From assembly GCA_965243555.1 (NCBI GenBank), contig OZ251575.1:2785639-2849638 (forward strand): a stretch of 64,000 nt of DNA. The letters run 5' to 3'. Below the pieces are notes generated by a model that was given only the letters and a program-made list of their open reading frames with translations, had not been told where the DNA came from and searched no databases. This DNA comes from Spirochaetia bacterium. Its GTDB lineage: Bacteria; Spirochaetota; Spirochaetia; SZUA-6; Bin103. Positions 1-64,000 of this stretch are shown here, piece by piece; the stretch's first letter is position 1; each line of letters opens with the position of its first letter. The translations under genes and the position numbers were made by a program.

Positions 1-712
1 CGTCGTAACGGAGGCCACTGCGCAGGGTCTGGGCTTGGATGGCCGCGCGGTGGACGTGGTCGGCCGTACCGCCGCTCTGAAGTCGATCCGGTTTACCGCC
101 GCCGACCTGCGGCGCTACGGGACGGAGCACCGGTCGAAGCTGATCGATCTGAGCGGCCAGCCGCGGGCATCGTTCTCGACCGCCCTGGCCGAGTATATCC
201 GATCCGGGGAGGAGCAGGGGGTCAACCGCGGTTACAAGTGCCGCATCCGCAACCGCTGGTTCGACGTCCCGTCGGTGTACGTGCCGGATGCGTTCCTGTT
301 CCGCCAGATTCACCATGCGCCGCTGCTGGCGGCGAATCACGCGCGCGCGACCTCCACCGATACCATCCACCGCGTGCGAGTCATCGCCGGGGTGGACGCG
401 GACTTGCTCGGCGCGGCCCTGGTGAACTCGCTGACTTTCGCCTGGGCCGAGGTGTGCGGGCGCAGCTACGGCGGCGGCGTGCTCGAACTGGAGCCGCGGG
501 AAGCGGAGAATCTGCTGGTGCCGTATCGCTTCGCGAAAGGCATCGACGCCGAGTACGTCGATCGCCGGCTACGCGCCGGCGACCTCGAAGCCGCAATGGA
601 TCACGGCGACACCGTGCTGCTCAAGGAAGGCTGCGGTTTCTCCGACCGAGACGTGCAGACCGCCCGCGCCGCATGGAACCGCCTCCGATCCCGCCGCCAC
701 CGCCGACGATAG
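1..712 (+). CDS. Partial CDS (5' end outside window): C-terminal TaqI-like target-recognition domain of an N6-adenine DNA methyltransferase / type IIG(L) restriction-modification enzyme (PglX/MmeI/Eco57I-like)
   Basis: Frame-2 ORF is open from the window edge. The motif '...SYGGGVLELEPREAENLLVPY' matches the conserved G-G-x-LKLEPRELExLPIP signature of the TaqI-like C-terminal specificity domain that follows gamma-class MTase domains. No N-terminal part is in the window. Confidence 0.5.
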   Translation, partial: VVTEATAQGLGLDGRAVDVVGRTAALKSIRFTAADLRRYGTEHRSKLIDLSGQPRASFSTALAEYIRSGEEQGVNRGYKCRIRNRWFDVPSVYVPDAFLFRQIHHAPLLAANHARATSTDTIHRVRVIAGVDADLLGAALVNSLTFAWAEVCGRSYGGGVLELEPREAENLLVPYRFAKGIDAEYVDRRLRAGDLEAAMDHGDTVLLKEGCGFSDRDVQTARAAWNRLRSRRHRRR

Positions 713-719
713 CTGTCGG

Positions 720-1073
720 TTACTTCCGCAGCGAAGCGGTGAATGGACGCAATGCCTGAAGCATCTCGGCCTTGGGCTTGGCGCCGCTCACCCTTGCGCG
801 GTTCCCGTCGGTTGGTGACGACGCCGATACGGCAGTAAATCCGATGAGTCCGGAGCAACGGAACTCCAACGCGAGAACGCCGAAGCCATCCGTATCCCCG
901 GTATCGCCGGGAAGGCGCCACTCGGCCCCTACCAGCCCGTTGGGATTCACGCTGATCTGCGGATGCGGCAGCCATCGTTCACTCAGGAGGAAAGCGACCA
1001 TATCCCGCAACGAGTCCGCGTTCATTGGCGGTTCGGACGGATCCTCCATCGGCAGCTCGCGCAAATAGGACAA
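720..1073 (-). CDS. Hypothetical small protein (117 aa) downstream of ileS
   Basis: ORF-track ORF in a 425-bp gap between ileS and the partial MTase, with plausible codon usage. No recognisable domain. Confidence 0.25.
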   Translation of the reverse strand: MSYLRELPMEDPSEPPMNADSLRDMVAFLLSERWLPHPQISVNPNGLVGAEWRLPGDTGDTDGFGVLALEFRCSGLIGFTAVSASSPTDGNRARVSGAKPKAEMLQALRPFTASLRK

Positions 1074-1138
1074 GCGCTTGGCGGCCGCGACGAGGTCGTG
1101 CTCGCGTAGTATCTCGATTAACCGCTCCGTGTCGGTTG

Positions 1139-4100
1139 CTACGCGCAGTTGGCTGACCCGACACGCTCCACGCCGATGACGAGCGGGTGCCCGCTGATCA
1201 TACCCTTGGAGGTGAAGATGTCCGCAGGGAAGTCGGCACGGTAATCCACGTCAAGTGCCAGCACTTCGGCTGCGAGGAGGGGTTCGTGGGTACGGAGCGC
1301 GGCTTGGACGGGGCCGGCGGCGGTGAGGTAGAGGGTGATGCGGTCGGCGATGTCGAAGCCGGATTCGCGGCGCAGGTTGTTGATCATGTGCACGGCCTCG
1401 CGCACCATGCCCTCCGCGCGCAGCTCGTCGGTCAGTTCCTTGAGCACGCCGACTTGGCAGCCGGGTTCCGAAGCGATGGCGTACTCCGCACGCGGTACGG
1501 TTTCCACCAACAGGTCGTCCGCCTGCAGTTCGAATTCGCCGACGTTGACCGGGCCGCCGGAGCATGCCCGGTCCGCGAGCTCCATGGGGTCGGCGGCGGC
1601 GATGGCCGCGGCGACCTGTTTCATCTGCCGGCCGAAGCGGGGGCCCAGGGCCTTGTAGTTGGGCTTTACCTGCGCCGCCAGCAGGCCGCCCACCTCCTCC
1701 GCCGGGCGCACGCGCTTGACGTTCAACTCGTCCAGGAGTTGCGACTCGATCACGGGGAGGGCCGCCCGCTCGCGGTCGGTCGCCAAGTCCACCACCAGTT
1801 CCGCCAGCGGCTGGCGGACGCGCAGGTTGGCGGCGGCGCGGGCGGAGCGGCCGAGGCGCGCCAGGCGCATGGCGAGGGCGGTGGCGGCCGCCAACTCCTC
1901 GTCAATCAGCGCCTCATCCGCAACCGGCCAGTTGCACAGGTGCACGCTCGGCGCGGCGCCGGGCAGCCGTTCCGCCATTAGGTTGCGGTACAGCGCCTCG
2001 GAGATGAACGGGTTGAACGGCGCCAGCAGCTTGGCCAGCGTGGTCAGGCACTCGTACAGGGTGCCGTAGGCGGCCTGTTTGTCGGCGTCCAGCCCGGCGG
2101 CCCCGCTGCGCCAGAAGCGGCGCCGGTTGCGGCGCACGTACCAGTTGGAGAGCGCGTCCACGAACCGCTCCAGCACCCCCGCCGCGGTCTCGGGACGCCA
2201 TGACTCCAGCGCCGCGGTCACCGCCCGCACCACCCGCTGCAGCTCGGAGCGGATCCAGCGGTCCAGTTCGGTGAGCTCCGCCGCCGGCGCGCCGTCATCA
2301 ACACCCCCCGCGTCCCCACCGCCGGGCGGCTGCCAGCCGTCGATGTTGGCGTAGTTCACGAAGAAGGAGTAGACGTTCCAGATCGGGATGTGGAATTGGC
2401 GCCGCACTTCGTCGCCGGGGGCGTAGCCGAAGTTGAGGTTGTGGGCCGGCGTGTGGCGCAGGTACATCCAGCGCATCACGTCCACCCCCATCTTGTCCGC
2501 CGCCTCGTCGAACCAGATGGCGTTGCCCTTGCTCTTGTGCATTTCGGAGCCGTGCTCGTCGCGCAGCAGCGCGTAGGTAAAGCACGCCTTGAACGGTTCG
2601 GTGCGCTCCAGGGTGGCGCTCATCGCCAGCAGGGAGTAGAACCAGTTGCGGAACTGGCCCGGGAACGACTCCGAAATCCAATCCGCCGGGAACCAGTCGC
2701 GCCAGTGCTCCCGGTCGCTGCGGTACTTGATGGTCGAGAACGGCACGATGCCGGCGTCCAGCCAGGGGTTGCCTACGTCGCGGATGCGCGCCATCTTCGC
2801 GCCGCAGCAGGAGCAGGCGATCTTGACCGCGTCGATCCACGGACGGTGCGGCGAATGACCCGCGAACTCCGGCCACCCCTCCACCGCGCGCTCCCGCAAC
2901 TCGTGCTCGCTGCCGATCACCTCGAAGCGGTCGCAGGCGTCGCAGGTCCAGATCGGCAGCGCCAGCCCCCAGTAACGCTTCTTGGAGATCATCCAGTCGT
3001 GCATGTTGCGCAGCCAATCCAGCTCGCGCTCCAGCCCGAACGCCGGTACCCAGTGCACCTTGCGGGTGATCTCCATCATCGTGTGGCGCAGCTCGTCCAT
3101 GGAGATGAACCACTCGTCCACCACCCGGAACACCAGCTCACTGTTGCAGCGCCAGCAGAAGGGGTAGCGGTGGCGGTGCTCCTCGGTGCGGTACAGCAGC
3201 TCTTTTTGGGTAAGGTCCTCAAAGATGCGGTCGCGCACGTCGAACACGCTGCAGCCGGTGAGCCAGCCGAAGCCGTCCACGTAGCGGCCGTTCTCATCCA
3301 GCGGCGCCACCACCGCCAGGTCGTGCTCCTGGCCCAGCGCGAAGTCCTCCGGCCCGGCGCCGGGGGCAATGTGGACGATGGCGGTGCCCTCGGCCTCCCC
3401 TACCTCCTTCCAGGGGATGACGCGGTGCGCCACCCCGTGCTGCGCCGCCAGCTCGTCGAACGGCCCGCGGTAGGGGCGCCCCACCAGCGCGCTGCCGGGC
3501 AGTTCCTCCAGCACCTCGACGTTGCGGCCGGCGTTGGCGCCGGCGCCGGCCAGCACGGCCAGCCGTTCCTTGCCCAGGTAGAGGATTTCGCCGCCTGCGC
3601 GCACGCGCACGTAGCGATGCTCGGGGTGCACCGCGGCGGCGACGTTGGCGGTGAGGGTCCACGGAGTGGTGGTCCAGATCAGCAGCGACTCGCCTTTGGC
3701 GTCGGCCAGCGGCAGGCGCACGTACACTGCGGTATGGGTGACCTCCTGGTAGCCCTCGGTAACGATTTCGTGCTGCGACAGGCCGGTGCCGCAACGCGCG
3801 CACCATGGCATCGAGTCGGTGCCGCGGTACAGCCAGCCGTTCTCGTGGCAGCGCTTGAGGAAGTGCCAGATGGTGTAGTTATTCTCATCCGACATGGTGT
3901 GGTAGGAGTGATCCCAGTCCATCCAGTAGCCGAGGCGGCGGGATTGCTCGGTCTGGATGGCGGCGTACTTGCGCACCCGCTGCTTGCACTCCTCCACGAA
4001 GCGGGCGATGCCGAACGCCTCAATGTCGTGTTTGGAGGTAAAGCCCTTTTCCTTTTCCACCTCCACCTCGACCCACAGCCCCTGGCCGTCGAATCCGTTC

Positions 4101-4348
4101 TGGTAACGCTGCCGGTAGCCCTGCATGGTGCGCCAGCGCAGGAACAGGTCCTTGTAGGTGCGCCCCCAGGCGTGGTGCACCCCCATCGGGTTGTTGGCGG
4201 TAATCGGACCGTCAATAAAGGAGTAGCGCCGCTCGGCGCCGGCGTTGCGCTGCAGGTAGCGGTCGACGATGCCGGCGTCGCGCCACCAGCGGAGCTGTTC
4301 GTGCTCCAGCGCGATAAAGTCCACGCGCGGCGTTACCGGGGAAAACAC
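1139..4348 (-). CDS. ileS: Isoleucine--tRNA ligase (type 2 IleRS)
   Basis: 1069-aa ORF with a GTG start at 4348. Class I HIGH region 'PMGVHHAWGRT', KMSKS-like 'KSKGNAI', editing domain and the Zn-finger C-terminus; the N-terminal 'FIDGPITANNPMGVHH' pattern is typical of type-2 (eukaryote-like) IleRS. Confidence 0.95.
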   Translation of the reverse strand: MFSPVTPRVDFIALEHEQLRWWRDAGIVDRYLQRNAGAERRYSFIDGPITANNPMGVHHAWGRTYKDLFLRWRTMQGYRQRYQNGFDGQGLWVEVEVEKEKGFTSKHDIEAFGIARFVEECKQRVRKYAAIQTEQSRRLGYWMDWDHSYHTMSDENNYTIWHFLKRCHENGWLYRGTDSMPWCARCGTGLSQHEIVTEGYQEVTHTAVYVRLPLADAKGESLLIWTTTPWTLTANVAAAVHPEHRYVRVRAGGEILYLGKERLAVLAGAGANAGRNVEVLEELPGSALVGRPYRGPFDELAAQHGVAHRVIPWKEVGEAEGTAIVHIAPGAGPEDFALGQEHDLAVVAPLDENGRYVDGFGWLTGCSVFDVRDRIFEDLTQKELLYRTEEHRHRYPFCWRCNSELVFRVVDEWFISMDELRHTMMEITRKVHWVPAFGLERELDWLRNMHDWMISKKRYWGLALPIWTCDACDRFEVIGSEHELRERAVEGWPEFAGHSPHRPWIDAVKIACSCCGAKMARIRDVGNPWLDAGIVPFSTIKYRSDREHWRDWFPADWISESFPGQFRNWFYSLLAMSATLERTEPFKACFTYALLRDEHGSEMHKSKGNAIWFDEAADKMGVDVMRWMYLRHTPAHNLNFGYAPGDEVRRQFHIPIWNVYSFFVNYANIDGWQPPGGGDAGGVDDGAPAAELTELDRWIRSELQRVVRAVTAALESWRPETAAGVLERFVDALSNWYVRRNRRRFWRSGAAGLDADKQAAYGTLYECLTTLAKLLAPFNPFISEALYRNLMAERLPGAAPSVHLCNWPVADEALIDEELAAATALAMRLARLGRSARAAANLRVRQPLAELVVDLATDRERAALPVIESQLLDELNVKRVRPAEEVGGLLAAQVKPNYKALGPRFGRQMKQVAAAIAAADPMELADRACSGGPVNVGEFELQADDLLVETVPRAEYAIASEPGCQVGVLKELTDELRAEGMVREAVHMINNLRRESGFDIADRITLYLTAAGPVQAALRTHEPLLAAEVLALDVDYRADFPADIFTSKGMISGHPLVIGVERVGSANCA

Positions 4349-4484
4349 GCGATGAACCTATCCCCCGCCCGCTTGCCGGGTCAAGACGCGCGCTTTCCCC
4401 CCGCCGCGGCAAGCGCCCTTCTCTGGTGCGCGCGGGGCCCCGGCTGATTGCCAAGGCGCCGCGCCGCAGGTAAGTTGCGGGCCT

Positions 4485-5519
4485 ATGGCTGGTGACAAGC
4501 CGCTGATTGCGGTGCTCAACGACAGCCCGCGGGTGCTGCTCACGGAGGAATTCGCGCGCTACGAGGAGCGGCTGCAGTTCCGCTTCCCGCCGCCGGCGGA
4601 CAGCGCCTCGCCGCCGGGGGCGCGGAACAAGTTGGACGCCGCGGGCGCGCGGCGGCTGCTGGAAGGGGCGGACGGCTGCGTGACCTGCTGGGGGTCACCG
4701 CCGCTCACCGCCGAGTTGCTGAGCGCCGCGCCCGGCCTGCGCGCTATCGCCCACGCCGCCGGCACCGTCCGCCCCTACCTCTCGGACGCGGTGTGGGAGC
4801 GCGGCGTTGCGGTGATCAACGCGGCCGGCGCGATCGCCGAAGAGGTGGCGCAGTACACCACCGCGCTGATCGTGATCGGACGCCGCTCGCTCATGGAGAC
4901 GGCGCCGCAGACCGCGCGCGGCAAGTGGCGGGACGTCGAGTTGCACCGCCCCGCCTCCGACGTGCGCGGCATCACCGTCGGCGTCATCGGCGCGGGCGAG
5001 GTAGGCCGCCGCGTGCTGGCCCTGCTGCGCCATTATCAGGTGCGCCTGCTGCTAACCGATCCGTTCGTGGACGCAACGCGCGCCGCCGAACTGGGCGCCG
5101 CGAAGCGGGAACTGGAAGAACTGTTCGCCGAGTCCGACGTGGTGACCGTGCACGCCCCCAACAACGAGCAGACCCGCCACCTGGTAAACGCCGAACGGCT
5201 GGCGCTGCTGCGCGACGGCGCCATCTTCATCAACACCTCGCGCGGGCCGCTGGTGGATCAGGATGCGCTGGCCGCCGAGCTGCGCCGGCGCCGCATCTGG
5301 GCGTTCCTGGACGTGACCGACCCTGAGCCGCCGCCGCCCGACTCGCCGCTGCTCGGCTGCCCGCACCTCACCTTGTCGCCGCACGTGGCGGGGGCGGTCA
5401 GCGGCTCGGTGCGCTATCAACTCCGCTGGGTGCTCGACGACGTGGCGCGGCTGTTCAACGGCGAGCCGCTCCGGCATCGCCAGACCCGCGCCATGGTGGA
5501 GATGAGCAGCTTCCGCTAA
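4485..5519 (+). CDS. D-isomer-specific 2-hydroxyacid dehydrogenase family protein (NAD-binding)
   Basis: Rossmann motif 'GVIGAGEVGRRV'. Catalytic region 'FINTSRGPLVDQDAL' and 'LDVTDPEPP' are typical of D-2-hydroxyacid dehydrogenases. Confidence 0.85.
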   Translation: MAGDKPLIAVLNDSPRVLLTEEFARYEERLQFRFPPPADSASPPGARNKLDAAGARRLLEGADGCVTCWGSPPLTAELLSAAPGLRAIAHAAGTVRPYLSDAVWERGVAVINAAGAIAEEVAQYTTALIVIGRRSLMETAPQTARGKWRDVELHRPASDVRGITVGVIGAGEVGRRVLALLRHYQVRLLLTDPFVDATRAAELGAAKRELEELFAESDVVTVHAPNNEQTRHLVNAERLALLRDGAIFINTSRGPLVDQDALAAELRRRRIWAFLDVTDPEPPPPDSPLLGCPHLTLSPHVAGAVSGSVRYQLRWVLDDVARLFNGEPLRHRQTRAMVEMSSFR

Positions 5520-5558
5520 CGCTCCCGGACTTTTCAACAACCCCAGTGAACCCAGTCC

Positions 5559-6779
5559 CTAAAATCCCCAGTCGAAGTGGGGGGAGGGCAGGGCCAGGGC
5601 GCTGTCGAGAGCGGCCAACAGCTCCGGCGGGCCGCTCAGGTCGTCGGTAATCGCCGCCGACACCGCCGGGCGCGCGCCGAGCCAGACGCGGGAAAACGCC
5701 CCCACGCTCGCGCGCAGGGTGGGCAGGTCCGGGTCGCTGCCCGGCTCCGCGGCGGAAGCGGCACCGAGGCGCACGCGGTACTCGCCGGCGATGCCGCGCC
5801 AGCCGTCCTGCGGCAGGAAGCGGGCAATTGGGTCTTGCAGCTCCAGGTTGAACGCCAGCTCGGAGCGCGCCTCCACCGCGGCGATGCAGGCCGCCAGGTC
5901 CAGAATCCGCACCTGACAGCCGGCGTCGGCCAGCATGTGGTGCTCGTGCTGCGCGCGGCGGGTGTGCTCGCGGTTGCGGTAGGGCCGCTGCAGCAGGTCC
6001 TGGAGCTGGATCTGCGGAGGTTCCCGCAACCATACGTGCTGCACCTGGTCGGAGAGGTTATGCAGCAGGCCCAGCAGCTCCAGTAACTGGGCGCCGTTCT
6101 CGTAGGCCATCCACCACACCGAGTAGGGGCCGCCCTCGTCCTTGGCATCGGCCCAGAAGTAATGGGTGATGCGCTCCCCGGAGCGGTAGCCGAGCCCGAA
6201 CCCGTGTTCCGCCTCGCCCATCGCGCTCTGCGTGACGCTGGCGGGAAGCAGGTTGACTCCGCCGTGCGGACGCAGGCGCCGCAGGCGGCAGTCGTGGGCG
6301 GCCGCCGCGTCCTCGACGGTGACGCGCACCGGCGGCCGCGCCCGCACCGGGACGCGCAGGGTAGCGGGGTCGAAGGTCACCGACTGCTCGTACCCCAGGG
6401 TTCCGAAGCCGAGCAGATTGTAGAAGCCCTGGTCGAACATGCTGAGGCCGGCCACCGCGTCCCCGCGCAGCGCCGCGTCGGCGATTGCCGTGGCGGTGGT
6501 ACGTCCGGCCAGCCCCTGGCGTCGCGCGACGCGGCTGGTGGTTACCGCGGCCACCGCGGCGAACGGCAGGTCGCGCGTCAGGTAGCGCAGGCGGCCGTCG
6601 ACCATCATCACGCCGCACTCGGCGGCGCCGGCGACCTCGGCCACGAAGCCGCGCCCGGCCTGGAAGAAGATGTCGAACTGTTGTTCCTTTTCCTCCTCCT
6701 TGCCGAGCCAGCCTACTTCGCGGTGCACGCGCATCATGGCGGCGCGGTCGCGCTGGTGATCGTAGCGGCGAATAATCAT
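5559..6779 (-). CDS. GNAT family N-acetyltransferase, Eis-like (with C-terminal SCP2-like domain)
   Basis: 406 aa. N-terminal GNAT fold ('AAVTTSRVARRQGLAGR' acetyl-CoA motif), a second GNAT-like region and a C-terminal sterol-carrier-like tail, as in the Eis (enhanced intracellular survival) family. The start overlaps the MATE stop by 4 bp (ATGA). Confidence 0.65.
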   Translation of the reverse strand: MIIRRYDHQRDRAAMMRVHREVGWLGKEEEKEQQFDIFFQAGRGFVAEVAGAAECGVMMVDGRLRYLTRDLPFAAVAAVTTSRVARRQGLAGRTTATAIADAALRGDAVAGLSMFDQGFYNLLGFGTLGYEQSVTFDPATLRVPVRARPPVRVTVEDAAAAHDCRLRRLRPHGGVNLLPASVTQSAMGEAEHGFGLGYRSGERITHYFWADAKDEGGPYSVWWMAYENGAQLLELLGLLHNLSDQVQHVWLREPPQIQLQDLLQRPYRNREHTRRAQHEHHMLADAGCQVRILDLAACIAAVEARSELAFNLELQDPIARFLPQDGWRGIAGEYRVRLGAASAAEPGSDPDLPTLRASVGAFSRVWLGARPAVSAAITDDLSGPPELLAALDSALALPSPHFDWGF

Positions 6780-8311
6780 GCGACGTGTACCTCACGTTTG
6801 CCGGAGTCTTGGTCGGGATCGGTTTCCGGTTCGGGATCGGCGGCCGCCGCCGGGGCGCGGCCATCCGCCGCCGGGCGGGGCATGGCGGGCGCGTCCGGGA
6901 ATGGGCCGGGCGGTTTGCCGGGCCCGCCTCCCGGCCCGCCGCCCCGCCCCGCGCCGCCCGCGGGCAGGCCGGCGAAGGTGCGCCGCAGCAGCAGGTACCC
7001 GATCCCGAACGCGACCAGATTGGCCGTGACGATCGCCATCCACACGCCGGGAGCGGCGCCGGCTCCGGCGCGGCCGCCGCCCGTGGCCAGCAGCGCGCCG
7101 CCCACCAGGATGGCCACCCGTATCGCGGAAATGGCGAAGCCGCGCCACGACTTGCCCAGTGCCTGCAGCGAGCTGACCACCACGAACAGCGCGGCCACCA
7201 CGCCGTAGGTGAGCGGCACCGTCGCCAGGTAGGAAAGCGTGTACCCCGCCACCTCGGCGTCGTCGGGGGCGAACGCTCCCACGATCACCCCGCGCATCAC
7301 CAGCGCGCCGACGCCCACCAGCGAGCCGAGGACGAAACCGAACAGCAGCCCGGTGCGAAACGCCGCGTGGGCGCGGTCCGGGCGCTGGCCGCCGAGATTC
7401 TGGCCAATCAGCGCCAGCGCGGCCACCCCGAAACCGATGGCCGGCAGGAACGAGAAGAACTCGATGCGCAGGCCGATGGCGAGCCCGGTGACCCCCGCTT
7501 CCAGGAACGCCAGCGCCACCACGGCGTTGAGCGCCGCCAGCGCCGCGGGGTTGAGCAAGTTGGTCAGGGCCGCCGGAAAGCCGATGGCCAACACCTTCCG
7601 CACCGACTGCAACCGGAACACGAGGTTCCGAAAGCGGAAGTTCACCAGCATGTTGCGCTGGTGGAGCAGGGTGATGCCCGCGGTCACCAGCAGTATCTGC
7701 GAAATCACGGTGGCGATGGCGGCGCCGCGCACGCCGAACGCGGGAATCCCGAAGCCGCCGAAGATCAGCAGCGGGTCGAGGGCCGCGTTGATGGTGGTGG
7801 AGATGGCGAACAGCCAGGTGACCGTGGTGTTGTCGCCCTGCGAGTTGAAGCCGAAGATCACGGCGAAGAACACGAACATGAGCACCGAACCGCCGGCGAC
7901 GATGGTGAAGTAGTCCACCGCCAGGGGCAGGATGTCGCCGGCGGCGCCGGTCAAGGTCAGGAGTTGGCGGCGCAGGGTGAGGCATAGCGTGGTAAAGATC
8001 GCGGCGGCGATGAGATTGAGCACGAATGATTGGCCGAGCACCCGTTCCGCCTCGTCGAGGTCGCGGCGGCCGATGCTCATGGCCATGACCACCCCGGACC
8101 CGACGGTGATGCCGATGGTGAGGGAGACCATCACGAACAGGGTGATTTGGGAGACGGTGACCGCGGCGATGGCGTTGGCCGAGACGCGGCTCACCCAGAA
8201 CGCGTCCACCAGTTGATACAGGGTCTGGAAGAAGATGGAGAGCATCACCGGCCAAGCCAGTGACCAGCTCAGTGCCGGGATTGATCCGGTGGTGAGGTTG
8301 CGTCCGCGCAC
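6776..8311 (-). CDS. MATE family multidrug efflux transporter (NorM-like)
   Basis: 511 aa with 12 predicted TM segments in two repeated halves typical of MatE. The C-terminal low-complexity Gly/Pro tail overlaps the Eis-like gene start. Confidence 0.88.
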   Translation of the reverse strand: MRGRNLTTGSIPALSWSLAWPVMLSIFFQTLYQLVDAFWVSRVSANAIAAVTVSQITLFVMVSLTIGITVGSGVVMAMSIGRRDLDEAERVLGQSFVLNLIAAAIFTTLCLTLRRQLLTLTGAAGDILPLAVDYFTIVAGGSVLMFVFFAVIFGFNSQGDNTTVTWLFAISTTINAALDPLLIFGGFGIPAFGVRGAAIATVISQILLVTAGITLLHQRNMLVNFRFRNLVFRLQSVRKVLAIGFPAALTNLLNPAALAALNAVVALAFLEAGVTGLAIGLRIEFFSFLPAIGFGVAALALIGQNLGGQRPDRAHAAFRTGLLFGFVLGSLVGVGALVMRGVIVGAFAPDDAEVAGYTLSYLATVPLTYGVVAALFVVVSSLQALGKSWRGFAISAIRVAILVGGALLATGGGRAGAGAAPGVWMAIVTANLVAFGIGYLLLRRTFAGLPAGGAGRGGGPGGGPGKPPGPFPDAPAMPRPAADGRAPAAAADPEPETDPDQDSGKREVHVA

Positions 8312-8434
8312 GGCCGGCGTAACCTACTACCGATTACGCCGGCAAGCAACGAACCCGCACCCCCACCTGCTCGCCGCTCCCCCAACCGGCCCAACCCGGC
8401 CCACCCAAGTCCAACCGGGGACTTGGCGCCGGCT

Positions 8435-8545
8435 TACGGGCGGTGCGGCGCCGGCTCCCACCACGAACGCGGGCTCACGGGCGGTGCGGCGCCGGCCCCC
8501 ACCACGAACGCCGGATACGGGCGGGTGCCGGCCCCACCGCCGGCT
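8435..8545. repeat. 41-bp tandem direct repeat, about 2.7 copies (unit 'tyacgggcggtgcggcgccggcyc ccaccacgaacgcsgg')
   Basis: Seen directly: units at 8435-8475, 8476-8516 and a partial unit at 8517-8545. It lies in the intergenic region upstream of the MATE/Eis operon (minus strand) and downstream of the DUF4202-like gene. Confidence 0.8.
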
Positions 8546-8566
8546 TCTACCGCGCTCGGCGCCGGG

Positions 8567-9160
8567 TCACCCGGACGCCGGCTGGTTGAACGTGCCGGCT
8601 ACCGCGCTCAGGCGTTGCGCCGCGCCACGCGCGGCGGGGGACATCTTGCGCCAAGTCCTGGTGAGGATGGAGGTCACCTTTTCCGGCGGGTGCTTGGCGG
8701 CGAACGCCGTGAGGTAGCTGTCCAGAAACACTAGGCAGGCGGCGTCTTCCAGCGCCTGCACGTCGCTGTCCTGGGTGGCTACGGCCAGCCCTTCCTTGCG
8801 CAGCAGGGCCTCCACGGCCGCCACCGCGGCGGAGTCGTAGCCCGCCTCCCGCATGAGCTGCGCCGTCCGCCGCGCGTGGTGGCCGGCCGCCGCGGTGCGC
8901 CAGCGCAGGTAACCGCGGCGCCCCTCCGGAAACCGCCCGCGCGGTATCGCCCAACGCTCCAGGTGCTGCGCGCAAACCGCGATGCGCAGGGTCTCGGAGG
9001 CACCGGGCCGCAACCGCTCCAGCCAAGCGCTCATGCGCCGCGCGTAGAGCAACTCCTTGGGATATTCGACGCCCCCGTCCGTCTCGGAATTGGGATCCGC
9101 GCGATTGGCGGCGTCGATCAACCGTAACACCCGTTCCAACCGCCCGCCCGGTTCGCCCAT
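8567..9160 (-). CDS. Conserved hypothetical protein (DUF4202-like)
   Basis: 197 aa. Motif 'CAQHLERWAIPRGRFPEGRRGYLRWR' resembles the conserved core of DUF4202 proteins, recalled from memory only. Confidence 0.5.
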   Translation of the reverse strand: MGEPGGRLERVLRLIDAANRADPNSETDGGVEYPKELLYARRMSAWLERLRPGASETLRIAVCAQHLERWAIPRGRFPEGRRGYLRWRTAAAGHHARRTAQLMREAGYDSAAVAAVEALLRKEGLAVATQDSDVQALEDAACLVFLDSYLTAFAAKHPPEKVTSILTRTWRKMSPAARGAAQRLSAVAGTFNQPASG

Positions 9161-9210
9161 GACCGGGCCATGATAACAGACCCGCGCGGCCCGGGCGGCG
9201 GCGAAGGGGC

Positions 9211-9472
9211 GGCGGGTGCGAACCTCTGAACGGCACTAAGGCCCCTTCCATGCCCATCATCCAAGGCAGCGTGCCGGGTCGGATCAAGTCACCGGCGGGC
9301 GGCTCCGAGCCGCGCATGGCGGTGGCGGTAGCGGTGATGGGCGGCGCACAGCAGCCGCAGATTGTCGGGCTCGGCGCTGCCGCCGAGCGCATACGGCACC
9401 ACGTGATCTATTTCCAGCAGATGCCGGGAGCCGCACCGGCGCCCACTGCCCCGGTCCGCGTAGCTGCAGCAG
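9211..9472. repeat. Segmental duplication R1, copy 1 (about 90% identical to 16067-16307)
   Basis: By-eye alignment: this stretch (HNH gene 3' end plus 78 bp downstream) recurs at 16067-16307 with scattered substitutions and a 6-bp indel. Confidence 0.8.
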
Positions 9473-10857
9473 CCCCGGTCGCGCTCCCACACCTGCCGCC
9501 TGACCGCCGCCGGAATAGCCCGGCTGCGGACGCGTGGCTGTGGCGGCGCAGTCGCTGGCGTAGCGAGTCTGCCGGTCCGATGCGCCGCGGGCTGCGAGCC
9601 GCCTCCTGCCTTCGGCGCCGAAGTGGCGATTCCGGCGGCTGCCGCGTGCCGGTCCGCTGCCTGAACCCTCGATGGCGAAGTCGCGGCGCCTGCCGGCATC
9701 TCGGTCCGCGGCGCCGCCGCAGCCTCTTTCGGTGCCGAAGTCTCCGCCGTGAACTCCGCGGTCCGGGTGGCCACCGCCGGCCGCTTCGCAACCGTAACGC
9801 GGCGCTGGCCGGCGTCCGCCGGCACTTTCGGCGCCGAAGTCGCGGCGCCTGTCGGCATGCCGGTCTGCGGCGCCGCCGCGGCGTCCGGCCCGGCCGCTGT
9901 TTTCGGCGCCGAAGTTTGGCCGGCAACGTCGGGAGTCCGGCGGCTGCGGCCCCGCCTACGCGGCGGCCGCGACGGGTCGTGGCGGTCCAGCGCTTCCCGT
10001 ACCACCCGCCCCAGGAGCTGCCCCAACGTCATCTGCGGATCGACGTGGGACAGCAGCCCCTTGAGTTGCTCCAGTCCGACCTGGCAGTCGTCGTCGATCA
10101 CCGCCTTGAGCTCCCAGCGCCCGGCTCCCAGCGGCCGCATCCGGTCCGTCGCCCGCGCCAGATCGGGATCGACCTTGGCCAGCATCTCCTTTACCTGCCG
10201 CGTGCTCTTGCCGGCGGCCTGCGCCACCAGCGCCTCCCGCTCCGCCACGTCCAGCATCGGTGCTACCGGCTGTTCCGCGGCGTCGGGTTCCGCCGCGCGC
10301 ACCGGTGTATCCGGCACCAAGCCGCTGAGCGCACCCGCCGGCCCGGCCGCGCGCGCCGCTACGTCCGGCGCCGACGCGCCGGGCGCTACCGCCGCCCGAG
10401 CGCCAGGCTCCATGACCGACGCGGCCGACCCGGCATCGGCATCCGTCCCGCGCCCGCCACCGGCCTGCGTGTCCGTGTCGGGGGTGGTCGAGCGGCGCGC
10501 CTTGCGCTCCTGCTGCTCAAAGGCACGCTGCAACTGCGCCGCCGCGGCCAGCGTCAGCGTGCCATCCAACAGCCGCCCCCGCGCCCCGTTCACTTCCTCG
10601 CACAGCCGCATCGCCTTGAGCCGCCGCCAAGCCGCGCCAGTGCTGTAGCCCGGTTCCCGCATGGTGTAATCGAACATGCTGGAGAATCCCAGGGTGAGAT
10701 ACAGACAGCGCCGCTCAACTTCGCGCAGGTGATCGATGACCACGCCTTGGACGTAGTGTTCGATGGCGGAGAGTTCCTTGACCCGCTGAAGCAGACGTTG
10801 GTCGGAAAGGGCGGCAACGGTGGTTGTGATGGGCTTGTCATTAGAGGTCTTATTCAC
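9289..10857 (-). CDS. HNH endonuclease-domain protein with DUF222-like N-terminal region (REP13E12-like selfish element)
   Basis: 522 aa. C-terminal HNH motif 'CCSYADRGSGRRCGSRHLLEIDHVVPYALGGSAEPDNLRLLCAAHH'. The central Ala/Pro-rich linker carries in-frame repeats ('ATSAPK...'). Confidence 0.8.
   Translation of the reverse strand: MNKTSNDKPITTTVAALSDQRLLQRVKELSAIEHYVQGVVIDHLREVERRCLYLTLGFSSMFDYTMREPGYSTGAAWRRLKAMRLCEEVNGARGRLLDGTLTLAAAAQLQRAFEQQERKARRSTTPDTDTQAGGGRGTDADAGSAASVMEPGARAAVAPGASAPDVAARAAGPAGALSGLVPDTPVRAAEPDAAEQPVAPMLDVAEREALVAQAAGKSTRQVKEMLAKVDPDLARATDRMRPLGAGRWELKAVIDDDCQVGLEQLKGLLSHVDPQMTLGQLLGRVVREALDRHDPSRPPRRRGRSRRTPDVAGQTSAPKTAAGPDAAAAPQTGMPTGAATSAPKVPADAGQRRVTVAKRPAVATRTAEFTAETSAPKEAAAAPRTEMPAGAATSPSRVQAADRHAAAAGIATSAPKAGGGSQPAAHRTGRLATPATAPPQPRVRSRAIPAAVRRQVWERDRGCCSYADRGSGRRCGSRHLLEIDHVVPYALGGSAEPDNLRLLCAAHHRYRHRHARLGAARR
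9611..9915. repeat. Intragenic repeat array within the HNH gene: palindrome TTCGGCGCCGAAGT (4 copies) embedded in about 50-bp imperfect direct repeats
   Basis: Palindrome copies at 9611-9624, 9728-9741 (variant), 9827-9840 and 9902-9915. Blocks 9672-9722 and 9832-9882 are about 88% identical and encode the repeated 'AATSAPK/AAAP.T.MP.GA' peptide. Confidence 0.75.
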
Positions 10858-11399
10858 AGGTCAAGTATAAGCATAGAAAATACTTGAGTCAACTGTTCCG
10901 GCTGCTTTTTTTGGACCACGGAGTAGCACGCGCGGGGGACCGGGAAGCAGGTTAAAGGCAAGGTGGAGCGGGCCCGCCAACCGCCGAGCGCCCTTGCTAA
11001 AGAAACGGACCGGCGGGCCTATGTCCGACTTTCGGAGATGGCAACCTGCCCCGCGAGCTGCCGGACAAGGTCTCGCGGCACCGCGCCGGGAACCACCGAC
11101 CGGCAGTTGGCGCTGCCACAGGCCGCGGCCCAACGCGCGGCCCCGCCAAGCCGGCGTCTTCAAGGCGCAACGGGGCAGGTTCGGCACCCCCGGCCGCGGC
11201 CTTGCGCGTAACGGCTCCCGGCTCCCCGCGGGCGGCGGCGGCTGCTGCCGTGCACGCTCGACCGGCGGCGGCTCCCCGGCCGCGGCCGCCGGCTTCCCCG
11301 GCGCGCTCCCCGGACCGCGGCGGCTGGCAAGCTGCGGCGGGTCATTTCCCGTTGGCGCGTTCGCCTTCGTTCAAGGGGGTGAGATGTCCATGATGTGAC

Positions 11400-12830
11400 G
11401 TGTGTGTGGGTTGTGCGTATTGTATTGTGAGGTATAGTCCGAAGTTGTGGACGGGATGAAAAGAGCGCATCCTCCCAAAGAACGATTCAACCACGAATCA
11501 GGAGGAATACGCTCGTGGAGAACAATACCCCCAGGGCCGCAGAGGAACAAGGTCCTGGTACCATTCTGGAAGAGATCATTCGCCGCGGGGCGCGGCAGAT
11601 GCTGGCGGTAGCGCTGGAGGCCGAGGTGGACGAGTTCCTGGCTCGTCACGCTGACCGGCGGGATCAGCACGGCCACCGGCTGGCGGTCCGCAACGGCCAC
11701 ATGCCGGAGCGCTCGTTCGTCACCGGCATCGGACCGATCCCGATCCGCCAGCCGCGGGTCGATGACCGCCCGCTCGCCGAGGAGGGAGAGTCGAGGTTCA
11801 GCAGCGCGATCCTGCCCCGCTACGCGCGGCGGGCGCCGAGTGTGGACAACCTGATACCGACTCTGTACCTGAAGGGCGTGTCCAGCGGGGACTTCTCGGA
11901 GGCGCTGGCGGCGATCCTGGGAGAGCAGGCTTCGGGGCTGAGCGCCAGCAGCGTGGTGCGGCTGAAGAAGGTATGGGAAGAGGAGTACGAGAAGTGGACG
12001 CAGCGCGATCTGAGCGGCAAGCGGTACGTGTACTTCTGGGCCGACGGTCTGCACGTGAACGTACGGCTGGAAGAGGAACGCAGTTGCATCCTGGTGATCA
12101 TGGGCGCCGATCAGGAGGGGCGCAAGGAACTGGTGGCGGTGAGCGACGGCTACCGGGAGAGCAAGACCTCGTGGCGGGAGCTGCTGTTGGACCTGCGGCG
12201 GCGGGGGCTGCGGGAAGGACCGCGGCTGGCGACGGCGGACGGCGCGCTGGGATTCTGGGCGGCGCTCCGGGAGGTGTATCCGGAAGCGCAGGAACAGACC
12301 TGCTGGTTCCACAAGGCCGGCAACGTGCTGGACAAGATGCCGCAGTCGGTGCAGGGGCGGGCGAAGACGATGATCCGCGAGATGTGGCAGGCGCCGTCGC
12401 TGGAGCATGCCACCAGCGCCTATGACCACTTCTGCACCGCCTGGGAGCCGAAGTACCCGAAGGCGGTCGCCTGCCTGCGCAAGGATGTAGGCTCGCTGTT
12501 CAGCTTCTACGGATTCCCGGCCGCGCACTGGACGCATCTGCGGACCAGCAACCCGATTGAGTCGACCTACGCGACAGTGCGGCTGCGGACGAAGCGGACG
12601 AAGGGCTGCGGGTCGCGGATGGCGACGCTGACGATGGTCTGGAAGCTGGCGCTGGAAGCGCAGCGCGGATGGCGCCGGCTGATGGGCTTCAAGTTCATCC
12701 CCCTGGTGATGGAGGGGCGTGAATTCGTAGACGGCGAGCTGACGGAGGCAGCCGCCTAAGAGAGACCGAAAGGCAACGGGATGATGCGCTCGCTGATTCT
12801 CAATCCACAAGACTTGACAATATCTCTTGT
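11400..12830 (+). mobile_element. IS256-family insertion sequence (boundaries approximate)
   Basis: Contains the transposase ORF. AT-rich 'TATTGTATTGT' motifs lie at 11417-11428 and, inverted, at 13355-13379. Termini could not be defined precisely by eye. Confidence 0.4.
11515..12759 (+). CDS. IS256 family (mutator-type) transposase
   Basis: 414 aa. Typical IS256/MULE transposase sequence ('...YFWADGLHVNVR...ILVIMGADQEGRKELVAV...CWFHKAGNVL...') with the DDE region. An RBS-like 'aggagg' lies upstream. Confidence 0.9.
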   Translation: MENNTPRAAEEQGPGTILEEIIRRGARQMLAVALEAEVDEFLARHADRRDQHGHRLAVRNGHMPERSFVTGIGPIPIRQPRVDDRPLAEEGESRFSSAILPRYARRAPSVDNLIPTLYLKGVSSGDFSEALAAILGEQASGLSASSVVRLKKVWEEEYEKWTQRDLSGKRYVYFWADGLHVNVRLEEERSCILVIMGADQEGRKELVAVSDGYRESKTSWRELLLDLRRRGLREGPRLATADGALGFWAALREVYPEAQEQTCWFHKAGNVLDKMPQSVQGRAKTMIREMWQAPSLEHATSAYDHFCTAWEPKYPKAVACLRKDVGSLFSFYGFPAAHWTHLRTSNPIESTYATVRLRTKRTKGCGSRMATLTMVWKLALEAQRGWRRLMGFKFIPLVMEGREFVDGELTEAAA

Positions 12831-13187
12831 ATTGTTGGTGAGCTTTACAAAGCTAAACTGCAATACTTGTATCTGACCTTGTCCATTACTCCATCCTCCA
12901 GTTAGGATGTAATGATCTTTGTGATTAGATTCTGACCAATCGTAAATTGAATCAGGATAGGTAGTCGGATTACTGCCATCAACGCTTAACGTTAGGCGGT
13001 TACTAGTGATTGACCAAGCGGCACCGTCGCCCTGCCAATTTCCTACAAGCCAGGTTGGCACGGTAACGCTTCCGCTTCCGCTTCCGGCGGCTTCTTCGCA
13101 ACCGATCAATACCACGCTGGCAAGCGCGGCGGCTGCTACCATCGCAGCGGTACTTAGTAGTGATTTCATCGGTTCGCATTCTATCAT
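12756..13187 (-). CDS. Putative lipoprotein (low-GC cargo gene)
   Basis: 143 aa. Signal peptide plus lipobox 'VVLIGC' at the N-terminus. Local GC is about 40% versus about 70% background. The gene overlaps the transposase stop. Confidence 0.5.
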   Translation of the reverse strand: MIECEPMKSLLSTAAMVAAAALASVVLIGCEEAAGSGSGSVTVPTWLVGNWQGDGAAWSITSNRLTLSVDGSNPTTYPDSIYDWSESNHKDHYILTGGWSNGQGQIQVLQFSFVKLTNNTRDIVKSCGLRISERIIPLPFGLS

Positions 13188-13347
13188 CTACCGGGCGGCG
13201 GCTGGCAAGCTGCACGGTCGGTCGATCAACCGCTCCCCGGCGGACGTGGTAGCGGCCGTTGCCAGGCGGACCGGGCGGCGGCTGCTGCCGTGCACGCTCC
13301 CCGGCTCCCCGGCGCGCTCCCCGGGACCGGTCGATCTAAAGTGTACA

Positions 13348-13677
13348 TTACATACAATACAAACAATACAATACAATCTCCCCGCTGGCGCCGGCCGGAG
13401 CTACCGGCGCCGGCGGCTCCCCGGCCGCGGTCTCTACCACCCGCGTGGCGATGCCCTCGCGGCGCAGGTCGGTCTGCATGCGGCGTCCGTTGGCCCCGCC
13501 CAGATAGGCCAGCAGCGTCGCCGGCACTCCCAGAGCGGTGAGCGCGCGCGCCACGTTGACGCCCTTGCCGGCCGCCACGCGCCGCACTTCCCGCACCCGG
13601 TTCACGGCGCCCGCGGTCACGAGCTCAAACCGGTAGATGAGCTGCCACGCGCAGTTCTGCCCACACACCAGGATCAT
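13348..13677 (-). pseudogene. PfkB-family carbohydrate kinase, 5' fragment (truncated after about 85 native codons by AT-rich IS-associated sequence)
   Basis: N-terminus '[51 protein letters not shown]' is ribokinase/PfkB-like. The reading frame runs into the AT-rich repeat at 13345-13380 and stops. The missing 3' part is present only in the second copy (16308-16950). Confidence 0.6.
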
Positions 13678-13893
13678 GCTTCCTTCCCCTCCTGCCGCCC
13701 GCCGCCCCTGCTCCCTTGCGCCGCGAGCGGCCGCGCCCGTACCCTACGGCAGCCTTCACCCATGAAATACCTCGGCGCTCACGTATCCACCGCCGGCGGC
13801 CTGCATACCGCGCCGCCGCGGGCGCAGGCGCTCGGCGCCACGGCGTTCGCCATCTTCACCCGCAACCAGCGGCGCTGGGCCGCCAAGCCCCTC
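13455..13893. repeat. Segmental duplication R2, copy 1 (about 93% identical to 16728-17172)
   Basis: By-eye alignment of the PfkB 5' region, the pfkB-nfo intergenic region and the first ~44 codons of nfo. Confidence 0.8.
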
Positions 13894-14634
13894 ACTGCGC
13901 AGGAGGCCGACTCCTTCCGCGAGCAGTGCGCGGCGGCCGGCATCCCGCTTCGGCGGGTTCTGCCGCACGCCGGCTACCTGATCAACCTGGGCGCGCCCGA
14001 CGCCGCGGTCGTGCGCAAGTCGCAGGCGGCCTTCCTGGACGAGTTCGACCGCTGCCGCCGGCTCGGTCTGCGCGGCCTGAACCTCCACCCCGGCAGCCAC
14101 CTCGGCAAGATGGAGGACGCCGCGTGCATGGACCAGATCGCCGCGTATCTCAATCGGGCCATCGCCGAGATTCCCGACGTGACCGTGGTCTACGAGTGCA
14201 CCGCCGGCCAGGGCAGCCACCTGGGTCATACCTTCGCGCAGCTCGCCGGCCTGATCGACCGCATCGACGACAAGTCACGGGTCGGCGTGTGCCTGGACAC
14301 CTGCCACCTGCACGCCGCCGGCTACGATCTTACCACCGCCGCCGCCTACGAGCGCACCATGCGCGAGTTCGAGCAGGTGGTGGGCCTGCGCTACCTCGCC
14401 GGCGCGCATCTCAACGACTCCAAGACAGCACTCGGCAGCCGGGTGGACCGCCACGCCAGCCTCGGCAAAGGCACGATGGGTTGGGAACCGTTCCGCCTGC
14501 TGATGAACGACCCCCGCTTCGACGAAATCCCCCTCATCACCGAAACCGTCGACCCCGATCTGTGGGCCGAAGAACTAACCCAACTCCGCGCTTTGATCGG
14601 CCGCACCGAGGCCTGCCCCCTCCCGCCCGCCTAG
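13762..14634 (+). CDS. nfo: Endonuclease IV (AP endonuclease family 2)
   Basis: 290 aa from the ATG at 13762; the 542-aa track ORF is an upstream read-through artefact. Motifs '[13 protein letters not shown]', 'HPGSHLG', 'VCLDTCHLHAAGYD', 'AHLNDSK'. Confidence 0.9.
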   Translation: MKYLGAHVSTAGGLHTAPPRAQALGATAFAIFTRNQRRWAAKPLTAQEADSFREQCAAAGIPLRRVLPHAGYLINLGAPDAAVVRKSQAAFLDEFDRCRRLGLRGLNLHPGSHLGKMEDAACMDQIAAYLNRAIAEIPDVTVVYECTAGQGSHLGHTFAQLAGLIDRIDDKSRVGVCLDTCHLHAAGYDLTTAAAYERTMREFEQVVGLRYLAGAHLNDSKTALGSRVDRHASLGKGTMGWEPFRLLMNDPRFDEIPLITETVDPDLWAEELTQLRALIGRTEACPLPPA

Positions 14635-15048
14635 AACCCTATCCACTCACGGGTATCGGCGGAGATAGAATTCTGGGGCGACAGGTCTTCGCCAACGTCG
14701 CTTCTATCAATTTCTGCTCCCTGCGGCTCTCCGGCCAGCCGGTGATATTCGCGTGATTTATGGGGTTGTTATCTATGGCTACCTGCAGGCCGATCCTGTG
14801 TATCGCGCACTCCGTAATGCAGGCCCAACCGTACAATCTCGGCTTTCCGCGCCGCCGTGCAGCTTTTACCCCTCGCGCCCGGACTTCCGAGTCCGTCGTC
14901 TCACCTGCAACGAACTCCACGGACAGCCGTAGATTGTTTGGGGGAGAAAAGAGCTTGGGGTGAATCCGGTTTGATGCCGGTCTGACTTCGTTGCTATGGA
15001 ACGCAAATCTGGCGAAGTAGTCGTCCATCTACGCAGAGTTCCGACATG

Positions 15049-15561
15049 CTATTCCATACAGAGGTCGCGCAGGCAACACTTCATTGTCTCGGGAATACGC
15101 CCGCTCCATGGTTCACATCCGCTGTACTCTCGGCCATCGTCCAGCATGGCGGTCAGCACAACGTCGTCTCCGTCGGGACCTATGCTGAGGGATACGGTCC
15201 CGCCGGCAACAAACCACGTCAGGTCGACTTCGCCCTTCGGCGTCGCACAAACATCCGGCCTGGGAATACCCAAGGGAAGGTCATCCGTGAGCGAGGCGGC
15301 AGCAGCCACGGCCGCCACACCGGGAGGGGCATCGGCACCGTCGCCACTACGATCGATGTCACCTTCGTCCACCGCCAGCGCCTTTATCTCCCGCTTTACG
15401 TCTCGCAACCACTCGTCACCAAGAACACTCATCTCGGTCGCCGTCTCGGTGTCCGCAAACGAAAGTATCCTCAGCGCCAAGGCAGGCATCTTGGGCAAAG
15501 TGAACGGCTGTTCCGGCATGGCACTCGGTTCCGGTTCAAAGGCAATTGCCGCGCTACTCAT
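15049..15561 (-). CDS. Hypothetical acidic protein (170 aa), low-GC cassette gene 2
   Basis: Clean ORF with a 4/8-bp overlap to the upstream 144-aa ORF, in a roughly 52-55% GC island. No recognisable domain. Confidence 0.45.
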   Translation of the reverse strand: MSSAAIAFEPEPSAMPEQPFTLPKMPALALRILSFADTETATEMSVLGDEWLRDVKREIKALAVDEGDIDRSGDGADAPPGVAAVAAAASLTDDLPLGIPRPDVCATPKGEVDLTWFVAGGTVSLSIGPDGDDVVLTAMLDDGREYSGCEPWSGRIPETMKCCLRDLCME

Positions 15562-15988
15562 AGGTAACCCCTAGCTCTTTTCTCTTCAGTAGTCGACCGT
15601 CGATGACAAAGTCAATAAGGTAAGTGCCTTCCGAATAGGTGACGGAAGATGGTATGTCAAATCGCAGAAAGCCGGAATCTCCTTCTTTCGCGCCATCAGT
15701 TGTAGACCGGGTAATCAGCTTCCCCTCAATAGAATAGGCCGCCTCCTCACTATTGTCATTTTTTGCTACCGTGAGGCGGACCGTGTACTCCCTATTGTAC
15801 TCCACACCGGTCAGTTCGACGAGGATCCCCCAGGGAGGGCCGTTGCGACGATCACCCGTGGATGATTCACGGCTACGGAGTGTGAGGGCGGAAAATATGC
15901 CGACCGCGCCATACCGATCATCGCTTTCATGAATTATGCGATCAGCAACTATGAAGTTGATTATGTCCAGCGCCATATCACCCACCAC
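15554..15988 (-). CDS. Hypothetical protein (144 aa), low-GC cassette gene 1
   Basis: Clean ORF, predicted all-beta, in the low-GC island. No recognisable domain. Confidence 0.45.
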   Translation of the reverse strand: MVGDMALDIINFIVADRIIHESDDRYGAVGIFSALTLRSRESSTGDRRNGPPWGILVELTGVEYNREYTVRLTVAKNDNSEEAAYSIEGKLITRSTTDGAKEGDSGFLRFDIPSSVTYSEGTYLIDFVIDGRLLKRKELGVTYE

Positions 15989-16066
15989 ACCGTATCGTCG
16001 TATTCACGTCGTGTCAAGCCTCCCTAGCGTACCAGGTTCCTCCACCGTAGTCAAGCAACTCACGCC

Positions 16067-16307
16067 TGCGGGTGCGAACGTCTGAAACGGCACGCATCAT
16101 CCAAGTCAGCGCGCCGGGCCGGATCAAGTCACCGGCGCACGGCCCCGAGCCGCGCATGGCGGTAGCGGTGATGGGCGGCGCACAGCAGCCGGAGATTGTC
16201 GGGCTCGGCGCTGGCCTCCATGCGCATACGGCACGACGTGATCGATTTCCAGCAGATTCCGGGAGCCGCACCGGCGCCCGCTGCCCCGGTCCACGTAGCT
16301 GCAGCAG
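16067..16307. repeat. Segmental duplication R1, copy 2
   Basis: See R1 copy 1. Confidence 0.8.
16124..16307 (-). pseudogene. HNH endonuclease 3' remnant (frameshifted copy of the 9289-9480 region)
   Basis: Translations '...CCSYVDRGSGRRCGSRNLLEIDHVVPYAHGG' and, in another frame, 'SAEPDNLRLLCAAHHRYRHARLGAVRR*' show the HNH C-terminus split across frames. Confidence 0.65.
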
Positions 16308-16950
16308 AACAGCACCCACTGCACTCCGTGCCGGTCGCGCAGGCGGCGGCAGAAGGCCGCCCGATCCGCGGCCAACTCGGCCAATTCAGCGCGGTTGATC
16401 TTGAGGATTTCGGGCGCGGCCGCCAGGGCTGCGCGGGCGTGGTCGCGGTAGGCGTCGAGCAGCGTGGGCACCCCACGCCGGTGCGCCAGCCGCACCATCT
16501 CGGCGTATACCTCGGGATGCGCGCCGCCGATCGCGGTGCCGGCAATCACCACCGCCGCGGCGTTCCCCAGCAACTCCTCGTAGGCGGCCGCGAAGCGTTC
16601 CTGCTCAGCGCCGCTCGCTGCCGCGGCCGGCTCCACCAGTTCCGTTACCTGCCGCGCCGGCCCCGCCGCCGGCCCCTCCAGCAGCGTGACGCAGGTGCGG
16701 GTGTCGGCCGCCGTCTCCACCACACGCGCGCGATGCCCTCGCGGCGCAGGTCGGTCTGCATGCGGCGTCCGTTGGCCCCGCCCAGATAGGCCAGCAGCGG
16801 CGCCGGCACTCCCAGCGCGGTGAGCGCGCGCGCCACGTTGACTCCCTTGCCGGCCGCCGCGCGCCGCACTTCCCGCACCCGGTTCACGGCGCCCGCGGTC
16901 ACGCGCTCGAATCGGTAGATGAGCTGCCACGCGCAATTCTGCCTGCACAC
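16308..16950 (-). pseudogene. PfkB-family carbohydrate kinase, second copy with a 1-nt deletion (frameshift near 16740) and the 3' end fused to the HNH remnant
   Basis: The N-terminal 74 residues match copy 1. At 'atcgcgcgcgtgtggtgg' versus copy 1 'atcgccacgcgggtggta' one base is missing and the frame shifts. The downstream frame continues with the PfkB core ('...AAVVIAGTAIGGAHPEVYAEMVRLAHRRGVPTLLDAY...') and reads into HNH sequence without a stop. Confidence 0.65.
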
Positions 16951-17172
16951 CAGGATTATGCTGCATGCCCCACCTGCCCGCGCCTCCCTTGCGCCGCGAC
17001 CGGCCGCGCCCGTACCCTACGGCTGCCTTCGCCCATGAAATACCTCGGCGCTCACGTATCCACCGCCGGCGGCCTGCACACCGCGCCGCCGCGGGCACAG
17101 GCGCTCGGCGCCACGGCGTTCGCCATCTTTACCCGCAACCAGCGGCGCTGGGCCGCCAAGCCCCTCACCGAG
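16728..17172. repeat. Segmental duplication R2, copy 2
   Basis: See R2 copy 1. Confidence 0.8.
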
Positions 17173-17192
17173 CAGGAGGCAGAATCATGGAC
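17035..17192 (+). pseudogene. Endonuclease IV 5' fragment (first ~44 codons of nfo, then divergent sequence and a stop)
   Basis: '[45 protein letters not shown]' is identical to the nfo N-terminus, then 'EQEAESWT*'. The vsr start codon lies inside the divergent tail. Confidence 0.65.
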
Positions 17193-17624
17193 ATAGTGGA
17201 CGCGCAAACGCGCAGTAGGATGATGTCCGGAATCAAAGGTCGCGACACGGTACCCGAGGTCGTCGTCCGGCGAGTCGCGCACCGCATGGGGTTCCGCTTT
17301 CGTTTGTATCGTAAAGACTTGCCAGGGAGGCCCGATCTAGTGTTCCCAAGGTACCGGGCCGTTGTCTTCGTTCATGGATGTTTCTGGCATAGACACCAAG
17401 GTTGCCGGTACGCCTACACTCCCCGGACCAGAGTGCGGTTTTGGATGGGAAAGTTCAGCGACAACGTCGCGCGGGACCGCCGAACAGAGCAAGCTCTGGT
17501 CACGCTCGGCTGGCGGATCCTGGTCATCTGGGAGTGCGAGACGCGCAACGAGGCAGTCGTGCGGGAGCGTCTTCGAGAGTACCTCCCCCAGACAGACTAC
17601 GGGACAAGCGAACCAGCAACGTGA
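17187..17624 (+). CDS. vsr: Very-short-patch-repair (Vsr) endonuclease
   Basis: 145 aa. '[54 protein letters not shown]...RFW..K...NV.RDRR...L...[11 protein letters not shown]' matches Vsr along its full length. RBS 'aggagg' lies 7 nt upstream. The catalytic Asp of the E. coli 'FVDGCFWH' motif is His here ('FVHGCFWH'). Confidence 0.9.
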
Positions 17625-18574
17625 TCACGGCATGCGACATCTTCTGCGGCGCCGGCGGTAGCAGCGCCGGAGCGCGGGCAGCAGGCATCACGATCGTAGC
17701 CGGCATCGACATGTGCCCGACCGCGACGGCAACCTTCGCTGCGAACTTTCCCGAAGCCCATGTCGTTACGAGTCGGCTTGAAGATGTTGACACCGACGAA
17801 TTCAGCATCCGGGTGGGAAAGATTGACCTTCTCCTGGCATCGCCGGAGTGCCGGAACCACACCTGCGCCAGAGGCGCCGCGCCGCGAGACGAGTCCAGCC
17901 GTGCCACGGCGATGCAGGTCGTCGAGTATGCCCGTGCGCTCAGCCCGCGATGGGTCATTCTCGAGAATGTCATCTACATGCGCCCGTGGTCGCGGTACGG
18001 CGAGCTGAAGCGAAAGCTGAACGACCTTGGGTACCTCCTTGAAGAGCGCACGCTCGACGCTTCAGACTTCGGCGTGGCGCAAGCGCGGCGGCGGTTGTTT
18101 CTCATCGGCGATCGTGAACGGTCGCCCAACGTGACGCTTCACGGACGCCCCGGCAGGCGCAAGCCCGCCAAATCCATTCTCGATGCCACCGGAACCTGGA
18201 AGACCACGCCCCTGTTCAAGCCGAAACGCGCGCCCGCTACGATCGAGCGGGCCAAGCGCGGATTCGCCGCTCTCGGCGGGCGGTCCAGCTTCCTGCTGGT
18301 CTACTACGGCAGCGACGGCAGCGGGGGATGGCAGCCGCTTGACCGTCCCCTGCGCACCATCACCACGCTGGACCGATTCGCACTCGTGGAGCACAACGGC
18401 AAGACGTGGACCATCCGTATGTTGCAGGTGCCCGAGCTCAGGCGCGCCATGGGGTTCGGCGATCGCTTCGAACTGCCCGCCGGCACGCGCCGCGACCGAA
18501 TCCGGCTTCTTGGCAACGGTGTCTGCCCTCCGGTGATGGAAGCGGTGGTCCGATCATTGATTTCCAAGGGATAA
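17621..18574 (+). CDS. DNA (cytosine-5)-methyltransferase
   Basis: GTG start overlapping the vsr stop (GTGA). Motif I 'DIFCGAGG', motif IV region 'LLASPEC' (atypical PEC instead of PCQ), motif VI 'ILENVIYM', motif VIII 'QARRRLFLIG', motif IX/X 'LRRAMGFGDRFELPA...LLGNGVCPPVMEAV'. Confidence 0.88.
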   Translation: MITACDIFCGAGGSSAGARAAGITIVAGIDMCPTATATFAANFPEAHVVTSRLEDVDTDEFSIRVGKIDLLLASPECRNHTCARGAAPRDESSRATAMQVVEYARALSPRWVILENVIYMRPWSRYGELKRKLNDLGYLLEERTLDASDFGVAQARRRLFLIGDRERSPNVTLHGRPGRRKPAKSILDATGTWKTTPLFKPKRAPATIERAKRGFAALGGRSSFLLVYYGSDGSGGWQPLDRPLRTITTLDRFALVEHNGKTWTIRMLQVPELRRAMGFGDRFELPAGTRRDRIRLLGNGVCPPVMEAVVRSLISKG

Positions 18575-18589
18575 CGGCGAACCGCCGAA

Positions 18590-19171
18590 CTACGGCTCAA
18601 TGGTGAGAGCGCGTGGATCGATGCTGACCCGATCCGGGAATACCACGAGGTTGGGCAGCACCGGGTTGCGGGCAGAAGGCGTGAGGAACCCCTGGCAACT
18701 GGTCCGGTGGTGGTATAGCGCTTCGCCGAGTTGCTGGGTCGGTGCCGGGCCGCTTGATGCTACCGCCGATGCAACCGTACGACTATCGTAGTCGAACCAG
18801 TCGCCGGTGAGCTCCTGGACAGTCGTCGTGACCGTAGAACGTCCACCACAGATTCGGAAGTCCGCAACCCGATCCAGACGCACGGTGACTCCGACCACGG
18901 ACCAACCGCACGGAACCCGCCGAACGGGTCCACGTCGGGGATGTCCCAGCAGGCAGCCTACTTCAAGCAACGCACTAAACCGGTCCGGCGCCAGATACAG
19001 CAGAGGATAGCGGCCATCTTCTCGTTTGAATCTGGTAGTACTGCTCAACGTGTGCTGCCATGCCAGCGGATACCGGGCATACTTGCGAGGAACGGCCCGA
19101 TACCACTGCGTCTTCCCGTATCCGCCTCCCGGCAACGCGCGGAGTGGCAGCTTTCCGACAGCGCAAGTCAT
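18590..19171 (-). CDS. RES-domain toxin (MbcT/Res-like NAD+-degrading toxin family)
   Basis: 193 aa. 'QWYRAV...TTRFKREDGRYPLLYLAPDRFSALLEV' parallels the RES core of MbcT 'YRY...GEGARRFGGRWNPPLLFPAIYLADSAQACMVEV' (R, E and S positions conserved). The start codon overlaps the upstream gene's stop (ATGA). Confidence 0.8.
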   Translation of the reverse strand: MTCAVGKLPLRALPGGGYGKTQWYRAVPRKYARYPLAWQHTLSSTTRFKREDGRYPLLYLAPDRFSALLEVGCLLGHPRRGPVRRVPCGWSVVGVTVRLDRVADFRICGGRSTVTTTVQELTGDWFDYDSRTVASAVASSGPAPTQQLGEALYHHRTSCQGFLTPSARNPVLPNLVVFPDRVSIDPRALTIEP

Positions 19172-20169
19172 GAGAAAGACCCATCATCGAGCGAATCGAG
19201 GAAACTCGAAATTTTCCGCAGCCGCGTTGCGTCGACTTCCCGGGCACGAAAAAACCGTCCGGGAGTATCATCTTCGAACATTGGGTTCGGAACGTCCAGC
19301 CACTGCTCGAAACTCTGCAGACGTCGTACGAATGGATCGAAACCCGGCATTTCCCGGAATCGTATTTCCAGACGACGCCGTACGATTTCCCGCACGGCCA
19401 GGGGGTGGCTGAGCGCCCTGGAAGTAGCGATCGCGTTCACGAGACGGTCGATAAGAAACAGCATGCCTACGTCGCCGCTGTCCAGCATTTGTCGCGGCGT
19501 CTGTCCGAAGTCGGTCAGATCGGCGTCCATCCAGTCACTCAGGGACGAGCTGCGCGACGGAAACCCAGGCGGCACGTCGTCAGTGCACGGCGTTTCGGCC
19601 GCGGCGAACAACCGGCGCAGGCGCCCGATGATTTCCTCCCGAGTGGGACGGTAGGGCTCCACCAACTCCGGATCGGCTTCCGGTTCGAAGAGAGCGGCAG
19701 CTTCGGGGAGCGTCGCAATCCGGGCGGCTATGTCCTCCATCAGCGCCGCTTCATCCCGGATGCCGCCGGCTTCGTCCAGATAGTCCGCCTTGGGCAGCGG
19801 CACAACGGTGGACGGCCTCGCCACCCCGTGATGGAGACGATCGGTAAGAAACTTGTAGAGTCCCGGAGCCTGATCCTGATACAGAGTCCATAACAGGATC
19901 AGATACGGCAGGGCCGGCTTGATCCTCCCTTCCAGCAATGCCCCGATCGTGCTGAAGTCGGTGCTATGATCACCGGCGATCGCCCCGCCACCAAGATGGA
20001 GATCGGCAAAGATCACTCGCACGTCCGGGCACGGTTCAATGTTCGCCATGTCCTCCGTAAAGGGAATCTGAAGGCAAGGCACGCCGCGGCGATTGAGACT
20101 GTTGGCCAAGGCCGCCAGATGATCCGGCTCGTCGTCAATGGCTATGACTTGCGGGGATCTCAGCATCAC
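19168..20169 (-). CDS. Response-regulator receiver (REC) domain fused to an MbcA/ParS/Xre-antitoxin-type (DUF2384-like) C-terminal domain
   Basis: 333 aa. N-terminus 'VIAIDDEPD...VRVIFADLHLGGG...LILLWT...YKFL' carries the REC acidic pocket, the phospho-acceptor Asp, and the conserved T and K. C-terminus '...TPRQMLDSG...QWLDVPNPMFEDDTPGRF...ISSFLDSLDDGSF' aligns with the MbcA toxin-binding motif 'VWMFSPNRLLEHRKPADL...ALIDAMAEGVF'. No HTH is evident. ATGA overlaps on both sides. Confidence 0.75.
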   Translation of the reverse strand: MMLRSPQVIAIDDEPDHLAALANSLNRRGVPCLQIPFTEDMANIEPCPDVRVIFADLHLGGGAIAGDHSTDFSTIGALLEGRIKPALPYLILLWTLYQDQAPGLYKFLTDRLHHGVARPSTVVPLPKADYLDEAGGIRDEAALMEDIAARIATLPEAAALFEPEADPELVEPYRPTREEIIGRLRRLFAAAETPCTDDVPPGFPSRSSSLSDWMDADLTDFGQTPRQMLDSGDVGMLFLIDRLVNAIATSRALSHPLAVREIVRRRLEIRFREMPGFDPFVRRLQSFEQWLDVPNPMFEDDTPGRFFRAREVDATRLRKISSFLDSLDDGSFS

Positions 20170-22349
20170 CTCTCTTCCTTGAATATCATGGCGACCACCG
20201 CCCCGTCGAACTCATCGGGCAGATCGACTTCGCCCTGCTGCGGAAAGGCTAGTCGGCCGTCGTTCAGCTCCATCGCCAGATTGGCATAGTACAGGCCAAG
20301 GCCCATGCCGTCCGGCTTGCGGGTGAAAAACGGCCGAACGAAGTGTTCGGGAACGTCGTCGGCGAATCCCGGGCCGTTGTCGGCAACGACGATTGCCGGA
20401 CCGCCATCGAAGTCCCTCCACGTGCCCACGAACAGGCGGCGTTCGGAACCGTCGCCGTCCCCAGCGGCCTCCGGCCACCTTACCCGCAGCCAATAGATCG
20501 CGTTGTCGATCAGGTTGTTCAATGCCCCTAGCACCAATCCGAACGAAAAACTGGACTCGAAACCGGCGCCGTCGTCAAGCAGCGGGCAGACCAGCCCGAC
20601 GCGATGGTAGCGCAGCCGCAGTAGATTGAATTGCCGGGCCGCGGCGACGAGCTTGCGGGCGCCGTGTTTGCGCTTACTGTCCCGTCGGAGCAACGTGGAA
20701 AAGCCGCCAAGGACCCGCATGAGTTCCTGGGCCTGCCGCGCGGCCCCTGCCAAGTCCTTGCCTTCCACGATTACCTGATGCAACGCGCGAACGCCCCGTT
20801 CTACCTCATGGAACACGACGGCGAGGTTGAGGCCGGACATCCCGGCCGCAAGCAGGGTATCCTGCATGTTCGTATAGTCCCGCTCGATTCTCGCGACGTA
20901 TGGTTCGAAAGTATCGGCTTGGCCCTCCCGGTCAAGCGCCTTTCTCAACTCCGCGACCGGCTTTTCAATTCGGGATACCGTGGGGCCGCCCGGACTCGCA
21001 GCAAGCTGTCGGAGCCGTTCCTTGTCGAACTGGCGTTCTTCCTCCAGCGCCCCGAGCGCCCCGAGAACAATCTGGCGCAGACGCCGGCATGCGTCGTTTT
21101 CGACAAAGCCTTCGCGATTGGTCTTCTCCACGAGCTCGACCGACGACTGCAGCGACAGATGAACCGCCCCCAGGACGATGTTCCGGCTGATCCGACGGGT
21201 CGGGATGTTCACGCGCCGGAGGTCGAGGCCGAGCCAATCGTCGCCCTCCTCCCCGTAGTTGTACACGCGGATGCCGTCGCGGTAAACGCGAACCCCACCG
21301 TACTCATCAAGATACTCGGTCAGCAGTCGCGTATCCCCCAGACGCTGCAGCACCTCCCGGTCGCGGTCGAACACGTGAAACTCGCCGGACACGCGACCGA
21401 TTCCCTGTGTCGTTCCGGCATCGGCGAGCACTTTCCGCGTCCTTCTCCCGTCATCGGAGCTCGGGGGAAGTTTCAGGCTTACGCCGACCTTCTCGACTGT
21501 TCTTCCGTCCAGCTTGAATCCTGGGACCTTCCTGAACTCATAGCGCCAGTCGAAGCATCCCTCGTCATCCAGCCGGAACGAGAACTTCCAGGACGCTCGA
21601 TCGACCAGGGCGGCAAAGTCAGGCAGGTCTGATATCCAGTGTTCGTACCCGGGAACCTCAAGAGTAGCCCGGAAGCGTCCCGGTTCCTCGAATGGCGAGC
21701 AGATCGAGGTAATCTGATTGTGCAGCCGCCGCACTTCGCGCCGCGACCACACCGGAGGCCGCAGTTCACGGACCTCGATCCGCGTTCCGGTCGCGCCCTC
21801 GGAGAACACCTCGGGCTTGCGAAACCCTATCCGCACGGGCGCTTCGTCCAGGAACGGCTTATCGATCAGTTCATTCCAATCGATTTCCACCACGCATTCA
21901 TCGGCATCTCGGGCGCGTGTCGTCAGCCGTATGTAGTTTCCCAGTTTGTGAACGGCGAACCTCCCCAGCCCTTTTTCGCCAAGAGGAAGTCGATTATACC
22001 TCGGAGAACGGCGACGCTCCGCCCGTTGCCTGCTACGGTGATCATCACCCGGCGCCAGCCACACCGAACGCAGCAAGTCCAGGGTCATGCCTTCGCCATC
22101 GTCGGTAATCGTGATCGCCGGCTCGCGTGCTGGAAGGTCGAACCCCGCAAGGTCCGGTTGATCGCCCGCGTCGGGTTCGTCCTGCGCGCCGACGTCGATC
22201 CGGATCACTGCCTCGTTGGCGTCCGCGTCGTAGGCGTTCTTGACCAACTCGAAGACCGCCAGCCGCGGACTGCCGATCAGTTCGTCGCCAAGCAACTGAA
22301 GCACTCTGGCCCGGGGCCGGAATGGCTGACTGACTTCTCCGAGCGTCAC
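20166..22349 (-). CDS. Histidine-kinase-like protein with two GHKL ATPase domains (N-terminal HATPase_c_3/MORC-like, central putative H-box, C-terminal HATPase_c)
   Basis: 727 aa. N-terminal Bergerat motifs 'ELVKNAYDADA' (N-box), 'ITDDGEGM' (G1), 'GEKGLGRFA' (G2). Central 'VVFHEVERGVRAL' resembles a HisKA H-box (candidate phospho-His). C-terminal 'LIDNAIYW' (N), 'VADNGPGF' (G1), 'GMGLGLYYANLA' (G2). No TM segments. The stop overlaps the REC gene start. Confidence 0.8.
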   Translation of the reverse strand: MTLGEVSQPFRPRARVLQLLGDELIGSPRLAVFELVKNAYDADANEAVIRIDVGAQDEPDAGDQPDLAGFDLPAREPAITITDDGEGMTLDLLRSVWLAPGDDHRSRQRAERRRSPRYNRLPLGEKGLGRFAVHKLGNYIRLTTRARDADECVVEIDWNELIDKPFLDEAPVRIGFRKPEVFSEGATGTRIEVRELRPPVWSRREVRRLHNQITSICSPFEEPGRFRATLEVPGYEHWISDLPDFAALVDRASWKFSFRLDDEGCFDWRYEFRKVPGFKLDGRTVEKVGVSLKLPPSSDDGRRTRKVLADAGTTQGIGRVSGEFHVFDRDREVLQRLGDTRLLTEYLDEYGGVRVYRDGIRVYNYGEEGDDWLGLDLRRVNIPTRRISRNIVLGAVHLSLQSSVELVEKTNREGFVENDACRRLRQIVLGALGALEEERQFDKERLRQLAASPGGPTVSRIEKPVAELRKALDREGQADTFEPYVARIERDYTNMQDTLLAAGMSGLNLAVVFHEVERGVRALHQVIVEGKDLAGAARQAQELMRVLGGFSTLLRRDSKRKHGARKLVAAARQFNLLRLRYHRVGLVCPLLDDGAGFESSFSFGLVLGALNNLIDNAIYWLRVRWPEAAGDGDGSERRLFVGTWRDFDGGPAIVVADNGPGFADDVPEHFVRPFFTRKPDGMGLGLYYANLAMELNDGRLAFPQQGEVDLPDEFDGAVVAMIFKEER

Positions 22350-22429
22350 CGGATCATGCTACCATACGCGCGCCAATTGAGAACCGATCTGTCGGCGCTC
22401 GTCGCCTTGGCATCCGTCCGAGAGCGGCA

Positions 22430-22822
22430 TCACTCCTTGAGCAGCGGCGCCGCCCGGCGCACGATCTGGAACGCCACGCCCCACGGGTCGCGCATGAACA
22501 ACAGGACGTCGCCCGCCGGGTTGTGGACCGGGTCGCCGTCCACCGTCGCGCCGGCCGCCACCAGACGGTCGCGGTCCGCGTCCAGGTCGTCGGTCAGGAA
22601 CGCCAGGTGCACCTGATAGCGGTCGCGCTCGCTCCACTGCGGCGGCGCCGGCTCCTTCCAGGTGTACAGCTCCAGCATGCTGCGCCCGGCGGAGTCGGCG
22701 ACGAAGGTGGCGCGCGGCGGGGCGTCGCCGGCGCTGACGATCTGCATGCCGAGATGCTCGACGTACCACGCCGCCATGGCGCGCACGTCGGGCACGTTGA
22801 GGGCAATGTGCTCCAATCTCAT
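22430..22822 (-). CDS. VOC family protein (glyoxalase/bleomycin-resistance/dioxygenase fold)
   Basis: 130 aa. 'MRLEHIALNVPDVRAMAAWYVEHLGM' is typical of the glyoxalase-I-like N-terminus. The flank is back at ~70% GC. Confidence 0.75.
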   Translation of the reverse strand: MRLEHIALNVPDVRAMAAWYVEHLGMQIVSAGDAPPRATFVADSAGRSMLELYTWKEPAPPQWSERDRYQVHLAFLTDDLDADRDRLVAAGATVDGDPVHNPAGDVLLFMRDPWGVAFQIVRRAAPLLKE

Positions 22823-22897
22823 GCCCCCTACGCTACCCCACCCGCGCCCTGCCCCGCCAGCCCTCTCCGGCAGGCAAAGCGGCGGCGGAGGAGGGGG

Positions 22898-24103
22898 TTA
22901 GAGGGTGCGGGCTTCGAGCCAGTCGGGGGTGACTTCGATGCCGAAGCCGGGGGCATCGCTGGGGATCAGGTAGCCGTCGCGGATCACCGGGGTGCCGGGC
23001 AGGCACACCATTTCCTCGAGTGGCACGCCGGGGGGCGCCGCGGCCTCGGAGCGCTCGCCCCAGGTTACCGCGGGCATGGCGAACGAGAGGTGCTGGCCGA
23101 ACGGGGTGTTCATGCCGGCGTGGGCGATGACGGAGAGGCCGGCGGCGTCGGCGAGGTGGCAGATGCGCACCGCGTTGCTCAGCCCCCCGCACCACTGCAG
23201 GTCGGGCTGCAGGATGTCCACCAGCCGCCGCTCCACCGCGCCGGCGAAGCTGCCCACTCCGTGCCAGTGCTCGCCGGAGGCAAGCGTTACCCCCGGCAGG
23301 CGGCGGCGCACCGCGGCGTAGCCCTCCGGGTCGTCCGCGGGCAGAAAATCCTCCAGCCACTTGATGCGGTAGGGCCGCAACGCCTCCCCCAGGCGCACCG
23401 CGTACTCCACGTCCAGGGAGAGCCAGCCATCCACCGCCAGCTCCACGTCGTCCCCCACCAGCTCGCGGGCGCGCGCCACCCGCTCCTCGGTGCGGCGCAG
23501 GCCGGGCAAGCCCTGTTCCGGCCCCTCGGTAAGGAAGATCTTTACCGCCCGGAAGCCCAGCTCCAGGAACCACTCCAGGCTGGGTTCCATGCCGTAGGTG
23601 AGGTCGGTGTTGCTGGCGTAACAGAAGATGCGTTCCTTCTGCGGACCGCCGAGCAACTCGTACACCGGGCGCCGCAGCAGCTTGCCCTTGAGGTCCCACA
23701 GCGCCAGGTCGATCGCGCTCATGGCGTAGCTGGCGAGGCCGGCGACGCCGAACTGGGACGCCGCGCGCCGCATCAGGTCCCACGCCTTCTCGGTGGCGGT
23801 GACCGGCTGGCCCACCAGCAGCGGCGCGAAGTGGTCGTTGATGAGCGCCGTCACCGGCGCGCCGTGCAGGGTCAGGCCCAGTCCGCAGGTGCCGTCCTCG
23901 GCAGTGGCCACGCACGCCACGCGCGGCCAACTGCTGGCCTGGCCGCCCTTCCCCACCTTCCCCCGCGGCGCACGGGGGTAGCGGTCCAGGGGGTGGTTGA
24001 AGCGGCGCGGTCCGCCGCCGGCGTCGACCGCGGCCACGCGCGGCGGGGTGGTGGGGCGCACCGCCAAGTCGACGCCGGCGGCGCGGATCTGCTTGATGCG
24101 CAT
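22898..24103 (-). CDS. Enolase-superfamily enzyme (mandelate racemase/muconate lactonizing family); L-rhamnonate dehydratase-like
   Basis: About 401 aa from the internal ATG 'MRIKQIRAAG'. MR/MLE metal-binding region '...DGW...LEDFLPADD...'. The window also holds a rhamnosidase, RhaM and an HpcH aldolase, suggesting RhmD. The 504-aa track ORF is an upstream extension. Confidence 0.75.
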   Translation of the reverse strand: MRIKQIRAAGVDLAVRPTTPPRVAAVDAGGGPRRFNHPLDRYPRAPRGKVGKGGQASSWPRVACVATAEDGTCGLGLTLHGAPVTALINDHFAPLLVGQPVTATEKAWDLMRRAASQFGVAGLASYAMSAIDLALWDLKGKLLRRPVYELLGGPQKERIFCYASNTDLTYGMEPSLEWFLELGFRAVKIFLTEGPEQGLPGLRRTEERVARARELVGDDVELAVDGWLSLDVEYAVRLGEALRPYRIKWLEDFLPADDPEGYAAVRRRLPGVTLASGEHWHGVGSFAGAVERRLVDILQPDLQWCGGLSNAVRICHLADAAGLSVIAHAGMNTPFGQHLSFAMPAVTWGERSEAAAPPGVPLEEMVCLPGTPVIRDGYLIPSDAPGFGIEVTPDWLEARTL

Positions 24104-24114
24104 CGGCACGGCGG

Positions 24115-25041
24115 CTACTCCTCGGGCGGCCCGGCGGTGGTGAATGCCTCCAAAAAGTCGTTCACCATCCACACGAACAGCAGGAACGGGTAGTCGGAGG
24201 CGGAGGAGGTCGCCGGATAGCTGTTGCCGTCGCGGGCGAACACGGTCAGCGTGTGCGCGTCGCCGGCCTCGGTGTTCAACGTCAGCTCGAGCACCTCGCT
24301 GCCCGGCGCCGGCGCGGCCTCGGCAAAGCGGAAGGTGCTGAGGTTGGCGAGGCGCTGCAGGGCCGCGTTGACCTTGGCGGTATCCCATTCCCCGCCGCCG
24401 GTGGTCATCCATTCGGCGGCCGCGTCCTCCTCCGGCGAAGGGCGCTTGAGCAGCACCAGTTCCTCGCCGGGGCTGCGCGCCGTAATCACGCCCACCGTCT
24501 CCGCGTTCACGGTCAGCACCAGCTTGTCGCGCAGCACGTCGGCCACCAGCGGGAAGTAGTTGCCCAGGTCTCCCGCCGCCTGATACACGCGGCGGTCACC
24601 TTCCAGCTTGACGTAGGTGTGCTGATAGGTGCGCGCCTCCTTGCCGATTTCGATGGTGCGCAGCACCTCGTCGCCGCGGTAGGCGGTGACCCGCAACGCC
24701 GACTCGGGATCCAGCTCGAAGCGGCTGTAAGCGGCGTACTCCGACACCAAGTCGGTAACCCGGATGCCGGCCAGCATCTGCACCATCGTATCCACCTGCT
24801 GCGCGGCCGCGGGGAATTCCTCGGGTTCCAGTACCCAGCCGTCGTCCGCGCGCCGTACCGTCAGGCTGCGCTCGCCCTTGGCCACCTCGACGCGGTCCAC
24901 CTCCGCCGCCGCCAGCTCGGCAAGCTGCGGCAGTTCGTAGAGCAGCCGGTCGCGGTTGCGCAGCCCCAGGTAGAGCAGCAACCCGACGATGATGAGCACC
25001 GGCAGCAGGTAGCGGGTCAGCAACCGTTGCAGGGTCATCAC
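24115..25041 (-). CDS. DUF4340-domain protein (GldG-associated)
   Basis: 308 aa with one N-terminal TM segment. Last gene of the ABC operon, with an ATGA overlap to the GldG-like gene. Confidence 0.55.
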   Translation of the reverse strand: MMTLQRLLTRYLLPVLIIVGLLLYLGLRNRDRLLYELPQLAELAAAEVDRVEVAKGERSLTVRRADDGWVLEPEEFPAAAQQVDTMVQMLAGIRVTDLVSEYAAYSRFELDPESALRVTAYRGDEVLRTIEIGKEARTYQHTYVKLEGDRRVYQAAGDLGNYFPLVADVLRDKLVLTVNAETVGVITARSPGEELVLLKRPSPEEDAAAEWMTTGGGEWDTAKVNAALQRLANLSTFRFAEAAPAPGSEVLELTLNTEAGDAHTLTVFARDGNSYPATSSASDYPFLLFVWMVNDFLEAFTTAGPPEE

Positions 25042-27503
25042 GACGCCCCTCCGCCCTTGCCTTTGGCCTTGCCCGTTCCGTTGCCCTTGGACGTGGCGCT
25101 GCCTTTGGGAGTGGCGCTGGCTTTGACCTTGCCCTTGCCGCCCGGCGCACCGCGCGCCGCGCCGCCGGCTGCCCCGGCTGTGCGCCCGGCGCCCGGCGGC
25201 GCACTACCCCCGGGCGCAGCCCGCCCGCCGCCCGGCGGCGCGTCACCCCCGGGCGCGGCCCGCCCGCCGCGCGGTGGCGCGTCACCCCCGCCGTCCGCCC
25301 CAGCGCCCGCCCCCGGGGGCGGCGCACTACCACCGGCCGCGCCGGCGGCGAACTCCGCGCGGATGCGGCGCCGGCGCATCTCGCCGAGCAGCCACACCGC
25401 CACGCCGGCCAGCACCACCAGCGCCGGCAGGCCGGCCACGGCGAAGGTCTTGAGGGCGGTGCGCGCCGGCGGCTCGATGGTGCGCAACGGGCGCACCCGC
25501 CGGCCCTTGGTGCGCATCAGCGCGCGGTCCTCGCGCCCGTTCATGGCGTCAATCAGGTTGAGCACGAGCAGCGCGTTGGGGTTGCGGCCCTGCACGTCGA
25601 TAAAGCCGCTGCCCAGAATTGCCGAGGTGCCCACCACGAACAACGTCCCTTCCCCCTCGGGGGTAAAACTCTGCTCGGCCTGCAGCTCCTCGGCGGAGAT
25701 CACCGGCGCGGCGTCCTCTTCATCATCCTGCGACGAAGGCTCCTCGCGCGGGCGTTCGGGAATCTCGCGGTCCGCGAAGTAGCTGCTAAAGGAGCCCTCG
25801 GCCAGAATCGCCAGCGGGAACGCGGCGCGCTCATCCTCGCCCGGCGGCTCCGCCCCCATCAGGTCGATCTGCCCCGCCATCTCCCAGGCGGTCGCCGATG
25901 TGCGCAGCGCCTCGGTGTAGGTAACCCCGGCCTGTTGCCCGCTCACCACCTCCAGCGGCGAGATGTTGAGCATGATCAGCTCCTCCAGGTTGGTGAGAAA
26001 CGGCACGCTCTGATCGATCTGATCTTCCTGCAGCCGCGGCGCAAAGTAGATTTCGCTCTCCACGAAGCCGCCGCGCGGCGACGGCTGGCGCTGCACGAAC
26101 GACTGCTCGTCGAGCACGTAGGACTGCTTGAGCCGGATTCCGTAGTGCTCCAGCATCGCCTCCAAACCGGTCTCGCGGGGCAGATGGAAGGCGCCGCCCC
26201 CGCCGAATCCTCCGCCCTGGTTCACGAAAATGTTGTGCGAGTCCAGGAACAGCATCAGCGACCCGCCGCGCAACAGAAACTGGTCGATCTGAAACAGCGC
26301 CCACTCGTTGAGTGGCTCCTGCGGGCCGACCACCAGCATGCTGCGCAGGCCCTCCGGCACCGGGCGCTCCTCCAGCAGTAGGCCGCGGTAGGTGTACTCC
26401 GCCGATACCAGTTGGAACAGGTTGGTGAGCTCCGCCTCCACCACGTCGGTCGGGGTGGTGGGATTGGCGCGTCCGCGGTAGGGCGGCGTCTCGAAGTCGG
26501 CCAGGTAGCCCATCTCCTCCTGGGTGCCGAGCAGGTTCTTGAGGGTGTCGTCCAGGGAGCGGCGGATGGTCTCCTGGTCGGCAATCTGGTAGCCCATGAT
26601 GCTGGCCTGCAGCAGGTTCATGGTGATGGTGGTGCCGGCCGAGGTCACCGACACGCCGGCGTAGGCGATCTCGGCGCTGCCGTCCGGGGCCTGGAGCTGC
26701 AGCGGCGCCAGACGCAGGCGGGTCGCCTCCTCCGGCGTCACCAGCTCGGCGTTGGCGTCGACGTGCTCGAACTGCAGGCGGTCGAAGTAGCCGGCGTTGA
26801 GCTCCCTGACCAGCCCCTCGATCTCCGCCGGAATCTCCTCCACTCCCGGCGCCAGCATGGCGAGCGAGGACGAAAAATAAAGCTGCACCTTGATGTCTTC
26901 TTCCAACGCCAGCAGGCGGCTGATGCGTTCGGTGAGCTTGGTGATCGCCTCGGTGATCGTGAGCTCCAACTGGTCGGTGTCGGTGATCGACGGGATGGTC
27001 TCGATCAGGTCGCCGTGAATCAGCGCCATGCCGGTATAGGCGGTGCTCAGCGTCACCTCGTCGCGGTCGAGCTGCTCGATCTGGATCGGATAGATCAGGT
27101 ACTGGCGCGCCAGCTCCTCGTTGGCGATTGCCTCTTCCTGGCCCACCTCCTCGGCGCCCATGGCGACAAACTGGTAGTTGAACAGGTCACCGCCGTGCAC
27201 CGCGTACTCGTCAAGCAGGTCGCGCACCTCCTGCTCCACCGTGTTGTAGGGGGCGGGCAGGTTGGGCGTAAAGAAGGCGCGGATGGTGAGCGGCTCGCGC
27301 AGCGCCGAGACCGCGTCGATGCTCGGCGGCGACAGGGCGTAGAGGCCGCCCTCGGTAAGGTCGAAGCGCCGGAACAGGCCCGACGCCGAGGAGACGTTGA
27401 TCATCACCACCGCGCCGAGAAACAGGGCGATCTCCAGTACCCGCAAGCCGGTGCGCAACGGCTTGTTGCCGCCGCGGCCGCCGTGGTCTTCGCGGCCCCT
27501 CAT
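25038..27503 (-). CDS. GldG-like ABC transporter auxiliary/substrate-binding component
   Basis: About 821 aa from the ATG overlapping the permease stop. N-terminal TM segment, large periplasmic domain, C-terminal TM segment and a Gly/Ala/Pro-rich tail. Architecture matches gliding-motility-associated GldG. Confidence 0.7.
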   Translation of the reverse strand: MRGREDHGGRGGNKPLRTGLRVLEIALFLGAVVMINVSSASGLFRRFDLTEGGLYALSPPSIDAVSALREPLTIRAFFTPNLPAPYNTVEQEVRDLLDEYAVHGGDLFNYQFVAMGAEEVGQEEAIANEELARQYLIYPIQIEQLDRDEVTLSTAYTGMALIHGDLIETIPSITDTDQLELTITEAITKLTERISRLLALEEDIKVQLYFSSSLAMLAPGVEEIPAEIEGLVRELNAGYFDRLQFEHVDANAELVTPEEATRLRLAPLQLQAPDGSAEIAYAGVSVTSAGTTITMNLLQASIMGYQIADQETIRRSLDDTLKNLLGTQEEMGYLADFETPPYRGRANPTTPTDVVEAELTNLFQLVSAEYTYRGLLLEERPVPEGLRSMLVVGPQEPLNEWALFQIDQFLLRGGSLMLFLDSHNIFVNQGGGFGGGGAFHLPRETGLEAMLEHYGIRLKQSYVLDEQSFVQRQPSPRGGFVESEIYFAPRLQEDQIDQSVPFLTNLEELIMLNISPLEVVSGQQAGVTYTEALRTSATAWEMAGQIDLMGAEPPGEDERAAFPLAILAEGSFSSYFADREIPERPREEPSSQDDEEDAAPVISAEELQAEQSFTPEGEGTLFVVGTSAILGSGFIDVQGRNPNALLVLNLIDAMNGREDRALMRTKGRRVRPLRTIEPPARTALKTFAVAGLPALVVLAGVAVWLLGEMRRRRIRAEFAAGAAGGSAPPPGAGAGADGGGDAPPRGGRAAPGGDAPPGGGRAAPGGSAPPGAGRTAGAAGGAARGAPGGKGKVKASATPKGSATSKGNGTGKAKGKGGGAS

Positions 27504-28207
27504 ATGCGGCGCTCCACCACCAGGTTGGTGGCGTACAGGCTCACGCCCGCGGCGCTCACGAAGTACACCACGTCGCGCGAGTCGAGCACCCCCTTGGCGA
27601 CGTTCTGAAAGTGATAGTCGGCGCCGAGGTACTGCAGCACGCCGGTGAGGCCGGCGGGGATGAAGAACAGCATCTTGTCGATCAGCACCAGGAAGGCGCA
27701 CAGCGTGAGGCCGATGATAAAGGCCACGATCTGGTTCTTGGTGAGCGCCGACGCGAACAGGCCCACCGCGCAGTACAGCGCCGCCAGGAACACTGCGCCG
27801 ACGTAGCCGCCCACCACCGGGCCGGCGTCCAGGTCGCCCAGGGCGGCGACGATGAGCGGGTACGCCAGGGTGGGCACCAGCATCAGCAGGATGAACAGCA
27901 GGCTGCCGGTGAACTTGCCCAGCAGTACGTCGAAGCGGGTCATCGGCAGGGTGGTGAGCACCTCGTAGGAGCCGGTGCTGAACTCCTCGGCGAACACGCG
28001 CATGGTCACCGCCGGCACCACCAGCCCCAGGGTCATCGGCAGCAGGCTGAAGAAGCCGCGCAGGTCGGCGCGCCCGTTGAGAAAGAAGGGCGTAAAGAAG
28101 AACCAGCCGGTGACGGTGAGGAAGATGACGATGACGATGTACGCCACCGGCGAGCCGAACGCCGCCCTCAGCTCGCGCGTCACCACGCGGAAGAAGGCCG
28201 CGCTCAT
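27500..28207 (-). CDS. ABC-2 type transporter permease (GldF-like)
   Basis: 235 aa with six TM helices ('MSAAFFRVVTRELRAAF...'). The start overlaps the ATPase stop (ATGA). Confidence 0.8.
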   Translation of the reverse strand: MSAAFFRVVTRELRAAFGSPVAYIVIVIFLTVTGWFFFTPFFLNGRADLRGFFSLLPMTLGLVVPAVTMRVFAEEFSTGSYEVLTTLPMTRFDVLLGKFTGSLLFILLMLVPTLAYPLIVAALGDLDAGPVVGGYVGAVFLAALYCAVGLFASALTKNQIVAFIIGLTLCAFLVLIDKMLFFIPAGLTGVLQYLGADYHFQNVAKGVLDSRDVVYFVSAAGVSLYATNLVVERRI

Positions 28208-29322
28208 GAGGCCGCCTCCTCCCCGGCGGCGCCGCCGCCGGGGTTGCCGCCGGGGACTGCACGGCCGGGGGCTGCACGGCCGGGGGCGCCGTTGCCAGGG
28301 GCGGGGTTGCCGGCCGCCTTGCCGGAGGCGCCGTTGCCGCCGGCGCCACTGCCGGGAGGATGGCCGCCGCCGGGGCCGTGAGCGGCGGCGCCGGTGAGCT
28401 CGCGGAACGTGTCCTCCAGCGAGTGGCCTTCCGAGTTCAGGCCGGCCACCACCCAGTCGCGGCGCTTGATGGCGGCGTACAGCTCGCGCAGGTTGGGGCG
28501 GACGCAGTTGACGTCCACCAGCAGGGCGCCGGCGGCGGGCAGCGGCGCGTTCAACACCCGCTGCACCCGGTCCACGCCCGGCACCGCCAGCAGGTGGCGC
28601 TGCACCTGATCCAGCGGCGCGTCCAGCAGCGCCAGCCGCACCACCATACCGGAGACGGCGCGCGCCTTGACCAGCGCGGCGGTGCCGTCGGCCACCACCC
28701 GCCCGCGGTTGATGATCACGATGCGGTCGCAGGTGCTCTCCGCCTCGCTGAGGATGTGGGTGGAGAAGATGACCGTCTTCTCGCGCCCGGCCTCCTTGAT
28801 GATGGAGCGGATCTCGACGATCTGATTGGGGTCGAGGCCGGAGGTCGGCTCGTCCAGGATCAGGATGTCGGGATCGCTGAGCATGGCGTGGGCCAACCCG
28901 ACGCGCTGCTTGTAGCCGCGTGACAGCTCGCGGAACGGGCGGTGAATCACGTCGCCGAGGCCGCACAGCTCGGTCATGGCGCGGATGCGCGCGCCGCGGC
29001 GGTTGGGGTCGAGACGGCGCACGGCGCCGACGTACTGCAGGTAGTCGTGGACCACCATGTCTGCGTAGAGCGGGGCGAATTCCGGCAGGTAGCCGATCAG
29101 GCGCTTCACGGCCAGCGGATTCTCCGCCACGTCCATCTCCTGCACCCGCACCGTGCCGGCGGTAGGGGTGAGGTAGCCGGTGACGATCCGCATGGTCGTG
29201 GTCTTGCCGGCGCCGTTCGGTCCGAGCAGGCCGAGGATCTCGCCGCTGTCGACCGAGAAGCTCACCCCGTCCAGGGCCCGGGTAACGCCGTAGTCCTTGG
29301 TGAGATTGCTGATCTGGATCAT
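28204..29322 (-). CDS. ABC transporter ATP-binding protein (GldA-like)
   Basis: Walker A 'GPNGAGKTT', signature 'LSRGYKQRV', Walker B 'ILILDEP', H-loop 'STHIL'. Start at 'MIQISNL'; the long N-terminal extension in the track ORF is an artefact. Confidence 0.9.
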   Translation of the reverse strand: MIQISNLTKDYGVTRALDGVSFSVDSGEILGLLGPNGAGKTTTMRIVTGYLTPTAGTVRVQEMDVAENPLAVKRLIGYLPEFAPLYADMVVHDYLQYVGAVRRLDPNRRGARIRAMTELCGLGDVIHRPFRELSRGYKQRVGLAHAMLSDPDILILDEPTSGLDPNQIVEIRSIIKEAGREKTVIFSTHILSEAESTCDRIVIINRGRVVADGTAALVKARAVSGMVVRLALLDAPLDQVQRHLLAVPGVDRVQRVLNAPLPAAGALLVDVNCVRPNLRELYAAIKRRDWVVAGLNSEGHSLEDTFRELTGAAAHGPGGGHPPGSGAGGNGASGKAAGNPAPGNGAPGRAAPGRAVPGGNPGGGAAGEEAAS

Positions 29323-29485
29323 AGTTTGGGATTTTTCACGGCGGGACCGCGCGCGGCGGCCGCGCCCGCCCCATTGATGTACCACAATCCGGCGCCGAAG
29401 TGAATACGCCGCCGCCGGAATCCGCCGGAATCCGGGCGCCCCCGGCCCGGGCCTGCCGGCCACGCGCGCAGGCCTCCCTCCTCCC

Positions 29486-30040
29486 ATGCCGGAGGAGTGG
29501 CGCCGCGTGGCGGATGCGGCTATGCTGGCGGCGGTGGACACGACTATTGATGCCAGTTGGTACCGGCGCCCGCCCGATACCCCGCAGCGGCTCAGCGCCG
29601 GCGGCTTGGTGTGCGCCCTGCGGGAGGGCCGCCTGCTGGTGGCGCTGGCGCGCGAGGGCGACTGGCCGGCCTGCATCATCCCCAAGGGTGGCGTCGAGCC
29701 GGGGGAGGACGTGGAAGCGGCGGCGCGGCGGGAGATTGAGGAGGAGACCGGGTTCACGGACCTGACCCTGCTCGGCAAGCTGGGCGTGCTGGAACGCCTC
29801 ACCTTCGACCGCGCCCATTGGACAGTGACCCACCTCTTCGCCTACCTGACCGCCGAGCAGGCGGCAACGCCCAGCGACCGCGCCGCCCACCCGCAGCCGG
29901 CGCTGTGGTGCCGCCCCGACGCCCTGCCGCCCATGCTCTGGCCCGACCAACGCCGCCTCATAGAACAAAACCACGCCCGCCTGCTCCGCTGGACCGCCCG
30001 CGCTCTACAGCCGGTAAAGGAGCGCCCCGAACACCCCTGA
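29486..30040 (+). CDS. NUDIX hydrolase
   Basis: Nudix box 'GGVEPGEDVEAAARREIEEETG'. Confidence 0.85.
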   Translation: MPEEWRRVADAAMLAAVDTTIDASWYRRPPDTPQRLSAGGLVCALREGRLLVALAREGDWPACIIPKGGVEPGEDVEAAARREIEEETGFTDLTLLGKLGVLERLTFDRAHWTVTHLFAYLTAEQAATPSDRAAHPQPALWCRPDALPPMLWPDQRRLIEQNHARLLRWTARALQPVKERPEHP

Positions 30041-30172
30041 CCCGCCCCGCGTGCTTACGGGGTCTCGCCTCCTCCCGCCGCGGCCACTCGCGGGCGCGGC
30101 GCCCGTTGAGCAGGATCGGAACCGCCAACTGGACAGTATAGTTACCAGTCGGGCTACGATCCAGCCAGCGTC

Positions 30173-31498
30173 ATGACCATTGGAACGCCCGCAGGCCCCT
30201 CCCTCGAGACCCTCCGGGGCATGATCCTGGACTTCCAGGAGGCATCGCAACCCACCGGCGTGCCGCGGCGGGTACGCCTCGAGACGGTGGCCGGCAAGGC
30301 CGCGGTGTGTATCGGCGTGCGCCGCGGCGGCAAGTCCACCCTGCTCTTCCAGATCATGGATCGGCTGCTGGCGGATGGCGTTTCGCGCCACAACCTCCTC
30401 TACCTGAACTTCTTCGATGACCGCCTGCACGGCCTGCGCCATTCCTCGCTGGCGCTCATTCCCGAGGCGTACTACTCGCTCTACCCCGAAAAGAAGAACG
30501 CGGAGACGGTGTATTGCTTCTTCGACGAGATCCAGGCGGCGCCGGGTTGGGAGCCGTTCGTGGACCGGCTGCTGCGCACCGAACGCTGCCAAGTCTACCT
30601 CACCGGGTCGTCCGCGCAACTGCTGTCGCGCGAGATTGCCACGCAGATGCGCGGGCGGGCCCTGGCGTGGGAGCTGTTCCCGTTCTCGTTCCGCGAGTTC
30701 CTGGATTACCGGGGCATCACCGCCGGCGGCGCGCTTTCGACCAAGCGGCGGCTGCTGATTCGGAAGGGGTTCGAGGAGTACTGGGAGCGGGGCGGGTTTC
30801 CCGAGGTGGCCGGCGCCGGCGCCGAGTTGCGGGTCAAGATCCATCAGGAATACTTCCACACGATCCTGTACCGCGACGTGGTGGAGCGCCACGATGTGTC
30901 CCATCCGCGGGCGGTCGCCGACCTCGCGCACCGGCTGGTCGACAACGCCGCCTGCCTCTACTCGGTCAACAGCCTTACCGGCTACCTCAAGTCGCTCGGC
31001 CACCGGTTCCCCAAGTCCGCCGTGGCCGCCTGCCTGGAGTGGTTCGAGGACGCCTACTTCCTGTTCACGGTGCGCCTCTTTGACGCGTCGGCGGCGCGCA
31101 GGAATACCAATCCCAAGAAGGTCTACTGCATCGACCACGCCCTGGTAACCTCGGTCTCGGCGCGGATTCTAATCAACTCCGGCCATCTGCTGGAGAACCT
31201 AGTGTTCGTCGCGCTACGCCGGCGCCACGACCGGATCTACTACTACAAGACCGGAACCGGGCGGGAGGTGGACTTCGTGGTCCCGCGGCGCCGCGACCGG
31301 CCCCTGCTGGTACAGGTATGCGAATCCCTGGTGGACCCGGCAACGCGCCGCCGCGAGACTGCGGCGCTGCAGGCCGCGATGGCCGAGCTGGAGGTGGATC
31401 ACGCGACCATCGTCACCCGCCGCGAGCAGGAGCGGATTGAGAGCGGCGGCCGGACCATCGACGTGCTGCCCGCCTGGCGCTTCCTGCTCGACTCGTAA
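30173..31498 (+). CDS. AAA-family ATPase with DUF4143 domain (AAA_14/DUF4143 'ATP-binding protein')
   Basis: Walker A 'GVRRGGKST', Walker B 'FFDEIQ', and a C-terminal DUF4143-like region. Paralogous to 43078-44412. Confidence 0.85.
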   Translation: MTIGTPAGPSLETLRGMILDFQEASQPTGVPRRVRLETVAGKAAVCIGVRRGGKSTLLFQIMDRLLADGVSRHNLLYLNFFDDRLHGLRHSSLALIPEAYYSLYPEKKNAETVYCFFDEIQAAPGWEPFVDRLLRTERCQVYLTGSSAQLLSREIATQMRGRALAWELFPFSFREFLDYRGITAGGALSTKRRLLIRKGFEEYWERGGFPEVAGAGAELRVKIHQEYFHTILYRDVVERHDVSHPRAVADLAHRLVDNAACLYSVNSLTGYLKSLGHRFPKSAVAACLEWFEDAYFLFTVRLFDASAARRNTNPKKVYCIDHALVTSVSARILINSGHLLENLVFVALRRRHDRIYYYKTGTGREVDFVVPRRRDRPLLVQVCESLVDPATRRRETAALQAAMAELEVDHATIVTRREQERIESGGRTIDVLPAWRFLLDS

Positions 31499-31590
31499 CG
31501 CGCCCACTGCTGCCAATCGATTGTCAACCCTGTCAACCCGTTGGTGGTTCTTCCTTGGCCCCAAGGCCTGCCCACACAGGAAGGCGGGGG

Positions 31591-32256
31591 TTACGGGCGC
31601 TTGGAGTCTGCGGACGTTTGGTCCTGTCGTAACACCTCGGTGAGGAAGGCGGCGGTGAGGGCAACGGCCTCGGCGGTGTTCTGCTCGAGGGTGCGGCCGG
31701 AGCGCTTGCGCGGTTTGAGGCCGTGGTCGCCGTCGGTGATCCAGTGGATGGTCAGCGCGGGGGAGAGGCGGTAGCCGGGCACCTCGTCGCGGTTGCCGAA
31801 GGGGTCGCGCTCGCCCTGCAGGATCAGCGTCGGGGTGCGCAGGTCGGCCAGGTGGGCGGTGCGCAGCTTGTCGGGGCGGCCCGGCGGGTGGAACGGGTAG
31901 GCAAAGCAGATCAGGGCGCCCACCCCGCACTCGTCCGCTACCAGGCTGGCGATGCGGCCTCCCAACGAGCGCCCGCCGATTGCCAGGGCCGCGGCGCTGC
32001 CATAGTCCGCGGCCGCCCGCGCAATTACCGCACGCCAAGTCTCCTCCAGCACCGGCTGGCGGTCGGGCCCGCCGCCGCGGCCGCTTGCCCGGCGGCGCTG
32101 CATGTAGGGGAACTCAAAGCGCACTACGCGCACCCCCGCCAGCGCCAGCCCGCCGGCCAGCAGGTTCATGGCCGGCGCGTCCATTGGTTGGCCGGCGCCG
32201 TGAGCCAGCACCAGGGTGCGGCGTGCGTCGTCCGGCCCGGTAATCAACAACTCCAC
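31591..32256 (-). CDS. Alpha/beta hydrolase (dienelactone-hydrolase-like)
   Basis: 221 aa with nucleophile elbow 'GRSLGG' and C-terminal 'DGDHG'. Confidence 0.75.
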   Translation of the reverse strand: MELLITGPDDARRTLVLAHGAGQPMDAPAMNLLAGGLALAGVRVVRFEFPYMQRRRASGRGGGPDRQPVLEETWRAVIARAAADYGSAAALAIGGRSLGGRIASLVADECGVGALICFAYPFHPPGRPDKLRTAHLADLRTPTLILQGERDPFGNRDEVPGYRLSPALTIHWITDGDHGLKPRKRSGRTLEQNTAEAVALTAAFLTEVLRQDQTSADSKRP

Positions 32257-32346
32257 CTGGTTACCTCAACTTGCCCGCTCCGGGACGCCACTGGCGGCTC
32301 GGCTGGGGTCGGCCTGCCACACGGGACGGCACGGGCACGATGGAGT

Positions 32347-34053
32347 TCACAGGGCGCCGGCGTGGGCGCTGTGGAAGGTGTCGGCGCCGCCGCGCAGGCG
32401 GGCGCCGTCGCGGGCGATTGCCACCGGGCTGGCGAACGGACTCATGCCCTCGGTGACGTAGCGCGGATCAATCGCGGCCACGTGGTGGCGGCGGTCGCGC
32501 AGCTCGTCGATCACCTCGGCCGGGATGCGCCCGTCCACGGCGGTCAGCGGCGTGCTGCAGTCCAGCCTGGGCGTATCAATCGCCTCCTGCGGGCCGAGTC
32601 CGAAGTCGAGCATCTTCACCACCAGATTGGTGACGCAGTTGGTGATGCGGCGCCCGCCGGAGGCGCCCACCGCCAGGCGCGCGCCGCGCTCGTCGAGCAC
32701 CAGCAGTGGCGACATGTTGTTCAGCGGCAGCTTGCGCGGGGCGATGGAGTTGACGTGGCCGGGCACCGGATCGAACCACATCATGCCGTTGTTGAGGATC
32801 ACCCCGGTGTCGGCCGCCACCAGCCCGGAGCCGAACCCGGACATCAGCGTGTTGGTCAGCGACACGGCGTTGCCGTCGGCGTCCATCACGCACAGGTGGG
32901 TGGTGCCGTCCTGGTAGATGGGCGCGCTGCCGGGAGCGCGATGCGGGGCGCTCCGGCCCTCCTCCCGCCACGGGTCCCCGGCCCTGAAGCGCTGCGGCGC
33001 CTTGTCGCCCACGCGGTCCCAGCGCCGCGCGGCGTAGGCGCGGGAGGTGAGGCCGCGCCACGGCACCGCGGCGCTCTCCGGGTCAGCCAGGAAGGCGAAG
33101 CGGTCGGCGTAGGCCAACCGCGCCGCGCAAACGTAGCGATGCAGCGCCTCCGCGGTGTTGTGGCCGCAGGAGGCCAGGTCGGTGCGGTCCAGCAGTTGCA
33201 GTGTCATGGCGCTGGTGATGCCGCCACTGGCGAACGGCGCCGCCCGCACGCGCAGATCGCGGTAGCGCACCTCCAGCGGGCCGCCGGCGGCGCCGCCGGC
33301 GTGCCAGTGGAACGGGCGGTAGCCCGCCAGGTCGGCGCGGCTGAGCAGGCCGCCCGCGCTCTGCACCGCCTCCACCAACCGCTTGGCAACGTCGCCGCCG
33401 TAGAAGCCGGCCGCGCCCTCGGCGCCGACCGCCTGCAGCGTATCGGCCAGTTCGGGCTGGCGAATCTTTGCCGGCTCGGCCCATACCGGTTCCCCGCGGC
33501 GGTAGCCGGGGCCGGGAATCTTGATGCCGGCCGGCAGCTCACCGGCGGGCAGGAACGCGCGCCGCAGCTCCGGGCAGCGGGTCAGCTTGCCAAGCTGCTG
33601 GGCGAACGCCATCAGGTCGTGGAACTCGGGCGCGAAGCCGCCGCGCGCCAGCTCCACGGCGGGCGCGATTACCTCTTCCAGGGGCAGCCGCCCCAGGGCG
33701 CGGTGGGCGGCGGTGAGCCCCGCCACGGCGCCGGGAACGGCGACGGAGCGGGCGCCTTCCAGATTGGCGTCGTCCGCCACCCCCGGCCAGCCGAAGTCGC
33801 CCACCGCCGGGGCGCCGGTCAGGCGGTACATGTCCGGGGTCGCCGCCACCGGCGCCCGCATCGGGAACCCGAACACGCCGCCGCGCTCCCCCAACTGGTA
33901 CACCAGGTAGCCGCCGCCGCCGAGGCCGCTCGACGCCGGCTCCACCACCCCGACCGCGAAGGCCGCGGCCACCGCGGCGTCGATCACGTTGCCGCGCGCG
34001 CGCAGCATGTCCAGGGCCGCGGCGCTGGCCAACCGGTGCTTGGTGGCCACCAT
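32347..34053 (-). CDS. ggt: Gamma-glutamyltranspeptidase
   Basis: About 568 aa from 'MVATKHRL'. GGT signatures include the autoprocessing Thr region '...GTTHLCVMDADGNAVSLTNTL' and the 'GASGG' small-subunit motif. Confidence 0.9.
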   Translation of the reverse strand: MVATKHRLASAAALDMLRARGNVIDAAVAAAFAVGVVEPASSGLGGGGYLVYQLGERGGVFGFPMRAPVAATPDMYRLTGAPAVGDFGWPGVADDANLEGARSVAVPGAVAGLTAAHRALGRLPLEEVIAPAVELARGGFAPEFHDLMAFAQQLGKLTRCPELRRAFLPAGELPAGIKIPGPGYRRGEPVWAEPAKIRQPELADTLQAVGAEGAAGFYGGDVAKRLVEAVQSAGGLLSRADLAGYRPFHWHAGGAAGGPLEVRYRDLRVRAAPFASGGITSAMTLQLLDRTDLASCGHNTAEALHRYVCAARLAYADRFAFLADPESAAVPWRGLTSRAYAARRWDRVGDKAPQRFRAGDPWREEGRSAPHRAPGSAPIYQDGTTHLCVMDADGNAVSLTNTLMSGFGSGLVAADTGVILNNGMMWFDPVPGHVNSIAPRKLPLNNMSPLLVLDERGARLAVGASGGRRITNCVTNLVVKMLDFGLGPQEAIDTPRLDCSTPLTAVDGRIPAEVIDELRDRRHHVAAIDPRYVTEGMSPFASPVAIARDGARLRGGADTFHSAHAGAL

Positions 34054-34117
34054 AGCGCGCTCGCCGCGCGCCTCCTGCTTGCTGCTCGAAAAGACGCTGT
34101 CACTCACCGCGCGACCC

Positions 34118-34528
34118 TCACCCCGCCCCGGCGGGCGCCGCCGTGAGCGCGGTTTCGAACTGCCCGGTGGCGAGCAGCACCAGGGTGCAGGCCTCCAGAT
34201 AGGGGATGCCATGGCGGTCCAGGGCGCCCTTCAGCTCCGCCGACTCGGTACCGGGGTTGAGGATCACGCGGCGCGGGCGGGCGGCGACGATGTCGTCGAT
34301 GAGCGGCCCCACGTGGCGCGGCCCGACGTACACGGTAAGCGTGTCCACGCGGCCGCCCGCGCCGGCCAGGCTCGCCGCCGCCGGCAGCCCCTCCACTTCC
34401 GCATGCGCCGGGGTGACCGGCACGACCTCGTAGCCGTGCTGCCGGAGGGCGCGTAGCGCGCGGTTGGCGTACCGCTGCGGCTTACGGCTGGCGCCGAGCA
34501 CGGCGACCCGGTGCTGCGCTGCTGTCAT
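34118..34528 (-). CDS. CoA-binding domain protein (YccU-like)
   Basis: 136 aa. 'RVAVLGASRKPQRYANRALRAL...GYEVVPV' is a typical CoA-binding Rossmann-like pattern. Confidence 0.75.
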   Translation of the reverse strand: MTAAQHRVAVLGASRKPQRYANRALRALRQHGYEVVPVTPAHAEVEGLPAAASLAGAGGRVDTLTVYVGPRHVGPLIDDIVAARPRRVILNPGTESAELKGALDRHGIPYLEACTLVLLATGQFETALTAAPAGAG

Positions 34529-34874
34529 GCCGCCCAGTCTACGCCGCGGCGCGGCCGCCGGCAAAGCGCGGGCGGGCGGCGGTGGCGCGGGCCGCGGGGT
34601 ACTGCGGACGCCGGGGCCGCCCGGCACGCCACGGGCGAACGCGGCGCGAGCGGACGCGGCGCCGGGGCGGGGCGAACGCGCACGGGCGGACGCGGCGCGA
34701 GCGGACGCCGACGCCACGCCACGCCGGGCCGGGGTTGCGCGGTGCCTTACCCGCGCGCAAGCATGGCGCGATGCCGCCCCCTGCCACGCCTGCCGCTGCC
34801 ACGCCCGCCCCGGCCGCTGCCGGCGCCGCTCCTGGCGACGCCTCCGGGGTACCGCCGGCGCGGCCGCCGGGTCC

Positions 34875-36150
34875 ATGGCGGCGGTGGCGCTGTTCGCCGC
34901 CGGCGGCCACTTCAGCATCGAGTTGGTCTCCAACTTCCTGCCCATCGTCTATCCAATCCTGGTCGCCGAGGCCGGCTTCTCGTTTGCCCGGGTGGGCACC
35001 GTCACCCTGGTCGCCACCCTGGGAATCACCCTGCCGCAGCCGCTGCTCGGGCTGGTGCTGAAGCGTTTTGCGGCCGGCCGCCTGGTGCTCCTGGCGGTGG
35101 TGTGGTGCGGCCTGTTCTACGGCGCCGTGGGGCTGGCGCCGCAGTTCGGGTGGCTGCTGGTGTGGGTGGCCCTGGGCGGGCTCGGGTCGGCGCTGTTCCA
35201 CCCCGCCGGCGCCGTGGTTGCCGCGGCCGCCCACCGCCGGCGGCGCGGCGCCTCCATGTCGATCTTCTCGGTGGGCGGCAACCTCGGCGCGGCCCTGAGT
35301 CCGCTGTTGATGGCCGCGGTCATCGGCTGGCAGGGGCTGCGCGGCACGCTGGTCACCGTGCCCCTGGCGCTGGTCATGGCCGCGCTGCTGTGGCTCGCCG
35401 GCGGGCGCGCCGCGGCTGCCGGCGGCCTCGCCCGGCCGCAGCGGCCGGGCGCCGGTCCCCGCCCCGCGCCTCCGCCAACCAAGCCGGCGACGGCAGCGCG
35501 CGCCGCCCCCGGCGCCCCGCTGCCCGCGGCAGCCGCCCGCACCACGACCGCCGCCGCTACCGGGGCTTTGGCCCTGGCCTTGATCGTGTTGTTCGCCATG
35601 ACGCGGGCCTGGTATCAGGTATCGCTCACCACCTACCTGCCGTTGTGGATCGCCGCCCACGACGGCGCCGGTATCGGCCCCGCGCAGGCGTTGTTCGTGC
35701 TGGTGGGCAGCCTGCCCGCCGGCAGCCTGCTGGGCGGCGCGCTGTCGGACCGCGCCGGGCGCTGGCCGGTGGTGCTGGCCGCGGCCGCGTTGCTGGCGGC
35801 GGCCAACGGCGTCCTGCTGGCGGTCGGCCCCGGCGCCCACCCCGCGGCCGTGCTGGCCCTGACCGGCGCCATCGGCTGCCTGATCGGCATGACCTACCCG
35901 GTGGCCATCATCATGGCGCAGGAGGCGTGGCCGCGCGACGTCGGCTTGGCCGGCGGCTTGGTGATGGGGTTGGGCTGGCTGCCGGGGGGCGTCGGCGCGT
36001 CGGTAGTCGGAGCGCTGGCCGACCGCGCCGGTCTGGAGGGCGCGTTGGCTACGCTGACGATTCCGTTGCTGGCCGGGTGGCGGCGCTCGGCGCCTACGCC
36101 GCCATCACGCGGACCACCGCACGGCGCCGGGCCGGGCCGCGGGTCTTGTG
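34875..36150 (+). CDS. MFS transporter (3' end uncertain)
   Basis: 12 clear TM segments from 'MAAVALFAAGG...' to '...LTIPLLAGW'. The coding frame has no stop before 36881 and would overlap the downstream ABC gene by about 700 nt. A frame-2 stop at 36151 suggests a frameshift or sequencing error near the 3' end. Confidence 0.55.
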
Positions 36151-36180
36151 ACGCCGCCGCCCGCGGCGTAGGGTGCGCGG

Positions 36181-38040
36181 GTGATTTCGGAGTTCACCGC
36201 CGCCGGCCCCGCTGCGGCCGACGGCCGCCCCTTCGACACCCGTTCCCCGTGGCGCTGGCTGGCCTCGCATCTGCGGCGCCATCCCTGGCTGCTCGGCGGC
36301 GCGGCGCTGTTCTCCGTCATCGGCTGGTCGCTGTTCGGACTGGGGCCGGTGATGGTGGGCCGGGTGGCGCAGGTGGTGATCGACGGTCAGGGCGCCGCCG
36401 CCCTGCTCGCGGCCGCGCTGCTGGTGCTGGTGGTGCTGCTGGGCGACTCCGTGTTCGCGCTTTCCAACAGCCTGTGCGCGGTCACCCTCGGCCACCGCCT
36501 GGAACGCGACGCCCGCGACGAACTCTACCGCAACCTGCTGGGCAAGAGTCAGACCTTTCACAACCGGCAGCGGGTGGGCGACCTGGTGGCCCGCGCCACC
36601 GACGACACCCGCTATCTCAATCAGATGATCCACCCCGGCCTGATGTTCACCGCCGACATGGTGCTGGGGTTTGCGGCGCCGCTGGTGTACATCAGCCTGC
36701 TCGATCCCCGGCTGCTGCTGGTGCCGGCGCTGTACGCGGCGGCGTTCGCGGTGACGGTGCGCGACTACGTACGCCGCCTCGGACCGGTGTTGATGAATCA
36801 GCGCACCCAGTACGGGCGCGTGGCGGCGGCGTCCGAAGAGGCGATCTCCGGCATCGAGGTAGTCAAGGCCGCGGTGCGTGAGACCTGGGAGCGCAAGCGG
36901 TTCCATAGCGCGGCCGGCATCTTCCGCGATCTGTTCGTGCGCCAGGGCAAGATCGAAGCGCTCTACCTGCCGATGCTGCTGTACGGGGCGGCGATCGCCC
37001 TGGCGCTGCTGCACGGCATCCTGCTGCTGCGCGCCGGCAGCATCGAGCTGAGCCAACTGATCACGCTGGTGGGGCTGATGAATCTGCTGCGCATTCCCAC
37101 CTTCATGTCGGCGTTCACCTTCTCGATGGTGCAGAACGGACTCGCGGGGGCGCGGCGGATTCTGCACGTGCTCACCGCCACCACCGAGTTGGACCAGAAC
37201 CGCGGCGGACGCCAGGCCGCGGTGCGCGGCGCCATTGCTTTTGAAGGAGTCAGCTTCGGCTACCGCGACAACCAGCGGGTGTTGATCGACGTCGACGTGC
37301 GCGTCGCCGCCGGCGAGACCGTCGCCATCGTCGGCCAGACCGGCTCCGGCAAGACTACCCTCACCCAGTTGGTGAACCGCACCTACGATCCCGGCGCCGG
37401 GCGCATCACCATCGACGGCGTCGACCTGCGGGAATGGAACCTGACCAGCCTGCGCTCGCAGGTGGCCAACATCGAGCAGGACGTGTTCCTGTTCTCCCGC
37501 ACCGTGGCCGAGAACATCGCCTTTGCCCGCCCCGGCGCCAGCCGCACGGAAATCGAAGCCGCGGCCCGCGCCGCCGCCGCCCACGACTTTATCAGCGCGT
37601 TCCGGGAGGGCTACGACACCTCCGTTGGCGAACGCGGCGTTACCCTGTCGGGCGGCCAACGCCAGCGGCTGGCCCTGGCGCGCGCCTTTCTCAAGGACCC
37701 GCGCATCCTGATCCTGGACGACTCGACCAGCGCCATCGACAGCGCCACCGAGGATGAGATCCAGCGCGCCCTGCGCAGCGTGCAGCAGGGGCGCACGACG
37801 CTGATCATCACCCACCGCCTGTCCCAGATCAGGTGGGCGGACCGCATCCTGGTGCTGGCCGGCGGGCGGCTGGAGGCCTCCGGTAGCCACGACGAGCTGC
37901 TGGCGACCTCAACCGTCTACCGGCGCATCTTCAGCCACTACGACGTCGCTCTGCCGCCGTTGCGCGCGCCCGCCCCGGCGCCGGCCGGCAACGGCGCGGC
38001 GGCGGCCGCTTTCAACACGGTCAACGGGGGGCCGCGGTAG
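36181..38040 (+). CDS. ABC exporter, fused permease/ATP-binding subunit (heterodimer partner 1)
   Basis: GTG start; six TM segments plus an NBD. Walker A 'GQTGSGKTT', signature 'LSGGQRQRLALAR', Walker B 'ILILDDSTSA'. Confidence 0.9.
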   Translation: MISEFTAAGPAAADGRPFDTRSPWRWLASHLRRHPWLLGGAALFSVIGWSLFGLGPVMVGRVAQVVIDGQGAAALLAAALLVLVVLLGDSVFALSNSLCAVTLGHRLERDARDELYRNLLGKSQTFHNRQRVGDLVARATDDTRYLNQMIHPGLMFTADMVLGFAAPLVYISLLDPRLLLVPALYAAAFAVTVRDYVRRLGPVLMNQRTQYGRVAAASEEAISGIEVVKAAVRETWERKRFHSAAGIFRDLFVRQGKIEALYLPMLLYGAAIALALLHGILLLRAGSIELSQLITLVGLMNLLRIPTFMSAFTFSMVQNGLAGARRILHVLTATTELDQNRGGRQAAVRGAIAFEGVSFGYRDNQRVLIDVDVRVAAGETVAIVGQTGSGKTTLTQLVNRTYDPGAGRITIDGVDLREWNLTSLRSQVANIEQDVFLFSRTVAENIAFARPGASRTEIEAAARAAAAHDFISAFREGYDTSVGERGVTLSGGQRQRLALARAFLKDPRILILDDSTSAIDSATEDEIQRALRSVQQGRTTLIITHRLSQIRWADRILVLAGGRLEASGSHDELLATSTVYRRIFSHYDVALPPLRAPAPAPAGNGAAAAAFNTVNGGPR

Positions 38041-39854
38041 TGGGCTTCCTGATGGACGGCATTGGCGCCGAGGAGTACGACCGCACCTACGGCGACCGCG
38101 AGCTGGTGCGGCGCATCGTGTCGTACTTCCGCGCCGAGGGACGGCGCATGCTGATCGTGTCGCTGGCGGTCGCCGCCGCCTCGGTGCTGACCACCGCGCT
38201 GCCGGTGGTGATGTCGCGCGCCATCGATCTGGTGGCTTCCGAGAACGCGGGCGGCGGCGCCGTGGCCGGCATCGTGGTCGCGGTCGCGCTGCTGAACGCC
38301 GGGAGCTGGGGGCTGAACGCGGTGCGCCGCCTGCTCGGAGCGCGCGCAATTGGCAACGTTGTGCTGCGCATGCGCAACGACGCCTTCGACGCGCTGATGC
38401 GCCACGATCTGTCGTTCTACGACCGGCACCCCACCGGCAGCATCGTGAGCCGGGTGGCCGCCGACACCCAGGCGTTCTCGGAGGTGGTGGCGCTGACCAT
38501 GGAGGTGGCGAGCCAGGTCACCATGGTGCTGCTGATCTTCGGCTACCTGTTCACCGTCGACCCGGTGCTGACGCTGATCACGCTGGCGCTGGTGCCGGTG
38601 GTGATCGGGGTGGCGCTCGGCTTTCGCCGCCTGGCGCGCGAAGTGGTCACCCAGGCGCGGCGCGCGGTGGCCGAGGTGAGCGCCCACGTGCACGAGACCG
38701 TGAGCGGCATCAACATCGCCAAGTCGTTCCGCAAGGAACAGGTCCTGTACGAGCAGTTCACCACCGTCAACCGGCAGTCGTTCCGGCTGAGCTGGCGCTC
38801 CGGCGTGGTGTTTTCCAGCATCTTTCCGGTGCTGTTCACGATCGCCGGCCTGGGCACCGCCATCCTGGCCTACGGCGGCGGGCTGCGCGCCACCGGCGGC
38901 GGCCTGACCATCGGCGGCTGGTACCTGTTCCTGCAGGGGGTGGGGCTGCTGTGGTTCCCGCTCACCTCCATCGCCTCGTTCTGGAGCCAGTTCCAACTGG
39001 GCTTGGCCGCCGGCGAACGGGTGTTCGCCCTGATCGACGCCGAACCGCAGGTAGCGCAGACCGGCCGGGAGCCGGTGGCGGCGCTTACCGGCGCCATTGA
39101 GCTGCGCAACGTGGACTTCCACTACAAGGAAGAGGAGCAGGTGTTCAGCGGCTTCTCGCTGACCGTCCATCCCGGTGAGACGCTGGCGCTGGTGGGCCAC
39201 ACCGGCTCCGGCAAGTCGAGCATCACCAAGCTGGTGGCGCGCTTCTACGAGTACCAGGGCGGGCAGATTCTGGTCGACGGGCGCGACCTGCGCAGTCTCG
39301 ACCTGGCCGCCTTCCGCGCCCGGGTCGGCTTTGTCACCCAGACGCCGTTTCTGTTCAACGGCACCGTGCTGGACAACGTCCGCTACGGCCGCAACGACGC
39401 CGGCGACGAGGAGGTGGCGGCGGCCGCGCGCCGGGTCGGGGCCGGCGACTGGATCGCCACCCTGCCGGACGGCATGGCCACCGAGGTGGCGGAACGGGGC
39501 CGCAACCTGTCATTGGGGCAGCGCCAGCTCATCGCCCTGGCGCGGGTGCTGCTGCAGGATCCGGCGGTGATCATGCTCGACGAGGCCACCGCCAGCGTCG
39601 ATCCGCTCACCGAGGCGCTGATTCAGGAGGGGCTGGACGAGCTGCTGCGCGACCGCACCGCCATCGTCATCGCCCACCGGCTGTCCACCGTCCGGCAGGC
39701 CGACCGCATCGTGGTGCTAAGCGCCGGCCGCATCATCGAGCAGGGCTCCCACGACCGCCTGCTGCAGGCCGGCGGCCACTACGCTGACCTGTACAACACC
39801 TACTTCCGCCACCAGAGCCTCGAATACGTCCAAGCCGCCGGAGCCCTCAACTGA
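38040..39854 (+). CDS. ABC exporter, fused permease/ATP-binding subunit (heterodimer partner 2)
   Basis: Start overlaps the upstream stop. Walker A 'GHTGSGKSS', signature 'LSLGQRQLIALAR', Walker B 'VIMLDEATAS'. Confidence 0.9.
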   Translation: MGFLMDGIGAEEYDRTYGDRELVRRIVSYFRAEGRRMLIVSLAVAAASVLTTALPVVMSRAIDLVASENAGGGAVAGIVVAVALLNAGSWGLNAVRRLLGARAIGNVVLRMRNDAFDALMRHDLSFYDRHPTGSIVSRVAADTQAFSEVVALTMEVASQVTMVLLIFGYLFTVDPVLTLITLALVPVVIGVALGFRRLAREVVTQARRAVAEVSAHVHETVSGINIAKSFRKEQVLYEQFTTVNRQSFRLSWRSGVVFSSIFPVLFTIAGLGTAILAYGGGLRATGGGLTIGGWYLFLQGVGLLWFPLTSIASFWSQFQLGLAAGERVFALIDAEPQVAQTGREPVAALTGAIELRNVDFHYKEEEQVFSGFSLTVHPGETLALVGHTGSGKSSITKLVARFYEYQGGQILVDGRDLRSLDLAAFRARVGFVTQTPFLFNGTVLDNVRYGRNDAGDEEVAAAARRVGAGDWIATLPDGMATEVAERGRNLSLGQRQLIALARVLLQDPAVIMLDEATASVDPLTEALIQEGLDELLRDRTAIVIAHRLSTVRQADRIVVLSAGRIIEQGSHDRLLQAGGHYADLYNTYFRHQSLEYVQAAGALN

Positions 39855-39860
39855 CGGAGT

Positions 39861-40970
39861 ATGCCGCGACCGAGGCTGAATAACATCAAGGTCAAGGGGT
39901 TCAGGTCCATCAAGGAGATGGACCTGAATCTGCGATCGATCAACGTCTGCATCGGCGCCAACGGCGCGGGCAAGAGCAACCTTATCGCGTTCTTCAAGCT
40001 GCTCAACGAAATGATCGGCGAGCGGCTCCAGCTTTATATCGGGACAACCGGGCGGGCCACCGCCAATCTTTACTTCGGACCTCGAGTAACTTCGCAACTC
40101 GAAGCGGAGCTTGAGTTTGACGCCGATCGAGGAACAAATACGTACCGTATGGTACTTGCGCACGCCGCAGACGACTCGCTTGTCTTCACCGACGAGATTC
40201 TCTCTTTTCGCGCGCCGCACCATGATCATCCTCCGCAGGCGCGGTTCGGATCCGGTCACCGGGAGACGAATGTCCGAGACCGCGCAGAAGGGGAGCCGCT
40301 TCCGAATACACTGAGGCACCTGCTGAGCCGGTGCCGTGTGTACCACTTTCACGATACGTCGCAGACCGCGCGCGTTCGGCAGTATTGCTACCGCGGCGAT
40401 AGCCGGTGGCTGTTGCCCGACGCAGGGAATCTTGCCGCGGTTCTCTACCGCCTGCAGGTCGAAAAGGAGGTAGTATATCGGAGGATCGTCAGGAACGTGA
40501 GACAGATAGCGCCGTACTTCCTCGACTTCGATCTTCAACCTTCCGGACCTAACAAGACGGATGTCACGCTCAACTGGACGCATCGTGGCACCGGTCTGGT
40601 ATTCGGAGCGCATCAGCTATCGGATGGAACGCTGCGCGCAATTTGCCTCATCGCTCTGCTACAACAGCCGAAGGAAGACTTGCCGCACGTGATGGTAGTA
40701 GACGAACCGGAGATCGGCTTGCATCCCCAGGCCCTCGACATGATCGCCTCGCTATTTCAAGCGGCAGGCGAGCACACTCAAGTCGTCATCAGCACGCAGT
40801 CCAGCAGATTCGTGGATGAATTCGAGCCCGAGGACATCGTGGTCGTCGAGCGAGAGGGCGAAGCGACGACGTTCAAGCGGCCCGACGCCGGGAAACTACG
40901 AGGGTGGTTGGAAGATTACTCGCTTGGTGAGGTATGGGAGAAGAACGTCATCGGCGGCGGGCCGTACTGA
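39861..40970 (+). CDS. AAA_21/OLD-family-like ATPase (solitary; no TOPRIM or other effector domain)
   Basis: 369 aa. Walker A 'GANGAGKSN', 'VYHFHD', D-loop/Walker B 'VMVVDEPEIGLHPQA', and an H-loop-like 'ISTQSS'. Local GC is about 55-58%. It starts 7 nt after the ABC exporter stop. Confidence 0.8.
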   Translation: MPRPRLNNIKVKGFRSIKEMDLNLRSINVCIGANGAGKSNLIAFFKLLNEMIGERLQLYIGTTGRATANLYFGPRVTSQLEAELEFDADRGTNTYRMVLAHAADDSLVFTDEILSFRAPHHDHPPQARFGSGHRETNVRDRAEGEPLPNTLRHLLSRCRVYHFHDTSQTARVRQYCYRGDSRWLLPDAGNLAAVLYRLQVEKEVVYRRIVRNVRQIAPYFLDFDLQPSGPNKTDVTLNWTHRGTGLVFGAHQLSDGTLRAICLIALLQQPKEDLPHVMVVDEPEIGLHPQALDMIASLFQAAGEHTQVVISTQSSRFVDEFEPEDIVVVEREGEATTFKRPDAGKLRGWLEDYSLGEVWEKNVIGGGPY

Positions 40971-41073
40971 TGCCGCGCCTTCACGGGCTTCTCGTGAGGC
41001 TCCCCTGCTCCGCCTGCTGTAGCCTTCGGGGTCCATGACATTGTGGATGCTCGCAGTGGATCGGAGAGCGTGC

Positions 41074-41391
41074 TCATTCACGCATCCACGCGGCAACGTC
41101 ACGCCGGCCGTGCAACACGCGCCATACATCAACGTGGTCGTCGCACTCACGGTAGAAGACCAAGTAAGGATAGCGCTTCAGGGACCAGGAACGCAGTCCT
41201 GGCATGTCCAGTTCCCACGCATACCGCGACGATCCCGAAGCCGGAAACTGCGCTATGTGCCGGTAGGCTCTTTCGAGTTCGTCAATGAAGCCGAGTGCGG
41301 TTTGCGTTTCTCCTTCACGCAGGTAGTGCACAAGCGCCTCGTCCACGTCGCGAGCTGCCCTCGCCCTGGCAACGACCGGTTTGGGGTTCAA
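41074..41391 (-). CDS. parE: Type II toxin ParE/RelE family
   Basis: 105 aa. '...YRHIAQFPASGSSRYAWELDMPGLRSWSLKRYPYLVFYRECDDHVDVWRVLHGRRD' is ParE-like. It overlaps the ParD gene by 4 bp. Confidence 0.8.
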   Translation of the reverse strand: MNPKPVVARARAARDVDEALVHYLREGETQTALGFIDELERAYRHIAQFPASGSSRYAWELDMPGLRSWSLKRYPYLVFYRECDDHVDVWRVLHGRRDVAAWMRE

Positions 41392-41630
41392 CCGCGGGAA
41401 GGCGATCGGGTACGGTTTCTCAAGTCATCGAAGTAGGCAGCATCCGCCGGGTTGGAGGCGGCGGACTCGACTCCTTCCAGCAACAGCCGGCGCAGGTGTT
41501 GCCGGTCCTGATCGCGGCGGATCAAGGCGCGGACGTATTCGCTGCCGGTTTCGTAGCCGCGGCCGGTGACCTGCTCGTCTACGAAAGACTTGAGCGAGGC
41601 CGGCAGCGAGACGTTCATCGTGGCGTTCAC
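41388..41630 (-). CDS. parD: Type II antitoxin ParD (RHH/CopG fold)
   Basis: 80 aa. 'MNVSLPASLKSFVDEQVTGRGYETGSEYVRALIRRDQDRQ' matches the ParD1 consensus. Confidence 0.8.
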   Translation of the reverse strand: MNATMNVSLPASLKSFVDEQVTGRGYETGSEYVRALIRRDQDRQHLRRLLLEGVESAASNPADAAYFDDLRNRTRSPSRG

Positions 41631-41711
41631 GACGGCAAGCGTATGACGCTACGGCGAAACTGGCAAGACGCGAGCCCCCCCGCTCGCACGCCGGTCGCTC
41701 CGAGCGGCGGG

Positions 41712-42827
41712 TCAGAGGCGGCCGGTGCGGCGCAGCAGGGTGAGGTGGTTGCGTACGTTGTCGTGCTCGAAGTAGGCGTCCTGCAGGTGGCGGCGGCCGA
41801 TGGAGCGCAGGGCCGTGCGGCCGTGCAGCACGCGGTGGGCGGCGAGCAGCAGCATCTGGCCCCCGTGCAGCCGGAAGGAAGCCTGGGCGGCGACGGCGTT
41901 CATGCGCGTGGAGAGCTCGTGGTAGGCGGCGTAGAAGTCGCCCAAGCGCGGCTCGGTTAGCGGCACCGCCTGCATCTGCTGGGTGTTGAAGCGCACCATC
42001 CGCACGCTGCCGGCGCTGTCCAGCTCCACCATCGGGTTGACCGCGTAACTCTCCGCGGTCGCGCTGGCGAGCCGGAACGGTACCGCCACCGCGCCGAGCG
42101 CCTCGAACTTGTCGGGATGGTCGCGGCGCAACCCGTCGAGCACGCCGAAGCCGTCCACGATCGAGGACTCGCCACCGTCGCACTCGTTCACCAGCATGTG
42201 CAGCACCTGCACGCTCGGCGGCCAGTGGTAGCTGGTAAAGTCGTTGTGGGGCGCAATCGCCAGGTCGGTGTGGGCGATGCTGTAGCCATTGGGGTCCACC
42301 ATGACGTTGTGGATGCGCTCAAACACCACTTCGCGCACCGGCCCCAGGCGTAGCGCGAGCTGCTCCGCGGAGTCAGGGTCCGCGGGCGCACCGGTGAGCA
42401 CGCAGGCGCCGGTCTGCAGGAACTCCTCAATCAGGTCGGCCGCGGTGCGGTCGTTGGCCAGGAACTGCCGGAAGTCGAACGTGCGCGGGTGGAAGCTGCA
42501 GTCCCAGTACCGCAGGTCGTCGCGCCGGCGGCCGAGCAGTTCGTAGATGTCGCAGCTCCGATAGCGGGTGTGATGGCCGTCCGGCCACACGATAGCCAGC
42601 GTCTCGGCGTCCCCTCCGCGCTGTTCGACGGTGACCTGCTGCGGTCGCAAGTCTTTGGACACGCGGCAGATGTGGAACCGCTTCTCGGTGGTCTGCAGAA
42701 CCCGGCAGGCGCTGCAGCCGCAATTGTCGCGCAACCACAGGTGGGGAAGGCTGGTCTCCTCCCCTCCGTCCCAGACCGCGGTCACGGCGTGCCCGCGGTC
42801 AACCAACCTGCTGATGGAGTGCTCCAT
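41712..42827 (-). CDS. Gamma-butyrobetaine-hydroxylase-like Fe(II)/2OG dioxygenase with N-terminal DUF971 (TmpA/BBOX-like)
   Basis: 371 aa. N-terminal Zn-binding DUF971 'LWLRDNCGCSACR'. TauD/TfdA-type core with the 'HTDLA' His-x-Asp facial triad ('HNDFTSY' nearby) and a distal 'HRVLHGR'. Confidence 0.85.
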   Translation of the reverse strand: MEHSISRLVDRGHAVTAVWDGGEETSLPHLWLRDNCGCSACRVLQTTEKRFHICRVSKDLRPQQVTVEQRGGDAETLAIVWPDGHHTRYRSCDIYELLGRRRDDLRYWDCSFHPRTFDFRQFLANDRTAADLIEEFLQTGACVLTGAPADPDSAEQLALRLGPVREVVFERIHNVMVDPNGYSIAHTDLAIAPHNDFTSYHWPPSVQVLHMLVNECDGGESSIVDGFGVLDGLRRDHPDKFEALGAVAVPFRLASATAESYAVNPMVELDSAGSVRMVRFNTQQMQAVPLTEPRLGDFYAAYHELSTRMNAVAAQASFRLHGGQMLLLAAHRVLHGRTALRSIGRRHLQDAYFEHDNVRNHLTLLRRTGRL

Positions 42828-42985
42828 GATCCGATCACCTCAATCCGCCGCCTTGGCGCGGCGTGAAGCAACGAAGATGCGAGAACGACTAGAACGACGG
42901 TATACGTACACTCATTTAGTCACTGCCGCGTTGCCGGTCAAGCACTTTCTCAAGATTCTCGGTTATCCGGTATTTTCGGGGAAAC

Positions 42986-43044
42986 GGCTGAAATAGCCTG
43001 GTATTTCAGCCATCTGCTGGCTTGAATTGCCTTGGATTTAAGCC
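42986..43044. promoter_or_regulatory. Two adjacent palindromic candidate operator sites in a divergent promoter region
   Basis: Seen directly: 'GGCTGAAATA-gcctgg-TATTTCAGCC' (a perfect 10-bp inverted repeat, 42986-43011) and 'GGCTTGAAT-tgccttgg-ATTTAAGCC' (43019-43044). They sit in an AT-richer 250-bp region between the divergent BBOX-like and AAA ATPase genes. Confidence 0.4.
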
Positions 43045-43077
43045 ATCAACACGGTATGGTGGAATCGGGAGGCTACG

Positions 43078-44412
43078 GTGCGGAGAATGGTAGACGAGGT
43101 TCTGGACGCCTGGGCGGACGATGACGCGCGCCGTCCGCTGTTGATCCGCGGCGCCCGCCAAGTCGGCAAGACCTACGCGGTTGCGGCACTCGCCGGGCGC
43201 AGGTTCGACGACTTCGCCGCGATCAACCTGGAGCAGGAACCGCGCTACCGGCGCTGCTTCGCCAGCCTGGAGCCCCAGGCGATCCTGGACCAGGTGGGCG
43301 TGTTGCGCGGGAAGCCGATCGAGCCGGGCCGCACCCTGCTGTTTCTCGACGAGATTCAGGAGTGCCCGGCCGCCATCATGGCGTTGCGCTACTTCTACGA
43401 GCAGGCGCCCGAGCTGCACGTAATCGGCGCCGGATCGCTGCTGGAGTTCGCCCCGGAAGCCGAGCGGCTGCGGATGCCGGTCGGCCGCATCCAACCGCTG
43501 TTCATGCATCCGCTGTCGTTCGCCGAGTTCCTGCCGGCGGTCGGCGAGGAACCGGCACTGCAGGCGACGCGCAACGTAGTGGCCGGCGTGAGCGCCGCCG
43601 TGCACGAGCACCTGCTCGGCCTGCTCCGAACCTACCTGTTGCTCGGCGGCATGCCGGCCGTGGTGGCCGAGTACCGCAGCAGCGGCAGCGTCATGCGGGC
43701 GACCCGGGTGCAGACGTCCATCACCCAGACGCTGCGCGACGACTTCGGCAAGTACGCTCGGGCTTCCCGCCACCAGCACCTGGATCGGGTCTTCCTGCAT
43801 GCCGCGCGGCTGGTTGGAAGCAAGTTCGTGTACTCGAAGGTCGACCCGGACAGCCGCGCGCGTGAGTTGCGCGCCGCGGTGGAGTTGTTGGAGCGGGCCG
43901 GACTGGTGCGCCGCGTGCGCTCCACCTCGGGAGCGGGGCTGCCGCTCGGAGCGGAGGCGGACGACCGTCACTTCAAGCTCATCATGCTCGACGTCGGTCT
44001 GATGCAGAATCTGAGCGGCGCCACCGAACAGCTCCTCGACGGCGACCCGATGCGGATCGACGACGGAGCCGTGGCCGAACAGTTCGCCGGGCAGGAGCTG
44101 CTGGCGCATCGCAGCCCGTACCGGCAACCGGAGCTGTTCTACTGGCACCGGCAGCAGCGGAACAGCAGCGCCGAGGTCGACTATCTGGTGGCGGCGAACG
44201 GCCGCGTGGTGCCGGTGGAGGTAAAGGCGGGCAAGACCGGGCGGCTGCGGAGCCTGGCCGTGTTCGCCGAGCACTACCGGCCGCCGGTGGCGGTGCGCGT
44301 CTACGGAGACCGCTTCCGCCGCGACGGCGGCATCGCGTCGCTGCCGCTCTACGGCCTGGAGCGGCTACAAATTTTCCTGAACCGTATTGACCAGGGTATC
44401 GATCCGGTGTAA
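43078..44412 (+). CDS. AAA-family ATPase with DUF4143 domain (paralog of 30173-31498)
   Basis: Walker A 'GARQVGKTY', Walker B 'LFLDEIQ', and a C-terminal DUF4143-like region. Confidence 0.85.
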   Translation: MRRMVDEVLDAWADDDARRPLLIRGARQVGKTYAVAALAGRRFDDFAAINLEQEPRYRRCFASLEPQAILDQVGVLRGKPIEPGRTLLFLDEIQECPAAIMALRYFYEQAPELHVIGAGSLLEFAPEAERLRMPVGRIQPLFMHPLSFAEFLPAVGEEPALQATRNVVAGVSAAVHEHLLGLLRTYLLLGGMPAVVAEYRSSGSVMRATRVQTSITQTLRDDFGKYARASRHQHLDRVFLHAARLVGSKFVYSKVDPDSRARELRAAVELLERAGLVRRVRSTSGAGLPLGAEADDRHFKLIMLDVGLMQNLSGATEQLLDGDPMRIDDGAVAEQFAGQELLAHRSPYRQPELFYWHRQQRNSSAEVDYLVAANGRVVPVEVKAGKTGRLRSLAVFAEHYRPPVAVRVYGDRFRRDGGIASLPLYGLERLQIFLNRIDQGIDPV

Positions 44413-44417
44413 ATGGC

Positions 44418-45035
44418 ATGGCTACGGGGAGGAACGGCATGCCGAACACCGCAACGCAGAGTGCCCCCACGGTGAGCTTTACCACCATGGCGGAGGGCAC
44501 CCGCGAGGACTACGAACTGCTGGCGCGGTTCGAAGATGATTTCGCCGCCGGGCTGGCGGACCGGGTGCTGGCGCAGTTGCGCGCGCTGGCCGGGTCGCTG
44601 GCCGGCTACCAAGTGGACCGGCTGGAACACTCGCTGCAGACCGCCAGCCGCGCCTACCGCGACGGCGCCGACGAGGAACTGGTGGTGGCGGCGCTGCTGC
44701 ACGACCTAGACGACCTGCTGGCTCCGCACTGCCACGGCGAGTTGTCGGCGCTGGTGCTGCGCCCCTACGTGACCGAGCGCACCTGGTGGATCGTCCGTCA
44801 CCACGGCCTGTTCCAACTCTACTACTACGCTCACCACTCGGGCCGCGACCGCAACGCGCGCGACAAGTACCGCAGTCACCCCTGGTATCAGGCCGCGGTG
44901 GACTTCTGCCACCGCTGGGATCAGTGTTCATTCGACCCTGATTACGAATCGTTGCCGCTGGAGTTCTTCGAGCCGATGGTGCGCCGGCTGTTCGCGCGCA
45001 AGCCGTTCAGCCTGGCGCCGAGGAGGGAGTCATGA
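44418..45035 (+). CDS. HD-domain metal-dependent phosphohydrolase/oxygenase (PhnZ/TmpB-like)
   Basis: 205 aa. His/Asp ligand pattern 'EHSLQ', 'LLHDLDD', 'RHHGLF', 'YYAHH', 'FCHRWDQ'. Size and spacing resemble PhnZ-type HD mixed-valent diiron oxygenases. The stop overlaps the GcvT-like start. Confidence 0.7.
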   Translation: MATGRNGMPNTATQSAPTVSFTTMAEGTREDYELLARFEDDFAAGLADRVLAQLRALAGSLAGYQVDRLEHSLQTASRAYRDGADEELVVAALLHDLDDLLAPHCHGELSALVLRPYVTERTWWIVRHHGLFQLYYYAHHSGRDRNARDKYRSHPWYQAAVDFCHRWDQCSFDPDYESLPLEFFEPMVRRLFARKPFSLAPRRES

Positions 45036-46336
45036 CCGGACAACCGCAGAGCGTCGACCAGTCCGACCGCATCGTACCGATCAACCTGCGCCAGAGCGGG
45101 CGCACGCCCACCGAGCTGTTGATCTCGAACCGGGTGCGCAAGTCGCCCTACTGGCATCTGTCGCACGAGGCCGGCTGCTGGCGCGCCACGGTGTACAACC
45201 GCGTCTACCATCCGCGCGGCTACGTGCGCCCCGAGGATGGCGGCGCCGGCGCCGAGCACGCGGCGCTGACCACCCACGTGACGATGTGGAACGTGGCGGT
45301 GGAACGCCAGATTCGGGTGCGGGGGCCGGACGCGGAGCGCTTCGTCGACTACGTCATTACCCGCAACGCCGCCCGCATCAAGCCAATGCACGCCAAGTAC
45401 GTCATCCTCTGCAACGAGCGCGGCGGCATCCTCAATGATCCGGTGCTGCTGCGCCTTTCCACCGACGAGTTCTGGTTCTCGCTCGCCGACTCCGACCTGC
45501 TGTACTGGCTGCAGGGGGTGAACGTCGGGATGCGCATGGCGGTGCAAGTCGACGAGATCGACGCCTGCCCGGTGCAGATCCAGGGGCCGAAGTCGCTCGC
45601 CCTGATGGCCGACCTGGTGGGGGAGGGGATCCGCGACATCCCCTACTACGGGCTCATGGAGGCGCAGATCGGCGGCTGCCCGGTGGTGATTTCGCAGTCC
45701 GGTTTCTCGGGTGAAAAGGGCTACGAAATCTATCTGCGCGACGCCTCCCTGCACGCCGAGAAGATGTGGTACGCGGTGCTGGAGGCGGGCAAGGCGCATC
45801 AGCTCAAGGTCATCGCGCCCGGGCACCAGCGCCGCATCCAGGCCGGCATCCTCTCCTGGGGCCAGGACATCGATCACGAGACGCTGCCGTTCCAGTGCAA
45901 CCTGGCCTATCAGGTGCCGCGCAAGAAACGGGCCGACTACATCGGCAAGGCGGCGCTGGAGCGGGTGCGCGAACAGGTGGACGCCGGGCGCCCGCCGTTC
46001 AAGATGATGCTGGTGGGCATGACGCTGGGCGGCAAGCCGATTGACGACTACGCGCCCGACTTCTGGCTGGTGTCCGATGCCGCGGCCGGCGAGCCGCTCG
46101 GCTACCTGACGTCGCCGTGGCACGCGCCGGAGCTGGATTGCAACATCGCGCTCGGCTACGTGCCGGTGGCGCTTTCCGCGGTCGGCACCGAGCTCACGGT
46201 GTGGCTGCCCGACGAGTACGCCAGCGAGCCGGGCAAGCCGGAACGGGCGCAGGTGTGCGAGGTGCCGTTCCGGCCGTCGGTCAATCCGAGCGCGCGCGAA
46301 CTGGCCCACGCGCGCGGCGAGGACGCCGCGGTCTAA
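45032..46336 (+). CDS. Glycine-cleavage T-protein family aminomethyltransferase-like (folate-dependent demethylase-type)
   Basis: 434 aa with the GcvT fold along its full length ('...YHPRGY...HAALTTHVTMWNVAVERQIRVRGPDAERFVDYV...'). Confidence 0.85.
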   Translation: MTGQPQSVDQSDRIVPINLRQSGRTPTELLISNRVRKSPYWHLSHEAGCWRATVYNRVYHPRGYVRPEDGGAGAEHAALTTHVTMWNVAVERQIRVRGPDAERFVDYVITRNAARIKPMHAKYVILCNERGGILNDPVLLRLSTDEFWFSLADSDLLYWLQGVNVGMRMAVQVDEIDACPVQIQGPKSLALMADLVGEGIRDIPYYGLMEAQIGGCPVVISQSGFSGEKGYEIYLRDASLHAEKMWYAVLEAGKAHQLKVIAPGHQRRIQAGILSWGQDIDHETLPFQCNLAYQVPRKKRADYIGKAALERVREQVDAGRPPFKMMLVGMTLGGKPIDDYAPDFWLVSDAAAGEPLGYLTSPWHAPELDCNIALGYVPVALSAVGTELTVWLPDEYASEPGKPERAQVCEVPFRPSVNPSARELAHARGEDAAV

Positions 46337-46370
46337 GGAGCGGGGCGCGGCCGGAGCGGGCAGGGTCGAG

Positions 46371-47243
46371 GTGGCGGCCGCCGTGCTGAGCGACGCGGCG
46401 CCGCCGCTCGACCGGGAGCGCGTCTACCGCGGCGAGCTGCTGGTGTTCCGCCGGCTGGCGGCGATGGCGGCGTTGGCGGGGCGGGCGCGGGTGATGGCCG
46501 GGGCGGCGTTCGCGCCCGTCGCGCCGCAGGAGGCGGAGCGTTCGTTGCCGGCGGCGGAGTTTCTGGCCCGCGCCGCGGCGTTGCGCCGCGCCTTCATGCG
46601 CGACCCGGAGGTACGCGCCGCGCTACGCGCGGTGATTGAGGCGTTGGGCCTCGACCCCGCCGCCACCTATGCTGACCGCCTGATCCTGCGCCTGCAGCCG
46701 AGCAGCGCCGCCCACCGCGGCCGGCGGGTGCGCGACCTGCCGCCGCACCGCGACAGTTGGGGCTCCAACGTCATGGCGCAAGTCAACCTGTGGGGCCCGG
46801 TGTTCCCCATTGATGCCGGCGCCACGCTGCTGATCTGGCCGGCGCTGTTTGACCGCGCGGTGCCCAACACCAGCGCCTCGTGGGACCTGGAGCGGCTGCG
46901 CGCGGCGCCGAAGCGCTACCCGCTGCTGCCGCAGTGCCAGGACCCGCTCGACGCCGAGGCGGCGCTGCCGGTGGTGATCGAGCCGGGCGATCTGCTGTGC
47001 TTCTCGGCGGCGCACCTGCATGCCAGCCGGCCCAACCGGACCGGGCGCACGCGCCTGAGCATCGATACCCGCATCGTGGACGGCGACGACGTGCAAGCCG
47101 GGCGCGGCGCGGCCAACGTGGACGGGGGCGCGCCGCGGGTGGCCTGGGAGTGGTTCCGCAGGGTGACTGACGGCGCCCCGCTGCCGCCGCCCGGCCCGCC
47201 GCCGGGTGAGGCTGCCGGTAGAGCGGCGGGTAGCAACGGGTAG
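46371..47243 (+). CDS. Putative Fe(II)/2-oxoglutarate dioxygenase (PhyH-like)
   Basis: 'PPHRDSWGS' (HxD) and a distal 'AAHLHASRPNRTGRTRLSIDTR' (His and Arg). The start is uncertain (GTG in the ORF track). Confidence 0.5.
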   Translation: MAAAVLSDAAPPLDRERVYRGELLVFRRLAAMAALAGRARVMAGAAFAPVAPQEAERSLPAAEFLARAAALRRAFMRDPEVRAALRAVIEALGLDPAATYADRLILRLQPSSAAHRGRRVRDLPPHRDSWGSNVMAQVNLWGPVFPIDAGATLLIWPALFDRAVPNTSASWDLERLRAAPKRYPLLPQCQDPLDAEAALPVVIEPGDLLCFSAAHLHASRPNRTGRTRLSIDTRIVDGDDVQAGRGAANVDGGAPRVAWEWFRRVTDGAPLPPPGPPPGEAAGRAAGSNG

Positions 47244-47277
47244 CGGCGGGCGGCGCAATCGGGGGATAACACGAACC

Positions 47278-48051
47278 ATGCTGTATCTTCGCGAGCGGGT
47301 GCTGGCCGGTGAGCTACTGGCCGGCACCTTCTGCAACATCGGATCGCACGTCACCACCGAGATGGCCGGCCACGCCGGCTTCGACTGGCTGCTGCTCGAC
47401 CTGGAGCACGGCGCCGGCGACCAGAGCGAGCTGGTGCACCAGCTCCAGGCGGCCGCCGCGGCGGACACCCCGGCCATCGTGCGCATCGCCTGGAACGAAC
47501 CGTGGCGCTTCAAGCGGGTGCTCGACCCCGGCGCCGCGGGCGTGATGGTGCCGTGGGTGAACGACGCCGCGCAGGCGGCCGCGGCCGCCGCGGCCATGCG
47601 CTACGTCCCCGCCGGCGTGCGCGGGGCGTCGGTACTCAACCGCGCCACCGACTACGGGCTGAACGCCGGCGAGTACTTCGCGGCCGCCAACGACAACCTG
47701 CTGACCGTGGTCCAGATCGAGACCCGCGAGGCGGTGGAAAACGCCGCCGCCATCGCCGCGGTGGAGGGCGTGGACGTGCTGTTCGTGGGGCCGTTCGACC
47801 TCTCGATCGGCCTGGGTATGCGCGGCCAATTTGACCACCCGGACTTTCTGGCGGCGCTGGACCGGGTGGTGGCCGGGGCCAAGGGGGCGGGCAAGGCGGC
47901 GGGCATCCTGCTGCAGCGCCCGGAGCAGGTGGCGGACACGGTGGCGCGCGGCTTTACCTTCGTCGCCCTGGGCTCGGACGGCGGGTTGGTGGCCAACGGC
48001 ATGGCGCAACTGGCCGCCGCCTTTACCCCCTTCCGCGACGGCACGGAGTAG
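47278..48051 (+). CDS. HpcH/HpaI aldolase family (2-keto-3-deoxy-sugar-acid aldolase; RhmA-like)
   Basis: 257 aa from the ATG at 47278. TIM-barrel aldolase motifs '...GFDWLLLDLEHG...VRIAWNEPW...VQIETREAVENAAAIAAVEGVDVLFVGPFDLS...'. Confidence 0.85.
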   Translation: MLYLRERVLAGELLAGTFCNIGSHVTTEMAGHAGFDWLLLDLEHGAGDQSELVHQLQAAAAADTPAIVRIAWNEPWRFKRVLDPGAAGVMVPWVNDAAQAAAAAAAMRYVPAGVRGASVLNRATDYGLNAGEYFAAANDNLLTVVQIETREAVENAAAIAAVEGVDVLFVGPFDLSIGLGMRGQFDHPDFLAALDRVVAGAKGAGKAAGILLQRPEQVADTVARGFTFVALGSDGGLVANGMAQLAAAFTPFRDGTE

Positions 48052-48058
48052 CGCGGCA

Positions 48059-49032
48059 ATGCCGAGCATCATGATCACGGGGCCGGTCGGCGCGGTGGTG
48101 GAGCGGAAGCTGAGCCGCTACGGCGAGCTGGTGGTGACTCCCGACCTGGAGGAGGCGACCTTCGTGCGCCTGGCGGGCGACGCGGCGGCGATCGTCTGCC
48201 GCGGCGAGGCGCGCATCACCCGCCCGGTAATCGAGGCCGCGCCGCGGTTGCGGGTGATTGGCCGCACCGGCGTGGGGTGGACAGCATCGACGTGGCCGCG
48301 GCGACCGCGCGCGGGGTGCCGGTGATCAACACGCCCGGCGCCAACGCGCGGTCGGTGGCGGAAGGCGCCCTCACCTTGACCCTGGTGCTGCTCAAGGAGG
48401 TGTTCCACTGGGACCGGCAGGTGCGCGCCGGCAACTGGGCCGCCCGCTACGAGCTGATCACGCGCGACCTGGAGGGCGCGGTGCTGGGGATCGTCGGCTT
48501 TGGCAACATCGGCCGCACCCTGGCGTCCCTGGCGCTGCCGCTGGGCTTGAAGGTGCTGGCCAGCGACCCGTTCGTGAGCGCGGAAGACGCGCGCGCCGCC
48601 CGGGTCACCCCGGTGCCGCTGCCGGAACTGCTGGCGCAGGCGGACGTGGTGAGCCTGCACGCGACCTTGACGCCGGAGACCGAGGGCCTGATCGACGCCG
48701 CCGCGCTGGGGCTGATGAAACCGGACGCAGTGTTGATCAACCTGGGCCGCGGCGGCCTGATCGACGGCCTCGACGACCTGCACCTGGCGCTGCAGGCGGG
48801 GCGGCTGCGCGCCGCGGCGCTGGACACCTTCGAGCCGGAGCCGCCCGACCTGAGCCACCCGATCTTCCGGCACGAGCGCTGCATCTGCTCGCCCCACGTG
48901 CTCGGCCTCACCCCGGGGGCGATGCAGCGCATCTACGAGTCGATGGCGACCGACATGGCCGCCGTGCTGGCCGGTAAGCGCCCCCGCCACTGCGTCAATC
49001 CCGAAACGCTCGCCGGCCTGGTCGAGGCGTGA
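48059..49032 (+). pseudogene. D-isomer-specific 2-hydroxyacid dehydrogenase with a -1 frameshift in a G-run near 48276 (pseudogene or sequencing error)
   Basis: The N-terminus 'MPSIMITGPVGAVVERK...RVIGRTGVG' (frame of ORF 47831) continues as 'VDSIDVAAATARGVPVINTPGAN...' in ORF 48277-49032. The run 'cgtggggtgg' lacks one G relative to the expected 'GVGVDS'. Confidence 0.6.
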
Positions 49033-49173
49033 CCCGCCGCGGGCGCGGGGCCGGGCGGCTCCCCTGCCGGCAGTCGGCGCGCGCCGCGTAACCCGCCGCG
49101 GGCGCGGTCCCGGGGTGCGCCGCCCGCGGCCTCACCGCGCCGCGGTCACCGACGCTCTTGATTCCAGGCGGCG

Positions 49174-50376
49174 TCACGCATCAGGGACGCGGGCGCGAAA
49201 CAGCAGCGCGGTGCCGCTGGCGCTATAACTGCCCGCCGCCGCGGGCACGAATACCGACTCACCCGGACGGCAGTGAAGCTCGCGTTGCGCGGCGTCGCGC
49301 AGGGTGGCGGAGCCGTGCACGAGCAACACGATTTCCGGGCCGCTGACCGTGGCCGCGAACGCCGTTCCCGGCGGCAACTCGCCCAGCGCCACCGACGAGA
49401 GCGCGAACTCGGCGGCAGGAGTCGGGTAGTGACGTTCGCCGTTGGCGGCGGGGGCCGGGCGCAGCACCGCCGGCGGCGCGGGCGCGAACTTCGCTACCCG
49501 CAGCAGCTCCGCTACGTCGACGTGTTTGGCGGTGAGCCCGCCGCGCAGCACGTTGTCGGAGTTTGCCTGCAGCTCCACCCCGGTGCCGCGCAACGTGGCG
49601 TGCAGCGTGCCGGCGCCGGTGTAGGCCCCCTCGCCCGGCGCCAGCCGCACCAGGTTCAGCAGCCAGGGACCAAGCACGCCGGCGTCTTCCGGGTACTGCT
49701 CCGCCAACCGCCGGACCCACCCGGCCGCCGCCGAGTCGGGCTCCCCGGCGGCCGACCGGACCGCGCGCGCCACCAAGTCCGCCCGCTGCGAGGCGTCCAA
49801 ACGTAGCGCAGCCGCCACCAGCGCCCGCAGCGCCTCCGGTCCGGGGGCCGCGCTCAGCCGTGCTACTGCCGCCCGCAGCTCCGGCGCCGCCAGCGCCTGC
49901 AACCGCCGCGCGACCGCGGCGTACGAACGAAACCCGGAGAGCAGCGCGTACGGCTCCAGCGCCACCACCACTTCCGGCTTGTGGTTGCGGTCGCGGTAAC
50001 TGCGTTGCGGCGCGTCGGCCGCCAACCCTGCCGCCTGCTCGCGGGCAAAGCCGGCCGCCGCCTGCTGCCGCGTCGGGTGCGCCTGAATCGACAGCGGCTC
50101 GCCGACCGCCAACACCTTGAGCAGGAACGGCAGCACTCCCCCGAAGCGCTGCGCCGCCGCCCCCAGCGCCGCCGCCGGCCGTTCCGCGATCAGCCGCTCC
50201 AGGCTCACCCGCCGCCCCGCCACCGTCACCGCCGACGGCGCTTGCGGATGCGCCCCCAGCCACAGCTCCGCCTCCGGCTCCGCCGCCGGCGGCCGTCCCT
50301 GCAGCCGCGCCAGCGCCGTCTTCGATCCCCACGCATAGTTCTGAATGGGGTTGTCCAACTTCAGCAACCCAAGCAT
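49174..50376 (-). CDS. manA: Mannose-6-phosphate isomerase, class I
   Basis: 'MLGLLKLDNPIQNYAWGSK' N-terminus, Zn-ligand motif 'LSIQAHP', and a C-terminal cupin. Confidence 0.8.
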   Translation of the reverse strand: MLGLLKLDNPIQNYAWGSKTALARLQGRPPAAEPEAELWLGAHPQAPSAVTVAGRRVSLERLIAERPAAALGAAAQRFGGVLPFLLKVLAVGEPLSIQAHPTRQQAAAGFAREQAAGLAADAPQRSYRDRNHKPEVVVALEPYALLSGFRSYAAVARRLQALAAPELRAAVARLSAAPGPEALRALVAAALRLDASQRADLVARAVRSAAGEPDSAAAGWVRRLAEQYPEDAGVLGPWLLNLVRLAPGEGAYTGAGTLHATLRGTGVELQANSDNVLRGGLTAKHVDVAELLRVAKFAPAPPAVLRPAPAANGERHYPTPAAEFALSSVALGELPPGTAFAATVSGPEIVLLVHGSATLRDAAQRELHCRPGESVFVPAAAGSYSASGTALLFRARVPDA

Positions 50377-50626
50377 CAACTTCGTCTCATCATGGGGCTT
50401 CCTCGTCCGGGGCTGCAACTTGGGTGGTGACGTCGCCGGCGGCGAGGGCGTTTACGTAGGCAAGGATCGGCGTGCTGGCGCGCGGTCCCTTCCCTGGGGT
50501 TGGCCGCGCCCGCGCGGGGCGGTTGACACTGCCCGCCGTTGTCGGGTATCCGTGTCCCTGACCACTGGTGCGAGCCGCTCGTTGCTCGCTCAGAGGCCAA
50601 GAAAAAGAGGGAGGAGCCCTGAAAAA

Positions 50627-52558
50627 ATGATGATGAGTATTCGGTTGTTGGTCGCCGCGGCGCTGCTGGCGGCCCCGGCGCTGCTGTTTGCCAGCGGCGA
50701 CGACGAGGAGGGCGGCGGCGCCGAGAGCGCCGCGGCGATGGCCTCCACCGGCAAGTACAGCGAGGCGCCGGAGTTGGCCGCCCGCGTCGCCGCCGGCGAG
50801 TTGCCCCCGGTCGAGGAGCGTCTGCCGCTGGAACCGCGCGTCCTGAGCGCGGAGCGCAACGACATCCCGCCCGAGGACCTGGACTTCGAGATCGGCAAGT
50901 ACGGCGGCATCCTGCGTTCGGTGCAACCCGACCCGTCCTGGAATCCCGACATCTTCGTGATGAACGACGAGTCGCTGCTGGCCGCCCCCGGCATCCTGGC
51001 CGACGGCATCGGCGGCAACGTGGCCTCCAGCTTCGAGGTTTCCCCCGACGGCCAAGTCTTTACGCTCACGCTGCGCGAGGGGATCAAGTGGTCGGACGGC
51101 GTGCCGGTAACCACCGAGGACGTCCGCTTTACCTACGAGGACTTCCTGCTCAACGACCAACTGACCAAGGTGTTCCCGCGCTGGATGCGCTCGGCCAGCA
51201 AGTCGGACGGCGAGCCGTTGCGGATCGACGTCGTCGATGACTACACCTTCCGCATCAGCTTCGCGGAGCGCTACGACGGCTTTCCGGCCTACCTGTCGAT
51301 CGTGCAGTGGAAGGGCTACACCGAGTTCGTGAAGCCGGCCCATTACCTCAAGCAGTGGCACGCCGACTACACGCCGCTGGCGGATCTGGAAGACGAGATT
51401 GCCGAGGAGGGCCTGGGCAAGGGTGAGTGGGGAGCGCTGTTCAACAACCGGGACGCCCGCAACTGGGACCTGACGCGCCCCAAGGCGCTCGGCTTCCCGG
51501 TGCTCAACCCGTGGATGCTGGTGGAGCAGAGCCCGACCACCGCGGTCTACGACCGCAACCCCTACTACTTCAAGGTCGACAGCATCGGCCAGCAGCTCCC
51601 GTACATCAACGGGCTGCGCTCGCAGGTGGTGGCGGACGTGGAGATGTCCAACCTCAAGGTGCTCGCCGGTGAGGTGGACTTCCTGCGCGAGGACGCCACC
51701 CTCGACAAGCTCGACCTGTACAAGGAGAACGAGGACCGCGCCGGATACGAGGTGGTGCTGCTCGACATGCACGTGACCCCGACCGATCCGCGGCTCAACC
51801 TGACCTACGACGATCCGGTATGGCGCCAGGTGGTGGGCGACGTGCGCTTCCGCACCGCGCTCAGCCACGCCATCAACCGCGAGGAGATCATCGACGCCAT
51901 CTACTTCGGCTTCGCGACGCCTTCCACCTACGTGCCGTCGGCGTACGATCCGGAGCTGGCCAACCGGCTGCTCGACGAGGCGGGCCTGGACCAACGCGAC
52001 GCTCAGGGCTTCCGGCTGGGGCCGGACGGCAAGACCTTCGAGATTCCGTTCGAGATCGCCATGCACGCCACCGACCAGGTGCCGGTGACCGAGATGATCG
52101 CCGAATACTGGAAGGACGTGGGCCTCAAGACCACGATGAAGACCATCGAGCCGGGGCTGCAGGCCACGCGGCGCAACGCCAACGAGCTGCAGGCCGACCT
52201 GCTGTGGCACCACGGTCCCGAGCTGTGGTGGGGCGCCCTGTGGGACTTCGTGCCGAGCGCCTATGGGCGCGCCTGGCATACGTGGTTCCAGACCGCGGGG
52301 GCCGAGGGTGAGGAGCCGCCCGACGACGTAAAGGAGTTCATCGCGGCCATGGACCGCTCCATCGCCCTGTCGGGGGACGCGCGCGAGGCGGCGATTGACG
52401 AGGTGCGCGAGATGATGATGGAGAACGTCTACATCATCCTCAACGTCGAGGACGTAAAGTACCCCTTGATCGTCAACAAAGACCTCGGCAACGTGCCCAC
52501 CGGAGGCTTCGCGATTGCCGCGAACTTCGCCGGCGAGCAGTTGTTCTTCAAGAACTAG
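50627..52558 (+). CDS. ABC transporter substrate-binding protein (family 5, oligopeptide/oligosaccharide type)
   Basis: 643 aa. Signal peptide 'MMMSIRLLVAAALLAAPALLFA' plus a lipobox-like SG; family-5 SBP fold. RBS 'agggaggag' upstream. The 737-aa track ORF is an upstream extension. Confidence 0.9.
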   Translation: MMMSIRLLVAAALLAAPALLFASGDDEEGGGAESAAAMASTGKYSEAPELAARVAAGELPPVEERLPLEPRVLSAERNDIPPEDLDFEIGKYGGILRSVQPDPSWNPDIFVMNDESLLAAPGILADGIGGNVASSFEVSPDGQVFTLTLREGIKWSDGVPVTTEDVRFTYEDFLLNDQLTKVFPRWMRSASKSDGEPLRIDVVDDYTFRISFAERYDGFPAYLSIVQWKGYTEFVKPAHYLKQWHADYTPLADLEDEIAEEGLGKGEWGALFNNRDARNWDLTRPKALGFPVLNPWMLVEQSPTTAVYDRNPYYFKVDSIGQQLPYINGLRSQVVADVEMSNLKVLAGEVDFLREDATLDKLDLYKENEDRAGYEVVLLDMHVTPTDPRLNLTYDDPVWRQVVGDVRFRTALSHAINREEIIDAIYFGFATPSTYVPSAYDPELANRLLDEAGLDQRDAQGFRLGPDGKTFEIPFEIAMHATDQVPVTEMIAEYWKDVGLKTTMKTIEPGLQATRRNANELQADLLWHHGPELWWGALWDFVPSAYGRAWHTWFQTAGAEGEEPPDDVKEFIAAMDRSIALSGDAREAAIDEVREMMMENVYIILNVEDVKYPLIVNKDLGNVPTGGFAIAANFAGEQLFFKN

Positions 52559-52642
52559 CTGCTCTCCCTTCCCATAAGCCCCCCGGGTGGCCGGAGTTCC
52601 GCTCCGGCCACCCGGGGGGTAGGGGAGTGACCGCGCCGCCCT

Positions 52643-53641
52643 ATGCTCGACTACATCCTCCGGCGGACCCTGCAGATCATCCCGCTGATCGTGGTCATCT
52701 CGGTGTTGTCGTTCGCCATCATCGAGTTGCCGCCCGGCGACTACGTGACCATGCGCATCATCGAGCTGGAGCAGACCGGCACCCGCGTCGACGCCGACGA
52801 GATCGCGCGCCTCACCGCGCAGTACGGGTTGGACAAGTCGCTGGTGCAGCGCTACGCGCTGTGGGCCTGGAACATCGTGAGCCGCGGCCACCTGGGACGC
52901 TCTTTTCAGTGGGAGAAGCCGGTCACGGAGGTGATCGGCGAGCGGATCGCCCTCACCATGACGATTTCGTTGTTCACGCTGGTCTTCGTGTGGGTGGTGG
53001 CGATTCCGATCGGCATCTATGCGGCCACGCACCAGTACTCGCTCGGCGACTACGTGTTCACCTTCTTCGGGTTCATCGGCATCTCGGTGCCGGGGTTCCT
53101 GCTCGCCCTGGTGGTGATCTATTTGGCGTTCACGCAACTTGGCCTGAGCGTCACCGGCCTGTTCTCCCCGGAATACGCCGACGCGCCGTGGAGCATTGCC
53201 AAGCTGCTGGACATGCTGCCGCGGCTGTGGGTGCCGATCGTCGTGATCGGGCTCACCGGTACCGCCAGCCTGATCCGGGTGATGCGCAGCATGCTGCTCG
53301 ACGAGCTGCGCAAGCAGTACGTGATTACCGCGCGCGCCAAGGGCGTGGCCGAGCGGACCCTGCTGTTCAAGTACCCGGTGCGCATCGCCATCAATCCGCT
53401 GATCAGCACCATCGGCTGGCTGCTGCCCTTTATCGTCTCGGGTGAGGCGCTGGTGTCGATCGTGTTGAACCTGCCCACCACCGGGCCGGTGCTGCTGCGG
53501 GCGCTGCTGTTCCAGGACATGTATCTGGCCGGCAGCCTGGTGATGATCCTCAGCGTCCTCACCGTGCTCGGGACGCTGATCTCCGATCTCATGCTAGCGT
53601 GGCTGGACCCGCGCATCCGCTACCAGGGGGCGACCAAGTGA
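52643..53641 (+). CDS. ABC transporter permease (DppB/OppB-like)
   Basis: Six TM segments and an EAA-like loop. Confidence 0.9.
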   Translation: MLDYILRRTLQIIPLIVVISVLSFAIIELPPGDYVTMRIIELEQTGTRVDADEIARLTAQYGLDKSLVQRYALWAWNIVSRGHLGRSFQWEKPVTEVIGERIALTMTISLFTLVFVWVVAIPIGIYAATHQYSLGDYVFTFFGFIGISVPGFLLALVVIYLAFTQLGLSVTGLFSPEYADAPWSIAKLLDMLPRLWVPIVVIGLTGTASLIRVMRSMLLDELRKQYVITARAKGVAERTLLFKYPVRIAINPLISTIGWLLPFIVSGEALVSIVLNLPTTGPVLLRALLFQDMYLAGSLVMILSVLTVLGTLISDLMLAWLDPRIRYQGATK

Positions 53642-54762
53642 GCGCCGCCGCGGCGCCCATTGCGGCGAGGTCCGCGGACGCCAACGAACGTTACTTCGTC
53701 GCCTCACAGTGGCAGCTCGTGTGGTGGAAGTTCCGCAAACACAAGATGGCGCTGGTGGCGGGGGTCGTGCTGGCGGCCATGTACTTCATCGCCGCGTTCT
53801 GTGAGTTTCTGAGCCCCTACCTGCCGGGCACGCGCTTCCCGGAATACCTGTACGCGCCGCCGCAACGGGTGCGGCTGCTGGCGAGCGGCGCCGGGTTCGG
53901 GCCCTACGTCTACGGCCTGGAGCGCGGCCGCGATCCGGAAACGTTCCGGCGTACCTTTACCATTGACCGCGAGCAGCGCTTCAACGTGAGGTTCTTCGTC
54001 CGCGCCGAGGAGTACCGGCTGTGGGGGCTGTTCAAGAGTGACCTCCACCTGTTCGGCTCGGACGATGGGCCGGTGCTGCTGTTCGGCGCCGACCGCCTGG
54101 GCCGCGACGTGTTCACCCGCATTTTGTACGGGGCGCGCATCTCGCTGTCGGTCGGGTTGGTGGGCATCTTCTTTACCTTCGTGTTCGGGATGGTTCTAGG
54201 CGGCCTCTCCGGCTACCTGGGCGGGACCGTGGATACGATCATCCAGCGGCTGGTGGATCTGCTGATCTCGATTCCCACCATCCCGCTGTGGATGGCGCTG
54301 GCCGCGGCGCTGCCGCGCGACTGGCCGCCGGTGCGCATCTACTTCGGCATCGTGATCATCTTTTCGATGATCGGGTGGACCGGGCTGGCGCGGGTGATTC
54401 GCGGCAAGCTGCTGGCGCTGCGCGAGGAGGACTTCGTAATGGCCGGGCGCATCGCCGGCGCCACGCAGAACGCCATCATCGGCAAGCACCTGCTGCCCTC
54501 GTTTGCGAGTTACATCATCGTGTCGCTGACGCTGGCCATTCCGCAAACCATTCTGGGAGAAACGGCGCTGAGCTTTCTGGGGCTGGGGCTGCAGCCGCCG
54601 GTGGTGAGTTGGGGGGTGCTGCTGCAGGACGCGCAGAACGTGCAGGCCATCGCCTACCACGCCTGGCTGCTGATTCCCTGCCTGTTCGTGGTCGTCACCG
54701 TGCTGATGTTCAACTTCCTGGGCGACGGCCTGCGCGACGCCGCCGACCCCTACTCGCGCTGA
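53638..54762 (+). CDS. ABC transporter permease (DppC/OppC-like)
   Basis: GTG start overlapping the upstream stop. Six TM segments. Confidence 0.85.
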   Translation: MSAAAAPIAARSADANERYFVASQWQLVWWKFRKHKMALVAGVVLAAMYFIAAFCEFLSPYLPGTRFPEYLYAPPQRVRLLASGAGFGPYVYGLERGRDPETFRRTFTIDREQRFNVRFFVRAEEYRLWGLFKSDLHLFGSDDGPVLLFGADRLGRDVFTRILYGARISLSVGLVGIFFTFVFGMVLGGLSGYLGGTVDTIIQRLVDLLISIPTIPLWMALAAALPRDWPPVRIYFGIVIIFSMIGWTGLARVIRGKLLALREEDFVMAGRIAGATQNAIIGKHLLPSFASYIIVSLTLAIPQTILGETALSFLGLGLQPPVVSWGVLLQDAQNVQAIAYHAWLLIPCLFVVVTVLMFNFLGDGLRDAADPYSR

Positions 54763-55076
54763 TGCAACGCTTCGCCTTTGCCATGAAGCTGCGGCCCGGC
54801 TGCGCGGAGGAGTACCGCCGGCGCCACGACGCGATCTGGCCGGAGCTGGCGCGGGAGCTGCGCGCCGCCGGCGTCAGCGATTACTCGATCTTCCTTGACC
54901 CCGATTCGCTGACCCTGTTCGCGGTGCAGAAGCTGCGTCCGGGCAACACCGCCGCGGGCCTGCCGGAGCGGGAGATCGTCAAGCGGTGGTGGGCCTGCAT
55001 GGCCGACCTGATGGAAACCAACCCGGACGACTCACCGGTGATGCGTGAGCTGCCCGAGCTGTTTCACCTCGACTGA
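54762..55076 (+). CDS. rhaM: L-rhamnose mutarotase
   Basis: 104 aa. 'MQRFAFAMKLRPGCAEEYRRRHDAIWPEL...GVSDYSIFLD' matches RhaM. Confidence 0.85.
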   Translation: MQRFAFAMKLRPGCAEEYRRRHDAIWPELARELRAAGVSDYSIFLDPDSLTLFAVQKLRPGNTAAGLPEREIVKRWWACMADLMETNPDDSPVMRELPELFHLD

Positions 55077-55101
55077 TCCGCACTGAGAAGGAGGAGGGAT
55101 C

Positions 55102-57744
55102 ATGGCGATTGCCGTCGTCGATCTGGCCGCCGAACATCGCGGCGCGGGCCCGTTCGTAGCGACCGCGGCGCCGCGCCTTTCCTGGCGCACCGCTACCGCG
55201 GCGGAGGACTGGTATCAGGCGTCCTACGAGATCGAGATTACCGGGGACGTGGAGCACCGCACCGGGGCGGTCAGTTCCGGGGATTCGGTGCTGGTGCCGT
55301 GGCCGGCGGCGCCGCTGGCCTCTCGCCAGCGGGTAAGTTGCCGCGTCCGCGTGACCGGCGCCGGCGGGGAGACCAGCGACTGGAGCGAGCCGCTGGCCGT
55401 ATGGGCGCCGCTGCTGCGGGTCGCCGACTGGTCGGCAAAGTTCATCTCCCCGGCGGGGGCGGCCGCGGCTCAGGAGTCCGAGCCTTGCCCTTACTTCCGC
55501 CGCGAGTTCAGCCTCGACGGGAGCTGGCGCCGCGCCGTGCTGTCAGTGACCGCTTTGGGCGTGTATCAGGTGGAGATCAACGGGCAGCGGGTGGGCGACG
55601 AGGAGTTGGCGCCGGGCTGGACCAGCTACCGGAACCGCCTGCGCTTCGCCAGCCACGACGTAACCGAGCTGCTGCGCGGCGGCGCCAACGCCATCGGCGC
55701 CGTGGTGGGCGACGGCTGGGCGCGCGGCCGCCTCGGCTTCGGCGGCGCCCGCAACGTCTACACCGAGCGGCCCGCGCTGCAGGCGCAACTCGAAGTGCTT
55801 CTTGACGATGGGACGATGCAGGTCGTGGACACCGGCGCCGAGTGGCGCTGCAGCCGCGGCCCGCTGCGCGGCTCCGACCTGTACGACGGCGAGACCTACG
55901 ACGCGCGGTGCGAACTGGGCGGCTGGTCGCAGCCCGGCTACGACGCGAGCGGGTGGGGGGCGGTCGAAGCACTGAAATATGACTTTGCCACCCTCACGCC
56001 GGCGGCGGGGCCGCCGGTGCGGGCGGTGGAGGAAGTGGCCCCGGCGTCGATTACGCGTGCGCCGTCCGGCGAGACGCTGGTCGACTTCGGCCAGAACCTG
56101 GTGGGCCGGGTGCGCCTCCGGCTGCCGGGAGCGGCGCCGGGCGCCGAGGTGACCATCCGCCATGCCGAGGTGCTGGAGAACGGCGAGTTGGGGGTGCGCC
56201 CGCTACGCACCGCCAAGGCCACCGACCGCTACCTCGCGCACGGTTCGGAAGAGGGAGATGAGGAAATCTGGGAGCCGCGCTTCACCTTTCACGGCTTCCG
56301 CTACGCCGGGGTGAGCGGCTGGCCGGGCGAGTTGCAGCCGGAGCAGATCAGCGCCGTGGTGCTGCATTCCGACATGCTGCGCAGCGGCTGGTTCGAGTGC
56401 TCCGAGCCGCAGCTCAACCGCCTCCACGAGAACATCGTGTGGAGCATGCGCGGCAACTTCCTGGACCTGCCGACCGACTGCCCGCAGCGCGACGAGCGCC
56501 TGGGCTGGACCGGCGACATTCAGGTGTTCGCCGGCACCGCCACCCTGCTGTACGACAGCGCCGCGGTGCTGAGTTCGTGGCTGGCCGACTTGGCCGCGGA
56601 GCAGGAGCCCAACGGCAACGTGCCCTTCGTCATCCCCTCGGTGCTGCCGCCGTCGTTCACCGCCGCCGGCTGGGGCGACGCCGCCACGGTGGTGCCGCTG
56701 ACCTTGTACCGCCGCTACGGCGACCCGGAGTTGCTGCGCCGCCAATACCCCTCCATGAAGGCCTGGGTCGAGCACGTGAAGGAGATCTGCGACGAGCGCC
56801 GGGTGTGGGGCGACGGGTTTCAGTTCGGGGACTGGGTAGACCCGAAGGCGCCCCCCGACGCGCCGGGCGACGCGCAGACCGACTCCGCGCTGGTGGGCAC
56901 GGCGTGGTTCGCGCGGTCGGCCCAACTCGTCGCCCGGGCGGCGGAGCTGGTGGGCGAGGCGGAGGACGCCGCCGCCTACGGCCGGCTTGCCAAGGAAGTG
57001 GCGGCCGGCTTCCGCGCCGAGTTCGTGGCCCCCAACGGGCGCGTGGTGAACTCCAGCCAGACGGCGCACCTGTTGGCGCTGGCGTTCGATCTGGTCACCC
57101 CCGAGCAGCGCCCGGTCACGGCGTGCCGGCTGCAGGCGCTCATTGAGAAGGAGGGCAACAAGCTCTCCACCGGCTTCCTGGGCACGCCTTGGCTGTGCGA
57201 GGTGCTGACCCGCATCGGCGACGACGACCTGGCCTACCGCCTGCTGCTGCAGACCGAGTGCCCGTCGTGGCTGTACCCCATCACCATGGGCGCCACCACC
57301 ATCTGGGAACGCTGGGACGCGATGCTGCCCGACGGCGCGATCAACCCGGGGGAAATGACCTCGTTCAACCACTACGCCTACGGCGCGGTGGGCGCCTGGC
57401 TGTACGAACGGCTGGCCGGGCTGCGCCAGCACCACGCGGAGCCGGGCTGGCGCCGCTTCGTGGTGGAGCCGCATCCCGGCGGCGGGCTGCGCAACGCGAT
57501 GGCGGTGGTGGAGACCCCCTACGGCCGCGCCGAGTCGAGCTGGCGCATCGACGACGTCCACGGCGTGCCGAGCTCCTTCACGCTACGCGCCGTGGTGCCC
57601 CCCAACACCACCGCCGAGCTCCGGCTGCCGGGGTGGACGGAGCCCCACGAGGTAGGTTCCGGCGTGCACGAGCGCGCCATGCTGCTGAGCGACGCGCAAC
57701 GCCGCCGCTTCCTGCCGAACCGGGAGAACGCGCCCTCCCCTTAG
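55102..57744 (+). CDS. Alpha-L-rhamnosidase (GH78)
   Basis: 880 aa with the bacterial rhamnosidase N-terminal domains and a (alpha/alpha)6 catalytic domain ('...DCPQRDERLGWTGD...'). Confidence 0.9.
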   Translation: MAIAVVDLAAEHRGAGPFVATAAPRLSWRTATAAEDWYQASYEIEITGDVEHRTGAVSSGDSVLVPWPAAPLASRQRVSCRVRVTGAGGETSDWSEPLAVWAPLLRVADWSAKFISPAGAAAAQESEPCPYFRREFSLDGSWRRAVLSVTALGVYQVEINGQRVGDEELAPGWTSYRNRLRFASHDVTELLRGGANAIGAVVGDGWARGRLGFGGARNVYTERPALQAQLEVLLDDGTMQVVDTGAEWRCSRGPLRGSDLYDGETYDARCELGGWSQPGYDASGWGAVEALKYDFATLTPAAGPPVRAVEEVAPASITRAPSGETLVDFGQNLVGRVRLRLPGAAPGAEVTIRHAEVLENGELGVRPLRTAKATDRYLAHGSEEGDEEIWEPRFTFHGFRYAGVSGWPGELQPEQISAVVLHSDMLRSGWFECSEPQLNRLHENIVWSMRGNFLDLPTDCPQRDERLGWTGDIQVFAGTATLLYDSAAVLSSWLADLAAEQEPNGNVPFVIPSVLPPSFTAAGWGDAATVVPLTLYRRYGDPELLRRQYPSMKAWVEHVKEICDERRVWGDGFQFGDWVDPKAPPDAPGDAQTDSALVGTAWFARSAQLVARAAELVGEAEDAAAYGRLAKEVAAGFRAEFVAPNGRVVNSSQTAHLLALAFDLVTPEQRPVTACRLQALIEKEGNKLSTGFLGTPWLCEVLTRIGDDDLAYRLLLQTECPSWLYPITMGATTIWERWDAMLPDGAINPGEMTSFNHYAYGAVGAWLYERLAGLRQHHAEPGWRRFVVEPHPGGGLRNAMAVVETPYGRAESSWRIDDVHGVPSSFTLRAVVPPNTTAELRLPGWTEPHEVGSGVHERAMLLSDAQRRRFLPNRENAPSP

Positions 57745-58262
57745 GCCAGCAGGCCGCGCAGGGCGGCCAGGGCCGCCTCGTAGTCGGGTTCGTCGGTCAC
57801 CTCGCTCACCACCTGCGCGTAGACTACCTTGCCGCCCGCGTCCAGCACGTAGACGGCGCGCGCCAGGATCTTCAGCTCCTCGATCAGGGTGCCCCAATCG
57901 GCGCCGAAGGAACGTTCCCGATAGTCGCTGGCGGCGCGCATGTTGGCGATATCTTCGGCGCCGCAGAAGCGGGCCTGGGCGAAGGGCAGATCGCAGCTCA
58001 CCGTCACCGCGTTGACGCGCTCGCCCAGCGCGCCCAGCTCGCGGTTGAAGCGGCCGGTCTGCGCCGCGCATACCGGCGTGTCCAGCGACGGGACCACGCT
58101 GACCAGCGTGGGCTTGCCCTTGAGATCGGCCAGCGTCAGTTCCTGCATGCCGTCGGCAAAGTAGTGCAGCGTGAAGTCCGGCGCCTGCTGCCCGGCAGCC
58201 AGCTCCTCGCCGGCCAATGTCAGCGGCGTTCCCTTGAAGGTAACCGCTCCCTTTCGTGCCAT
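57741..58262 (-). CDS. tpx: Thiol peroxidase (atypical 2-Cys peroxiredoxin)
   Basis: 173 aa from 'MARKGAVTFKG'. Peroxidatic Cys in 'SLDTPVCAAQ' and resolving Cys in 'SCDLPFAQARFCG'. Confidence 0.9.
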   Translation of the reverse strand: MARKGAVTFKGTPLTLAGEELAAGQQAPDFTLHYFADGMQELTLADLKGKPTLVSVVPSLDTPVCAAQTGRFNRELGALGERVNAVTVSCDLPFAQARFCGAEDIANMRAASDYRERSFGADWGTLIEELKILARAVYVLDAGGKVVYAQVVSEVTDEPDYEAALAALRGLLA

Positions 58263-58432
58263 GTGTGTTTCGTAGCTCCTCTCCATCCCTCGGTTGGAGG
58301 GTGGGCGCCCAGTATAGCCCGCCGCGGCGGCGTGCGGCACCCCGCCCCCGTGCGCGTGCGGCGCGCCGGCAGCGGGCCGGGCGGGCGGCCCGCCAACTTG
58401 CGGGGCCGCCGGCAACCGGGTACCTTGGCGGA

Positions 58433-59293
58433 ATGGCAACGGAAACGCTCGTTACCGCGGCCGCCAACGGCGCCGCCGTCGCCGGGCCGCTTGGTCAGGC
58501 CGACGTGGACTTCTATCGGGAGAATGGATTCCTGCGCATTCCGGCCGTGTTCACGGCGGCGGAGAGCCAGGCGCAGGCCGACGACCTCGACCGGCTGGCG
58601 CGCGAGTGGGCTACGGTCGACCGGCGTTGGAGCGGCCCCTGGCGCAAGGTGTACATGGACGAGGAGACCGAGAAGAACGCGCGCCTGGAAGCGATGCACG
58701 AGCTGCACTGCTACTCCCAGCCGTGGCTGGCGGCGGTGACCAACCCGAAGCTGGCGGCGTGTCTGGTGCAACTCCTCGGCCCCGACGTGGAGTTGCATCA
58801 CTCGGTGATGCACAACAAGCCGCCGGGAGGCCAGCCGTTCCCGATGCACCAGGATCATCCTTTCTACCGCCACGACGACGGGCGCTACGTGGACGTGTTG
58901 ATCCACCTGGACGACACCTGCCACGACAACGGCGAGATCCGCTTCCTGCCCGGGTCGCACAAGCAGGGGCCGCTGGAGCATATCCTCGGTACCGAGGAGG
59001 TGCCGTCGGCGCCGCACCTGCCCACCGACCGCTACCGGCTCGCCGACTCGGTCGCGGTGCCGGCCAAGCGCGGCGACGTGGTGGCGTTCAGCTACTACAC
59101 CGTGCACGGCTCCTACGTGAACCGCACCGGGCGCACCCGGCGCATGGTGCGCGTCGGCTACCGGCACCCGCACAACAACCAGACCGCCGGCGCCAACAGC
59201 CACACCTACGGCATCATGGTTGCCGGCTACCGCGGGCGCCGCGGCGAAGAACCGTTGCTCGAAGCCTCGCGGCCCGCGCCCGCCAAGAAGTAA
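58433..59293 (+). CDS. Phytanoyl-CoA dioxygenase (PhyH) family protein
   Basis: 'FPMHQDHPFY' (HxD), a distal His in 'YYTVHGSYVNRTGRTRR', and the conserved Arg. Confidence 0.8.
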   Translation: MATETLVTAAANGAAVAGPLGQADVDFYRENGFLRIPAVFTAAESQAQADDLDRLAREWATVDRRWSGPWRKVYMDEETEKNARLEAMHELHCYSQPWLAAVTNPKLAACLVQLLGPDVELHHSVMHNKPPGGQPFPMHQDHPFYRHDDGRYVDVLIHLDDTCHDNGEIRFLPGSHKQGPLEHILGTEEVPSAPHLPTDRYRLADSVAVPAKRGDVVAFSYYTVHGSYVNRTGRTRRMVRVGYRHPHNNQTAGANSHTYGIMVAGYRGRRGEEPLLEASRPAPAKK

Positions 59294-59312
59294 GGCAGCA
59301 GGGGCGGCAGGG

Positions 59313-60755
59313 ATGAACGTAGTCTGCATCTGCCTGGATACGCTTCGCGCCGACCTGGTGGGCGCGGGCAAGAAGTACAGCCACGCGCACACGCCCAACC
59401 TCGACGCGCTGGCCGCCGGCGGCATCCGGTTCACGCGCGCCTTCGGGGAGGCGCAACCGACGCTGCAGGTACGGCGCGCGCTGTTCACCGGGCGGCGCAG
59501 CTTTCCGTGGCGCTACAACTTCGACCGCCGCGGGCACTGGCCGCTGCTGCCGGGGTGGCACAAGATTCCGCCCGAGCAGGACACCATCGCCGAGGTGCTG
59601 GCCGCGCGCGGCTACCTTACTGCCCTGATCGCCGACACCTACCACATGTTCAAGCCGACCATGAACTTCTCACGCGGCTTTGCGCACCTCGACTTCATTC
59701 GCGGCCAGGAGTCCGACAACTGGCGCAGCGGCAGCCCGCCGCTGATCGAGGAGCAACTGCGGCGCCACGTGCGCGAGCCGATCGACTGGCCGCGGCACGC
59801 GGCGCTGGTCAACTATCTGCTCAACCAGCGCCACCGGCGGTCGGCGGACGACTACAGTTGCGCGCGCGTCTTCCGCGCGGCGTGCGACTGGCTCGACGAC
59901 AACCACGCTATGCGGCCGTTCTTCCTGTGGATCGACAGCTTCGACCCGCACGAGCCGTGGGACCCGCCGCCGGAGTACGCCGACCGCTACTTTCCCGATT
60001 ACGCCGGCAAGGACTTCATCGTCCCGGGCGCGGCCCGGGAGGGCGGCGGGGCAACGGAGGAGGAGCAGCGCCGCATCGAGGCGCTCTACCTGGGCGAGGT
60101 CACCTTCGTGGACGAGTGGGTAGGCCGGCTGCTGGCCAAGCTGGACGAACTGAAGTTGTTCGACGACACCCTGGTGATCTTCCTCTCCGACCACGGCACG
60201 CAGCTCCGCGACCAGGGCGGCTTCGGCAAGAGTGCGGGCGAGCTGCATCCGTTCAATACCCAGTTGAACCTGTGCCTGCGCCACCCCGGCGGCCCGGCCA
60301 ACCGCGACGTCACCGCGCTGGTGCAGAACCACGATCTGATGCCGACGATTCTGGCGTTGCTGGGGATACCCTGCGGTGAGTGGACGGACGGCGAGAACCT
60401 GTGGCCGCTGGTGACCGGCGAGCGCGCGGCGATCCGGGAGCGGATCGTGATTGGTTGGGCGGATGGTTCCGGCGGTCCGCACGCGCGCGCCCGCGTCAGC
60501 GTGCGCGACGACCGTTGGAACTACTGCACCGCGGTCGGCTGGGCCGGCGCGGAGGACGACGAGCTGTTCGATCTGCGCAACGACCCGGAGGAGCGCCGCA
60601 ACGTGGTTGCGGATCACCCGCAGGTGGCCGCCGCCTGCCGCGCGGAGGTGGAGGCGGTGCTCGGCCAGCCACTGCCCGGCACCCTGGTGGAGCTCGCCGA
60701 CCAAGCCGAGGGGCCGATGGTCACCTGGCTCCGCCGCAAGCTGCGGGAGCTATAG
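59313..60755 (+). CDS. Sulfatase-like hydrolase/transferase (alkaline phosphatase superfamily)
   Basis: 480 aa. N-terminal metal-binding region 'CICLDTLRADL' and 'FLSDHGTQL'. There is no canonical C-x-P-x-R FGly motif, so the sulfatase assignment is tentative. Confidence 0.7.
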   Translation: MNVVCICLDTLRADLVGAGKKYSHAHTPNLDALAAGGIRFTRAFGEAQPTLQVRRALFTGRRSFPWRYNFDRRGHWPLLPGWHKIPPEQDTIAEVLAARGYLTALIADTYHMFKPTMNFSRGFAHLDFIRGQESDNWRSGSPPLIEEQLRRHVREPIDWPRHAALVNYLLNQRHRRSADDYSCARVFRAACDWLDDNHAMRPFFLWIDSFDPHEPWDPPPEYADRYFPDYAGKDFIVPGAAREGGGATEEEQRRIEALYLGEVTFVDEWVGRLLAKLDELKLFDDTLVIFLSDHGTQLRDQGGFGKSAGELHPFNTQLNLCLRHPGGPANRDVTALVQNHDLMPTILALLGIPCGEWTDGENLWPLVTGERAAIRERIVIGWADGSGGPHARARVSVRDDRWNYCTAVGWAGAEDDELFDLRNDPEERRNVVADHPQVAAACRAEVEAVLGQPLPGTLVELADQAEGPMVTWLRRKLREL

Positions 60756-60763
60756 CGCCCCGC

Positions 60764-61654
60764 TTACACGCGCCACTGTTTGCGGGCTTCGGCCATCGGG
60801 ATGAGCGCGGCCGCGTAGTGGCCGCGGGGGGAGTCGCCGGCCCAGCGCTCGTCCATCGGCTCCGAGGCCGGCTGGTAGCGCACGTCGCAACTGATGCGGA
60901 ACCGGTTGGTGGTATTCGTGGTTGAGCCGTGCAGGGTATGGAGGCCGAAGGTGATGACGTCGCCGGCGCGCACGTCGGCGGTGAGCCAGCGGCCGCCGAA
61001 CCGGTCGAGGATTTCTTCGGGATCCTCGCTGAACCAGCCTTCGGTGCGGTCGCGGTCGACGTCGCTGGCGCCGTAGGTCGCGCGCAGTCTGGCGAAGCCG
61101 TCGAGGCGGTGCGACGCCTCGCAGATGACCAGCGTTCCCTGCGCAATCGGAATGTCCCCGAAGGGGATCCATACGGTGTTCACCCGCTCGCTGCCGCGGC
61201 CCATGTACACCACGTCCATGTGCGAGCCGGTGAACTTCTCGTTGCCCACCGCCCGCAGCCACTTGTGGCCGAAGGTCGCCGGCGCCTCGGCGTAGAAGCG
61301 CCGGTAGAACGCCTGCAGTTCCGGGCCTTCGAGCACCCGCAGCACTTCCGGGCGATGGGTAATCCGCTTCCCCATGCCGACGCCGCGGCCGCCGCGCGGC
61401 ATCACGCCCTCGGGGAGGGGCGCGCCTGCGGCCAGTGCGCCGCGCTCCTGCAGATACTCGAGGACGACGCGGCGCGCCTCCAGCACGGCGCCGCGGTCGA
61501 TCAGCCCGCGGATGAACAGGTAGCCGTCGGCGGCGATGCGCCGCCGCAGCTCGCCGGTATCGGGCAGCGCGGCGGTGCTGTCACGCAAATAGCCGAACTG
61601 CGCCGTGGGGAACGCCATCTGCTTACGCTGAAACTCAACCCGCATCGGTATCAC
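60764..61654 (-). CDS. Phytanoyl-CoA dioxygenase (PhyH) family protein
   Basis: 296 aa. 'FTGSHMDVVY' (HxD) and a distal 'LHTLHGSTTNTTNRFRIS'. Confidence 0.8.
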   Translation of the reverse strand: MIPMRVEFQRKQMAFPTAQFGYLRDSTAALPDTGELRRRIAADGYLFIRGLIDRGAVLEARRVVLEYLQERGALAAGAPLPEGVMPRGGRGVGMGKRITHRPEVLRVLEGPELQAFYRRFYAEAPATFGHKWLRAVGNEKFTGSHMDVVYMGRGSERVNTVWIPFGDIPIAQGTLVICEASHRLDGFARLRATYGASDVDRDRTEGWFSEDPEEILDRFGGRWLTADVRAGDVITFGLHTLHGSTTNTTNRFRISCDVRYQPASEPMDERWAGDSPRGHYAAALIPMAEARKQWRV

Positions 61655-61731
61655 CCGCTGACCTGCTCACCGACACCCTACCACAGTTGCCCGTCGCCGT
61701 CGCCCACCCGCCCGCGCTACTCGGCACGGGG

Positions 61732-62319
61732 TCAGTTCAGCTCGTCCAGGGCCAGCGCGAAGCTGTCCACGAATTTCCGTATGAAGTAGTCGACTTCGGG
61801 CAGCTTCAGGCGGTCCAGTTCCTGGGCGATGCTGTTCTTTGCCTGGGCGAATTCCTGGTTTCCGGCCTTGAGTTCTTCCAGGCACTTCGTATAGGCGCTG
61901 ATCTTGTCCGCGGCCTTTACCAGCTCCCAGGCGGCGGCGTCGTCCTCCTCCCGGAACAGCACCGGGCGATAGTCGTCCTGCAGTTCCGGCGGGATCATGG
62001 CCCACAGCTTGCGGCGCGCGACCTGCTCGATCTCGGAATAGGCGCGGCTGATTTCCGGGTTGAAGTACTTGATGGGACTGGGGAAGTCGCCGGTGATCAC
62101 CTCGCTCACCTCATGAAATACCGCCAGTACCATCACCCGCTCGGGATCGGCGCCGCCCGAAAACAAGCGGTTGCGGATGACCGCCAGCGCGTGCGCGATC
62201 ATCGCCACCTGCAGGCTGTGTTCCTGGATGTTCTCCACCGAAGTGTTGCGCATCAAGCCCCAGCGATGAATGAACTTCATGCGCGACAGGTAGGCAAAGA
62301 AGTGGCTGCCCTTACGCAC
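61732..62319 (-). CDS. yfbR: 5'-deoxynucleotidase YfbR-like (HD domain)
   Basis: 'KGSHFFAYLSRMKFIHRWGLMRNTSVENIQEHSLQVAMIAHALA' closely matches the E. coli YfbR N-terminus. GTG start at 62319. Confidence 0.85.
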   Translation of the reverse strand: MRKGSHFFAYLSRMKFIHRWGLMRNTSVENIQEHSLQVAMIAHALAVIRNRLFSGGADPERVMVLAVFHEVSEVITGDFPSPIKYFNPEISRAYSEIEQVARRKLWAMIPPELQDDYRPVLFREEDDAAAWELVKAADKISAYTKCLEELKAGNQEFAQAKNSIAQELDRLKLPEVDYFIRKFVDSFALALDELN

Positions 62320-64000
62320 GCCGGCCCCCGCTCTCGGAGCCGTTCCCGGAGCCGTTCCGGTAGACTTCGCGGGCGCGCCGCTCGCTGACCAAGCCCTCGG
62401 CAACGTCGCGCCGCAGCGCCGCCTCGGCGCGACGTTGCGGCTCCCCCCAGCCGCCGCCGCCGGGAGTCTCCACCCGGAACCGGTCCCCCTTGCCCAGCTC
62501 CATCACCACCTTGGTCGCCACCTCGCGCTCACTGCCGTCCGGTGCGGTGACGTAGGCGTGCGCCCCCGCCGCGTGGCCGCCGCCCGCCAACCCCCAAGGC
62601 GTGAAGCGGCGCCGGTCGGACCCCATGCTTACCACGGTGCGCTCCGCCAGGCAGCGCAGCTCACGCATCATGCCGCAGCCGCCGCGGTAGCGTCCGGCTC
62701 CCTCGGTGTCGGGCAGCAGCCCGTAGCGCACCACCTCCAGCGGGTAGGTGCTCTCGATCACCTCCACCGCGGCGTTGCGGGTGTTGGTAAGGTGGGTGTG
62801 CACGCCGTCGTCCCCGTCGAGGTCGTGGGAGGCGCCCTGGCCGCCGGCATAGGTCTCGACGTAGTTGTAGTACACCCCTTCGTTCGGCCCGGGGCGGGTG
62901 TCGACGCCGCCGACGTTGATCAGGTTCATCTCGCCGCTGCAGGCCGCGCACACCCGTTCCGGCACGCACTGGGCCAGGGCGCCGAGCAGCACGTCCACTA
63001 CCCGCTGGTCGGTGAGGATATTCGCCTGGCCGATGGCCGCCGGGTAGGCCGCCTGCAGGATGCTGCCCTCCGGCGCGTGGACCCGGAGCGGGCGGTAGGA
63101 ACCGGCGCAGGTGGGCAGGTCGGGGTCGATCACCGCCTTGCAGGTGTAGTAGACCGCGGCCTGCGCGGCGCTGATACGGGCGTTGAGCGGACCGAGCACC
63201 TGGCGGCTGCTGCCGGTAAAGTCCGCGGTCAGCTCGTCGCCGGCAATGCGGATCGCCACGGCGATCTTCACCGGCTCGTCGGTCACCCCGTCGTCGTCCA
63301 GGTAATCGGCAAAGCGATAGGTGCCGTCGGGCAGTTGCGCGATGCCGGCGCGCATGCAGCGTTCGGCGTGGTCGAGGATCGCCGCCATGTAGCGCGTCAG
63401 CTCCCCGGCGCCGGTGCGCGCTACCAGCTCCGCAACGCGCTGCTCGGCCTTCTTGGCCACCGCGTACTGCGCCATCAGGTCGCCGCGAACCTCGTACTCG
63501 GTGCGCACGTTCTGCTCGATGAGGCGAAGCAGATTGTCGTCGAAGCGGTCCTGCCGCACCAGCGGCAAGGGTGGAATCTGCAACCCCTCCTGGTAGATTT
63601 CGGTCACCCCGAACGGCATGCTGCCCGGCGCGTAGCCGCCCATGTCGACGTGGTGGGCGGTGGAGGCGGCCAGCGCGATCGGGCGCCCGGCGTGAAAGAT
63701 CGGCGACACCAGCGACAGATCGGGCAGATGGCCCGGCCCCTCCGGGTAGGGCAGGTTGGTGCCGTAGACGTCCCCCGGCCGCATCTCCTCGACCGGGTAG
63801 CGCGCCAGAATGGCGCGGATCACCCCCGGCATCACGCCCAGGTGCAGGGGCGTGCCCACCTCCGCCTGGGCCACGATCTCGCCGCTCGGCAGCGCCAGCG
63901 CCGCCGAGCAGTCGCGGCGGTCCTTGATGTTGGTCGAATGGCTGGCCCGCACCAGCGCCGCGCAGCACTCTTCGGCGATTCCTTTCCAGCGGTTGCGCAT
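62312..64000 (-). CDS. Hydantoinase B/oxoprolinase family protein (partial; 5' end beyond the window)
   Basis: HyuB-like sequence along its full length. The ORF is open at the window edge. Confidence 0.85.
   Translation of the reverse strand: MRNRWKGIAEECCAALVRASHSTNIKDRRDCSAALALPSGEIVAQAEVGTPLHLGVMPGVIRAILARYPVEEMRPGDVYGTNLPYPEGPGHLPDLSLVSPIFHAGRPIALAASTAHHVDMGGYAPGSMPFGVTEIYQEGLQIPPLPLVRQDRFDDNLLRLIEQNVRTEYEVRGDLMAQYAVAKKAEQRVAELVARTGAGELTRYMAAILDHAERCMRAGIAQLPDGTYRFADYLDDDGVTDEPVKIAVAIRIAGDELTADFTGSSRQVLGPLNARISAAQAAVYYTCKAVIDPDLPTCAGSYRPLRVHAPEGSILQAAYPAAIGQANILTDQRVVDVLLGALAQCVPERVCAACSGEMNLINVGGVDTRPGPNEGVYYNYVETYAGGQGASHDLDGDDGVHTHLTNTRNAAVEVIESTYPLEVVRYGLLPDTEGAGRYRGGCGMMRELRCLAERTVVSMGSDRRRFTPWGLAGGGHAAGAHAYVTAPDGSEREVATKVVMELGKGDRFRVETPGGGGWGEPQRRAEAALRRDVAEGLVSERRAREVYRNGSGNGSESGGRRA

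Follow-up and report, generated by a model that had tools for sequence, protein, structure and literature searches.

The locus discussed here lies in a window of 64 kb (the whole stretch of DNA analysed, to which all positions refer) and runs from a DUF4202 gene, syntenic by blastn across all relatives, through an HNH endonuclease gene, a broken pfkB and an intact nfo to a small cassette, e, and then through a second and decayed set of HNH, pfkB and nfo sequences to a five-gene module, V, and a glyoxalase-family gene (Table 1). Searches with Pfam, NCBIfam and PADLOC agree with the gene content given in a preliminary description of this DNA, namely DUF4202, a 522-aa HNH protein (motif at aa 474-512), an IS256 transposase, a low-GC lipoprotein ORF, PfkB fragments, nfo, Vsr and Dcm.

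Table 1. Features of the locus, with window positions, strand and basis of assignment.
Feature	Position	Strand	Basis or remark
DUF4202 gene, native left flank, single copy	8567-9160	-	Pfam PF13875, E=7.5e-66
R1 copy 1: last 61 HNH codons and 77 nt downstream	9212-9472		self-blastn, global alignment
HNH endonuclease gene, intact, 522 aa	9289-10857	-	Pfam PF01844
pfkB copy 1, 3' remnant (about aa 279-353), in-frame stop	11025-11215	-	tblastn with L002 PfkB
Window-specific 2.2 kb insert: GC-rich repeats, IS256, low-GC lipoprotein ORF	11216-13421		
IS256-family element	11429-12826	+	transposase 11515-12759; NCBIfam NF033543, 298 bits
Lipoprotein-like ORF, low GC (~48%)	12756-13187	-	GC by codon position 0.49/0.50/0.46
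R2 copy 1: pfkB codons 1-85 (13423-13677, - strand), pfkB/nfo divergent intergenic region (13678-13761), nfo codons 1-48	13422-13907		
nfo (endonuclease IV), intact, 290 aa	13762-14634	+	Pfam PF01261
Cassette e, three-gene operon and 77-nt right flank	14635-16067	-	
e gene, 129 aa, ADP-ribosyltransferase-fold, toxin-like	15028-14639	-	
e gene, 170 aa	15561-15049	-	
e gene, 140 aa, DUF6941-like	15976-15554	-	
R1 copy 2: HNH tail pseudogene (aa 463-522, frameshifted) and 3' flank	16068-16307	-	self-blastn, tblastn, global alignment
pfkB copy 2 pseudogene, aa 1-225	16308-16959	-	tblastn, alignments
R2 copy 2: pfkB 5' end, intergenic region, nfo codons 1-48	16705-17180		
nfo stub ORF, 53 codons	17035-17196	+	in-frame internal deletion of second nfo with V-type tail
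Module V, discrete, five genes (Vsr/Dcm/RES-Xre/GHKL)	17187-22349		Pfam, PADLOC, NCBIfam
vsr	17187-17624	+	
dcm	17621-18574	+	GTG start overlaps vsr stop
RES toxin	18590-19171	-	
Xre-type antitoxin	19168-20169	-	
GHKL ATPase	20166-22349	-	weakly related to BbrUII/HgiDII restriction enzymes
Host-gene 5' stub, ~26 codons	22350-22429	-	direct reading, comparison with L002 and L161
Glyoxalase-family gene, native right flank	22430-22822	-	Pfam PF00903

Self-blastn of the window returned exactly two direct matches, the repeat pairs R1 and R2 already reported, and no further copies of either within the 64 kb; R1 pairs 9255-9472 with 16095-16307 (90.0% over 219 columns, E=3e-74) and R2 pairs 13422-13907 with 16705-17180 (92.4% over 486 columns, E=0), identities above the roughly 80% below which the preliminary description would have given up the duplication. 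A global alignment pushes R1 leftward across a 13-16 nt indel, to 9212/16068, matching the left limits proposed before (9211/16067), and the R1 copy 1 end lies 51 nt upstream of the DUF4202 start.

Both pfkB copies are broken at this locus. The first had been described as cut after about 85 codons, which is borne out for its 5' part (about aa 1-82/85), but a decayed 3' remnant had been overlooked, in which tblastn matches aa 279-328 to 11025-11174 and which shares 92% identity with the 3' end of pfkB in a close relative, L161, where the gene is intact. The 2.2 kb insert takes the place of aa ~85-287, where L161 has 608 nt of intact pfkB, and it is a late event confined to the window, since it is not found in L161, whose copy 1 pfkB is intact. 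Within it, the IS256 element has imperfect terminal inverted repeats (11429-11476 and 12778-12826) and a 9-bp target duplication, TTGTATTGT, at 11420-11428 and 12827-12835, and its insertion changed the 3' end of the lipoprotein-like ORF, as an IS-less reconstruction indicates; family searches with that ORF gave no match. IS256-mediated rearrangement was considered as a cause of the duplication and rejected, given that no IS copies or ends lie at the duplication junctions, that the single IS256, with its own target duplication, sits inside copy 1, and that L161 is duplicated without it.

In the second set, pfkB retains its 5' two-thirds, as tblastn with an intact relative's PfkB demonstrates, and not the 3' two-thirds as first described; its start codon has changed from ATG to ATA, the 1-nt deletion noted before reappears in alignments as a frameshift near 16735, and at aa 225 it is joined to the HNH tail, which is also frameshifted (if the source is a long-read MAG, sequencing errors could account for these frameshifts). 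The two sets of fragments, said to be complementary, are so only in part, with the pfkB 5' end held by both copies and aa 226-278 by neither. The nfo stub does meet vsr, its stop overlapping the vsr ATG (ATGGACATAG), but it comprises 48 native codons and four tail codons (ESWT-stop) rather than the 44 codons first counted.

Cassette e fills the exact gap between the two copies and holds three genes, where two had been described. It carries neither terminal repeats nor a tRNA target and no gene for replication, an integrase or a transposase, and domain, PADLOC and NCBIfam searches gave no MTase or REase match in it; it is portable, with homologues in other contexts, linear and chromosomal-looking. 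Module V is likewise free of integrase and transposase genes in domain searches, recurs with unchanged limits in L170 and also in L168, where the context is unrelated, and, with pN/pS of 0.08-0.34 against L161 and a synonymous divergence equal to that of core genes, is under purifying selection. To its right, the stub that precedes the GHKL start and overlaps the glyoxalase stop is what is left of a host gene whose intact form in L002 lies between nfo and the glyoxalase gene; in L001 and L165-L167 synteny places the glyoxalase gene directly after nfo.

Comparison with related genomes

The closest comparison is with L161, an independent metagenome assembly whose 12.7 kb scaffold, without Ns and ~95% identical to the window, shows the tandem order of the window, down to identical junctions at N1|e, e|a2 and stub|vsr (N1 being the window nfo with the native tail). 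Parts of the arrangement are also present in L162 and L163, and the sequence of the e|HNH-tail junction (16067/16068) is identical in the window, L161 and L163. The single-copy loci that had been predicted in relatives do exist (L001-L003, L165-L167), and in these genomes, as in L170, nfo occurs once and pfkB no more than once. Their orders differ: DUF4202-pfkB-nfo in L002, DUF4202-nfo-glyoxalase in L165-L167, and DUF4202-pfkB-nfo-V in L170, where the nfo stop overlaps the vsr start as in the window. HNH is not present in L001, L002, L165-L167 or L170 and has its L003 homologue downstream of nfo; it is a variable and probably mobile gene in this clade. The proposed ancestral order DUF4202-HNH-pfkB-nfo therefore applies to the immediate ancestor but not to the wider clade, to which HNH, and in some relatives pfkB, is not ancestral, judging from L002, L003, L165-L167 and L170.

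The tails of nfo separate the two copies. The intact window gene ends in the native-type tail (QLRALIGRTEACPLPPA and a stop) shared with L161, L001, L002 and L167, while full-length nfo with the V-type tail (LQ[TA]S..SWT and a stop, overlapping the vsr ATG) is present in L170 and in the second L163 copy, and the stubs of the window and L161 also end in ESWT and a stop. Since L170, with one pfkB and one nfo, has V with the identical overlap, the nfo-V junction is older than the duplication, which contradicts the earlier suggestion that vsr and dcm arrived together with it; module V thus predates the duplication and was not its cause.

Copy 2 has decayed differently in each lineage. The window lost HNH aa 1-462 together with PfkB aa 226 to the end, and nfo codons 49-~286 in frame; L161 lost most of HNH via a 10-nt direct repeat, GCTGCAGCAG, and PfkB aa 136 to the end; and L163 has other internal deletions, one via 8-nt microhomology. 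Because the three lineages retain different, overlapping parts (for PfkB, aa 136-225 survive in the window; for HNH, 56 nt of the 5' end survive in L161; and for nfo, codons 55-279 survive in L163), the ancestral copy 2 must have been essentially complete, and the proposal that HNH-pfkB-nfo was duplicated as a whole, in direct orientation, and later decayed is upheld by these pieces; the R1 and R2 pairs are thus parts of one originally continuous unit, with the L163 evidence weaker. L163 is a 4.2 kb short-read scaffold in which a 2364-nt unit occurs at 1.36 copies, with two nfo parts identical to the junction, and may in part be a graph-loop artefact; it is also the sole support for copy 2 having held nfo codons 55-279. 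From the window, L161 and L163, set beside the single-copy L001-L003, L165-L167 and L170, the ancestor reconstructed with high confidence, and largely shown by sequence comparison, is [HNH-pfkB-nfo]-e-[HNH-pfkB-nfo]-V.

In a four-sequence comparison of R2, 8-10 sites unite the two copies 1 with each other and likewise the two copies 2, whereas 1 and 0 sites back the alternatives, and because the sites group by copy the duplication is older than the split of the window and L161. Copy 1 evolved under purifying selection, the changes on its terminal branches falling 1/3/16 by codon position (p=2.5e-5); those on the copy 2 branches fall 4/1/6. The intact nfo has a pN/pS of 0.11 against L161. The two copies differ by 21 synonymous and 11 non-synonymous changes (4/6/22 by codon position), with a synonymous divergence of 0.134 compared with 0.11-0.14 for window-L161 orthologues. 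The copy-2 remnants of the window and L161 differ by only 3.7%, against that 0.11-0.14 for the synonymous sites of neighbouring genes, and therefore either constraint or a later inter-lineage recombination tract has to be allowed for, and the history is no simple tree.

Discussion

The reading that I put forward, at a probability of roughly one half, is that a single, old tandem duplication left R1 and R2 behind, at a variable site immediately downstream of nfo. Its structural part is very probable: a unit T of ~3.7 kb, which started in the HNH tail and took in HNH, pfkB and nfo, would have stood twice in direct orientation in the ancestor shared by the window, L161 and L163, the first nfo with its native tail followed by e and the second with the V-type tail, its stop over the vsr start, followed by V, and the one novel junction, e|HNH-tail, would mark the duplication. 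The redundant copy 2 would then have lost different parts in each lineage, and the IS256-bearing insert would later have broken the copy 1 pfkB in the window only.

For the route I tentatively favour, at somewhat less than even odds, a tandem duplication that arose spontaneously and was then altered in one copy by allelic replacement. Here illegitimate unequal exchange in an e-type chromosome would have formed [T-e][T-e], and a V-type allele, such as the single copy of L170, would have taken the place of the distal nfo tail and of the second e through homologous recombination within nfo and the glyoxalase-side flank. The starting e-type chromosome is hypothetical, because none of the genomes found carries an e-only allele (T-e-glyoxalase). 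As for persistence, recombination at either repeat pair would remove the sole intact nfo, and R2 copy 2 probably provides the promoter and leader ORF of vsr-dcm; a consensus promoter scan of the intergenic region gave no match, a scan that says little in a 70% GC spirochaete. Both e, with its toxin-like gene, and V, with an R-M-like pair and a RES toxin, look addictive from their gene content, and therefore plain allelic replacement would be costly and cells with both alleles favoured. A bolder and doubtful version is that the locus is a natural record, preserved over a long time, of two addictive cassettes in competition for one chromosomal hot spot; if true, replacing either e or V would have been lethal and only a tandem-allele chromosome survived, its duplicated host DNA trimmed to a bidirectional promoter and a 53-codon nfo leader translationally coupled to vsr-dcm, with V a promoter-less, two-armed cassette that lives by fusion with two convergent host genes at their 3' ends.

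The preliminary description had instead offered, as an example, the single-crossover integration of a circular element sharing the segment. In such a Campbell-type model a circle carrying e and T would have entered a T-V chromosome by one homologous crossover, a single step that gives T-e-T-V and restores an nfo with its native tail. In its favour, the product geometry (an insert between two direct copies of the shared segment) is exact, the greater age of the nfo-V junction makes a V-bearing recipient plausible, and e is portable. I consider it unlikely: nothing found points to it specifically, e lacks the replication, recombinase and target features listed above, no circular or plasmid form of e and T was found in the databases searched (where absence is not proof), and forming the circle needs the same illegitimate e|HNH-tail joint plus a transfer step. 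It is improbable, too, that a linear V-type fragment (HNH tail through nfo and V to the glyoxalase side), anchored by homology on the glyoxalase side and joined illegitimately at its other end just to the right of e, added a donor T-V beside the resident T-e of an e-type recipient by homology-facilitated illegitimate recombination; this would fit one non-homologous junction (16067/16068), seen in the product, and one flank homologous in all relatives, and PMC5361080 proposes a like process for arrays of displaced effector/immunity modules, but with 3.7 kb of shared T a double homologous exchange should win by orders of magnitude (for rates, see PMC5361080 and PMC3240628).

That copy 2 is a diverged relative's flanking DNA, brought along by a moving V island, is largely refuted and very improbable. 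The mostly synonymous differences between the copies, taken alone, resemble selection in separate genomes, but that bias stems from the copy 1 branches, the divergence between the copies equals that between the window and L161, copy 2 is no nearer than copy 1 to L170 or L001, and V in L168 and L170 has clean gene-boundary ends without such flanks. An assembly artefact joining two strain haplotypes in tandem is hardly credible, for although the unit limits (9212-16067 and 16068-~22425) fit two alleles between shared flanks and the source is probably a metagenome-assembled genome, as its closest relatives are MAGs, L161 has the same order and junctions in another sample and assembly, L162 and L163 share parts of the arrangement, and the supposed haplotypes share no sequence at the e|HNH-tail junction.

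The locus is, then, a well-documented case of ordinary genome turnover at a site of defence-cassette gain and loss, and no new type of element. Since bacterial tandem duplications are usually short-lived, old ones with a readable history are rare, and three lineages together with single-copy relatives offer a stepwise view of one forming, locking in and decaying at a defence hot spot, of how mobility-gene-free cassettes come to adjoin one another, and of an R-M-type module wired into host operons by overlapping stop and start codons. Its use is as a worked example of duplication history, and as a caveat for annotation, where no intact pfkB copy exists at the locus and the 53-codon nfo ORF is a remnant.

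Several known systems bear comparison. Chromosomal R-M systems resist replacement by allelic DNA, according to PMC3874152 on the work of Handa 2001, and transformation with a lethal cassette yields merodiploids with an intact and an inactivated copy (Johnston et al. 2013, PMC3784515). Like these merodiploids (PMC3784515; Handa et al. 2001, as cited in PMC3874152), the window has a direct duplication with one copy intact and the other bearing an incoming or disrupted allele, where selection acts against the loss of an allele, either through an essential gene or through an addictive R-M system; unlike it, the laboratory duplications span 100-900 kb, have IS-derived repeat borders and are unstable, whereas that of the window measures about 5 kb, has a single illegitimate junction that lacks repeats and persisted to ~13% synonymous divergence while decaying. 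The insertions of R-M units with long target duplication (Nobusato 2000; Furuta 2010, PMC2853133) also place a mobility-gene-free cassette between direct repeats that are single-copy at the empty site (here T in L002 and L170), and an R-M-type module is present at this locus; the published repeats, however, are 46-423 bp and flank the R-M genes themselves, whereas here e, the flanked cassette, is no R-M unit, the repeat originally measured ~3.7 kb and V is located beyond both repeats. Insertions of that class have R and M genes in the flanked DNA, and e gave no match to either in the searches described above. Campbell integration of a non-replicating circle shares the order of segment, insert and segment but differs in that no replicon, recombinase or circular form of e was seen. 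Finally, in the T6SS effector/immunity displacement arrays (PMC5361080) and the rhs C-terminal displacement cited there, much as in the window, alternative downstream cassettes build up in tandem, each behind a partial copy of the conserved upstream gene, and one-sided homology has been proposed as the mechanism; the duplicated conserved part there lies in the toxin gene itself, whereas in the window it is housekeeping DNA (nfo, pfkB and HNH), with the full-length copy upstream of the older, V-linked one.

Repeats and gene content

Self-comparison of the 64 kb window found two pairs of direct repeats in the region, R1 and R2, whose left units are here called copy 1 and right units copy 2, and only short local repeats elsewhere; short tandem repeats lie at 8427-8532, 25183-25290 and 34604-34715, their units measuring 41, 39 and 52 nt and sharing 84-90% identity. 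The preliminary description had proposed a duplicated HNH-pfkB-nfo segment and required that the repeats be no less than about 80% identical, which both pairs satisfy, and its R1 coordinates are borne out by global alignment, which extends R1 across a short indel to 9212/16068; domain searches also confirmed its gene names. No tRNA gene or integrase-type attachment context was found in the window from 1 to 30 kb.

Repeats and genes of the duplicated region (window coordinates)
Feature	Coordinates	Strand or orientation	Identity or basis
R1	9255-9472 vs 16095-16307	direct	90.0% over 219 columns
R2	13422-13907 vs 16705-17180	direct	92.4% over 486 columns
MatE	6776-8311	-	domain search
DUF4202	8567-9160	-	domain search
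HNH protein, 522 aa	9289-10857	-	domain search
IS256 transposase	11515-12759	+	domain search
Low-GC lipoprotein-like ORF	12756-13187	-	
nfo	13762-14634	+	domain search
Three small ORFs (e)	14639-15988	-	
vsr	17187-17624	+	domain search
dcm	17621-18574	+	domain search
RES toxin	18590-19171	-	domain search
Xre-type antitoxin	19168-20169	-	domain search
GHKL ATPase, 727 aa, weak likeness to BbrUII/HgiDII restriction enzymes	20166-22349	-	
Glyoxalase-family gene	22430-22822	-	domain search

A tandem duplication holding two alleles

I read the locus, with a probability of about 0.9, as a tandem duplication, [T-e][T-V], of two hot-spot alleles with one illegitimate junction at 16067/16068, where T is a unit of about 3.7 kb (HNH-pfkB-nfo, nfo being the endonuclease IV gene), e is a three-gene cassette and V is the five-gene module vsr-dcm/RES-Xre-GHKL. 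This reading follows from the two old alternative 3' ends of nfo that the copies carry, a native tail with e and a V-type tail with V. The native tail, QLRAL[VI]GRTE.C, is present in copy 1 of the window and of L161 (a scaffold of a close relative) and in the relatives L001, L002 and L167, and the nfo stub of copy 2 ends in EQEAESWT and a stop in both the window and L161.

The V-type tail is seen complete in L170, a 5.4 Mb contig that matches the window at about 82-87% nucleotide identity and carries a single-copy locus, DUF4202-pfkB-nfo-vsr-dcm-RES-Xre-GHKL, followed by another restriction system and then glyoxalase; its nfo ends in QLRALQASDTGSWT and a stop overlapping the vsr ATG, and the same kind of ending (QLRALQTSNNESWT, stop) is seen in the second nfo of L163, a scaffold of 4.2 kb with 96-100% identity to the window. 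In the window, a 53-codon ORF (17035-17196) is made up of nfo codons 1-48, then ESWT and a stop that overlaps the vsr ATG (ATGGACATAG); vsr and dcm overlap as well, at the vsr stop and the dcm GTG. Since its tail is V-type, this stub arose from a V-type nfo by an in-frame internal deletion, and coincidence can be dismissed as the reason why it ends at the exact edge of V, the last codons of full nfo overlapping vsr in L170 and L163. V is therefore older than the duplication.

An assembly artefact, a worry raised at the outset, is ruled out for practical purposes by L161, which is 12.7 kb long, comes from another sample and is about 95% identical to the window over its full length. It has no Ns and no IS256, its order is intact pfkB (353 aa)-nfo-e-HNH tail-pfkB fragment-nfo stub-vsr-dcm-RES-Xre-GHKL-glyoxalase, and the junctions nfo-stop/e, e/HNH-tail and stub/vsr are identical to those of the window.

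Decay of the copies

Gene fragments were mapped by tblastn with the intact PfkB of L002 (329 aa) as query. Copy 1 retains aa 1-82 (13677 to 13432) and a degraded stretch of the 3' end, aa 279-328 (11174 to 11025), with an in-frame stop; copy 2 retains aa 1-76 and 75-225 in two frames (16959 to 16307), which is the 5' two-thirds of pfkB and not the 3' two-thirds first described. The copy 2 start codon is mutated to ATA, and the fragment is joined at aa 225 to HNH aa 463-522, this HNH tail also being frameshifted. In L161 the HNH tail is joined, through the 10-nt direct repeat GCTGCAGCAG, to 56 nt from the 5' end of HNH (equivalent to window 10785-10839), which are then joined to PfkB aa ~135, and L163 has further deletions (16272/16488 through GCCGCACC, and 16559/13926) while keeping nfo codons 55-279 directly 5' of vsr. 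As each lineage retains parts lost in the others, the ancestral copy 2 must have held HNH, pfkB and nfo essentially in full, with the caveat that some of L163 may be a graph-loop artefact.

In L001 (8947-9920) pfkB is split into two overlapping ORFs of 262 and 99 aa, either by a real frameshift or by a long-read indel error, which cautions against taking single-base frameshifts in these MAGs as biology. The short-read scaffold L163 (1-4232) contains a 2364-nt unit (pfkB piece, nfo codons 55 to end, e, HNH tail) 1.36 times, its two nfo parts being identical up to the junction, and this may be a real tandem amplification or a graph-loop artefact; in L163 there is also a chimeric nfo ORF of 292 aa (P0030), and V has an internal deletion.

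Relatives and the hot spot

Species-representative genomes scanned with Nfo gave three high-GC Spirochaetia MAGs, L001, L002 and L003 (90%, 84% and 81% Nfo amino acid identity), and closer relatives came from a search of a large protein database followed by comparison of contigs; a scan of metagenome_contigs returned no relative above 60% identity, and exact-match look-ups of window proteins found none in the collection queried. By synteny the native order is MatE-DUF4202-[variable]-pfkB-nfo-[variable]-glyoxalase. Intact pfkB directly adjoins DUF4202 in L002, three further relatives (L165-L167, Nfo ~90%) have DUF4202-nfo-glyoxalase without pfkB or HNH, and in L003 an oppositely oriented HNH homologue lies downstream of nfo. 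The varying side of nfo on which the HNH gene is found suggests that this gene is mobile too. Inside the HNH protein, Ala/Pro-rich repeats at 159 nt spacing differ in length between strains (window 9583-9950; L161 1-160; L003 10947-12824).

In L001 glyoxalase follows nfo by about 40 bp, and thus window 14635 to ~22425 is extra DNA relative to L001. The nfo/glyoxalase site is a defence-island hot spot. L170 (2730-9987) additionally encodes a Type ISP/MmeI-like enzyme of 1362 aa and a PLD/SNF2 helicase of 1054 aa in this gap, where L002 has one ordinary gene. The preliminary description expected single-copy relatives lacking vsr and dcm; L001, L002 and L165-L167 are indeed single-copy, but the absence of vsr/dcm fails in L170, where V stands behind a single nfo.

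The two cassettes

The DNA between the copies, e (14635-16067), comprises an operon of three genes and a further 77 nt. Homologues of this three-gene set occur beside a short-chain dehydrogenase and an AAA_15 ATPase (L171-L177) or with other flanks (L178-L180), so e is portable; its ends are essentially gene ends, and it lacks both terminal repeats and a mobility gene. The 77-nt right flank has no match beyond the window, L161 and L163. The three proteins gave nothing significant in Pfam, NCBIfam, PHROGs or PADLOC, gene 1 having a sub-threshold DUF6941 match, and the gene 3 family comprises 419 cluster representatives. Gene 3 itself has a confident predicted structure (pLDDT 96.9); a toxin role is a reasonable lead, not a result.

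V (17187-22349) recurs in L168 at 80% identity, bounded alike but flanked by unrelated genes, and a variant, GHKL-hypothetical-Vsr-Dcm, is carried by a conjugative Burkholderia plasmid (L181, B. glumae), so that V is a discrete module, one that lacks a recombinase. The V blocks span 10001-15172 in L168 and 10001-15221 in L170, GHKL homologues of ~70% identity occur across many metagenomes, and PADLOC assigned RES/Xre to no defence system. In the window both arms stand behind co-oriented host genes, with stop and start codons that overlap or nearly abut. One arm runs nfo stub, vsr, dcm, and the other runs glyoxalase, a host-gene stub of 26 codons (the gene is intact in L002), GHKL, Xre, RES; in L168 the arms have the same geometry directly behind co-oriented host genes. 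This arrangement suggests that V may be a promoter-less cassette read from host operons. A promoter/terminator consensus scan found nothing in the intergenic region, such a consensus saying little for a 70% GC spirochaete.

Age and selection

R2 was compared among four sequences, both copies from the window and L161, with outgroups. Sites grouping copy 1 with copy 1 and copy 2 with copy 2 number 8-10, against 1 and 0 for the alternative groupings, which places the duplication before the window/L161 split and makes gene conversion negligible. Changes on copy 1 terminal branches fall 1/3/16 by codon position (p=2.5e-5), showing purifying selection, and those on copy 2 fall 4/1/6, with no significant departure from even. 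A foreign, functional copy 2, inferred from synonymous bias, is rejected because the bias lies on the functional copy 1 branches, and the equality of paralogue and orthologue pS also stands against it. Synonymous divergence between copies is 0.134, and orthologue pS between the window and L161 is 0.106-0.144 (nfo, glyoxalase, MR_MLE, vsr, dcm, GHKL), so the copies were nearly identical at duplication, shortly before the lineages split. The V genes have pN/pS of 0.08-0.34 between window and L161 and on this measure are functional and as old as the split.

The copy 2 remnants differ between window and L161 by 3.7% (26/711 sites), where ~13% is expected from synonymous sites; these remnants (window 16068-17186, L161 3880-4770) are 3-4 times less diverged than their neighbours' synonymous sites (pS 0.11-0.14). 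Either constraint or a later inter-lineage recombination tract of ~1 kb is responsible, and the tract would also explain why stub/vsr is common to the window and L161, not L163.

Routes of origin and known parallels

Every candidate route needs one illegitimate joint plus homologous recombination. Tandem duplications are frequent, and e and V both look addictive, so that plain replacement would be counter-selected and a pre-existing duplication would let both alleles stay; for these reasons I tentatively favour a spontaneous tandem duplication, [T-e][T-e], in an e-type chromosome, after which a V-type allele would have homologously replaced the distal nfo tail and e through crossovers in nfo and the glyoxalase-side flank. 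Campbell integration of a circle of e+T, akin to the single crossover first proposed, shares the need for an illegitimate joint and appears unlikely, and homology-facilitated illegitimate recombination, with the same need, slightly more so. Duplication followed by replacement matches, by analogy, the resistance of chromosomal R-M systems to allelic replacement, as stated in a passage of PMC3874152 citing Handa 2001, and the merodiploids yielded by lethal-cassette transformation (PMC3784515). The arrangement would persist because the sole intact nfo would be lost if either R1 or R2 recombined between its copies; R2 copy 2 probably aids persistence too by supplying promoter and leader for vsr-dcm.

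Three published situations come closest. Laboratory merodiploids hold two alleles as this locus does. R-M units can show insertion with long target duplication (PMC2853133), but the flanked insert here is not an R-M unit and the repeat was ten times longer. The third is the displacement arrays of T6SS and rhs loci (PMC5361080), from which this locus differs in that the duplicated DNA is housekeeping. The locus thus adds a well-resolved case of processes already known and does not represent a new kind of element.

The insert in pfkB copy 1

The IS256 and lipoprotein ORF (11216-13421) form a late, window-specific insert, as shown by the lack of IS256 in L161. IS256 is bounded by imperfect terminal inverted repeats at 11429-11476 and 12778-12826 and entered by simple insertion, duplicating 9 bp of target (TTGTATTGT); this and its absence from L161 reject it as driver of the duplication. 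The lipoprotein ORF had no significant match in Pfam, NCBIfam, PHROGs or PADLOC. The insert (11216-13431) is nested: IS256 lies within the 3' end of this 48% GC ORF, and the ORF has inverted repeats of the ATTGTATTGT type on either side (about 11417-11428 and 13352-13376). GC-rich repeats, ~50-100 nt long, occur three times, at 11221-11340, 13190-13330 and 13377-13431.

Follow-up and report, generated by a model that had tools for sequence, protein, structure and literature searches.

A putative receiver-antitoxin fusion places a RES toxin behind a predicted MORC-like histidine kinase in a mobile DNA methylase cassette

Pairs of HK-like and RR-like proteins linked to C5 DNA methylases and Vsr were described in a purely computational study (Bellieny-Rabelo, Pretorius & Moleleki 2021, PMC8011034), which placed them near paraMORC ATPases and proposed a regulatory role. 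The HK-like member was defined as HATPase_c_3 + HEF_HK + HATPase_c and the RR-like member as Response_reg_2; beyond this the published RR-like proteins had no known domain, nor did the study mention RES, PIN or DUF2384. MORC and paraMORC GHKL ATPases of restriction-modification systems are likewise often found next to cytosine methylases and Vsr (Iyer et al. 2008, PMC2292703). In the GHKL-Shedu nuclease VcSduA, the GHKL domain is experimentally required for the defence nuclease (PMC12137116).

The window analysed here, a stretch of 64,000 nucleotides from a Spirochaetia bacterium, carries a copy of a mobile cassette with five genes: vsr, dcm and, convergent with them, A, B and C. At its core the cassette comprises a soluble MORC-like ATPase/histidine-kinase fusion (A), a divergent receiver protein (B) and, in most cases, a C5 DNA methylase with Vsr. 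The three minus-strand genes called in the first-pass annotation were all found in the window's ORF list. The features are as follows.

17187..17624, plus strand: vsr, very-short-patch repair endonuclease directly upstream of dcm (Pfam Vsr, 3.6e-28)
17621..18574, plus strand: dcm, C5 cytosine DNA methyltransferase (Pfam DNA_methylase, 8e-34)
18590..19171, minus strand: gene C, 193-aa RES-domain predicted toxin with triad R47/E70/S166 (Pfam, alignment, profile)
19168..20169, minus strand: gene B, 333 aa, receiver-like domain and two DUF2384-type antitoxin repeats (ORF, homologs, AlphaFold model)
19171..19314, minus strand: DUF2384-like repeat 2, B residues 286-333, W290..PNP..TP..LDSLDDGSFS
19441..19539, minus strand: DUF2384 (Xre_MbcA_ParS_C) repeat 1, B residues 211-243 (Pfam, 3.2e-5)
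19666..20157, minus strand: divergent receiver (REC-like) domain, B residues 5-168, key residues D12/D13, D56, T95 and K127
20002-20004, minus strand: codon for B D56, candidate phospho-acceptor
20166..22349, minus strand: gene A, 727-aa soluble dual-GHKL protein with paraMORC-like ATPase, middle domain, DHp helix and histidine-kinase catalytic domain (ORF, Pfam, alignment)
20244..20525, minus strand: histidine-kinase catalytic (CA) domain, A residues 609-702 (Pfam HATPase_c, 3.8e-12)
20808..20810, minus strand: codon for A H514, candidate phospho-histidine in the H-box VFHEVERG
21867..22265, minus strand: N-terminal Bergerat fold, HATPase_c_3 (MORC/MutL-like), A residues 29-161 (Pfam, 2e-12)

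The dcm ORF is at its longest when read from 17402, its conserved portion starting near 17621, and 15 nt separate its stop codon from that of gene C. ATGA overlaps had been reported at both junctions of the minus-strand genes. At the B/C junction the overlap is indeed ATGA, whereas the A/B junction reads GTGATG. There B may begin at a GTG that overlaps the end of A by 4 nt or at an ATG that overlaps its TGA stop by 1 nt, so that A and B are coupled. GC content is 0.61-0.65 over 17-22 kb versus 0.69-0.72 in the flanks, bearing out the description of an island below the backbone value. The adjoining segment contains a duplication and a frameshifted HNH remnant.

Protein A, for which more than 4900 homologs were found, shows the soluble three-part architecture of the HK-like proteins, including a His followed by an acidic residue. 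Both proposed Bergerat folds matched their Pfam families and, in an alignment of 31 sequences, the N-terminal motifs ELVKNAYDA, DDGEGM and GEKGLGRFA are conserved, as are the N (LNNLIDNA), G1 (DNGPGF), F (PFFT) and G2 (GMGLGL) boxes of the CA domain. The putative H-box also stood: H514-E515, within VFHE(V/I)ExG, is invariant in the 31 homologs, and the motif recurs in Burkholderia, Agrobacterium and Rhizobium plasmid homologs. Residues 609-702 gave partial NCBIfam matches to many sensor kinases. No transmembrane segment was predicted in A, consistent with the absence of a membrane sensor noted earlier. A shares an N-terminal GHKL ATPase of conflict systems with the MORC/paraMORC proteins and VcSduA, but these have neither a C-terminal DHp and kinase domain nor a receiver partner. 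The restriction enzyme family BbrUII/HgiDII (NCBIfam NF050001) has a similar N-terminal GHKL domain and keeps company with a C5 methylase; however, it matched A at residues 77-200 only, scoring 59 bits where the cutoff is 550, and the rest of A is unrelated. Identity of A with these enzymes was rejected, a full-length match above 550 bits being lacking.

In place of the RR-like gene stands B, adjacent to A and analysed through 32 full-length homologs and an AlphaFold model (pLDDT 89.5). Neither protein fits the Pfam models of a canonical two-component system, A giving no HisKA family match and B no Response_reg (PF00072) match at E<=1. The receiver relationship of B was seen by profile against the PDB (E=2.9e-5) and by fold only. 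The layout is that of RR-like proteins: strand 1 is followed by two acidic residues, strand 3 by an Asp, strand 4 by a Thr and the split strand 5 by a Lys. In the model, the loops of the domain carry long insertions and helix 2 is missing. Within the window's clade, the Lys that lines up in sequence with the canonical receiver Lys varies; the functional residue is probably K127, judging solely from its place at the end of strand 5. D12/D13, D56, T95 and K127 are invariant, also across the three output types of B described below, and the N-terminal receiver claimed for B, with its DD pocket, acceptor Asp, Thr and Lys, is thus upheld in divergent form. The Pfam models PF19191 (HEF_HK) and PF19192 (Response_reg_2), whose presence in the library copy used is unconfirmed, gave no match at E<=1 in the window proteins, in 64 family members, in the Burkholderia, Agrobacterium and Rhizobium homologs or in remoter ones of Enterobacter and Hymenobacter.

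A DUF2384 domain had been assigned to the C-terminus of B. The domain is present, but the Pfam match (24.3 bits against a cutoff of 24.5) falls at residues 211-243, and the C-terminal stretch that had been quoted is a second, weaker copy. When this second repeat was scanned alone, PF09722 was the sole family match (E=0.025; 3.5e-4 to 7.7e-3 in homologs), and it aligned to an 80-aa stand-alone antitoxin with E=1e-4. PF09722 is also on record, precomputed, for 14 B homologs. As the first-pass annotation had it, B contains no HTH: Pfam found no HTH family and the N-terminus is a receiver fold; a DNA-binding domain is not recognisable in any form of B. The accompanying idea that the receiver had replaced an HTH was not sustained, since the closest RES toxins outside the cassette pair with stand-alone DUF2384 antitoxins of 75-80 aa that are themselves devoid of an HTH. 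The use of such small antitoxins by the nearest free-standing RES toxins shows that the cassette took up an entire toxin-antitoxin pair.

The product of gene C matched Pfam RES at 2.4e-12, and R47, E70 and S166 are invariant in 47 sequences. The RES family profile matched the toxin MbcT (6fkg_A, E=3.4e-4) with R47 and E70 aligned. Both the domain and the R/E/S triad reported previously were therefore found, the Arg being the invariant R47 in 'SRFK' and not R54 in 'GRY'. B and C resemble the RES-Xre type II toxin-antitoxin systems (MbcTA, ParST, Res-Xre) in the toxin triad, in the DUF2384 toxin-binding repeats of the antitoxin and in the position of the antitoxin gene upstream of, and overlapping by ATGA, the toxin gene. 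In those systems the toxin degrades NAD+ (or ADP-ribosylates a target), direct binding of the antitoxin neutralises it, and an N-terminal Xre-type HTH of the antitoxin provides autoregulation. B and C differ in that B carries a receiver where the HTH would be and has two DUF2384 repeats, its gene following that of a kinase of its own within a methylase cassette.

The Detocs system consists of the DtcA kinase, the buffer receiver DtcB and the receiver-effector DtcC. The analogy drawn between Detocs and A-B-C holds as a concept, both (A-B-C by proposal) using a two-component-style phosphorelay in which a receiver controls a metabolite-degrading effector and leads to abortive infection. It does not extend to sequence: PADLOC returned a weak REase_II match to the N-terminus of A and nothing for B or C, and kinship with Detocs was rejected for want of a DtcA, DtcB or DtcC match. 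Moreover, the present locus has no buffer receiver, A has a MORC-like ATPase where Detocs has its sensor, the effector is not a fused nucleosidase but a toxin of its own, kept in check by an antitoxin, and a methylase is linked.

Neighbourhoods were compared in 34 related loci and 3 plasmids. A lies directly before B in all of them and, in essentially every locus, runs 4 nt into B, which in turn overlaps the toxin gene. In 31 of the 33 informative loci the pair is accompanied by a C5 methylase and/or Vsr, mostly in convergent orientation, and such linkage is also found in the window and the 3 plasmids; dcm homologs 67-86% identical occupy the same position in most related loci, with vsr as conserved partner. 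The vsr-dcm pair, previously taken for a mere neighbour, belongs to the cassette. Other genes around the related loci encode restriction, pAgo-like, Schlafen-like, TIR, AbiE and NERD functions. Every RES-type example derives from a metagenome or a MAG. The link with C5 methylase and Vsr adds to the likeness with the HK-like/RR-like pairs, and the suggestion that the architecture was undescribed must be narrowed: because the kinase/receiver pair with its methylase and Vsr is already published, only the toxin-antitoxin output is new.

It is in this output that the B family varies. Most of the 236 members retrieved (174) end in a domain of about 270 aa of unknown fold; 37 (about 15%) carry DUF2384 repeats followed by a RES gene, the receiver being also detected in 34 of them; and about 15 (some 7%) have a VapB-like tail followed by a PIN gene. 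In every RES- or PIN-type locus checked, the toxin gene was kept. In the window's B, two DUF2384 repeats stand in for the usual domain of about 270 aa, with a RES gene behind. The joining of one receiver, behind the same dual-GHKL kinase, to three different outputs lends comparative support to the earlier proposal that the receiver gates a toxin.

These features suggest a mechanism, every step of it inferred, to which we give about an even chance. At rest, B would keep RES inactive through the DUF2384 repeats. A would detect a DNA-linked danger signal with its N-terminal ATPase and middle domain, candidates being DNA that is foreign or unmethylated, or a disturbance of methylation. It would then autophosphorylate on H514 and pass the phosphoryl group to D56 of B; the phosphorylated receiver would shift its conformation or oligomeric state and let RES go. 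Degradation of NAD+ by the freed toxin might arrest or kill the cell before an invader spreads. The PIN-type and unknown-domain cassettes would represent the same switch with other effectors.

The sign of the switch could also be the opposite, although we consider this unlikely. A would be constitutively active on healthy, methylated host DNA and keep B phosphorylated, only phospho-B would neutralise RES, and loss of the signal (for instance when the cassette is lost, ATP collapses, the host is shut off or a methylase inhibitor acts) would free the toxin, in a role nearer to addiction or methylase guarding. Restriction-modification and toxin-antitoxin modules commonly act as addiction elements (PMC8011034), and the tight convergent dcm/RES layout is conserved, with stop codons 14-15 nt apart. 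In addition, a trigger-recognition region matched to Dcm was not found in A: no region of A was seen to co-vary with Dcm type, hence no sign that A reads the methylase target sequence, a point that also weighs against the main scheme. On the other hand, toxin-type loci exist (L003 and L041) with no methylase or Vsr within 7-8 kb, which count against the main scheme as well, and phosphorylation activates, rather than inactivates, most response regulators. The sequence does not discriminate between the two signs.

Somewhat more doubtful still is a scheme in which the receiver of B does no more than dock A, without His-Asp transfer, the nucleotide state of the GHKL domains of A controlling B and the toxin by protein contacts. 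Shedu-type and MORC-type GHKL ATPases do regulate nucleases without phosphotransfer (PMC12137116, PMC2292703), and the missing canonical Pfam matches, the long loops and the absent helix 2 of the modelled receiver would fit. Against this, the invariance of the candidate phosphotransfer residues of A and B, together with the full conservation of the kinase ATP-lid boxes across phyla, is hard to explain without catalysis. The speculation of the original description (PMC8011034), by which the pair would be a transcriptional or regulatory two-component system tuning expression of the neighbouring methylase or restriction genes, seems very improbable; RES and the antitoxin repeats would on this view be an unrelated pair fused by chance. 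No form of B has a recognisable DNA-binding domain, and the same receiver has acquired, on independent occasions, two toxin-antitoxin families unrelated to each other, always with their toxin gene. Finally, despite the nearby duplication and HNH remnant and the fragmentation of A in one related locus (L030), a decaying or non-functional mobile-element remnant is hardly credible, given five full-length genes with intact catalytic residues, copies 95-98% identical elsewhere and dozens of conserved homologs.

The kinase/receiver/methylase cassette family extends to about a thousand 50%-identity clusters in many phyla, and for this large, uncharacterised family the RES and PIN outputs provide a useful functional clue. 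We tentatively propose, at somewhat less than even odds, that type II toxins are gated directly by a His-Asp phosphorelay, in which a DNA-monitoring MORC-like kinase would phosphorylate a receiver-antitoxin and thereby release a RES NADase or, in sister loci, a PIN RNase, and that the family as a whole may act in immunity or addiction linked to methylation, with death effectors that can be exchanged, and not in gene regulation.

The A-B-C operon of the window consists of three minus-strand ORFs, all present as the first-pass annotation had placed them, and is followed by a vsr-dcm pair:

20166-22349, minus strand: gene A, ORF of 727 aa (kinase-like protein)
19168-20169, minus strand: gene B, ORF of 333 aa (receiver plus DUF2384 protein)
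18590-19171, minus strand: gene C, ORF of 193 aa (RES protein)
17187-18574: vsr-dcm, with the dcm stop codon 15 nt from the stop codon of the RES gene

Of the two ATGA overlaps initially proposed, the one between B and C stands; A and B are also coupled, but through a GTGATG junction in which a GTG or ATG start overlaps the TGA stop of A. The reported drop in GC content was reproduced (0.61-0.65 across 17-22 kb versus 0.69-0.72 in the flanks). Promoter and terminator scans gave results at or below chance.

Homologs of B were gathered from metagenomes and a genome set with a single member for each species, and homologs of the window's proteins were then located in each locus. Each of the 34 distinct loci has an A homolog (62-85% identical) whose last 4 nt overlap B. 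A C5 methylase and/or Vsr gene adjoins the A-B pair in 31 of the 33 loci with sufficient flank, usually in convergent orientation, and the Dcm proteins are 67-86% identical to that of the window. Thus vsr-dcm, previously taken for a mere neighbour of the operon, is a conserved part of the unit. The methylase is usual rather than obligatory, since two toxin-type loci (L003 and L041) lack both genes. The cassette is found in MAGs from many phyla and also on plasmids, either conjugative or large, in Burkholderia glumae, Agrobacterium and Rhizobium; there A (50-54% identical), B, Vsr and Dcm occur together under no annotation other than "ATP-binding protein" or "hypothetical protein". The plasmid cassettes of B. 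glumae BGR86S, Agrobacterium salinitolerans DG3-1 and Rhizobium gallicum IE4872 are of the form whose B carries the uncharacterised ~270-aa domain described below. The receiver family comprises 971 clusters at E<=1e-3 in a representative library and the kinase family at least 4948 matches among 8000 scored candidates; a phage collection yielded only two small unannotated metagenomic fragments with A homologs.

Defence-island neighbours are frequent around related loci. A 1113-aa HATPase_c_4 protein with a weak Piwi match and Schlafen/AlbA_2-HATPase_c_4 proteins are found at L003/L004 (1003-4344) and L006 (1814-3094), and in L035 an inserted AbiEi/AbiEii pair separates B from vsr; all are typical for such islands. 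One MAG locus (L030, 7861-10000), with A in five fragments and both B and dcm split, is a cassette copy in decay. Plasmids of Enterobacter mori (L037, 4977-8199) and Hymenobacter volaticus (L038, 3628-8762) carry distant A relatives (25-28% identical, annotated "sensor histidine kinase"), each followed by another receiver-like protein; in Hymenobacter, an N6 DNA methylase lies on one side of the pair and an MBL-fold hydrolase on the other. Pairing of a dual-GHKL kinase with a receiver thus reaches other methylase types and other effectors.

Several further features were seen in the window. The divergent 5' ends of two genes, one for a PfkB-family kinase and the other nfo (AP endonuclease 2), are present twice, in a direct repeat of ~470 bp whose copies (13448-13913 and 16730-17186) share 94-95% identity and lie 3.28 kb apart. 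The second copy stops exactly at the start of vsr, which suggests that duplication or recombination reshaped the junction of the cassette; L001, a related locus, has vsr behind a complete nfo gene. Between the repeat copies, three small minus-strand ORFs (14639-15988; 129, 170 and 144 aa) occupy the window's lowest-GC stretch (0.56) and have the look of a small independent insertion. No convincing family was found for them, the only matches being DUF6941 (E=0.006) and PADLOC PDC-M32A (E=0.015). At ~16130-16400, also on the minus strand, two overlapping frames fused to a truncated PfkB copy contain HNH-like halves ("C.Y......CGS..LEIDHVVPYAHGG" and "NLRLLCAAHHR"), probably a frameshifted HNH remnant, judging from the translations. 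Strong AT-skew excursions (7001-8000 and 35001-36000; +0.31 and -0.40), with GC up to 0.77, and short tandem repeats of 39-51 nt (8427-8535, 25183-25290 and 34604-34715) are unrelated to the cassette.

While A is constant, B varies in its output. Of 236 retrieved B-family sequences, 174 carry a ~270-aa domain and are accompanied by no extra gene; neither a Pfam nor a PDB sequence match was found for this domain, and a fold search with the uncropped model returned nothing above receiver-domain matches. Two DUF2384 repeats are present in 37 sequences (34 with the receiver also detected), and in all eight distinct loci examined a RES gene lies directly downstream. About 15 sequences end in a ~35-aa tail ("GAWGELDDEEVDxLxEEIYAARR"), with an overlapping PIN/VapC gene in every locus. 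A-B coupling is obligatory, outputs are interchangeable and toxin genes are always kept. The nearest non-cassette relatives of the RES protein (38-44% identical) are partnered by stand-alone DUF2384 antitoxins of 75-80 aa without HTH, one of which aligns with both repeats of B. From these alignments, the antitoxin of a complete small TA pair appears to have been fused to the receiver and the pair thereby captured. This differs from the earlier proposal that a receiver replaced the HTH; the antitoxins of the nearest relatives already have none. In a neighbour-joining tree of receiver domains, RES-type receivers form at least two clusters, with other types lying among them; a tree of this kind is too weak a basis for claiming independent fusions.

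The signatures of kinase, receiver, antitoxin repeats and toxin are all intact. Pfam matches HATPase_c_3 at residues 29-161 of A (2e-12) and HATPase_c at residues 609-702 (3.8e-12), in agreement with the two Bergerat folds first read there. An alignment of 31 homologs shows conservation of the Bergerat motifs in the N-terminal domain and of the N, G1, F and G2 boxes in the C-terminal one; H514 of the putative H-box, in "VFHE(V/I)ExG", is invariant. No hydrophobic segment reaches transmembrane values, as expected from the cytoplasmic location assigned to A. In NCBIfam the C-terminus gives partial matches to many sensor kinases and the N-terminus a partial match to the BbrUII/HgiDII restriction-enzyme family (59 bits against a cutoff of 550); PADLOC returns a weak REase_II match, N-terminal only. 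A was considered as a BbrUII/HgiDII-like restriction enzyme of the dcm system, and membership was rejected because the match is limited to the GHKL domain. A search for a region of A diverging specifically with different partner Dcm types found none, leaving a matched recognition domain without support.

A profile from 32 full-length B homologs matched response regulator structure 3rqi_A (E=2.9e-5, residues 5-168), aligning "FADLHLG" with its phospho-Asp motif. The AlphaFold model of B (pLDDT 89.5) begins with alternating strands and helices, and receiver domains predominate among its Foldseek matches, with weak E-values. Across 46 sequences of every output type, D56, T95 and K127 never vary, and D12/D13 hardly do. 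The 3rqi alignment puts the canonical Lys-Pro at residues 118-119, where the window's clade shows no conservation; in the model, strand 5 ends at K127, a predicted position that matches the split strand 5 of the literature. The receiver domain originally assigned is supported by profile and invariant residues, but Pfam Response_reg does not match it. HisKA, PF19191 and PF19192 likewise gave no match for the window's clade, and only a distant Enterobacter partner showed a sub-threshold Response_reg match. The C-terminal half of B contains two DUF2384-like repeats. The stretch initially quoted is the second (residues 286-333), whose sole match when scanned alone is PF09722, below threshold; the Pfam DUF2384 match lies elsewhere, in the first (residues 211-243; 24.3 bits, cutoff 24.5). 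As had been stated, no HTH was found in B.

Pfam identifies C as a RES protein (2.4e-12), and R47, E70 and S166 are invariant in 47 homologs. The R/E/S core is accordingly retained, but the arginine first quoted, in "GRY" (R54), is not conserved. Solved RES toxins were reached neither by the single C sequence nor by a 4-sequence profile; the 47-sequence profile matched MbcT (6fkg_A, E=3.4e-4), aligning R47 with the Arg of "GGRWN" and E70 with the Glu of "MVEV".

The chassis itself has been predicted before. Bellieny-Rabelo et al. (2021, PMC8011034) described HK-like proteins (HATPase_c_3 + HEF_HK + HATPase_c) linked in 91.6% to RR-like (Response_reg_2) proteins in 644 regions where C5 methylases and Vsr were over-represented. 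They tied these proteins to paraMORC ATPases. Compared by description, the window agrees with this cassette feature by feature; PF19191 and PF19192 score nowhere, even in plasmid homologs of genera named in that study, the presence of these models in the library being unconfirmed. The RR-like proteins showed no further domain in that study, and a regulatory role was offered as speculation; RES, PIN and DUF2384 are absent from the paper. In restriction-modification contexts, paraMORC GHKL proteins accompany cytosine methylases and Vsr (PMC2292703), and a GHKL-Shedu nuclease is a validated anti-phage system (PMC12137116). Full-text searches combining DUF2384 or RES with receiver or response regulator gave no result, and searches on related defence systems turned up no description of the present arrangement. 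Membership in Detocs, where a phosphorelay drives abortive infection, was considered and rejected, as PADLOC gave no system-level match to the locus (nor did NCBIfam). The architecture is therefore not new in its kinase, receiver and methylase; the TA outputs, RES in the window and PIN in sister loci, are undescribed as far as we found.

The original observation is confirmed with corrections, and its gating interpretation is partly supported. The MORC-like module of A would let the protein sense a signal linked to DNA, whereupon A would autophosphorylate on H514 and phosphorylate D56 of B; phospho-D56 would alter the grip of the DUF2384 repeats on RES, which would then degrade NAD+. An alternative in which the retained toxin serves a dead-man or addiction switch is possible, though unlikely. 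Somewhat less likely still is a non-catalytic scaffold, against which the conserved ATP-binding motifs and the invariant H514 and D56 speak. Transcriptional regulation seems improbable: a neutralised toxin in the output position argues for an effector role. A decaying remnant can be dismissed almost entirely.

Methylase-linked kinase-like/receiver-like pairs are widespread, and since 2021 their function has been a matter of guesswork. As a natural experiment, the RES and PIN versions show that a neutralised toxin can fill the receiver's output position. They give a first tangible hint at what the family does and point to an effector role for these pairs, in cell suicide or restriction, over transcriptional control. 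If gating by phosphotransfer holds true, this would be the first TA pair in which a two-component phosphorelay sets the neutralisation, and a new coupling of DNA methylation status to abortive infection.
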